Shown piece after piece: positions 1 to 47,246 of a stretch of DNA of 47,246 nt (its first letter is position 1; every line of letters begins with the position of its first letter). The translations under genes and the position numbers were made by a program. Origin of the DNA: Jimgerdemannia flammicorona. Lineage: Eukaryota. Below the pieces are notes generated by a model. That model was not told the origin of the DNA. It made no database searches and saw only the letters and a list, made by a program, of their open reading frames with translations. The DNA lies in contig RBNJ01000047.1 of NCBI GenBank assembly GCA_003990765.1, forward strand, positions 1-47,246, given 5' to 3'.

Positions 1-273
1 ATTTCTGACTATGAGAAAAATCTCACCAGTGTAATCTGGGTCAATTACTCCTCCTTCAACTGAGATTTCACTTTTGGCCAGACTGCTCCTGGTCTTGATA
101 ATTCCGGCATGGTTTTCTGGCAGCTTGACTCCAATTCCAGTGCCAAGTAGAGTGGTGGTCTGTAGTTCAAGGGTAGCATCTTGGATGCTGGCAAGGTCCA
201 TTCCTATGGCTCCTTCAGTCTTGTATTCTGGGATCTTGGCTTCAGGGTGAAACTTCTTGACCTTGAGGGTGAT
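1..273 (-). CDS. dut: dUTPase domain of family A polyprotein (partial)
   Basis: Manual translation: ITLKVKKFHPEAKIPEYKTEGAIGMDL...GTGIGVKLP...KTRSSLAKSEISVEGGVIDPDYTGEI, matching trimeric dUTPase motifs 1-3. Confidence 0.92.
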   Translation of the reverse strand, partial: MTLKVKKFHPEAKIPEYKTEGAIGMDLASIQDATLELQTTTLLGTGIGVKLPENHAGIIKTRSSLAKSEISVEGGVIDPDYTGEIFLIVRN

Positions 274-2370
274 GTCTGGTTCTTGTTCCTCCTCATCATC
301 ACTATCAGCTTGAAGCTCTGGGGGCTGGTCATCTTCTTCAGCTTTCTTTTTTGCTTCGGTGGCTTCTTGCTCATGTTTCTGTTGGTGGATTTTCCTGACT
401 TCGCTGATGCAGGACCAGCAGTCATTCAGGTGTTCGGAGCAGTACATCCTAGTACCATGGGGGCATCTTCCTTGAGGGGCATAGCTGTCAATGATCTTGT
501 TGTACCACTGCTCATCTGTGAGCTTGGGTGTCTTGTTCTTGTTCTTGTTCTTGTTCACCGAGTGCATGAAGACCTCTATGTCTTCCTCATCTCCTTCCTC
601 CATGTCTGGCAGGACTCCTTTGTGGACATTGATAGAAACTCATACCTTTCTCCCTCTGTAGTTGATCTGCATCTTCTGGGCATTGAGATCAATGATGGCC
701 TTGGCCTTGTGAAGCCATTGATTGCCAATGAGGATGTCATAGTTGGTGGTGCTTGTAACAATCATGTCTACTGGAATGGTAGCTCCTCCTATCTTGATGG
801 GGACTTCTTGGATTTTGCCAAGGGGGGTAGCTCGTGTACCGTCTGCTGTGATATAGACTATCTTGGTGGACTCTTCAATGTCCCAACCTAGGCGATCAAT
901 TGCCTTCTTGCTCATGAGGCATCCTCCAGCACCAGTATCAATAATGGCATCAAAGATACAGTCTTCAATCTGGCAGGGAGTATAGGCTGATGTCTTGTGC
1001 TGGTCTTCGGATTCTTCACCTGAGTTCTCAGATTCTTCTTGTGCATTGTGAGCTTCTACAATCTTGTACTCTTGATTCTTGACAGTGGTTGCAAGTCTTA
1101 CTCTCAACTGCTGTCTGAATGCAGGGACTTCAGCTAGCTGCCCAAAAGTGGCATTGACCTTCTGTTCCTCGAGGTTCTTGTAGATGTCATACTGGTGGAT
1201 CTTGGTCTTGTGCAGCTTCTGTTTCTTCTTGCTCTTGCTTTCTCCTGAGACTGGAGTAGTGCCTTCGATAATTTGGCGGGCAGCCTCATCTAACTCCATA
1301 TCTTGATCAATCTCCTTGTATTGGGTCTTACTTTGGATAGTGACAGCTGGAGTCTTCTTTGGTCTTCCAACTGGCTTGCTGTTGCTCTTCTTGTCATAGG
1401 GCTTGGACCGGGTTCTGGTACCTTGAGTAGCAGGGTAGAATTCAAGCTCCTCGTAGTATTGTTCATCATCAGTGTCACTGATCTCCTCGATGACTACTGT
1501 ATTGGTTTGTTCTCTGGTTCTGCTAGCATTGCTTGGTTGGGCTTTGCGTCTTATTTTGGTCATGCAATTCTTTGCATAGTGGCCTTCTTCTCTACATCTG
1601 AAGCATGTGATGTTATTGCATTCTTCTGTAGCAGCTGCAAATCTTTGCACTGGTCTCCTGTTGGCACTTCGGACTTCTCTAACAACATCACCAAGGTGTG
1701 CTGTCATCTTGGCAAACTGCTTGGCAAGTTCTTCCACTGGGTCAGCTTTGGCTGTCTTTGGGATAAGTGGGGTTGGTTGTCTATTTACAACTGTGGTAGG
1801 TAAGATACTAGTTGGCTTTGATGGCTCCATCTTGATGCCAGTTATTTTCTCCATTAAGTGTTCAGCAGGGTGTCTGGCAGTCCAATATCTCTGTGCAAAG
1901 ACCACTTTCTGATCAAGGGTCAGTGCAGCTGGGGTAGACCGGATTGCTAGGGCAATTTCAGGGTGAACTCCTTTGAGGAAGGTTGAATCCGCTATTTGTT
2001 CCTTGAGGTGGTCATCATAGCCAGCCAAGACAATCTGGTGGCAGATTCGGATATAGAATGAATTGGGATCTTCACTAAGTCCCTGACAGATAGTATTGAG
2101 TTGATCCTTGAGAGCTTGCTTAATCTCTTCAGTATAATATATTGTTCTGAGGAAGGCCTTCATGTTGGCAAGTTTGGCTACACCAGTATTGGCAATGGTG
2201 GCTGCATTGAACTTATCTCTGGCAGGTCCTCTGAGGCTGACTGGTAGAAGGGCCAATTGAGCATCCACACCAAGAGCTTGTACAGCGGCAAATTGTTCAA
2301 AGTCTTCAATGAAGGTCAGGATTGACTCTTCAGTAGTATATCCATAGAATGTGGGGGGACGCATTTCCAT
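1..2370 (-). CDS. Gag-protease-dUTPase polyprotein in a single frame, one in-frame TGA at 640-642, truncated by window edge
   Basis: ORF 640..2370 has CFRCREEGHYAKNC and AIIDTGAGGC...DILIGNQWL. The frame stays open past the TGA to base 1 (VSINVHKG...GMDLAS...GVIDPDYTGEIFLIVRN). Confidence 0.9.
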
Positions 2371-2471
2371 CTTATCTTGAATTCTTGCAGGGGGTGACTC
2401 TTGTAGTCAGGGTAGTTGTTGTGGGGGTTGTTCATTTTTCAGCTTGAAAGTGAGGGATTCGTCTTGAATCA

Positions 2472-2488
2472 CCAGCCAATGGGCACCA
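2472..2488 (-). promoter_or_regulatory. Primer binding site of A1
   Basis: TGGTGCCCATTGGCTGG begins 3 nt after the LTR end. A2 has TGGTACTTATTGGCTGG in the same position (31866-31882). tRNA identity not assigned. Confidence 0.7.
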
Positions 2489-2698
2489 AGTTGTTATGTA
2501 GTGGTCACTGAGTCCTTCAAATATGCCAGATTCTCTTCAAGGTGTATCTCTTAGACTAACTCAAGTTTGTTATAAGCAAGTTCTTATTGGAGTGCCTTCC
2601 CAAGGTCTTATAGTCCTCAAACTTCTTATCTTTAACTGTCTTGTTATCTCTTAGATTGCTCACAAGGAAGTGTGTGTATTGCACTGAGAGAAACTGAC

Positions 2699-2731
2699 TT
2701 TATTTCAGAGGAAATAAGAGAGGTATTTATA
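2699..2731 (-). promoter_or_regulatory. LTR TATA box (TATAAATA, 2724-2731) and poly(A) signal (AATAAA, 2699-2704)
   Basis: Canonical U3/R arrangement, conserved in the A2 LTR near 31624-31656. Confidence 0.7.
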
Positions 2732-2915
2732 CAAAATATAATTCAATGGTTGCTAAGATATAAAGCTAAATATAAATTCCAATAACTAAAACTACTAAGT
2801 TCCAGGACTGGCATTATTTAGTGTCACATCAAAATACCAGTACTGGAACAATTTCGTGTCACCTCAGTGTTACATGAGAAAACCAGTGCTGGCATTATCC
2901 AGTGTAACAAAGAAC

Positions 2916-3773
2916 TTAGAGCAGAAAGTTCAGGATCATGGGAGCTTCATCATCATCATCATCATCATCACTGAAGGAGATGAGGTCCGCGAATTCGTCA
3001 TGTAGGTCGCGCGTTTCGCGTACTTCGCATGCCTCGTCACGCGGTTCGCGTGCTTCGGGTATGTCGCGCGGGATGACGTCATCGATGACGTCATCACGTT
3101 CGGCTGTGGCGGGGAAATCGGGAACAAGGTCTGGAGCTCTCCAGTCTATGAGGTTCTCTTCCACAAAATAGGGGACAAATGTGGGGTCTTGGGGAGATCA
3201 AACTCGGATGCTTGGGCCTTGGAATACTGAGATCAATCCTTGCAGGAATTGGTCTGGGTTGTCCTGAAGGATAGAGTGCCAAAAGTCTTCTACTTCTTCA
3301 CTGTTGAGGGTGATGGTGGACTGGGCTTCTGTAGCTACCCTGGCTTCTAGTGCATTGATATGGTGGGATGACAGGTCTCTGAAGTCTGAGACTCTAACAT
3401 ACTCTAAGTTGGGGATCGACCATGGTGCATGCCTGAAGATCTGATGGATCTTCTTTGCTGTCCTTGCCTCACGTAGGTCCATGGGGGTGGTATCTTGTAG
3501 CTCTTGAGGGCTGGCCTGTGGGAACTCCCAGCAGAGGAGGTTTCCTATTTCGTACTCCTGCCACATTTGGAGGCATTTGGTGGTGATGGTGATCCTTATT
3601 TCCATTTCACGGTGATAGAGGATAAAGTGATAAGGGTCTGCAGTATCCAGATTGACGCTAGGAGTCCTTCTTGAGTGGGTCCTCATGGCTCTTCTGATGT
3701 CTTGGAATATCCTTTCCTCGACCGAGATACCTTGATGATTCCTTGACCTTGAGGTTTGGCAGGCAGCAGGCAT
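2916..3773 (-). CDS. LTR-encoded ~285-aa protein of unknown function, acidic C-terminus, one TGA at 3198-3200
   Basis: ORFs 3198..3773 and 2916..3164 are in the same frame. A2 has AGA (Arg) at the TGA position. Upstream TATAAAAG at 3849-3856 and CAAAATG start context. Homologues in the A2 and G LTRs. Confidence 0.8.
3072..3095. promoter_or_regulatory. Perfect 24-bp palindrome, 2x GATGACGTCATC (two CRE-type TGACGTCA sites), inside a CpG cluster
   Basis: Sequence read directly; regulatory function is inference. Confidence 0.55.
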
Positions 3774-4011
3774 TTTGTTTGTGGTAAGTCTTTGAGCTAT
3801 TTTGGAATTGGTGGTTCTTGTTGCTGCTACTATGGTTCCTTGATCCTTCTTTTATATTCTTCAGGATACTTGTACTGTGGTCACAATGACTCACAGTTGG
3901 TCATCATTGCTCATCTCATATGTTATATGATCTTCTTGTACTCTGATCTGGTAGCTTGTAAAGAAAGACTGTCTCCTGTGCTGATGTCATCATTCTGGGG
4001 TCACTGTTACA

Positions 4012-5009
4012 CTATATATACAATATATATATATACAAATATACAAATATAAATATATATCCCTTACTCTGTAATGTAGCTAAATTTGATTACAAAAAAA
4101 ACTACTAAAAAAATATTATAAAAATCAAAAGAAAATCAAAAAAATTAAAATACAAACAAAAAAATCTAATTTTTTTTTTTTCAACTTTTATAACTTTTTT
4201 CAATTTTTTTTTTTTTTTATAATTTTATACTCAATATCAAGTCCAAAAAAAAAAATCACTATATTATTTTACAGAATAAGAGATATACAAATATATAAAC
4301 ACATATATGTATATATCAACAGATCAGTTTTTAATAGTTTATAATACTAATGATATTTCTTGTCAAACATCCTTGATAGTTCTATACTTTCCATATAATT
4401 CTCATTCTGAAATCTGGTAAAATTGTACCAAAACTAGAGATAATGTTATATATAATTAATGCAGATAAAAAATTAAAAAAAGAAGATATATTTATAATAT
4501 AACTAATACTTTTATTTAATATATACATGATATTGTTTTTATCAACCTCTTATATTATACAGCCAGAAGTTCAAAATGCTTATTTGAATATATATCAACA
4601 TATAAAAGACAAATACTCTAACAAAATAAAAAAGAATACAAAATAAATAAAATCAATATCTAAGCTATAGTGGGTATATTTATCTGATTGCCCAAACATT
4701 TCTATATCAACAACCCTATTTAATAAAAAATATTTTGCTATATTCTTTTACAGAATTTGAAAATTGACTTATTTACTAATTATATATATAGATTGACCAT
4801 TTACAATCATCAAGAGTGACTAATTATATAGTATCTTTGATGTCCTCAAGTATGATTTATATCTGCTAAGTACCAATATTATTCACAAATATATCCTGAA
4901 GACCTATAGAATAGAGTACAATAATTTTTGTCAAATACTTCAAATGAAATAAATAAATAAGAACAATATCATAACTATTGTAAGCTAAATTATATATATA
5001 TATATATAT
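4012..5009. other. Very AT-rich spacer with poly(A)/poly(T) runs and (TA)n at both ends
   Basis: Low complexity, no recognisable domain. Confidence 0.6.
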
Positions 5010-5546
5010 TGTAATGATATCTTTGAAACTAGTGATATCAGAATCTGAAGACTGCTTAGACTTAGCAAGTTACTAGTTATAAGTTATGACTCAACTATAA
5101 CTCATCTTGATTATAAGATGATCTGCAACTGAACTCATAATGACTCATAATGATCCCAGCAGTATACTACAAATCAGATAACTCTATACTCTAGATTGAA
5201 GGAGTAGCCCCTCAAGATATAAAAGAAGCATCAAGAGAAGGAGGATAAGGCATTAATTACAAAGCTCACTATAAAACAAGATGTCTGCTACCTGTCAAAC
5301 AGTAAGATCAAGACACCACTCAGGTCCATCAGTTTAAGAATAAATGTTCACTGATATCAAAAGAGCATATAAGAAGAATCCCTAGTCTGAACCTCTATAC
5401 AAGAGATCTCTACTACTACACCCTCAACTACCAGAAGAATTATTACTGCCACTGAGTACCTCTGGATATAGCAAGATATAAAATAGAACATCACCTCTGC
5501 CAGAAGTTCTTACAGGCCAGCTCTTAAGAAATTGAAGACACTATAT

Positions 5547-6768
5547 TGTAATAAACCAAAATGTACTATCTGAATTATAACTTAGCCAGATGATGTGAAT
5601 AATTAGCATACTTCTAGCATGATGTGATATCTAATATATCATAGTTACTCATGACTGCTATACTTATAATTAGCTGGGATACCAGACCAGGGTTGTTTAT
5701 CTGTGCCCTAAGGATATACTTATGTCCTCCAGACACACTCATGTCCTGCAGATACACTCATGTCCTGTGGACACCTGTACTCAGAGAATACACCCAAACA
5801 TTACCAGAAGTAGCAAATCTATAGTTAGCCACATAATAACCAGATAGCAACAAACATATATAAAATACTCCAGAGATAAGAGTAAATAAACCTCAGTCTG
5901 AAAAGTCTGAATTCAAAAGCAAAAGACAAGTCTGCCTATTATACTTCAAGGGATACACCTGCCAAAAGCCACTTGATCCAGAAAGGATTGAAACACTTAG
6001 GAGAAATGTCTGCTCTAAAGCCACTACTAGGAGATTGTGAGCATTAGTTCTCCTTTTCCACTCTAGTCCACTTTCTGATACTAAGAAGAGTTTGTTACAT
6101 TTTTGGTTCACTTGCCAGATAAGCCTGAAGAATCCGAGTTATTTTTCAGTTGAAGCCACTGATTTAGGAAGAATCTGCATCCTCCACTATTTTCAAGTTA
6201 TCTATATTCCCAGTTGAAGCTGCTGATTCAGGAAGAATCTGTGACATCTGAGTTAATCATTATTCCCAGTGAGCTCAAGAAAAATCTGCTGCCAGTATTA
6301 TTCCCAGAAGAAGAATCCACACCATACAACTCCTAGTGAGCCAAATCAAGTTGTCTGCCAAAACTGCATAAGGAATATTGCCAAGATCATCCTGCATAAG
6401 GAATTCATCATACTATACCCAGACTGTCACACATAGAGATTGTCATACTACACAAGAGATCATTACCCAGAAATTGTATACTTTTGGAGATCATGATACA
6501 TACAAATTTCTACCAATTCCCAGTTGACCCAAGAAGGAAATCCATTTACACACAAATTGCCACTACACCCAGAGAACCATCCCAATTAGGAAATCAACAT
6601 ACAAATCACTTGCTGATATCCAGCTTTGACTATTATACCACTAAACACCAAGACCTCAGGAATCTTAGAACATTTTTGTTGCTTTTTGACAAAGTAACTA
6701 GGGGCTCAAGCCAAACTACATCAACCCCCAACCTTATAATTTGCCTCTATTGAGCCAGACATATTACA
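5547..6768 (+). repeat. 5' LTR of B (1222 bp)
   Basis: Direct repeat of 14326-15639; TATAAAA 5859, AATAAA 5885; internal tandem units. Confidence 0.95.
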
Positions 6769-7325
6769 TTTGGAGGCTTAACTGGGAAGATTTCAAGTTG
6801 ATGTAACTTTTCAACTCATAAGAACTCATAGTCAAACTGGATACATTTGATACAAAACCAATCTCTGTCACCACAGAAGAACCAGTTATTACTAGTATCT
6901 ATATAGGAAGAGAAGTAATCACATCAAGACTTGCCAACTACCTAGCATTAGAAGGATTCCAACCAGAACCAGAAAGTAGTACAGCCTGAAATCCCCAACC
7001 AGATCAACCAGACAACACAGGTGGCCCTGTTGGAGATTTTGAGGAACTTGTACAAGAATTAGAAGATCTTATTATATAAGTCCAAGACCTTACAGCCAGA
7101 CATCCCATACCAGTTCCATCAATCTCATCAATAGAACCTTTAACACAAGCTCTTACAGAATTGGAAATAGCTCCTATAAGAATACCTAGGCTCATTTTAC
7201 TTTGTCTAAGGTCCAGAACAACATCCTCAGGATACCCAAGCACCCCCATCTCCAGTGATACCTCTGAAAGTGAATCAGAATCAGAATCTGGACCAGAACC
7301 AGAATCAGAAGAAAGTGATGACAAA

Positions 7326-10300
7326 ATGGCCACCTCATTGCCAACCTTTGCAGGATACCCAGAGGAAGACCCCAGAGAATTCCTTGATGGAATTGAAGGA
7401 ATCACAGCCCTGAGAAATCTCTCAGATAAAAGAAAAATCACCATCTACAAGGCTCAGCTCAGAGAACCAGTTGGAGGAATTTTCCACCAAATAGCAGATA
7501 ACTCTGATTCAGAATTGGCGAGACAGATATGTACAAGCAGCAATGTCTTATAAGCTAGAATATGTGGCCATGGTCCACTGGCTTATTGAAAAGTATGCAG
7601 AAAATGAAACCCACCATAAGGCTCAAGAATCCATCATGGGGATGAAGATGAATCTTAGAGAATCACCCAGAGCCTTCTTTACAAGAATCCAGAAGAGAAT
7701 GCATGCTGTTGGGTTCAATGCTACTAACCAGGACATCATAGGTCCAATGACCTTCATGAACAGAATTCCCCTGAACATTGCCCAGCATGTCCATACTCTA
7801 GGCATCAGAAGGTCTGAAGAGCAAGTAGATACAGCCTAAGAATTCTTTGATGTCAGACAAAGAACTACCTGAAGTGATCATGACAAGAAAGAAGATAAAG
7901 TAGACATCCTGGTCAAAGCCCTGTAAGGACTCCTTTAAGGACAAGAAAGATCTGAAGATAGAAGGCCAGCCAAAGAAGGAAAGAAGGACAGAAGCAAAAT
8001 CCAAGACCTCAGCTCCAAGTTGGACTGATAGGTTGGACAAATTGAAAAACTCACCACATGCAAAAATCAGAGCTACCAAGACAACAGAGGATACCCACCA
8101 CAGAGTAGCCAAGGTTATCTACCAAGAGATAATAGGAATTACCAGCAAGAGGAAAGAAGGTACCCTGTCTGAGATAGAGCATAAGTCCAATGCTTTCACT
8201 GTAGACAGTTGGGACACTATGCCACTGAATGTGACAACAAAAGAAGTGACTGAAGGGACTCAGAACCACCAAACTAAAGAAATGACACTCAGTACAAGAA
8301 GACTGAAGCCCATCCTGTTGAAGTTTTCAAAGAAGCAAGCAACAGTGAAGACTACAGTGATCTAGACTTATACCCTACCAAGGTTACTATCTGAAAAACA
8401 GTCTACCCAGTAGAGAAGAGGAAGAGACCTGTTGGAAGGCCATCTAGGAACATCAGTAGAAGAATCATCCAAGAAGAAGACAAAGAGCATGAGGAGGAGC
8501 AGGTAGAAATATCTCTCTGAACTCTCTCACCATTTGTTCTCGAAACAAATGAGCTGCCACTAGAAGATGAAGAAATAGAACAAGAAGAATGGGAATCTGC
8601 TACTTCAAAGCCCAAGAAGAAGTACACCCCAAAGACCATGTCTAGAGACATTTACAATGAAGCCTGGCAGAAGATTCAAGAGGCCAAGATGGAAGTCTCC
8701 CTCCTGCAGTTCCTGCAACTGACACCAGCTGGAGTCTGAAACAAACTGCTGAGAACCACCAGGTCCAGCACTGGCCAAGTTCCAATCCCATAGCAAGAAC
8801 CAGTTTCTATCCCTGTCCAAGCAGTTGAAAGACATATCAGCATCTATCTACATGGAGATATTGGAGGACAAAAGGTGAAAATCCTCATAGATACAGGAGC
8901 AGCTATCTGTATCATTGCCAAATGATTCCTGGACACCCTCCAATGGCCCATTGATGGACCATCCAATCTCAGTATCATAGTAGCAGATAGAGCCCGAACT
9001 CAACCCCTTGGAGAAATATGAAATATCACCATTTCCCTGGGACACATTCAGTTTCCTATTCCCAAAGCTGTTGTCACTGAAGCTGTAATCTATGATATGA
9101 TCCTTGGCACCAACTGGATGAAGGAAATGAATACAGTTATTGATATCAGCCAACAAGTACTCAAGTTTGACTACTGAGGCAAGAAGTACAGAGTTAAGGT
9201 GACTAGCTATGAGCAATCAAAGAAGAAGAAGAAGGTCACCATCTAAGAAGAATATGCCAGCAGTGAAGAATCTACCACAGAAGAAGAGGAAGAATCTGAA
9301 GATGGAAATGATCTCAAACTCAACCCCCAAATTAACCTGGTGGATGACAGACCAGAAGACAATGTGTGGGCCAAGAACACTATCCCTATCACCATTGGAG
9401 CCATTGCAGGAGAAATCAAAGAATGCCCCACCTGCCTCAAGAGACACAAGTGCCCCAAGCACTCTTCCAAAATCATTGGGATAAGGAATTCGCCTGGCAC
9501 AGCCTGCCCTGAGTGCAGAAGGAAGAAGAAGAAATGCAGACATGTTCCAGAAACACCTGCAACCAAAGCTGCAGAAGTGTAAGCAATTTGGGGACAAGAA
9601 TCATCTGAGGAAGAAGAAGTTTCTGACCAAGAAGTTCCTAAAGGAGAAGCACCTGAAGAAGAAGAGGTTCCTGAACTCTTCCCTGGGATGACTCTCACTG
9701 GACACCACTTGAAGATAATGACCCTTGGAATATGGAAGAAGGATCCAGCACAATCACCATTATCTCCAAGAAAAAGGCCTTTTAGTTAGAAAGATGTCTC
9801 CACCAAATGGTCTTCCACTCTCCCCAAAACTACTTCTATCAGTGCCATCTATTAGACCAATAGGAGAGACAGAGACCCCAGAGACCAGAACCCCTGAACA
9901 CAGTTGCACAGTCATCTATCTTCCAAGAAGTTACCATCAAGCTGCAAAGTCAATTCAGAGGACAAGGTCTCTTCACCCAGACAGAAGTCTACCCCTGTCT
10001 ACTTTTCCACCAACTTATGACTAAGATGGATACTGATTCCCAAGACAACAACAGATCAACAACTGGGAATATCATTTCTAAGCAATGGGATATTGTAACC
10101 ATGGAAGACACCCAGACTACCAAGATTGCAGACACCAGAAGATTCACCTCAGTCATGATGTTGCAATTCATACCTTGAAGAGAGGAGATGACAGAAGCCA
10201 GATCCAAAAAAGTCAGACCAAGAAGCCAGGAAAAAGGATCCTCAAGATCTATGATTTAGGAGAAGACATCCTAGCTCTCATTAGACATGCAACCTGCTAA

Positions 10301-13300
10301 GGATGGGTAGAACATGCCACCAACTTCATGGAAGCCCTAGACCCTATAGGAAGAAGAGGAATCAACTATCTCCAAGACCCCTCTACTGGAGCCAGATGGC
10401 CACACCTCAACCTCAGAGCCTGGAGGCTCTCTACTAGTAGAGCCTTAGCCCAAGGAAAGGCCGAACTTAGCAAGGATGTTGCCCAGTATGCCCTGCTACA
10501 CCCCAAGGCCAAACTCCTGACCAAAGCACACCCAGAAGATGTAGGATATGATCTCCACAGTATGGAGGATAAATCTATCAAGCCTGGAAAAACATTCATA
10601 ATCAGAACCAGGCTAGCCATGCAGCTACCCCTGGGAGCTTATATCCAACTGACCTCAAGGTCTGGACTTGCTAAACAAGGAATAACTGTAAAAGGAGGAA
10701 CCATTGACCCAGGATATACAGGCACGAAATCAAGGTTATCCTACACAACAGCAGTGCAGAATGGCACTGAATCATTAGAGAACAGAAGATTGCCCAAGCA
10801 GTCTTCTTGAAGGTCAGGACCCTGTGATTACAAGAAGTGTCTGAACTGACTGAAGGAACAAGACAAGCCAAAGGATTTGGAAGTTCAGACAAGAAGGAAG
10901 TACATCTCCTTCAAGTCAACTATCTCAAGAGGAATGTTCCCCAGCAAGTATACTGCCAACCAGTCAAACTGTACAAGAACCTCATCCTGGAGCCTGGAGA
11001 ACAAACCACCTTTGAAATCTTTGCACCACCCGACCCCAGAAACCTTTTCTTTAAACCCAAGGAAGATATACCACACCTGGACATAGAAGGACACACATTC
11101 CCTGACAAAATGAATCCAGTACACTTCTGAGCAACCAACCAAAGTTGAGAAATCATCATCTTGCTGAAAGGAATCATCATAGGACATCTGGTGCCTTTTC
11201 TCAGTTGAACTCATAGAGAAGTTTATAAACTAAACTTATTGGGAAACAGAAAAAGGTCCTAGAAGAAAGGAAAGGCCCCTCTGCGACCCAGGAGACAGTG
11301 AAGCCTTCCACCAACATTGGAGAAGAATTGACATCCCAACAACAGAAACAACTAGTAGAACTTCTCAACAAATATCAAGATATCTTTACTACCAATTATA
11401 GCAACCTGCCATATAATCCATCATATCACCACAGCATCAATACAGGAAATGTAACACCCATCTGTCAGAAATCCTATAGAATACCCCATCACTTGAAAAC
11501 ATTTGAAAAGGAACACATTCAAGAACTCTTAGACAATGGAGTCATCCAACCCTCTACCAGCCTCTGGGCCAGCCCTATACTTATTGTACCAAAGAAAGGA
11601 GGATGGAAACTCTGTATGGATTACAGGAAACTCAATTCAGTTACTGAAAAGGATGCCTATTCTTTGCCCAGAATTGATGACCTTTTGGATTAGTTACAAG
11701 ATACCAGATACTTCAGCAGTATAGATCTCTTCACAGGATTCCACAAGATCTCCATAGACCCCAAGGACATTCAAAAGACAGCCTTCCTTACTTTAGGAAA
11801 ACTGTTTGAATACCTCCAAATGCCCTTTGGACTTTGCAATGCACCCACCACCTTTTAGAGGATGATGAATTCAGTCTATACCCCCTTGATCCACTACTAC
11901 CTGATTGTATATATGGATGATTTCAACATCTATTCAGCAAATTTCGAAGAATACCTGCACCACCTAGAGGAATTCTTCAAGCTCACCCACAAGAACCACT
12001 TGAGACTGAATGCAAAGAAATGCTACTTTGGGAAACAGAAACTCGAATTCCTTAGATTCATAGTTTTGAAGGAAAGAACCCATATAGATCCAAAGAAAAC
12101 CGAAAAGATCAATAATTGCCCAGCACCCAAGACCCCAAAGGAAACATTATCATTCCTGATACTGGTATCCTACTATAGAAGATTTATCAAGGATTTCACC
12201 CAAATTGCTGCTCTAATCTGAATTCTTCTCAAGAAAGAAGTTCCATTCAAATAGACAGAATCATAAGAAAAAGCCTTCAAAGAACTCAAGAATCATATGA
12301 CTATAGCACTAATCCTTGTGTGCCCCAATCTACAGAAGTCATTTATCTTGTATACAGATACTTCCAAAGATGGCCTTAGAGCAGTTCTAGTCCAAAAAGG
12401 ACATGACCAACAATACTATGTGATAGTTTATACAAGCTGAGCCACCAGTTAGCAGCAGATGAACTATGGTAGCACTAAACTAGAATATCTTGCTGTCATA
12501 TGGGCAGTCACCCTCTTCAAGTATTCTTATTGGAAAAAGGTTCATCTTGATCACAGACCATGTAGCCCTCAAATGGCTATTCAACTGCCAGGAACTCACT
12601 GGAATTCTAGCCCACTGGATCCTTATCTTTTAGGATTACAAAATAACCATCATCCACAAGGCAGGGAAAGCCTACAACAATGTTGATATACTTTTCCACC
12701 AGCCCCAATGAACCAGAAGAAGGGAGTTCTGAGGAACTACACCCTAAAGGAAGCTTCTCAGACCATCAAGGTACAAGAAGATCTTATCCAAAAAAACATC
12801 AGAAAGCCCACCAAGGACAGGCAAATATAGAAGAGAAGCTGCGAACAACACACCAACATTGGCCCAACCTCAGAACACAAGTTCAAGATATACTTAAGAA
12901 ATGTGACACCTGCCAGAAGTACCAAGAAAGGAAGAATTACCAAGCACCATTGCAACCAATCATACCACCAGACAAAATCTTTCAGAGATTGGGAATAGAT
13001 GTAATTGGACCTCTACCAGTTATACCAAGAAGAAACAAATACATTCTTGTATTTGTGGAACATCTGACCAAGTAGCTTGAGGCTTTTCCAATAGAAATCA
13101 CAGATGTCTTAACTATTGTAGGCCTTCTCCATAGACTCACACTCAGATATAGACCCCCAGAAGAACTTATCTCTGACCAAGGCACAGAATTCATCAAAAA
13201 CATAATCACAAGTTATACCTGAATTCACAAGATCCACCTCAAACAGACCACATCATACTACTCTCAGACCAATGGCATGATAGAAAGAATGAACCAGACT

Positions 13301-13786
13301 ATCAAGAAAGAACTTGCCTAAGTCAATTCTATCAATTGGGACCTCTGCCTATTTGAGATTCTATGGGAAATTCAGAACACCCCTGCTGCCTCCACCAAAC
13401 AAAAGCTATTTGAAATGATGTTTGCTAAGAAAACCAGAACTGCTGATTATGAGAATCTTGGAGACCTCCTCAAGAAGGCAGAACAGTTATGTAATGAAGC
13501 CTGAGATCATATTATCAAAGCCCAAGTAAGACAAAAGAAGTATTATGACCAGAAACAGAAGGATCAGAAGATCAAGATTAGAGATCAAGTATTAGTTTAG
13601 AGAAGTATGATTGAAATAAATTTTGCCACCAAATTGGAACCCAAATGAGAAGAACCTTATTTTGTACATAATATCAGAGGAACCAGCATCTATTTAAGAA
13701 GCATGGATGAACAAACCCTCAGAACACCAGTACATATCAATTACCTCAAGACATACCTTTCCCCACATTATGAACTAGAGAATTGA
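7326..13786 (+). pseudogene. B gag-pol, with multiple stops and frameshifts
   Basis: MATSLPTFAGYPEEDP gag start; CFHCRQLGHYATEC 8191-8232; LIDTGA ~8890; dUTPase; [10 protein letters not shown]...CMDYRKLN...VYMDD; RNase H LYTDTS...YLAVIWAV; integrase H..H..CDTC, IDVIGP, SDQGTEF, NGMIERMN. Confidence 0.93.
10478..10890 (+). pseudogene. dut: dUTPase domain of B, frameshift near 10724
   Basis: VGYDLHS...TSRSGLAKQGITVKGGTIDPGYTG / EIKV...QKIAQAVF...TRQAKGFGSSD: all five motifs. Confidence 0.92.
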
Positions 13787-14286
13787 CAATCACCTTCAGA
13801 CCCTTGTCCTCAGTTCCTTCCAGGCTCTACCAGTTCCTCTGCCACAGTTCAGGGAGCCCAATGGAACATATCTCCAAAGAATTCAGGTACATCAAGAAAA
13901 CCTCACTCTGATCAAGAGACTACTTCAGATCCACCAGCTGTAGGCCTACTATGCAATTGGAGAACAGTTGCAGAATCTCTCCCTCCCAGACCTGGCCTAT
14001 GTCCATAACACCACTGACCTGAACAGAAGGAATACCACTGCTGCAGAAAGGCTATATACAATCTACAAATGAAACTCTTCAGCTTTAATCCAGGCCCAGT
14101 TCTCTCTGAATAATCTCCAAAGAATGTCCCTATCCACCTATCTCAGCATCATTTATCAAGTTGAGACCCTACTCCCTGAGAAAAAAGAAGAGCCTTTAGA
14201 ATGGAGTGACCCTAGTACAGATAACAAAAAATAATGGAATAGGTATAGATGCAGAAGATGCTTATGCCTATTGGGATGATGACTAA
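13770..14286 (+). pseudogene. ORF3 of B between integrase and PPT, ~170 codons, unknown function
   Basis: ATG overlaps the integrase stop. Frame reads MN*RIDNHLQTLVL...HQL*AYYAIGEQL...NTTDLNRRNTTAAERLYTIYK*... with TAG/TGA stops explainable by C>T, and an acidic end after a probable frameshift. Confidence 0.65.
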
Positions 14287-14325
14287 AGAATAGTCTGGGA
14301 CAGACTATCCTTCAGTGGGGGCTGA

Positions 14326-15639
14326 TGTAAAAAACCAAAATATACTACCTAAATTATAACTTAGCCAGATGATGTGAACAATAGCATACTTCCAGCATGA
14401 TATAACATCCAGTATATCATAGTTGCTCATGACTGTCACACTTATAATTAGCTGGAATACCAGATCAGGGTTATTTATCTGTACCCTAAGGACACACTTA
14501 TGTCTTGCAGACACACTCATATCCTGCAGACACACTCATATCCTGTAGACACACCTGTACCCAGAGGATACACTCAAACATTTCCAGAAGTAGCAAATCT
14601 ATAGTTAGCCACATAGTAATCAGATAGCAACCAACTTGTATAAAATACCCCAGAGACAAGAGTGAATAAACCTCAGTCTGAAAAGTCTGAATTCAAAAGC
14701 AAAAGACAAGTCTGTCTATTACACTTCGAGGTATATGCCTGCCAAAAGCTACTTAATCCGGGAAGGATTGCAATACTTAGGAGAAATACCCACTCTAAAG
14801 CCACTACTAGGAGATTGTGAGCATTGGTTTCTCTTTTCCACTCTGGTCCACTTTTCAATACAAAGAAGAGTTTGTTACATTTTTGGTTTGCTTGCCAGAT
14901 AAGCCTGAAGAATCTGAGTTATTTCTCAGTTGAAGCCACCAATTCAGGAAGAATCCATACCACCTGAGTAGTATTCCCAGAGAGCCACCAATTCAGGAAG
15001 AATCTGCATCCTCTGCCATTTTCAAGTTATCTGCATTCCCAGTTGAAGCCATCAATTCAGAAGAATCTGTGATATCTGAGTTAATCATTGTTCCTAGTGA
15101 GCTTGAGAAGAATCTGCCACCAGTATTATTCCTAGAAGAATCCACACCATACAACTCTCAGTAGACCAAATCGAGTTGTCTGCCAAAACTATATAAGAAA
15201 TATCACCAAGATCATCCTGCATAAGGAATTCATCATACTATACAGAGATTGTCATGCAGAAATTGTATAAGAAGAACTGCTAAATTGTCAGACCATTATA
15301 CATAGAGATCATCATGCTACATAAGAGATCGTTGCCCAGAAATTGTATACTTTTTTGAGATCGCACTATATACAAATTTCTACCAATTTTCAGTTGACCC
15401 AAGAAGAAAATCCATTTACACACAAATTATTGCTATACCCAGAGAACTGTTCCAATTAGGAAATCAACACACAAATTACTCACAGATATCCAGTTTTGAC
15501 TATTATACCACTAAACACTAAGGACCTCAGGAATCCTAGAATATTTTTATTGCTTTTTGACAAAGTAACTGAGGGTTCAAGCCAAACTACATCAATCTCC
15601 AATCTTGTAATTTGCCTCTATTGAGCTAGGCACATTACA
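14326..15639 (+). repeat. 3' LTR of B (1314 bp)
   Basis: Direct repeat of 5547-6768 with extra internal repeat units. Confidence 0.95.
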
Positions 15640-16371
15640 ATATATATGGACAGATATGAGCAAAAACTGACTAGAAGAATCCACCAGATCTTCAGACATG
15701 CACCCTGAGCTATTCTCAATCTCAAGTATTTCAAAGTCTCTAATATTCAAGATTTGACAAGCTGCTGTATAGACTACCTCAAGAAAATGATTGCCAAGGA
15801 GGCCCAATCTACTATTATAGTCAAGAGTGATGAAGTTCAAGATCTTTGAAACTCTATTCTAGAGAACAACCCAGATCAATTCCTCCATAGTCTGATTGCA
15901 CTATTTCAAGACTCTTCTCTGAGAGCCTGCTATCCTCAGAACTCCACAGATGTTCTCTACTTTGTGAATGACCTCACCATTAACTAGAGACCTCAAGAGT
16001 AGAAAGATATCACCTCTCTAGACAATTTAGAGAATAATGACAACTCATTTATTTTACTGGAAGATGATACCTATAACTTCCTTTCTCCCTTCCAAGATAC
16101 TCTCATTAACTCCAACACAACTGTAGAGAATGCAGAAAATGATTTAGTCAGACACTCTGAAGAAAATGAGAAGAAAGAAGATGATGATATAATCTCTATC
16201 ATATTGAACTTTAAGATGTATAAGGATAGCTCTATTAGTCAAATTTGAGTAAGTTAGTACATAAATGTATATTTAACTAGCCATATTTGAGTTAGTTAGT
16301 TAGTTGCACAAATAGTAACTATACTTTAACTAGCCAAATTTGTTACAAATATAAACTAGCCTTTTTTAGTT

Positions 16372-16446
<75 letters not shown>

Positions 16447-17040
16447 GTCTCTTGGACTCTATTTATTATCAATTTCTCTAGTATCTATGACAATTGAATC
16501 TTTCCCAACTACTGCTATGAAATTATATATAAAGAAGGACCCTTCAGCCAACTTCTTCCTTCCATTGTACCCCTCAGTCATCTAGTACTAGATTACTATA
16601 GATCCTCTGTCCAATGTCCTGCACCTTCCTCAAGGCCCTCAGCTGATGCCACTTTCTCTGATACTACCACCCTTGTACCACCTCCTGCAGAAGCCACCTC
16701 TACTACTCTATCAACTCACCAATCTCCATCTATAGATCATGCTTGAACACTTATTGCCAATATACTGCCATTAGGACCCAGACTCCAAGAATCTGGCCAA
16801 GCCCCCCCCAGATATCTCCAGTCACTCCCACCAATTGCCACTTGACAATCAGACTAGTGGGTTCTCCCTGCCACCTGTCTTCAGAACCACAATATTCCTC
16901 TAGCATCTGCCAATACCCTTCTATTCCTGGACATCTCGCCAGAACATGCTCCAGTGATTGAACCATACTACTACAATTCATGTTATAAACACTTTTACAA
17001 CATACTTTCAAGTCATTTATTAGAGAAAGATATTAAGGCA

Positions 17041-19062
17041 ATATCAACCAGCAAGCAAGCAGATGTATATACTAGGTCAGGTAGATATGGAGTCTTTAAC
17101 TGGCAACATATCAGACAAGGGTATAGGCTTGAGATGAGGTCTTTCAGTGGCCTGAGTAGGCAGGGCAGCTCAGGCAGTGGAAGTGGTGCTGGTGGTGGGG
17201 CCAGTGGGCAGAAGGGAGGAGCTTTGCAGATATACTGCAGGCTGGTAGTTGGCTGATGGGAACTTATAGTGGGCAGGCAGGAGAGAAAGAGAAGCAGAAG
17301 GTTGAGGAAGCTGGAGGGGACAGACCTCAGCCAGTGAGAGGTGAGGCTGGTGGGGTAGCTACTAGGAGTAGTGGCAGGACTGCTGATGGTAGTGTGACTG
17401 GGAATCTGAAAAAAAATCTAGATATGACTATTAATGGGAGGGCTGGACAGATGGGCCCAAAGTGGAAGGGGGACCTGGCTGATGGTGTGATGGGGCTGGT
17501 AGTTGCACCATTACTCAAGAAGTCAATTTCAGAGTTCACAACAACCTTGTGCTTCAGGGGCTTGGCAGTGATGGCAAGAATAGTTCTGGGGCTTATTTCA
17601 GAGCAAGTAGCTGAAGCAGTCTCAGTGAAGTTTCTGAAGGGTCTGGAAGGGGTTGAGGTGGGCTTTGAGGAGGCAGACACACTGGATGAGGCTCTGAAGA
17701 CTAGAGTGGCAGTCAGGGAAGTGGTGGTCCCTATGGTACAGTACTTGAGGTGGGACCCCAGGGTGGTGCAGTTACTGGTGAAGGGGGTGCCTATGGTGAT
17801 AAAGAAGGAGACCAGGAGGAGGGTGGAGGAAGTAATGGTGGAGTATGGTGATGTAGTTGATATCAGCTTCCAGTTGTATGAGGGGACCACCTTCAGGATA
17901 TATCAGAATTAGACTGGCTGGGAGAGAGGCCACAGGAAAGATGAGTAACTGGCCTTCAGTGTTGATATAGGGGGCTTTTGTCTGCAAGGTGTCAAGGGTG
18001 AAAGGGAGTGAGGAGGAGGAGGAGGAGGAGGACTTGTTGGAGGCTCTAGAGGAGCTGAGTGGTGCTGTCGAGCAAAGGGTGAAGGCCTGGAAGTTGTATG
18101 TGGAGTTGACACATCTGGAGATTGTGGATGGGAAGTATATTTGTACTGACAAGAGGTAGTGGGAGAGGGCTCAAGGGCACCAAAGGCAGAGGGAGCTGCT
18201 GGTAAGCATAGATGGAGGGGTGAAGATGATGGCTGGGGGTCCTGAGAGTCTGAGGATGTGGAGGTGAGTGTCTGGGCAAGCAAGGGAGAAGGAGATGTGG
18301 AGGAGGGCCTGGAGGGAGCTGAGAAGATATCCCATAAGGTCCCTTTTGCTGATGGTATGTTTGAAGTCTGGGAACCAGTCATTGATGACACTCTCCCACT
18401 GGTCAGGTAGGGTCTAGCTGTGAGGGGTCAGGTGGCAGAAGATGTATTGATGAAGGGTACTCAGCAGACACTTTGGGGTTCCTGATGTTATAAAAGGTGG
18501 GCAGGTGGTGGCAGTTGGTGAGGATGAGCTAGTGGATGTCCCAGAGGAGGGGTGAGATGAGACTGCCAGTATAGGGGCAGATACCACAATGCTGGATGCA
18601 GGAAGGCCAGGGACACCAGGAGGAAAGGAGGTGGGAAACCTGCTGTGGATGAGCAAGATGATGGATAACTTCATGGCTGAGGAGTTGGGGGAAGTGGACT
18701 TGCATGTATTGCCTGAGGAGCATTGGGTACAGATTCTGCATAGAGGTGGGGTAGTGAGGGTACTGAAGGCTGAGATACTTGTGATCTTCCTAGAGAAGGA
18801 GGGTTATGAGGTTGATAAGAAAAGGGAGACTAAGTTGGCAGTAATTGCTGGTGAGTGAGCTGCCTACTATTGGGTGGAGCATCATGGTTTACAACTCTAG
18901 CAGGAGGTATGCCTGGAATATCATAAGGATTTTGAGAAAAAAGAGGATGGGGCAATGGCTGAACTTCTGAATAGGCTGGAGGCACAGGCAGCAGAAGAGA
19001 GGGTGCTGGCTGCTGAGCATGACTTAGACTTGGCACAGGAGGAGTTGAATGTGGACTTGTAA
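17041..19062 (+). pseudogene. LINE C ORF1 (Gly-rich N-terminus, RRM-like core, acidic region)
   Basis: ORFs 17256..17912 and 18589..18858 are homologous to D ORF1 (VEVGFEE / VEIGFVE; EGYEVD / EGYEVN) and lie upstream of APE. Start inferred from an ATA codon. Confidence 0.75.
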
Positions 19063-19065
19063 AGG

Positions 19066-22000
19066 ATGAGACTGATATTTAACCTTATTCCTTATAAACA
19101 GTACAACTAATATTTTCTCCCTAAATATGAATGGGTTAAGGGGATCTGGGTGGTATAAGAACATTTTTACTTGGCTTAAGGGTTTGGAAGCTGATCTCTT
19201 TTTACTACAGGATGTATAGTGTGAGGATGAGGAGGATCAGGTGGAGTAGACTAGAGAATGGGGAGAAGCTACTGCTTGGATTGGCAAAGTGGTGATTCTG
19301 GTGAGGAGGGGTAGAGGAATTTGGGTGAAGTTAGGAGCTGGGGTGACCAATTGGTCTGGGGAGAATGGTGTTGACCTGGGTGGAAGCCAGTGAGGGTTGG
19401 CTCCTGCTACTGCTCTGCTACTAGAAGTGAGCAGATTGAGTGGGTTAGGGATCTTTTGGAGGAGAGTATTCTTTTGGAGAAAGGAGAGGATATTCTGGGA
19501 GGTGACTTTAATATGGTGAAGAATCTACAGTTAGATAGGACAGATGGCAGGAGGAGTGTGGGTGGAAGGAGTGGTGGTCTGGATATCTAAGAGGAGGTAG
19601 AGAATCTGAGTTCCTTGGAAGATGTAGGCAGAATACAGTGGGGCGAGAAGAGAGTTTACACATACTAGATGAATGGACTGGGCATAAGGATTGACTGGAT
19701 TTTGACTGCTGAATGCTGGGGTGTAGATGTTTAGAGGTCTCTAGAGGTGAAGTGATGCCCATAGTCTGACCACTGGGGGCTCTTAGGGTAGGGGCAGTTT
19801 GGGGGGAGTGGAGATGGACCTGGACATTGGCACCTTAACTCCTCGCTGCTGGCTGAGAAGGTGTTGTGGGATCCATGGGTGGAGGACATCCAGGTAAAGA
19901 TGGCTAGCTTGATATATGAAGGTTTACCTGTAAGTGTTCAATAGATAAGATTGAAGGAGACTGTGAGGGTTTATTGGGGAGAAGCTGGTAGGGAGGTTGG
20001 GAGGCAGTAAAGGAAGAGAGTATGGTGTGCTTCTAATAGGCTGCTTAGATTACAGTTGGAGTGGGCTGATTTGATTTCTTCTGAAGAGGTGGGGGATTGG
20101 AGGCTGGAGCAAGCAAAATTGGAGATTGTGGAGCTACAACAGATATTGAGAGATGAGGAAGAGATTTGAATGAAAGGAATGGCTGTCAGACTAAGATGGC
20201 AGGGGCTTGAGGAAGGGAGAGGTCTACTAGGTGCTTTTTAAGGCTTCTCCAGGCTAAGAGAGTATAATATCGATGAGATGGGATCCTTGATACTGAGGGG
20301 AAAGTGGTGCATGGTACACAACCAATCTTGGGAGTACTGAAGGAGAGGTGGAGGGGTCTGTGGAGAAAGGAGGAAGGGGGTGCAGATGAGGTGAAAATTG
20401 GCAACGCACTGGAGGAGTGGGAACCACCACTGGTGGAGGGCCTTGAAGACTTGATACTGCCAGTCTGAGAGGAGGAAATTCATGGTGTCCTGGTAGCAAC
20501 TAAGCTCAGAACAGCACTAGGAGAGGATGGGCTACCTTGGGACTTTTGGAAGAAGATGGCAAAGGTCCCTAGAGTGTTAGGAGAGATAGCTGCCCTCTGT
20601 GACCATGTTCTTCTGAATGGAAGGTAGGTTGGCAAGCAGGACTTAGGGCTGGTGGCCTTGTTGTATAAAGACAAGAGAAGGAGGGAGGATTGGAAGAACT
20701 GGAGGCTGATCATGCTTCTAGACATGGACAGGAAGATGGTGACCAAAGTGATTGTTGTAAGGCTACAGAAGGTTGTCCAATAAGTGCTGAGTGAGGAGCA
20801 GTGGGGTTTTATTAGAGGCAGGCTTATTAGAGATACGACTGCCTGGGTTCATGGCATTATTGAAGGAGCAAGAGCTTGTGGATTGGATGGGAGACTGGTC
20901 TTTTTGGACCAGGAGAAGGCCTATGACCACATTTGGTGAGTGTGGCTAGGCAAGATACTGGATAGAATTAGTATTCCCCCACAATTTTGAGCTTCTATGT
21001 TGAATCTGTTGGAGGGGAGTAGGGCAGCACTGATGTATAATGGTCACTAGGGTCTGGTATTCCTCTTGGGAAGAGAAGTTCCTCAGAGAGACCCACTGTC
21101 TCCTATCCTCTATGCTTTTTTATTAGAACCTTTGATGGATAGGATATGGCAGAAGGTGGCAGAGCTCTCTGTGTATGGTATGGTGTAGAAGGTGGGGGCC
21201 TTTGCAGATGATATAGTAGTTGGTTTTGGCTTAGTGGTGGATGTGAAGGTACTTTAGGAGACAATGGAATGGTACAAGGCACACTCTGGGACAAAACTCA
21301 ACTGGCATAAGTGTGAGACAATGGTGTTGGAGAATTGTCTAGTAGGAGGGGATGTCATTGGAACAATTGTCCCTACAGGAGAGGCAGTGAGGTATCTGGG
21401 TATATTTCTCTATATATATGGTACTGTCTTGCCATGAGTATGGTGAGAGAGGTTGGGGAGGTCACCACATCTCTCTAGCAGACTGGATATTGATCCTGAA
21501 TGTCTACTGGTTGCCCAAGCTGTAGTATGTTGCTTATCATTTGGACTTTCTAGCTTAGATGGAGAAGAGACTGAAGAAACTGACTAGGGATTGGATTTGG
21601 GCAGAGAGGTGGTCCCAGATTGGTTGGGATACTCTTGCAACACTGGTGATTTAGAGAGGGCTAGGCCTAGTGGATTTTCCTATGCAGCTGCATTGTCTGT
21701 GAGCTTAGTGGTTGAAAAGGGCTATTGAATTGGGTAGAGGGGGTTGGGTACCTCTGATGCAGAAGGTGTGGAAGATGAGATTCTCTCCATGAGGATCCTC
21801 AGAAGATTTGCTATCTCTGATGGGTCTGGATGGAAGCAGATGGCTATGGTATAAGGGCTTCTGGTGGGGAGTGGTGGATAGAGCACACTGAATAGGCCTG
21901 TGCTGGCAAAACAATGAGGGAGAGATGTTGTGGGGTCCAGTATGTGGCAATGGGACTGACTGCTTCTGGGGGAGGTTCTACTTGCTGAGTTTGATATTGG

Positions 22001-22680
22001 TGATAGAGTGAAATATCAGTGGAGACTTGGACAGGATCTATGGCCAAGTAGTTGGCAGGCAGTGAGGATTGGTGAGGAGTGGGACTGGGTAGGAGTCTGG
22101 TCATAGAGTACTGATATGTAGAGGTGGCTTTCTCCCAAGTTCTGAGTAGTATGGTAGAGGATGCTGCAGAGGAATATCATGTTGAATTTCCATGATGGAC
22201 ATCTGGTGGATGGTGGTCAATTAGATTATGAGGAGTGCTATAATGTCCGGCAAGTTGGGGGATTTATGCAGATACCAGAACATTGGCTAGGAGAGTGTGA
22301 GGTTCTGGGAGACTTTTGGATAGCAGTAGAGACTTAGTTGGGTGTGGAGAGGAGGCCAGATGGAGAGAGAAGGCAGTGGGAGGATCTGAAATCTAGGTTA
22401 GTGGGAGGTGTGGGTAATGGATTGCTCACTGTAGGATGGGTTTTAGCTATATGAGTAGGGCTAGCTAGACATTGGCTCTTTGTTTTTGAGGAGGGGCAGT
22501 AGTTGGATATACAGGAAAAGTTGTTGAGATAGGAGGGGTTGATGGGAGATCTGTTGACTGGGTGGTGGGTTGGTTGGGGCCCCTAGGGTGGGCGATGTCA
22601 CCATTTGATAGAGGGGATCTATGAATAGAGTGGTGGGTGGGTGGTAATGGTGAATGACAAAGTGGTCTTTTATCAAGAAG
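19066..22680 (+). pseudogene. LINE C ORF2 (APE-RT-zinc finger)
   Basis: FSLNMNGLRG, LLQDV, GGDFNMV, RIDWI, SDHW; GEDGLPWDFW, KNWRLIMLL, FLDQEKAYDHI, PQRDPLSPIL, AFADDIVV, VRYLGIF; EHWLGEC. End approximate. Confidence 0.9.
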
Positions 22681-25600
22681 GGGTGGGGGTGGGGAGGGTC
22701 CCCCTAGGGGGATCAGGTAAGAGTGGGCACAGTATATTATATAGAGGATAGATAATGTATTAATAAATAAAGGAGTCCAAGTGACTATAAAAAATAAAAA
22801 AAAATAAAAAAAGCAATTAAACCACACCCCCATCTACCTCACTACACCATTTATACTCCCTACCTCCATCTACCTCCATCCATCCTGTCCAATACTCCAA
22901 CATAACATTCTTCCTCAAGAACCACCACTACACCACCCAGTACTTAGATAGAACAATCTTGAGCAAGGAAGCCTCCCAGCTCCAGATCTACTTCCAATCT
23001 CAGTCATCTCCAAATCTCACCCTCTACCACTCTATTGGCCACCTCTCAAGGTGGCCAGATCTGATCCATTCCATCACCTCCATCAGTGAGTACTTAACCA
23101 ACTGGTGGCCACCAACCTATAGACCCTCCAACCACTACCAGCATTGCTCAAGATCCACATCTTCTCTTATTTCTGGCCCCATTAACCCCATACCCAGTCA
23201 GGCCTCTACAATACCCCACCAGAACCCCTTAAACCACAGTCAACTGACCCTTCCAACGTGAAGCAGTCCTTGTATATCCTTTCAAACCTCACCATAGAGG
23301 CAGAACCTGACCTCCCAATTGTCTATAGCCAGTCTGCCCCATCCTCCCTCACTCAATTCTACCAGCCAACATCTCCACCAACCCTGGAGCACCTTCAACT
23401 GCCTCCAGAAGTCCACTAACCCCAAACCCCCATCTACTGTCCTCAACACTACTGTCTCCCAACCAATCTGCAACTGCCCACCTTATCATAACCATCCTTT
23501 CACCACCTTCTTCAACTGCCAAACCACCTATCTAGAAAAGTCCAGATGATATCCCGAATACTATAACTTCAGCAACCAGTATATGTTTAAGACCACCACT
23601 CTCCCCATCAAGGAGAAGTACCTCCCTGACCAGTCTGTCAGTGCTCTCTCCCACTTCTATATCATACCACACTACCATTTGTTCAGCAGAACTATCTTAT
23701 ATACTGAAAACCAGATGTCCAAATATTGAACAGCGCTCCCCCTAGCCACTGTATGTCCAAATTGTCCAATCCCTCCCAAGCCCATGTCTAGCTCCATTGT
23801 CTCACACTTGTCTCAGTTCAATTTCGCTCCAGCCGGCCTCTCATATTTTTGAACCCCTTCCTGCAGACATTCTACATCTGCTATACATCCCAGTCCAATC
23901 ACTATACCATCAGCAAAGGCCCCCAGCTTCCAGACCACCTCTCCCATTTGCAATCCAGTAAGCTGCCCCTTCAACCAAGCCAACAAGAGCTCCAAAGAGA
24001 GAATATATAGTAAGGGGGAGAGAGGGTCACCCTGTGGTACATTTCTCTCTAAGGTGAATTCTGGACCACTCCACTCATTCATCAGAACTGCCACTCTGCA
24101 GCCTCACACTAGGCCCATCAATCTTCTCACCTCTACTGCACCAAACCCTGTTTTCCATAATACTGCCTCAAGATAATTTCACTGCACCCTGTCATATACC
24201 TTCTCCTGATCCAGAAAGACTATCCATCTATCTACTCACCTACTCCTGTACCCCTCCAAGACATTCTGCACTCAGGCAGTGCTGTCTCTAATCTACCTCC
24301 CTTTGACAAAACCCCTCTGGCCCTCACCCACCAGTCTGCCAATCCACTGCTACATCCTCTCAGCCAGAATCTTTGACACCAATTTTCTATCCACATTCAG
24401 CAACATAATTGGCTGCCAATTCTACCATATCTGCCAATCTCCCTTCTCCTTATATAGCAGAGAGACCAGCCTTAAGGATTCATTGTCAATCCAGCTGCCC
24501 TCCTCCAAAACAAAGTTCACCATTTCTACTAGCCAGACTCCAAACTCAACTTGGAAATCCTTCTAGAATTCCCAAGGCAGCCCATTCTCCCCTGGTGAAG
24601 AGCCTACCTGTACTTTCTCTAGTACTTCCAACACCTCTTCAAGGGCCACTCTCCCCATTACTACTACATCCATCTCTAGTTGTGCTACTACTGGCCAGTT
24701 ACCCACTAAAGTGTCATTATCCTCCTACAGTACTTCTCCTCCTCTGGCTCCCCTTCATCCTGCCAAAGGGCCTGCCACTGGCCAGTGATCTCACCCAGCA
24801 TTTCTGCAGTACCTGTGACCTCAGTACCATCCTCTTACAATATTGAGGCCCAGCTGTGCTGCACCTTCCTAGCCTTCAAGATACCTGATAAATACTTCAT
24901 AGGCCTCTCTCCTTCTTCTAGCCACCTAGCTCACAGTCTTGCCAGCATACCATCCACCACTCTATCCTCAGCTGCCTTTAGATCCATCCATAGCTCAGCT
25001 ACCTCTGCTGCCAATTGGGCACACCTTTCCTCTGACAGATTCCCCTCTTCCATTAGCCTCAACCTCCATTGCAGCCCTTGCTCCACTCTCAACTCCTTAT
25101 CCATCTGCTCCTTTCCAGCAACCTCCCCTACATCTCACCAATAAGTACCAGCCAGGTGCTTAAATCTACCCTACCACTGTTCTATCAGTTGTCCTTCTGC
25201 CTTCTACCATGTCACTTCTTGCTTAGCAATCTCCACAAATTGGTCTCTCTCTGCTTTCCTCTGGAGGAGAGCTACATTGAGCTGCTAGCAGCCCTTGCCT
25301 CTCCTGACCACTTGAAACCTGTCATATGCCTCTACTCTCCAATGATCTGACCAAGGACACCACTATACCTCTGCAGTATCTAGCACATTTCCCCAACCTT
25401 CAGCCATTAGGATCCAATCAATCCTTATCCCCACCAGACTCTCACCCACTGAATGCCACTGAGTAAAGGGCCCAGGCTTTTCTCCTTGACCCTGTCAGAC
25501 TCCATCAACTAAACCTATATCTCTCTCTACCTGGAGCCACTGAGAAAACCCAGCTAAAACTGCCACTTCTACCCCACTGTCTGACCTATTCAGCTTCCTG

Positions 25601-26045
25601 TTACAAATCATATTAAAGTCCCCCCCAGAATGTACAACCCCACCTTCTCCCAACCTTCCCATACCAGCCAGTTTACCACTCATTGCTTTTGCTCTCTACC
25701 AATAGCTGGTAGGTAAACAGAGCCCACCACCAGTCCATCACCTATACCTCCTTTCAATCTACCCCATATCAATCAATTGCTATAGGTTTCTACTTCTATA
25801 AGTTCACCTCTATCAACAGCTACTAAGATGTCCACCTGTCTATTCCAACCCATACTGCCATATCTTTCTCTACTCTACTCTACATAATTCTGTTCACCAT
25901 AGGCTTGAACATCTTGAAGAAGTACCACATCATACCTCCTGACTTTCAGCCAATGAAACAAATGCCACCACTTAACTCTATCTCATAGACCATTGACATT
26001 TAGAGATAATATATATGTACTGTTCATCATCATTGATAGAAATGT

Positions 26046-27937
26046 TTAAAGCTCTGCTGAAATCTCCACCATCTTCTCAGCCCTGCTATGGATTATTTCC
26101 TTTTGTTCCTCACAGATCACTCTTCAGATATATGCTCCATTCACACTGCAACAGAATGCATCCACTTGTTCCATCACCACCTTCCTGATATCAGCCATTC
26201 TGCTCTCATTGACCTCATACCCCTCATCATCCAGTAGTGCTGCTACCATAGCTGTCACCAACTTTAGTCCTTGCAATGTAATATTGAGAAATCCCTCCCA
26301 AGCCTCCTGAGATCCATGAAATATATCAACCTCCTTGATATTTTCCTCTGTAAGCTCCTCCAGCACTACCTGGTACCAACTATTGGTGGTCATTGCCAGA
26401 GGCCCAGGGGTAGCTGGCCTGGGGGTCCTACTCAACTTCTGAAGTATCTTCTATCAGCCAAGACATCAGAGGCCACATCCACCAGGTCATCCTCCTCTAT
26501 AATCTTCTCCAGCCTTACAACCTCCCCTATCTCTGAGCACTCCCAATGAATATTTACTGCTCCTGCTATCTGAACATCTTCCAGTTGAGTCTCCAGCACT
26601 ATCTCAGTGACATCCTCAAAACCCCCATCTCCCACCTCCTCCTTATCATACAACTTTCCTGTCACCAGTGCATGAGCTGAACTCTCCACTCCACTCAGCT
26701 GTAAAAACGACACCTCAGCAGTCTCCACCCCTTCCACCCCTTCCATCTGACTTCTGGCTGCCTCCTTCCTCACCATCTTCTCTGCCTTCAGGCCTTGAAG
26801 GACCATCTGCAGGTACTCCCAGTTCTCATTATGCCATCTCTTCCTCCTCCCATTGGTGGGGACCCAGACCCAGTCCTTAGTAAACTCCTCCCATCTCCTC
26901 TTCCTCAAATACTTTGCTGCCTCTCTTTCCTTCAGAGCAAGTAACAATTCCTCCTCCTCCTCCTGCTCCAATCTCTTCCTTCTCTACACCTTGCACTCTT
27001 GACCACCAACCCAAATCATCTCTGGCCAGTCCCTCCCTAGCCCTGTGGCCTCCTTGCCCTCCAGTCTGACCATAATTTCACAGTTGCCATTTCTCAGCTT
27101 AGTCTTCTCCCAGAACATAAACCTGAAGTCAACCATCTCACCAAGGCCTCCCAGTGCCTCTGCTACCATCTTCTTAGTCTCCTGTCTCTCTAGAGTCAGC
27201 AGCCCTTCAACCACCAGATGTACAGCATATCAGTCTCACCTCAAGTACCTTGCTGTTCCAACTCTGATATTCTTGACCACTAACTCTTTCTTCAGGGCCT
27301 TCATCATCACCTCCTCCTCTACAAAGCCAATCTCCACTGCCTCTACTAACAGAATAAACTTCAAAGCCTCTGCACCCATAATCTCCTCACCCACTAGCTG
27401 TAACACCTCTCTGGCAGACATATTCAGACCCAGGAAATTTTCCAAAATCACCCATATTGACACTGATTTGTGGATGAATGAGCACACCACCAGTTCACCA
27501 GAGCCAGCCACCATTGTCAACTTTTCCTTGCCTCCTGAGATACCTGCAGTCACCCCTCCAGCCCCTGGCAGCCCACCAGCAGCCACTCTCTCAGCCACTG
27601 ACCCAGCCACTAGCCTAGCCCCAGGAATACCAGTCCAAGCCATCACTCCTCTGGACCCCTGTCCCCTGGACATCACCTGATCTGCCATCTGACTAGTTAC
27701 CTGACTCCCTCTCCTGTCAATACTACATCTCTCCTGCCCTACCCCCATGGACCTAACAGTAGCCCTCCTGCCCCCCATTACAGTGTACCAGTTCTTGATA
27801 TCTGCAGTCCTCCCCTGATCTCCTGTCTCACTAGTAGTAGCCCAAATCCCTGCTGCTGCTACAAAGCTCTTAGAGAGGCCCAAGCCAGGCCTCCTCCTCT
27901 CCAAGTACTTAGAGCTTAACAAATCTTGAGTAACCAT
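26046..27937 (-). pseudogene. LINE D ORF1
   Basis: ORFs 27236..27937, 26984..27214, 26432..26971 and 26124..26435 are colinear with C ORF1. Confidence 0.78.
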
Positions 27938-29262
27938 TCAACAGAAAATTGACATATTTTGATGAAACTTATTATGCTATATTGCCAGACTCCTGCTGCA
28001 CCTAGTACACTAGCATAGGTAAAGTGAAAACTTGAAAACATATTGCTTTTTGTGAAAAGATATCAGTGTAGCTTAGCTTGCTCTGAGTGGTTTGAACAAA
28101 AAAAGTCTCTGCCTTTTTCAGTTAGTAAGTCACCTAAATTTCAAAAGCATACTAAATAGTATCTTCTAGTAATTGTGAGTTTTAACCAATTATCCAGCCT
28201 TATATATAGTCTGAAATCTGTATAAATACCCCCCTGATCAGAAGTGAATAAACCTCAGTCAATTGGTATATAATATAAGTCTATTAGTTTACAACACCAA
28301 CTTAAGTTCTGAAAGACAAGAGAAGTTAAGTATAAGAACTTTGGGAAAAGACTCCAAGAGCTGAAGGAAATCACTCTTGCCACTGCTATTACAGAAATCA
28401 GATACAAGACCTTAGAATTCAAGATTCAAGATATATATAAGAGCATATGTTCAAGATACCAGTCAATTGGTTTTATCAACTTAAGCTCTGAAAGATAAGG
28501 AAAGTTGAGTATAAGAACTTTGGGAAAAGACTCCAAATGCTGCCTTGGAAATTCAAATATCAAGAACAATCAAGAATTACCACCATAGTCAGATAAGGAA
28601 ATGACCACTACTTAGGATACTAAGAACTACTGCCACTATGAAAATCAGATACCAGACCCAGGAAAACTTATTAGAATACTTATTAGGGATAATAGGAAAT
28701 AATCACCAACTGTCAGAAAGCTCAGAAAAACTACAAAAAAAGTTCTTTGACCATTTCAACATTTTGCTATATAGAATGTCTGGTTACATAATCAATGATC
28801 TGCAATACACAAATTCTAACCTGATATGAGAAATATACTGAACATTGAGCCAGAATATTGTAAGTAAAGATATCAATAGTCTATATATATATATATATAA
28901 TCAGTAGCACCATTGAGCCATATATATCAGCATATATGTATTAGCAACCAGACTCATATAAATCACATACCACATTTTGGAGACTCAACTGGAAAAGTCT
29001 TCTAAAGACTTAACCATTTGGCTCAGGAACCCAGTAGCTATCTGTAGTAGAGAATTCAGGAGAATCTAGCCAGCAACAAGACTAGAGCCAGTAACAGTCC
29101 ACTCTAGAAGAAGAAGCTTATACCATTATCAGGACAGCTCTCACCCTGTTCAGGATCAGTAGTCAGAAAACTGAATCAGAAGAAAGAAGTGATACAGACT
29201 ATAGTTTGACCTCAAAAGAAAGAAGCTACCTCAGAGAACAACCTGAACCCATTCAGACTTAA

Positions 29263-30267
29263 GGTATTACTCTGTTATAGTCTCTGTAGATAAGTCCTTT
29301 ATAGTAAGTAAATATTTTTGTCATTCTTTTTATAGGTTCTGAGACCTCAGCCTCAGGGTCTTCACAGAGCTGGAGAAACTTCAACAGGGGACTGTCTTAC
29401 TGGTAGCCATTCTTAATAAGCTGGATAAGATCACTAATGACTTTAACCATAAAGACAAGTTTATCCTCTTTATACCTAGAGAAACTATCCTCTGCATAGT
29501 TGGTTTTATCTGAAATATATTTAATTTTTACATCAAAAAGAATAATGATTTCCATCTAACAGACTTGCCTATAAGTTAGTATAGACTGAGTATAAATATA
29601 TCATAGGATATAGTGATCAATATAGGTCACAAATGACTATTTTAGGAGGAAATAGCATCATTTCTAGAGTGGTGTAATAATTTCCAGGAGTTTCTTTTCA
29701 TGGATAGTATATATATATATCAGATTCCTATGGATTAAACTTCTAAAAGAAGAAGTCTATATAGTAGTCTTCTTGGCTAAGTATTGCCCCAATGGTAATA
29801 TTAGAGACATTAGTAGTCAGTGTAAATACCTTAGCAGGGTCAGATATAATTAGTATAGAAGCTTCAGTTAATAGCCTCTTGAGGTAATATATAGTCTTAG
29901 TGTATTCAGTAGTCTATTCATATTTAATATTTACTCCTTTGTGGGCCAGACTGATCAGTGAGACTATAATTATAGAGTATCTCTAGATGAATCTTCAATA
30001 GTATTTTACAATATCTAAAAAGTACTAGAGTAGCTTAAGAGTAGTAGAGATGAGAATATCCTAGAGAGCTGATATCTTTTAGTAGTCTATATTAATTTCT
30101 TTGATAGAGATAATATGATCTAGATATTTAACTTGATCTTTATAGAACTTTTATTTTCTCATCTTGATATAGAGCTGGTATTTCTATAATAAAGTTAGTA
30201 TCTGCCAGAGATGAGAGTAGTATAGTTCTACTGTTTTACTGTAAATTAGTATATTTTCAATATATGT
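29263..30267 (-). pseudogene. Element H: heavily decayed Ty3/Gypsy pol fragment (RT C-terminal half, RNase H, start of integrase)
   Basis: TYIENILIYSKT (decayed YIDD), FYKDQVKYLDHIIS, LTTNVSNITIGAILSQ, KELLEII, IDHY, TNYAEDSFSR. Cut at 30267 by the A2 LTR. Confidence 0.8.
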
Positions 30268-31862
30268 TATAATGGTGACCTCAGAATGATAATATCAGCA
30301 CAAAAGAAAGCCTTTTCTTACAAGCCACCAGATTGGAACATAGAAAGATTATATGGCATAACTTACTCAGGCTACAAGATGAGTAATGATGACTAACTAT
30401 GAGTCATTGTGACCACAAGAAAGATATCTTGAGAAATATAAAAGAAGGATCAAGAAACTGCAGTAGCAGCAATCTAAACAAAGCTCACAGAAATAGTTCT
30501 AAAGCTTACCACAAACAAAATACCTGCCACTCACCAAACCTCAAGGTCTGGAAACTACCAAGGCCCCTCAGTCCAGAAAAGGATGTTCCAAGACATCAGA
30601 AGAGCCATGAGAACTTATATAAGAAGGACTTCTAGCCTTAACCTGGATACTAGTGACCCTTATCATTATATTCTCTACCACTATGAAATGGAAACAAGAA
30701 TTACCATTGCTACTGAATACCTCTGGATATAGCAGAAGTATGAAATAGGAAACCTTCTCTGTCAGAAATTCCCTCAGACTAGTACTAAGAAATATAAGAT
30801 ACCACTCCTATAGATATATGTAAAATAAAGATAGCTAAGAAGATTTATCAGATCTTTAGGCATACACTGTAGTTAATTCCCAACTTGGAGTATACTAGGA
30901 TCTCAGACTTCAAGATACTGTCAGCCCATTGTACCAATGCACTAGAGACCATAGTAGCCACAGAAGTCCAGTCTACTATCACTCTTAATAGTGATGAGAT
31001 AGGAGAGTTCTAGAACTCTATCCTTAAGAACAATCCTGATTAATTCCTATAAGAATTGATCTCAGCATTCCAAGGCCCTAGTATCTGGGTTAGACCTTCC
31101 CAAGACCCTACATTTGTCTCTTATTTTATGGAAGAGAACCTCATAGATTAGAGAGCCCCAGATCTTCTTACTTTTCTCACTGCTGAACAAGATAATATCA
31201 CCCATGATATATGAAGCATGTGAAACATATAATATATACAAAACAGATGAAATGTTCATGGACCTCATCTCCTTCAAAGACATCCTGTCCCTGATCTCTG
31301 GTCTTGATAATAGTGATGAAGATGAAGCCCCCATAGTCCTGAACTTTCTGCTCTAAGTTCTTGGTAACACTGAATTCTACCAGCATTCTTTTTCTATATA
31401 ATTTTTATTCTTCTAGTATTCTGATCTTGCATAACTCAGAAATTCTTCTGGTATCCTTTTCCTATACTACCAAAATTCTACTTATATTTTGAACTTGTAT
31501 AACCATTTGTACAGATACTTGAACTTATACTTACAACTGTAGTTTTCTATATTCCAGTATTTTATTTGGTTATTGAAATTTATATTTAGTTTTATAACTT
31601 AGCAATCATTAAATTATATTTTGTATAAATACTCCTCTGATTTTCTTTGAAATAAAGTTAGTTTTAGTTCACTTATCCTCAATTCCATACAAGCAATCTA
31701 AAAGATAATAAGACAGTTTAAAGATAAGAAGTTTGAGGACTATAAGACCTTGGGAAGGTACTCTAATAAGAACTTGCTTATAACAAACTTGTGGTTAGTC
31801 TAAGAGATATACCTTGAAGAGAATCTGACATATTTGAAGGGCTCAGCAACTACTATGTGACA
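30268..31862 (+). repeat. 5' LTR of A2 (~1.6 kb)
   Basis: TATAATGGTGACC (decayed TGTAAC..) to GTGACA, followed by the PBS; homologous to 2492-4011. Confidence 0.85.
30520..31356 (+). pseudogene. A2 copy of the LTR-encoded ORF
   Basis: TATAAAAG 30437-30444; ATG>ATA; DPYHYILYH, YEIGNLLC, DEAPIVLNFLL*. Confidence 0.85.
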
Positions 31863-33589
31863 ACTTGGTACTTATTGGCTGGTCATTCAAGATGAATCCC
31901 TCTCTTTTAAGCTAAAAAATAAACAACCACCATAACAACTACCCTGACTACAAGAGTCACCCCTGCAAGAATTCAAGATATGATGAAAATGTATCTTCTC
32001 ACATTCTATCGATATACTACTGTAGAGTCAATCCTGACCTTTATTGAAGACTTTGAACAATTCACTGCTATACAAGCTCTCACTATGAATGTATAATTGG
32101 CTCTTCTATCAGTCAGCCTCAGAGGACCTATTAGTGATAAGTTCAATATAGCCTTCATTACTAATGCTAGTGTAGCCAAACTTGCCAATATGAAGAACTT
32201 CTTCAGAACCAGATACTATACTGAAAAGATTAAGCAAGCTCTCAAGAATCAACTCAATACTATCTGCCAGAAACTTAGTGAAGATCCCAACTCATTCTAC
32301 ACCTGAATCTGCTACCAGATTGTCTTGGCTGGCTATAATGATGCCCTCAAGACAAGGAACAAATAGTATATTCAATCTTCTTCAAAGGAGTTCATTGTGA
32401 AATTGCTCTAGCAATCCAGCCTACCTCAGCTGCTCTAACCCTTGACCAGAAAGTGGTCTTTATATAGAGATATTGGACTATCAGATACCCTGCCAAACAC
32501 TTAATGGAGAAAATAACTGATATTAAGATTGAGCCTTTAAAGCCAACCAGTATCATATCTACCACAGTTGTAAACAGACAACCATCCCTATCTACTCTCA
32601 AGATAGTCAAAGCTGATCCAGTGGAGGAACTTGCCAAGCAGTTTGCTGAGATGACTACACACCTTAGTGATATTGTTAGAGAAGTCTGAAGCACCAATAG
32701 GAGACTAGTATAGAGATTTGCAGTTGTTATAGAAGAATGCAATATCACATACTTTAGATGCAGAGAAGAAGGCCACTATCAAAGAGTTGCATGATCAAAA
32801 CAAGACACAAAGTCCAACCAAGTAATGCTATCAGAACCAGAGAACAAATCAATACAGTAGTTATCAAGGAGATTATTGATACTGATGATGAAGAATACTA
32901 TGAAGAGTCTCAATTCTACCCTGTTACTGAAGGTACCAGAACCCAGTCCAAGCCCTATGATAAGAAGGGCAACAGCAAGCCAGTTGGAAGACCAAAGAAG
33001 ACTGCAGCTATTACTATTCAAAGTAAGATCCAATCTGAGGAGATTGATTAAGATATGGAGTTAGATGAAGCTGTCTACCAAATTATTGAAGATACTACTC
33101 CAGTCTCAGGAAAAAGTGAAAGCAAGAAAGAACAGAAGCTGTATAAGACCAAGATCCACCAGTATAATATCTATAAGGATCTCAAGGAACAAAAGGTCAA
33201 TACTACTTTTGGACAACTAGCTGAAGTCCCTGCCTTCATAGTTGAGAGTAGGACTTACAACCATTATCAAGAACCAAGAGTACAAGATTGTAGAAGCTCA
33301 CAATATACAAGAAGAATCTGAAGACTCAGGCAAAGAATCTGAATACCAGTAGAGCTGTTAAATGGTTCGAATCAGTTTGAATCAGTTCAGATCATCAGTT
33401 CATATACCAAATTGATTCAACTAATCAGTTTATTACTATCTGGCTTCAAAAATTATTTTATTAGCCTTGTAATTGATTTCACTAAGAATATAAGCAATTT
33501 GTAAAGTTAGAAGCTTGCAAAGTCTATCTTATGACCTGAGGCTTAAGACTGTCATATAATTATATACCCAAAAGGGAGTGACTAGTTCT

Positions 33590-34900
33590 ATTTTTTTGAG
33601 AAGAGAGGAGGGTGCATGCTTGCCTTATCTCACCACTCAAAAAGAGAGAGGGGTTCCAAATGATACCTTAACTAAGGTACATATATATTCTTTTTATCCA
33701 GAGAGAATTGGAAGGGTTCGAAATGGTGCCTTAACTAAGATATATAATTATATACTTTTTTCTTTTATCTAGCTTCTCAAAGGGGGAGGGTGTGTGCTTA
33801 CCTCATCTTGTTATTCATTTCAGCTTTTTGAAAGAGAGAGGGTTCAAAATAGCACCTTAACTAAGGTTTATATATATTTCTTTTATCCAGCTTTTCAAAA
33901 GGAGAGGGTGTGCTGCTCATTTTAGCTTTTTGAAAGAGAGAGAGTTCAAAATAGTGCCTTAACTAAGGTATATATATATTCCTTTATCCAGCTTTTTGAA
34001 AGGAGAGAGTGTGCTGCTCATTCAGCTTTTTGAAAGAGAGAGGGTTCAAAATAGCACCTTAACTAAGATATATAATTATATACTTTCTCCTTTTATCCAG
34101 CTTTTTGAAGGGGGAGAGGGTGTGCACTTGCCTCATTTTGCTGCTCATTCCAGCTTTTTGAAAGGGAGAGGGTTTGAAATAGTGCTCTAACTAAGATATA
34201 TATATATATATTCCTTTTATCCAGCTTTTGAAAGAGGAGGGTATACTGCTCATTTTAGCTTTTTGAAAGGGGGAGGAAATAGCATCTTAACTAAGATATA
34301 TAATTATATACTTTTTCCTTTTATCCAGCTTTTCGAAAATGGGGGGAGGGTGCATATTTATCTCATCTTGCTACTTATTCCAGCTTTTTGAAAGGAGGAG
34401 GGTTTGAAATGGTGCCTTAATTAAGATATATATATATATTCCTTTTATCCAGCTTTTTAAAAGAAGAGTGTGTGCTGCTCATTTCAGCTTTTCAAAAGGG
34501 AGGGTTTGAAACAGTACCTTAAATAAGATAAATATATATTCCTTTTATCCAGCTTTTTGAAGGAGGGGAGGGTGTGTACTTGCCTCATCTCATTGCTCAT
34601 TTCAGCCTTTCAAAAGGAAGAGGGTTTGAAATGGTGTCTTAACTAAGGTATATATATATATTCCTTTTATCCAGCTTTTCGAAAGGAGAGGGTGCTCAGC
34701 TTTTTGTTTGAAACAGTGCCTTAACTAAGGTATATATATATTTCTTTTATTCAGCTTTTCAAAAGGGCTTTTCAAAGGTGAGTATATACTGCTCATTTTA
34801 GCTTTTTGAAAAGAAGAGGGTTCAAAATAGCACTTTATCTAAGATATATATTTTTTCCTTTTATCCAGCTTTTTGAAAAAGGAGAGAGAGTATGCCACTC
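33590..34900. repeat. Tandem array of about 12 units, ~60-130 bp each, within the hAT 3' region
   Basis: Recurring CCTTAACTAAG(G/A)TATATA...CTTTTATCCAGCTTTTTGAAAGG..GAGGG. Confidence 0.9.
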
Positions 34901-35010
34901 AAATAACCCAAGGAGTATATCAACAACTCTTCTCTTTCTTTTAATATGATCACTAATTAGCCTCAAGTAATTATAACAGAATAACTCTAATAACTATCAG
35001 TTTCTACATT

Positions 35011-36792
35011 TTACACTTCATCAGTAGACTCAGTAAATAACAACTAAGAATGAAGGCACAACACTGCCTAAGCTCTCTCTGGCAAAAGTGAGTTGCAGTT
35101 TTTTGTAATAGTGTTGCCAGTGATTGAAAAAAGCTGTTCACAGGGAATACTAGAAGCCAGAATTGCTAAAATATTCTGAGTCATGATTGCTAGTATTGGA
35201 AATTAGCTTTCATTTAGCTGCCACCAGTTGAGAGGATTGTTGCTGCTATCTCCATTAGTAGTTGAAAGATAGCAATTAATTTCATTATTCACATTTATAT
35301 TATAATTCTCCACAGAAGCACTTCTCTCTATGATGATAGATTCTCCAACCAGCTCACAGAACTTTTGCACTGATTTCTTCTTTTTGGGGGATAGCAGGAA
35401 TATCAGAGCTCCCTGTGGGGTGCTGGAAACAGCTTGAGTAATGAGGTCTGCATACTCCTTAAGCTTGCTGATTTTCGACTTATATTTCTTATCATCTTTC
35501 TCTAGTTTTATACCAGGATATAGTACTTGTGCTAACCAGTGTATACCTGAAAGCTTAGTAGTATATTCTTGAAGTTTGCTTGCCATAGCTCTGTATGCTA
35601 GGATCTTTTTATTATTCAGATATTTCTTTATAAGAGAATAAATTTCTTTTACTTCATGAAGTGTTGACTCTAAATATGTTGAGAGAGCTTTGGTGGCTTC
35701 AGCATAGATTTTTAAAACTTCAACATACATTTCAAGGGCCTTCCACTCATTTGACTCAAGTGTATTGCTGATGTTCTTTGTTTGGGACCAGATAAATAAG
35801 AGCTGAAGGGCTGGCTTTTGGAGGATGGCAGTATCGATCATGGTATATATAGAGGACCATCTTGTTGGACAATTATGGGGAAGGTCATAGTAGTCAATCT
35901 CGCAGTCTTTGCAGTACTGTTTGAATTCTTCAATAATTTTAGGACTCCTCTGGATTGTATTCATACAAAGGCAAAGCTTTGTAAGTAGACTATTGGGGTT
36001 ATCCTCATCAAATTCTTCCTCTATATCAAATAAATTCTTCCAGCCATCCTGAACAACAAGGTTGATAATATGTACACTACATCTGATATGATATATTTCT
36101 CTCTCATATTTGCTGAGGATGATTTCTGCAAGTAAGTGAAAGCCATGAGTCATATTTAAGACATTATTAGTGACAAGGGCCAGAAACCTATCTTTGATAC
36201 AATATTCTGTAATAGTCATCAAAAGAATGTCCTTTATTGCTTCACCAGTATGAGGATGCAATATAGGGCAAATATCCAAAATGATTGACTGGAGTTTCCA
36301 ATTTGAATTGATAAAATGTGCTATCACTCTACAATAACTGTCCATAGATCCTGAGGTCCAGAGATCACATGTCAAAGATATAGCTCCTGCTGTATGGTGT
36401 AGAGTATATTGAATATACCCTTTGTAAGATTCAAATTTCTCCATCACTAGTTTATAAGTAGTTTGATGGCAAGGAATATAATATCTTAGATTTAGGTACT
36501 TTATGAAGGCTTTGAAGTCTTCATTATTGGAAGTTGAGAATAGTTGAAGATCTTTGACTATCTATGTAATGTAACTACTTGTAATAGTCTTGTGCTCTTG
36601 CTGGATAAGAGGTAATTCAGTTTCCCCTTCCTTGGTCATCTTTTTAGGATGACATTTCTTGATGTGAGTCCACAAGGTAGATGTAGCACTACTGGCTTGA
36701 TAAATCTTCTCTTTAGGACAATAGTTGCACTGCCTTGAGCCATTGGCCAATTTCGTAAAGTGGTGATAAACACTGCTTCGGGAGGCACTCAT
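35011..36792 (-). pseudogene. hAT transposase (~593 codons, few in-frame stops, no frameshift seen)
   Basis: BED finger CNYC...LWTHIKKCH; SLTCDLWTS; IRCSVHIINL; CPTRWSS; dimerisation domain PLNWW...SSIPCEQLFS. All in one frame. Confidence 0.95.
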
Positions 36793-36990
36793 TTTAATAT
36801 ATAAGTGTTTTTTGTAAAAGATGTAAATTAGCAGCTCATGAGAGACCACAGGTCAATGAATGCAGGAATGTCTTAGGCACTTAGGTCTCGGGCATATTGG
36901 TTTCGGATGTATTGGTTTCAGGCATTGAATAGCTGTCTTCGTTTCGGGTGCCATCGTCATTGCATGGCTTGTCTCAGTCATGAGTAGTAA

Positions 36991-37362
36991 CTTCCACCTT
37001 TCGACCTGAGCTTTTAAAATTTAATAACTCCATGAATCCATATCCAATCTTAATGATCTTGGTCCTGTTTGGAAGCTATGAATATTGGCTTCCAGGAATA
37101 ATTTATTTGGATGAAATCGGATGTGTATTCATCGAGCCATTGCACTTTAGAAAACTCAGGTCGATGGCGGGTTGACTCTTCAAACGGCGATCGACCAGAG
37201 TTTTTTTAAAGTGCAATAGCTCTATGAAAGCACATCGGATTTCATCTAAATAAAATGTGCCTGAAAGCCAATATTCATAGCTTTCAAACATGATCAAGGT
37301 CATTAAGACTGGGTGTATTTTCATGAAGTTATTAAATTTTAAACGTTCAGATCAAATGGCAG
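36991..37362. repeat. ~370-bp imperfect palindrome (foldback) upstream of the transposase
   Basis: Arms pair along their whole length (e.g. GGAAGCTATGAATATTGGCTTCCAGG vs CCTGAAAGCCAATATTCATAGCTTTC); 4-nt loop at 37176-37179. Confidence 0.92.
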
Positions 37363-38744
37363 ACACCTTGTGGATTGTACTTTTTGCTGAAAGAGACCGA
37401 GTTCTTTTACTGTTTCAAGTCAAGTAGCTGATTCTGAATATATAAACTCATACAGGAAGTATTTATATGATTTATTCTTATGCAAATAAGAAATAAAGAT
37501 ACAAATCATTTTGAAACCACTGATTGAATTGAACCAAACCAAAGTGGTTCAAACTGGTTTGAACCTTTTGGTTTCAAACCATTTAACAGCCCTAAAGACC
37601 AGCACAAGACATCAGCCTATACCCAATGTCAGATTGAAGATTGTATCTTTGATGCCATCATTGATACCTATGCTGGAGAATGTCTTATGAGCAAGAAGAC
37701 AATTGACTGCCTAGGCTGGGACATTGAAGAGTCCACAAAAATGGTTTATATTATAGCAGATGATCTACAAGCTACCCCCCTAGGCAAGATCTAAGAAGTC
37801 CCCATCAAGATAGGAGGAGCTACCATCTCAGTAGATGTGATTGTTACAAGCACCACTAACTATAATATTCTCATTAGCAATCAATGGCTTTATAAGGCCA
37901 AGGCTGTCATTAACCTTAATGCCTAGAAAATACAGAACAACTATAGAGAAAGAAAGGTATGAGTCTCTATCAATGTCTACAAAGGAGTACTACCAGACAT
38001 GGAGAAAGGAGATGAAGAAGACACAGAAGTCTTTATGCACTTGGTGTATAAGAATAAGAGCAAAACACCTAAGCTCACAGATGAGCAGTGGTATAACAAG
38101 ATCATTGATGACTATACCCCTCAAGGAAGATGCCCCTATGGTACCAGGATGTACTGCTCTGAACACCTGAATGACTGCTGGTTCTGTATCAGTGAAGTCA
38201 GGAAAATCTGTTAACAAAAGCATGAGCAAGAAGCTGCTGAAGCAAAAAGGAAAGCCAAAGAAGATGACCAGCCCCCAGAGCTTCAAGCTGATAGCAAAGA
38301 TGAGGAGGAACAAGAACCAGATATTATCCTCAAGATCAAGAAGTACCATCCAGAAGCCAAGATCCCAGAATATAAGACTGAAGATACTATAAGAATAGAC
38401 CTTACCAGCATTTAAGATACTATCCTCAAACCACAGACCACCACTCTACTTGGCACTGGAATTGGAGTCAAATTACCAGAGAACCATACCAGAATCATCA
38501 AGACCAGGAGCAGTCTGGCCAAAAGTGAAATCTCAGTTGAAGGAGGAGTAATTGACCCTGATTATACTGGTGAGATCTTCTTCATAGTTAGGAATCACAA
38601 CTCCACCACCCCATTCAAAGTTAAGAAGAATAACAGGATTGGCCAGATGCTGATCCATGAAGTCAAAAAGCCTAAGATCACTGAAGCCATCAAGACCAAG
38701 AGAGGAGAGCAAGACTTTGGATCTACTGGAAGAGGAGCCTATAC

Positions 38745-39148
38745 TGTAATGATTCTAGTTTCTAAATGAGGAAGCAACTAGTTCTGGTGGTTCTAAGTAA
38801 CTCAAAGAGATACTTAAGAGTTCAAGTGTTCTCAAAGGATTTCTGAGAGAAAATATTCTGAGACTTTATTCATGAGAACAAAGGGGATATTTATACAAGA
38901 TCTGAAAGAAGGATCTGGGAGGATCTGAGAAATCAAAGGAAAATACCAAGAGGAAAGTTCTCAGCAAAGATGACAAATGATGACAAATAAAGTTCTACAA
39001 GTTTCCAGGACATTCAGTGATTAGCTAAATAAGTACTAGGGGATGCTTGGTGCCAAGAAAGGATTTCTAAGCATTTGGAAAGTACTGGAAGGTCATAGAA
39101 TATTGAAGAAAGACAAAGAAAAGAAATAAACTATACTAAAATATTACA
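38745..39148 (-). repeat. 3' LTR of F
   Basis: Direct repeat of 44370-44773, adjacent to the PPT. Confidence 0.97.
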
Positions 39149-39458
39149 TCTCCCCCTCCTTAAGAATCAATGTCCTCATTGAATTCTCAAGTTACACATG
39201 ATAAACAATAAGACTAAAAGAAACTTCAAATTAAATATATCAACTCATTGGCAAGGATTGGCCATCCTTATATAAGGTGAGGGCCAAAGTATCATCTTGA
39301 TCAGATGAGAAATGATTCAAACCTCATTGGTTGCAGGATTTATAGGGTTCTCCTATATCTCTTGTTTCTGATGCTGTATTCCTTAGAGAGCCCCAATGTG
39401 TAATATGTGATTAGCACAGTAGGTCATCTACTATCCAAGGGGAGAACCTCATGGGCAG

Positions 39459-42400
39459 TCAATGAGTTTCTTTTTGCTCAAACTCTTGGATGAGGTCTTG
39501 GGAGTTCTTGAGATTGATGGCAGATTCCCAGGTGGTGTCATATTCAGGGTAATCCATCCACTTGACTAAGTATTCTGTGTGACAGTATCAGACTCATTTG
39601 TCTAAGATTTTCTCAACTTCATACTTGATGTGGTCTTCAACTATGACTGGTGCTGATGGTGTCAGAATTCAGCCAGGATATAGGGGTGACTGGTTCCAGG
39701 CCTTGAGTTGTAACATATGGAATACTGGATATATATGTATGGTTGTTGGTAGGTTGAGGCAGTAAGACCAGATAGAGACTTGCTCGGTGATCTCAAAGGG
39801 TCCAAGGTACTTGGGCTGGAATTTGGCTGACTGGCAGTTGACTTGGGATTGAGCCTTGATATTGTCAGCTTTGAGTAGAACTATATCACCAATATTGTAT
39901 ATGATATCTCACTGCTTCTTATCTGCATACTTAGCTTGATATTGCTAAGTCTTTTGCAGATTTGTAGTAGCAATCTTGAGAAGGAAATCCATTTTGTCGA
40001 TAAGGTTCTGGGCTGTGGGGACTTGTGTGTGACTGGATTGCTAGAATGGAACTAGGCTTACAGAGGTCTCAGGATTTTGACCATAAAGTAGCTGAAATGG
40101 GGAAAGACCAGTTGATGATTGGTTGGTATTATTGTAGACAAACTCGGCATAGGTCAGATAGTGGTCCCAATCATCTTGCTCATAAGACACATAGTTTCTG
40201 AGCATTTTTTCAAGTATTCTGTTCATTTGCTTCATCTGTCCATCAGTTTGAGGATGGAAGACAGTGGACATAGCAATTTGGATTCCAAGGGTCTTGAAGA
40301 GTGCTTGCCAGAAGTAGCTTGTGAACTTGGGGTTGCAGTCACTGATAATTACTTGGGGAAGTCCATAATGTTGGAAGACAGTCTTGAAGAAGATTCTTGC
40401 AAATTCTGGGGCAGTAGCATTGGTTGTGGTTGGCTCGGCGATTGTAATCTTGGTGAGACAGTCCACAAATACAACAATGGCATCATAGCCTGTTTTGGTT
40501 CATGGGAGTTGCACAATGAAGTCCATTGTGACTTGTTCGAACTTCTTGGTCAGAATTGACAAGGGTTGTAGAAGACTGGTAGGTGCTTAGTTACTTGACT
40601 TGTTTCTTTGGCAAAGATTGCAGTTTTGGACATACTCCTTGATTTCCTTAACCATATTTGGCCAGTAGTAGTCTCATTGGATATTCTTGATGGTCTTCTT
40701 AGTTCCAAGGTGACCAGCTAGTGGGGAATCATGATGTTCATGAAGAATCTTATGCTGTAGTTCAGGGTTGACAGGAATATAAACTTTGTCTTGATAGTAC
40801 ACGAGGTTGTCCTTGATGGTGTACTTTTCCTTGAATTCCTTGGTGTTCTTTTGTAGAACCAGAGAGTCTTGTTCATATGCCTTCTTGATCTGGTTGAGGA
40901 ATTCAGGTACCATAGTGACTTGTAAAATCACAGCAAGGTCAGGTCTCCTTAAAAGTGCATCTGGTACATACAACTAGAGTTTTGCCAGGCTTGTAGATGA
41001 TGTTTGGGGTAAAGGTCTGAAGCAGTTGACTCCACTTGGCTTGTTGGTGAGAGAGGGTTGGTTGAGTGTTGATGTACTGAAGGGATCTGTGATCAGTGAT
41101 CACATTGAACTCAACTCCTTCTAGATAGTGTCGCTAGGTCTTGAGGGTATGTATAATTGCCAGGAGTTCCTTTTCATGAGTAGCCAGCTTTTGTTCTGCT
41201 GGTGACAATTTTCTTGATTCAAAGGCAATAGATCAGTGTCCTTGACCATCATCTTGAGAAATGACTGCACTAATGGCAAAGTTAGATGTATCTGTAGTGA
41301 CCATGAACTTCAAATTTGGGTCCATATTTTTAAGGACAGGTACATGGGTCAGGCAGTTCTTGAGTTCTTGAAAAGCTTGTTGACAGAAAACATCCCAGAT
41401 ATAGGGGACATAGAGGACAGAGTTGGGTTCTTTTCGCAGGAGGTTTGTTAAAGATTCTGTAATACCAGAAAAGTTCTTGACAAATCAACAGTAGTATCCA
41501 GTCAGACCAAGGAAGGACCTGAGTTCAGTGAGGTTTGCTGGTACAGGCCACTGTTCAATGGCTTGTATTTTTCTTAGATCTACTTGAATTCCTTTGGCTG
41601 ATACAATGTGTCCAAGGTATTTAACTTGATCCTTGAAAAATTCACATTTCTTGAGCTTTGCATAGAGCTTGTTCTCATGGAGGATCTTGAGGACTTGTTC
41701 AATGTGCTTGAGATGTTCTTCTTCAGTACTACTAAAGATCTGGATGTCATCAATGTATACAAGTACAAAGATATAGAGCTGATCCTTGAAGACTGTTTGC
41801 ATGAGATCTTGAAAGATTGCTGATGCATTGGTGAGATCAAAGGCCATGACTAGAAATTCATAGAGTCCAAAGGATGTCATGAAGACAGTCTTGGGTATGT
41901 CTTCTGGCTTGATTCGAATTTGGTGATACCCAGAGGTGAGATCAATCTTGGTGAAGTACTTTGTATTCTTGAGAGCATCAAAGATTTGATCTATGAGTGG
42001 TAGTGGATAATGGTTCTTAACTGTGATCTTGTTGAGTGCTTGGTAGTTTATGCACATTCACAGAGTATCATCCTTTTTCTTGACAAATAGGACTAGGGAG
42101 CCAAAGGGTGACTTGCTTGGTTGAATGACTCCTTGCTCGATGAGTTCATTGAGTTCCTTCTTGACTGCTTTAATTTCAAGTAGAGACATGTGGTATATTT
42201 TCTTCTTAGGTATAGCTGCATCAGGTACCAACTTGATTTCGTGGTCATGGTCTCTTGAGGGTGGTAGACCAGGTAGTTTGTCTGGGAAGACATCCTTGTA
42301 CTTATTCAGCAGTAATTTGATGCTTTCACCAATGGATAGCTTCTTGTCTTCTTTCTTTGGTCGGATCAGTGCCACAAAGGTACAGGTAGCTTTCTTGAGG

Positions 42401-44301
42401 GCCTTCTTGAACTGAATTGCTGAAAGGGTAGCAATTGGGGTTCTCATCTGAGTCTTGTCTGGCTTGATGGTAATATTGGCTCCATCTTGAATCAAGGTGA
42501 CTTCATTCTTGGTCCAATCAATCTGAGGGTTGTATCATGTAAGCCAGGGTTTGCCTAGGATCAGGTCATGGTCTCCTAGTGGTGCTACCTCGAAATCTAA
42601 ATATTCCCAGTACTTCTGGATCTTGAGGGGAAGTTTAGCAGCAATTGAGTTGATTGGTAAGGTGGCACCATCTGTAGTGACAACTTCACCATTCTTGCCA
42701 GCTGGTTTGGTGAGAATCTTGAGCTTATTGATGAGGTTCTTGTTGATGAAGTTCCCAACAGCTCCACTGTCTATGAGAACATCTAGTTCTTGTCCCTTGA
42801 CTAGACCTTTGAAAATGAGCATTGAATTGGCTCAGTTCTCAGCTATACTTGCAACTTTGTCAGTGCTGCCAAAGCCTTTCTGATCTCACTTGGTTGAAGA
42901 CAGCTTGGTGACTTCTTTGATGACTGGTAGAGTGACTCACTCCAGAATGAGCTGTGCAATTCTGTCTCCTTCATTGACAGTATATGGTTGGTTCTTGTGG
43001 TTGACTAGCAGGACTTGTATTTTACCTCAGAAGTCAGGGTCGATGACTCCAGCACCAATATCCAATGAGTGCTTGAAACTGAGGCCAGATCTTGGTACAA
43101 TCCTTGCATAATGTTCCTTGGGGATTTCGACTGAAAGGCCAGTTGGAATGAGCCTTCTTTCATGTGCAGGAATAGTGACTTGTTGTACTGCTTGAAGGTC
43201 CAAACCAATGGCTCCTTCTGACTGTGCTTGAGGGATCTGGACCTTGGGGTTGACTCACATGAAATTGAGTACAACTTCTTGTTCAACTGATTGGCCTTGA
43301 GTATCTTTGGACAGGACCAGGATCCTCTTTGGTTTGGCGGTTTTCTTGGGACATTTAGTTGCAATGTAACCAGGCTGATGGCAAAAGAAGCAGGCTCCAG
43401 CCTTCTTGAGATGCTCCTTTTCCTCAGATATAAGCTTGTCTTTCTTGCTCTTGTTGATGGTGTCCAGGTCCATGGGGGCAGGTCCAACAGTTCTGACTTT
43501 GGGTTCCTCCCTTCTGTGGTTGTTGTTGTTGAAAAGTGGTCTCTTCTGTTCAAAGCAGTGACCATAGGTGATGACATCAAACCTATCAGCAATTTTCATT
43601 GCCATGTCTAGGTCCTTGGGTTCTTCTAGTTCAACACGAACTCAGGTTTGACCTTTTAGACCTCGGATGTACTTGTTGACCTTCTCATCTTCAGTGACAT
43701 GTAGTAATTCAAGCAGGATTGACAGGAATTGTACATTGTATGCTTGCACAGACTTGAGTTATTTGACATTTGCCAGGTGGTCTCACACAGTCTTGGTACT
43801 GTTGACTGGTTTGAATTGGCCTTGAATAGCATCAGCAAATTCACCCCAGGTCTTGATTCGGCTAGAGAATCTGGTATTCTGGACATGATTTCGTCACCAG
43901 ATTGCAGTATTCTCTTGGAGGAGTGTGGCGGCGAATTGGACTAGTATTGCTTCTTCCAAATTGGTCATTTCTCCATATTGCTCCAATTGGAAAAGCCAGG
44001 TATCAGTAGACAGTCCTCCTCTTTGACCATCAAAAGTGTTGGGCTTCTGAGGCTTGATAGTGACTGCTGTCAGATGTATTGATATTGATAGAGGTGCAGA
44101 GGTATGAGCAGAGGCCTTGCTTTCCTTTCTTTCTATGCATTCTTGAAGTTGAGCAATCTGAGCTAATGTAGTCTGCAAAAGACTCTTGATGGCCCCATTT
44201 GACTGAGTAGGGTTTTGCTATTCCTCTTCTTCTTGCTAATTGTATGAGACATTGTCTGGACTATAGGTACTGTATGAAGGGTTCCACCCATTGTCCTCCA
44301 T
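39459..44301 (-). pseudogene. F gag-dUTPase-PR-RT-RH-IN-chromodomain polyprotein (in-frame stops, one frameshift near 40975)
   Basis: KPNTFDG; GPAPMDLD; CFFCHQPGYIATKC; dUTPase; LIDSGA; VYIDDI; TTDTSNFA, HEKELLA; HDSPLAGHLG; HPQTDGQ; YLGPF; YEVEKILDK...EYLVKW...TTWE (39474-39623). Confidence 0.95.
42859..43275 (-). pseudogene. dut: dUTPase domain of F
   Basis: GAIGLDL...IPTGLSV...VPRSGLS...GAGVIDPDF*G...GDRIAQLILE*...TK*DQKGFGSTD. The stops are TGA at positions where Arg is expected. Confidence 0.95.
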
Positions 44302-44369
44302 AGTGTTGTGACTGATATCTTGAGAGGTGTCTTGATAAGGCTAGGTGTAACTTCACCACTGCTATCAAG

Positions 44370-44773
44370 TGTAACAGTTCTGGTTTCTAAATGAGGAAGT
44401 GACTAGTTCTGGTAGTTCTAAGTAACTCAAAGAGATACTTAAGGGTTCAAGTGTTCTCAAAGGATTTCTGGGAGAAAATATTCTGAGACTTTATTCATGA
44501 GAACAAAGGGGATATTTATACAAGATCTGAAAGAAGAATCCAGAAGGATCTGAGAAATCAAAGGAAAATACCAAGAGGAAAGTTCTCAGCAAAGATGACA
44601 AATGATGACAAATGAAGTTCTACAAGTTTCCAGGACATTCAGTGACTAGCTAAATAAGTACTAGGGGATGCTCAGCACCAAGAAAGGATTTCTAAGCATT
44701 TGGAAAGTACTGGAAGGTCATAGAATATTGAAGAAAGACAAAGAAAAGAAATAAACTATACTAAAATGTTATA
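44370..44773 (-). repeat. 5' LTR of F
   Basis: Direct repeat of 38745-39148, followed on the minus strand by the PBS. Confidence 0.97.
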
Positions 44774-46864
44774 TATACTGCCACTAAGATTACTAAACTT
44801 GAGCACAAGAAAGACAAGGACCAGAATAAGCACACATATACCATTGGAGAAAACTTTCCCCTAAAAGAATAACTTCTTAAGATTCTGTATCAGAATGAAG
44901 AAGTACTTGCTACAGACTTCAGGAACATCCACAATCAAGAACCTAAGTACTATCATGAAGTTGATACTGGCAATACCAAGCCCATCTACCAGAAAGCCAG
45001 ACCTATACCACCTGCCTACAGAGAATGGCTGCAAGAAGAACTCAAGGAAATGGAAGAAGCTGAAATCATCAAGCAAGTTATCAGCCCCTGGGTATTACCC
45101 ATTGTCTTTACTCCAAAGAAAAGAAGCAAGCCTGGAGAGTTTGCCTCAAGACTCTGTATTGATTACAGGAAGCTCAATGCAATCACTAAGAAGAATAGGC
45201 AGCCTTTGCCAAATATTCAAGAAATCCTTACTACTCTTAGAAGCGAAGTCAAATATTATACTATCTTGGATCTGTTCTCAGGCTTCAATCAGATTGATCT
45301 CACTCAAGATACTAGTGAGAAATCAGCCTTCATCACACCTGATACCACCTATGTCTATCTGTGAATGCTATTGGGAATATTCAATACTCCAGTAAGTTTT
45401 CAGTAAATAATGAACAGAGTCTTCAGCAATGAGATTGAAAAATGACTCTTTGTCTATATTGATAATGTGATCATCTTCAGCAATACTGCATGGGAACATG
45501 TCAACTATATACAGCTAGCCCTCAAGAAGCTCAAGGAGTATGGCCTCTACATCAAGTCCAAAAAGTATAAGTTTATAGCTCAAAAAATCATCTACCTAGG
45601 ACACCTCATCAATTAGACTGGAATTCACACAGACTCCATGAAGATTGAGGCTATTGCAGTCTACCCAAGACCCAGAACAACTATAGAAGTCCACACCTTC
45701 CTTGAACTGGCCTCCTACTATAAAAGATTTATCAAAAGATACTCTAACATTACAGCATCTATCTGTGAGCTACTGAAGAAGGAGACTAAATTCAAATAGA
45801 CTAAAAAATGTCAAAAAACCTTCAATGAACTCAAGACCAGATTGACCCAAACACCCATCCTCAGAAGACCAGATTGAAACCTAGAGTTCATCCTGCAGAC
45901 AGATATAAGTGCTATAGGACTTGGAGCAGTTCTAGCTCAGAAGAAAGATGGACATAAATATGTTATCTCCTATATAAGCTGAGGTATCCACAGAGCAGAC
46001 CAAAACTATGAGTTATGTAAGCTTGAATGCTTAGCAGTAGTTTGGGCAGTAGACAAGTTCCACTACCACCTAGCCAGAAAACACTTCACTATTCAAACAG
46101 ATCACTCTGCTCTCATCTGACCATTCCACACTCTGAACCCTAAAGAAATATATGTCAGATAGATCTACAGACTGCAAGAGTATGACTATACTATCAAGTA
46201 CCACTCAGGAAGAACTAATACCAATGCTGATATACTCTTAAGGATACTCTGAAACACTCTTATCAAAACTATTCAGTATGAATAAGAAGCTATACTATGG
46301 ATTAATCAGCTATCTCAGACAGCAGAAGATGCTCAACCACCTCAAACCCTGGACTATTACTATCATCAATCAGACTTAAAAACAATTTGAACTAGACAAT
46401 ACCACATTCAGAAAAGGAGAAAAGCTCATAATATCTGAATATAAGAAGTATCAAGTAATGAAGGAAGTATACAAACAAGGACACTTAAGAGGAACTAACA
46501 TATATAATAAAGTAAGAAGAACCATATGGTGGTCTAAGATAGAAGAAGACCTGTGCCAATTTGTCAAAGGGTGGGATAAGTGCTAAAAACTGAAATAAGA
46601 TTAGTAAGACCAGGTATCCGAGTCATCAAGAATTGAGCCTATCCCCTTCCACTACATGACAATAGATATTATTGAACTACTACCAGTGACACTATCAGAA
46701 AACTACTATATTATAGTTATCATAGACCTCTTTACCAATAGATAGAAGTAGGAGCATTACAGGAAGTCAATACTCTCTCTATAACTGACTTCCTGTACTG
46801 AGAAATCATCTACCACTACAAAATGCCAAAGCAAATCACCACAGACCATAGCACAGAATTTGTC

Positions 46865-47246
46865 CATCCTTTTACCGGTAACATTCAGGTGACACAAGAT
46901 TTGGACAACACTTTCTGCGAAGTTTTTGGTGAAAAGCTACTATCAACATGGCGAGCAACGAGCAAACTGGTGGGCAGGCCGGCCAGGGGGGCAGCCGTGC
47001 CTTCGACTGGCAGCAGGTTGGGAGGAAACGAGGAGATGGTTTGGGGATGCCAGGGCCATCTGTGGTGGGCGGTGGCGCTGGAGGTGGAGGGAGAGGTGGA
47101 CTGAGGCAGAGAGGTGGGGGGAGGGCGACCTTTGCCGACAGAGTCAGGATGGGGAAGATGGCCACAGGGCTGGATGGTTGGTTGGGACTGGGGAAGGCGA
47201 TGCCGGGTTCAGCAGGAGGGCAGGGAGGGTCCCCCATGGGAGCCTC
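46865..47246 (+). mobile_element. 5' end of a CpG-rich L1-clade LINE (I) inserted in the A2 integrase
   Basis: Integrase breaks after TDHSTEFV; abrupt switch to G-rich, CpG-retaining sequence; short 5' UTR then an ORF resembling C ORF1. Junction approximate. Confidence 0.7.
46948..47246 (+). CDS. LINE I ORF1 N-terminus, open to window end
   Basis: MASNEQ...RAFDWQQVG...GRATFADRVRMG parallels C (I)STSKQ...GVFNWQHIR...RSFADILQAG. No stops. Confidence 0.7.
   Translation, partial: MASNEQTGGQAGQGGSRAFDWQQVGRKRGDGLGMPGPSVVGGGAGGGGRGGLRQRGGGRATFADRVRMGKMATGLDGWLGLGKAMPGSAGGQGGSPMGA

Follow-up and report, generated by a model that had tools for sequence, protein, structure and literature searches.

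Results

A reading frame inside the LTR of a Ty3/Gypsy element

The long terminal repeat (LTR) of a Ty3/Gypsy retrotransposon family of Jimgerdemannia flammicorona holds a reading frame (hereafter the LTR ORF) which is very probably a real gene under selection, and we place this gene inside the LTR with confidence that is almost as high. It was found three times in the window, that is, the whole stretch of 47,246 nucleotides that was analysed (contig RBNJ01000047.1 of assembly GCA_003990765.1): in the 5' LTRs of two elements, A1 and A2, and in a further LTR, G (Table 1). All three of these copies are dead; intact relatives were found elsewhere.

In A1, whose sense strand is the minus strand of the window, the ATG (3773-3771) begins 75 nt past the end of a first TATA box (TATA-1), the last sense codon is at 2919 and the TAA is at 2918-2916. 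The encoded tail is acidic (DDDDDDDEAPMILNFLL), and 183 nt separate the end of the ORF from a second TATA box (TATA-2), a position that fits U3. The ORF lies between the TG start of the LTR (4011) and the primer binding site (2488), and likewise in A2. The original prediction had described a unit of TATA box, ATG, ORF, acidic tail, repeats, TATA box and AATAAA. Every part of this layout is in its place on the minus strand, but the A1 frame is not open, as a TGA stands at codon 192 and the longest uninterrupted frame is 191 codons.

The ORF of A2 survives as a remnant in which three segments, in different frames, match A1 with 47-66% amino-acid identity; ATA replaces the ATG, seven stops are present, and the CpG observed/expected ratio of this LTR is 0.0. 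In G, on the plus strand, matches were seen at 5281-5542 and 15637-16249, with eight internal stops. A recurrence of the unit in three LTRs had been predicted, and this held to the extent that both A2 and G contain matches, but G is not simply a diverged LTR, as two insertions split it. The predicted amino-acid conservation was borne out: IHQIFRHAP, NPDQFL and ILNF are each present in A1 and G, with the variant forms IYQIFRHTL, NPD*FL and VLNF in A2. Neither the lack of an intact copy in the window nor the two nested insertions in G had been noticed earlier.

Table 1. Positions in the window of the LTR ORF, its LTR signals and the elements that carry or interrupt it
Feature	Positions	Strand	Details
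A1 LTR ORF	2916..3773	-	285 codons + TAA; one in-frame TGA, 3198-3200 (codon 192)
5' LTR of A1	2492..4011	-	~1,520 nt; start TGTAACAG, end ACATAACA; read from the sequence
TATA-1 TATAAAAG	3849..3856	-	Candidate promoter for the ORF; position before the ATG shared by A2, G and L001
TGAGTCA (AP-1/Gcn4-like) site	3886..3894	-	Precedes TATA-1 by ~35 nt; tentative
Three palindromic CCAGNNCTGG repeats	2802..2892	.	Between ORF stop and TATA-2
TATA-2 TGTATAAATAC	2723..2733	-	Candidate genomic-RNA promoter or upstream part of poly(A) signal
AATAAA poly(A) signal	2699..2704	-	Starts 27 nt past the first T of TATAAATA
Candidate primer binding site TGGTGCCCATTGGCTGG	2472..2488	-	3 nt past the LTR end
A1 internal region	1..2370	-	640-2370, gag (CCHC knuckle) plus aspartic protease; 1-603, dUTPase, truncated at the window edge
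A2 5' LTR	30265..31862	+	Strong C>T / G>A decay; ORF remnant 30520-31353
A2 internal region	31983..47246	+	gag, protease, dUTPase, RT, RNase H, integrase zinc domain
G LTR piece 1	5010..5546	+	TGTAATG start; TATAAAAG at 5218-5225; ORF codons 1 to ~95 (5281-5542)
G LTR piece 2	15640..16375	+	ORF from ~codon 95 to its end (15637-16249), then first post-ORF repeats
G LTR piece 3	28105..28621	+	TGTATAAATAC at 28219-28229, AATAAA, U5-like part; 3' end uncertain, ~28621 or later
Nested Gypsy element H	5547..15639	+	Splits the G ORF; LTRs 5547-6768 and 14326-15639

Evidence for a selected coding frame

Comparison of A1 with an intact metagenome copy (L001) gave a dN/dS of 0.14 over the N-terminal domain of 214 codons and of 0.51 over the tail, and the differences between the two sequences fell 65, 40 and 99 times on the first, second and third codon positions. 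Raw pN/pS in the ORF frame was 0.30. Four other frames gave 0.93-1.46, and the antisense frame with common third positions gave 0.48; the non-ORF frames contained 5-15 stops. This selection test compares two DNA sequences, with dS near saturation (pS 0.69-0.71). The claim that the frame is a protein-coding gene is thus supported by purifying selection that is specific to the frame and by the intact relatives. A neutral ratio of about 1 at sites outside CpG, which would have told against the prediction, was not found: with all CpG-touching codons removed, pN/pS was 0.31. Nor did the protein match a known transposable-element domain, as judged from Pfam, from PDB sequences and from hhalign against the element's own gag.

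The LTR and its signals

The window covers the 5' LTRs of A1 and A2, and their 3' LTRs lie beyond its edges. Both 5' LTRs start with TG and end with CA, and are followed 3 nt on by a TGG-starting candidate primer binding site, conserved in A2 at 31866 as TGGTACTTATTGGCTGG. Neither tRNA genes nor Rfam families were found in the window. Within the window, the similarity of A1 to A2 starts at the 5' end of the A1 LTR. Contigs from two other sequencing runs diverge from the window at 2491, with two different continuations, and two contigs cease to match at 4004, extending 1,739 and 70 nt further. Summed contig depth, itself a poor measure, was 2.2 times (X1) and 3.2 times (X6) higher over the ORF domain than over the internal region.

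The TATA-1 box and an A-rich context of the ATG are conserved in all four DNA copies (A1, A2, G and L001). The AP-1/Gcn4-like site occurs at the homologous place in A1, A2 (30399-30407) and G (5140-5148). This motif is not enriched, with 13 matches over the whole window against 19.9 expected when one mismatch is allowed, and its position alone is conserved across the LTRs.

Downstream of the ORF, the palindromic CCAGNNCTGG motif had five matches in the whole window (1.02 expected), three of which form the cluster at 2802-2892, and none of 100 shuffles reached five. One contig of another run carried a 22-nt insertion at 2787 with an imperfect CCAG-containing unit and no CCAGNNCTGG match. The TATA-2 sequence TGTATAAATAC had exactly three matches in the window (0.02 expected), one in each of the A1, G and A2 LTRs, and was also present in L001 at 1216-1226. 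The arrangement of TATA-2 and AATAAA is the same in L001 (AATAAA at 1244-1249) and in G (28248-28253).

Carrier elements and nested insertions

Judged by its domains, the carrier is a dUTPase-bearing Ty3/Gypsy (Metaviridae) family with an LTR of 1.5-2 kb. In A1 a CCHC gag is followed by an aspartic protease, as in Ty3/Gypsy elements; Pfam recognised zf-CCHC (3.5e-05) and gag-asp_proteas (5.5e-11) in an ORF of 576 aa, and the dUTPase at 5.2e-16. The plus strand of A2 has the Ty3/Gypsy pol order of protease, dUTPase, RT, RNase H and integrase. Its gag and protease were recognised by tblastn with the A1 gag or by likeness to A1, and its frames, read with X at stops, matched dUTPase (2e-22), RVT_1 (3.5e-24), RT_RNaseH_2 (7.2e-30) and Integrase_H2C2 (1.4e-06) in Pfam. 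Two nested insertions (~33350-37593 and ~38745-44669) interrupt this internal region.

G is one LTR interrupted by the nested Gypsy element H (5547-15639) and by an insertion of ~11.7 kb (~16376-28104). The LTR pair of H is 81.2% identical over 1,319 columns, ATAT flanks the insertion on both sides, and no match to the LTR ORF was found in the H LTRs. Inverted nucleotide similarity was absent, both within the 11.7-kb insertion and in the rest of the window. The third piece of G was matched by L001 (1211-1345 to window 28214-28361). A tblastn search with the A1 gag as query found no gag after the G LTR, and when the G 3' end was aligned to A1 no end point could be relied on; because this end is not fixed, G is not certainly a solo LTR. 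Among the copies in the window, the older ones show heavy C>T mutation and lack CpG.

Relatives of the LTR protein

Among 607 candidates we found six clusters of relatives, with 16 sequences from JGI/IMG and ENA. Intact members include P0002 (full length, 271 aa) and P0009 and P0011 (both 323 aa). A profile search of 1.84 billion representatives returned five clusters, all of 138-342 residues, of which P0017, P0019 (342 aa) and P0020 were new; no longer or differently built protein with the ORF domain was found among these representatives. The N-terminus (MPA/MPP) and a C-terminal LNF motif are conserved among the relatives. In the alignment, proteins of two LTR subfamilies are 47-58% identical, and further, more distant clusters exist.

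Pfam gave no family at cut-off for the window protein and 13 aligned members, and none at E<=1 apart from ATG5_HBR. The latter appeared in three of the 13 members (E = 0.019; 15.2 bits, where the family cut-off is 21.3) and was read as chance. The profile had no matches at E<=10 among all PDB sequences, and hhalign of the ORF family against the element's own gag-protease gave a probability of 0.06%.

A metagenome scan for more DNA copies yielded one locus from 317 pattern matches, and a scan of viral contigs yielded none from 95. Part of the window was present in 20 of the 21 sequencing-run rows listed, which came from 13 studies, mostly of soil metagenomes; among these rows none contained half of the window's words and none was an RNA run. 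In two small runs for which an RNA label was guessed, mean summed contig depth over the LTR and over gag was ~1,063 and 0.4 (X11) and ~105 and 2.1 (X16). Given a guessed label and an unreliable depth measure, we do not take these figures as evidence of expression. Contig breaks at 3820-3823 were seen in DNA runs too, and are therefore not transcript starts.

Architecture of the LTR protein

The charge profile showed an N-end that is basic, with a net +8 across 60 residues, followed by an acidic tail. In P0002 the last two full blocks of 30 residues (211-240 and 241-270) each had a net charge of -7, and the last four blocks of P0009 gave -7, -7, -9 and -4. An acidic region studded with hydrophobic residues, as looked for in activators of the Tas/Tax type, is present, and it includes the motifs LISF and ILNF. 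The strict L-I/L-S/N-F motif occurred twice in P0002 and P0001 and three times in P0019; P0009, P0011, P0017 and P0020 had none, and G-type proteins have LNFRL instead. These counts tentatively suggest a tail with two to three copies of an acidic-hydrophobic motif, the final copy being C-terminal. Near the N-end of P0002 is an arginine-rich stretch (DIRRAMRTRTRR). No membrane segment was found in seven proteins, whose highest 19-residue hydropathy was 0.47-1.05.

Predicted models had a pLDDT of 35.3 and 58.1, and the better one was helical (pTM 0.56). A helical domain of ~130 residues may lie between the N-end and the tail. The best ESM Atlas score was 0.91, to an unnamed cluster, and all others were below 0.9. 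With this weak model, neither Foldseek against the PDB nor a search of BFVD returned matches at E<=0.001, and VIA-align against 48,161 chains gave a best Z of 4.5, which is lower than the best Z usually reported for helical models that lack a clear relative. The fold searches thus link the model, weak as it is, to no DNA-binding or activator fold.

Discussion

Our best overall explanation, at about even confidence, is that an accessory protein gene (271-342 residues) lies in the LTR upstream of the R/U5 signals and forms its own transcription unit. The promoter of its own, which was part of the original prediction, is taken by itself an evenly balanced matter. Less probable, though it is the weightiest competitor, is a model in which TATAAAAG is the sole promoter and TGTATAAATAC and AATAAA make up a two-part poly(A) signal. 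The ORF would then lie in an R of ~1.1 kb, as the first cistron of the genomic RNA and also as the product of short transcripts ending in the 5' LTR. UGUA or UAUAUA-like elements are usual upstream of AAUAAA in eukaryotic poly(A) signals, the ORF starts at the first ATG past TATA-1 (3773), and the contig data and the conserved TATAAAAG fit one promoter and two promoters equally. However, no R approaching ~1.1 kb in length is known to us. In addition, TATAAATA is a perfect TATA consensus whose first T precedes AATAAA in A1 by 27 nt, the usual distance from promoter to start, which would give a short R like that of several retroviruses. The 11-mer TGTATAAATAC is also exact in the three window LTRs and in L001, despite diverged neighbouring sequence.

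Other readings keep a protein borne by the LTR and change its role or its origin. It is unlikely that the protein acts after transcription, by RNA binding or export like Rev, Rex and Cer1 CERV, or against host silencing. As a Rev-like factor, it would bind the element RNA through its arginine-rich N-end and use the hydrophobic C-terminal motif as an export or docking signal; such a stretch does lie near the N-end of P0002, the hydrophobic motif is conserved, and Cer1 CERV is described as an RNA-export accessory protein of a Ty3/Gypsy element (PMC10309623). The C>T mutation and loss of CpG in the older window copies indicate, in turn, that the host attacks these repeats, as an anti-silencing role would suppose. 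Splice sites and spliced RNAs are not known for the element, so that it has no evident need of an export factor, and an acidic tail of 60-110 residues is more typical of activation domains. More doubtful still is the single capture of a host gene into the LTR, with conservation owed to a host-like function or to the capture being recent. LTR retrotransposons are known to capture genes (PMC7264820), and the host lineage is sparsely sampled (the gag-protease query found one relative among 8,000 scored candidates, an ENA protein with 40% identity), so that a host paralogue could be absent from the libraries. Yet transduced genes are described in that review as present in one or few copies (PMC7264820), whereas the ORF occurs in two LTR subfamilies and in more distant clusters, which argues for long vertical descent within the elements, and its domain was confined, within the 1.84 billion representatives, to the five clusters of the profile search. 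That the frame is not a gene, but a chance frame in a conserved regulatory U3 or a nested piece of another mobile element, is highly improbable. It would agree with the broken state of all window copies and with the absence of a known domain match, but it does not agree with the frame-specific excess of synonymous change, with frames of 271-342 codons that are open in diverged copies, with the lack of both a TE domain and any likeness to gag by hhalign, or with a unit whose place and order are constant in A1, A2, G and L001.

Coding in U3 has precedents among retroviruses. MMTV sag is likewise a gene of ~300 codons in the LTR, and is hence carried by both proviral ends as well as by the 3' portion of the genomic RNA, but MMTV is a mammalian betaretrovirus and the carrier here belongs to Ty3/Gypsy. 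Sag, a type II membrane glycoprotein, is made from spliced RNAs; unlike Sag, the LTR protein has neither a membrane-like segment nor a Pfam family at cut-off, so that it does not group with the Sag family, and a TATA box stands directly before its ORF. HIV/SIV nef, whose coding sequence overlaps the 3' U3, encodes an unrelated, myristoylated protein from spliced RNA, and its overlap is partial, whereas here the whole gene is within the LTR. Foamy virus Tas (Bel1) serves as our working model for the LTR protein, and activation is proposed here by analogy with it: Tas is an accessory regulator from the 3' end of its retroelement, is expressed from an internal promoter distinct from that of the LTR, activates through an acidic C-terminal domain and has its target sites in the LTR. 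Tas is encoded between env and the LTR and so is lost from solo LTRs, while bel2/bet reach into U3. No likeness to Tas was found in sequence, nor in fold as far as the weak model and BFVD go.

Ty3/Gypsy elements do carry lineage-specific extra proteins, often from orphan families and with a function that is regulatory or unknown, such as the plant aORFs (Ogre, Retand, Grande and RIRE2; PMC7264820), CERV of Cer1 in C. elegans (PMC10309623) and ORF3 of bdelloid rotifer elements (PMC5408684). None of five phrases for an ORF in or within an LTR occurs in the plant review (PMC7264820). The LTR ORF is not of the aORF kind, as it lies upstream of the LTR 3' end and the primer binding site, outside the internal region. 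The dUTPase of rotifer and basidiomycete elements lies between protease and RT, and the LTRs of the rotifer elements measure 159-551 bp (both from PMC5408684), against 1.5-2 kb for the ORF-containing LTR described here. In the full texts searched, the term 'LTR ORF' led almost only to MMTV sag, and no gene coding for a protein within the LTR was found described for Ty3/Gypsy or any other LTR retrotransposons, in a coverage that excludes subscription journals and Repbase.

Under our preferred reading, of an accessory gene with its own transcription unit, each LTR would be a small transcription unit of TATAAAAG, an ATG 58-75 nt on, the ORF, short repeats, and TGTATAAATAC with AATAAA. The mRNA would be ~1.1 kb long and end at the poly(A) site of the same LTR. 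As the unit is inside the LTR, the protein could come from either LTR of an element and also from solo LTRs. For the genomic RNA, the start would lie past the second TATA box; the 5' AATAAA would be too near the cap for use, so that this RNA would have the ORF only in its 3' U3. We propose that the protein regulates the element in trans in the nucleus, with activation of the LTR as its most likely role, and with the palindromic CCAGNNCTGG repeats before the second TATA box as candidate target sites. A transactivator or anti-silencing function, as first suggested, would fit the charge pattern alone (basic N-end, acidic tail), and a role in transcription, drawn by analogy, is something we put forward as possible and doubtful. 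Slightly less doubtful, although still tentative, is the wider proposal that every LTR of the family is a complete gene for a trans factor which switches on its own transcription or blunts host silencing.

Overall, our best reading of the LTR ORF is an LTR-resident accessory gene, perhaps for a nuclear regulator of the element, and a variant of retroviral U3 coding. Because the gene sits in the LTR, every insertion would have it twice. If the reading is true, the gene would survive LTR-LTR recombination, and solo LTRs would be dispersed, expressible copies that serve the family in trans. A protein gene resident in the LTR would also be a first for Ty3/Gypsy, and its protein family would be new. 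U3 coding, known in a few vertebrate retroviruses, would then have arisen in a Ty3/Gypsy lineage as well. The product is an orphan with an architecture that is simple and testable, namely a basic N-end, a putative helical domain and an acidic tail with repeated short motifs.

Retrotransposon LTRs are regarded as non-coding control regions, and annotation pipelines mask them and seek no genes there; a selected gene in an LTR means that such elements need different annotation. The family may also be a natural example of a 'public good' among retrotransposons, one that persists as solo LTRs once its element is gone, and this would bear on models of transposon cooperation and cheating and on the host domestication of transposable-element genes.

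The LTR ORF and its copies

The window was found to consist of mobile elements nested and piled up in very A+T-rich DNA (G+C is 19% in the flank at 4020-5000). Three LTRs within it, A1, A2 and G, carry copies of the ORF. Every part of the A1 LTR unit in the original prediction (a TATA box before the ORF, here TATA-1; the ORF; short repeats; a second TATA-like 11-mer, here TATA-2; and AATAAA) was found where predicted, on the minus strand. The palindromic repeat had five matches in the whole window against 1.02 expected, and at least five were seen in 0 of 100 shuffles.

Features of the LTR ORF copies and the elements that carry or interrupt them
Feature	Position	Strand	Detail
Element A1	1 to 4011	minus	
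A1 dUTPase	1-603	minus	
A1 gag-protease ORF	640-2370	minus	576 codons; CCHC knuckle
A1 candidate primer binding site	2488-2472	minus	TGGTGCCCATTGGCTGG
A1 LTR	4011 to ~2492	minus	~1,520 nt; TGTAACAG... to ...ACATAACA
TATA-1	3856-3849	minus	TATAAAAG
ORF start ATG	3773	minus	75 nt past TATA-1
A1 285-codon frame	end 2919, then TAA	minus	acidic tail; terminus DDDDDDDEAPMILNFLL
Three palindromic repeats	2802-2892		CCAGNNCTGG
TATA-2	2733-2723	minus	TGTATAAATAC
AATAAA	2704-2699	minus	
A2 LTR	30265-31862	plus	much-decayed relative of A1
G LTR piece 1	5010-5546	plus	
Element H	5547-15639	plus	nested complete Gypsy between G pieces 1 and 2
G LTR piece 2	15640 to ~16375	plus	
Insertion, ~11.7 kb	~16376-28104		between G pieces 2 and 3
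G LTR piece 3	from ~28105	plus	placed by match of L001 3' part to 28214-28361

The predicted frame of about 285 codons does exist in A1, but it is not open: an in-frame TGA lies at codon 192 (3200-3198), so that the longest true A1 ORF has 191 codons. This column is otherwise invariant, with the same residue in 11 of 11 aligned homologues. Recurrence of the unit in A2 and G was likewise borne out, but neither copy is intact. The A2 remnant has lost its start codon and has 7 stops in three frame segments, and that of G has 8 internal stops, one frame change and two insertions; G is one LTR, as predicted, but split into three pieces. All copies of the LTR ORF in the window are dead.

Two nested insertions interrupt the internal region of A2, after which the domains run RT, RNase H and integrase zinc domain, an order that places the family in Ty3/Gypsy. 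A1 and A2 leave the window or are cut short of their 3' ends. Gag was absent behind G in a tblastn search with A1 gag, and the 3' end of G is placed only approximately.

Other insertions and repeat decay

Element H is a second dUTPase-bearing Gypsy, inserted near codon 95 of the G LTR ORF; its LTR pair is 81% identical and ATAT flanks both sides. No match to the LTR ORF was found in the H LTRs; hence not every dUTPase-bearing Gypsy element of the window has the ORF. The ~11.7-kb insertion starts with a T run of ~65 nt and has a strong G-over-C skew at 18-22 kb, reversed in sign at 24-28 kb; its ORFs are of 124-233 aa, and no nucleotide repeat was found inside it or elsewhere in the window. In the U5-like part of G, 28263-28545 holds a ~100-nt tandem duplication, and the end of L001, a metagenome contig with an intact ORF, also matches 28516-28536.

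The gag/protease of A2 is broken by a ~4.2-kb insertion (~33350-37593) with a 158-nt inverted repeat (36997-37359) and a 413-aa ORF (35203-36444, minus strand) that by eye looks like a hAT-type transposase. A third LTR element (38745-44669, minus strand) is nested directly past the A2 dUTPase, with 300-nt direct repeats (95% identical, 5,625 nt apart) and RT-like ORFs at 41485-42447. The A2 integrase frame is replaced at ~46870-47246 by a G+C-rich stretch whose minus strand bears a proline-rich ORF; this probably marks either a further insertion or the point where the element remnant ends.

Four older repeats, the A2 LTR, H, the ~11.7-kb insertion (0.02) and the 38.7-44.7 kb element, have CpG observed/expected values of 0.0-0.09. 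When 1-4030 was compared with 30241-33240, C>T changes from A1 to A2 numbered 164 and G>A changes 113, whereas the reverse changes numbered 45 (T>C) and 41 (A>G); C>T fell in CpA, CpG and CpC contexts. The near absence of CpG from older repeats, together with this excess, means that the host heavily mutates or methylates repeats. A1 is young, with a CpG observed/expected of 0.61 in its ORF.

Relatives and selection

Three lines of sequence evidence, namely intact relatives, selection and conservation within the LTR, indicate that the LTR ORF is a gene. A search of 5.8 billion proteins (607 candidates) gave 6 homologous clusters at E up to 0.01, comprising 16 sequences (JGI/IMG and ENA) whose contigs are 540-2,375 nt long. 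Among the homologues, P0002 has an open full-length frame of 271 residues (72% identity to A1 as reported by BLASTP), whilst P0009 and P0011 are G-type proteins of 323 residues each. A profile search of all 1.84 billion cluster representatives gave 5 clusters at E up to 0.001, including remoter members of 214, 342 and 200 residues. An N-terminal MPA or MPP and a C-terminal LNF motif are kept among homologues.

For selection, A1 was compared with one DNA copy, L001 (1,345 nt, intact ORF of 323 codons), two DNA copies being suited to the test in all. dN/dS was 0.14 over aligned codons 1-214 and 0.51 in the tail, with 65, 40 and 99 differences at codon positions 1, 2 and 3. As a control, the reading frame was shifted across the identical 618 aligned bases. 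Raw pN/pS, which is rough because synonymous sites are near saturation (pS ~0.7) but whose direction is not in doubt, was 0.30 in the ORF frame; four other frames gave 1.03, 1.46, 0.93 and 1.36, and the antisense frame with common third positions gave 0.48. Each of these five control frames contains 5-15 stops. Removing codons that touch CpG left pN/pS at 0.31 rather than near 1, in line with the predicted gene.

The A and G subfamilies were compared with blastn, and the nucleotide match of the coding domain far exceeded all others in length and strength. Outside it, G and L001 shared only shorter matches, at the ORF 3' end, a stretch after the ORF and the TATA-2/AATAAA region. By these alignments conservation within the LTR is highest in the coding domain.

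Position inside the LTR

In both A1 and A2, the repeat opens with TG, the ORF follows, and the primer binding site comes after it, ahead of gag. The unit of TATA, ORF, repeats and TATA-2 also keeps its order in the gag-less G and in L001. LTR ends were compared using Logan contigs of four public sequencing runs (X1, X6, X11 and X16) against window 1-4300. Contigs of two runs diverge from the window precisely at 2491, with two different continuations, and two contigs cease matching at 4004, beyond which they continue with different sequence for 1,739 and 70 nt; this is how the two ends of an LTR should look at other insertion sites. Summed contig depth, a poor measure, was higher over the ORF domain (3169-3888) than over the internal region in X1, a soil run (1,258 vs 563, 2.2x), and in X6 (51.8 vs 16.2, 3.2x), which hints at the same placement.

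In the small runs X11 and X16, summed LTR depth, ORF included, was tens to thousands of times that of gag, and their 1,897-nt contig carries the 1,739 nt of other sequence immediately upstream of the LTR 5' end. If these runs are RNA, a label that is a guess, abundant LTR-containing transcripts would be indicated; we do not count them as evidence of expression.

An orphan protein

No known TE domain was detected, as no Pfam family reached the cut-off for the A1 protein or 13 aligned members, in agreement with the original prediction, which had recognised none. A profile search of PDB sequences gave 0 matches, and fold searches of PDB and BFVD with a weak query model (pLDDT 58) gave none. A named cluster for the protein was not found in the ESM Atlas, and hhalign gave no likeness to the gag of the carrier element. 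In all these searches the LTR ORF protein is an orphan.

Coding within U3 is known from vertebrate retroviruses, where Nef and the bel genes of foamy viruses share sequence with U3, and the literature on LTR ORFs points to MMTV sag, coded inside U3. Additional ORFs are familiar from LTR retrotransposons but sit in the internal region, whereas this one lies within the LTR. A phrase search of a plant LTR retrotransposon review (PMC7264820) gave no mention of an ORF within an LTR. Bdelloid rotifer elements, as described in the available part of PMC5408684, share the dUTPase and have extra ORFs (ORF3s), but their LTRs are of 159-551 bp, against 1.5-2 kb here. We found no LTR-resident protein gene in a Ty3/Gypsy element in full-text searches of the literature outside subscription journals, Repbase and supplements.

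Capture of the gene from a host is an improbable alternative. Parts of the stretch were found in soil metagenomes of 13 studies, and the gag-protease has a single relative, at 40% identity. Sampling of the lineage is thus poor, which makes the missing host paralogue weak evidence against capture.

Signals and proposed expression

All four DNA copies retain TATA-1 and an A-rich context at the ATG (AAACAAAATG), and a TGAGTCA/TGACTCA site stands at a constant position upstream of TATA-1 in 3 of 3 window copies; this motif is not enriched across the whole window. The short repeats 3' of the ORF differ by subfamily. Matches to the TATA-2 11-mer in the window are limited to the three LTRs (3 vs 0.02 expected), and L001 has one too, with 27 nt (28 nt in L001) from the first T of the TATAAATA box to the start of AATAAA. 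One X11 contig has a 22-nt insertion at 2787, a further CCAG-containing unit, imperfect and not a match to the palindromic repeat, so the repeat region before TATA-2 varies between copies.

These signals appear to form the arrangement of a small gene, and we prefer a reading with two promoters. TATA-2 would start the genomic RNA almost on AATAAA itself, which would be skipped at the 5' end of the RNA and used at its 3' end, giving a short R; such a short R occurs in several retroviruses. TATA-1 would drive an mRNA of ~1.1 kb ending at the poly(A) site of its own LTR. Alternatively, TATA-1 may be the only promoter, with TGTATAAATAC and AATAAA a two-part poly(A) signal, and the ORF would then lie within a very long R and head the genomic RNA as its first cistron. 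None of the analyses run separates these two readings.

Protein layout and possible role

The N-terminal end is basic (residues 1-60 of P0002, net +8, with DIRRAMRTRTRR) and leads into a conserved domain. This domain is predicted to be helical from about residue 22 to 153 in the P0017 model; its motifs are W-Q/H-EYEIG, HQIFRHAPW-IPN and LQDNPDQF, then FQGPxIR and PYFVEENLIDWR. The C-terminal tail of 60-110 residues is variable and acidic (net -4 to -9 per 30-residue block), and an acidic-hydrophobic motif occurs in it two or three times (A type: LISF and ILNF; P0019: LINF, LITF and VLNF); the strict tail pattern is absent from the G type, which ends LNFRL. Hydropathy gave no membrane-like segment in the proteins analysed.

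Judged by composition, this layout is as one would expect if the protein were a nuclear regulator whose activation region is acidic, a role we consider possible but rather doubtful. The closest functional analogy would be foamy-virus Tas, which has its own internal promoter and an acidic activation domain, and the palindromic repeats before TATA-2 are candidates for the sites that a dimeric protein would bind. A role after transcription, as for Rev or for Cer1 CERV, an accessory protein of a Ty3/Gypsy element (available part of PMC10309623), fits nearly as well. So does an anti-silencing role, favored by host action on these repeats, whose older window copies are CpG-free and heavily C>T mutated.

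Whichever role applies, a conserved orphan protein gene within the LTR of a Ty3/Gypsy family appears, from its sequence, to be real and unusual, and it bears candidate signals of a self-contained transcription unit.
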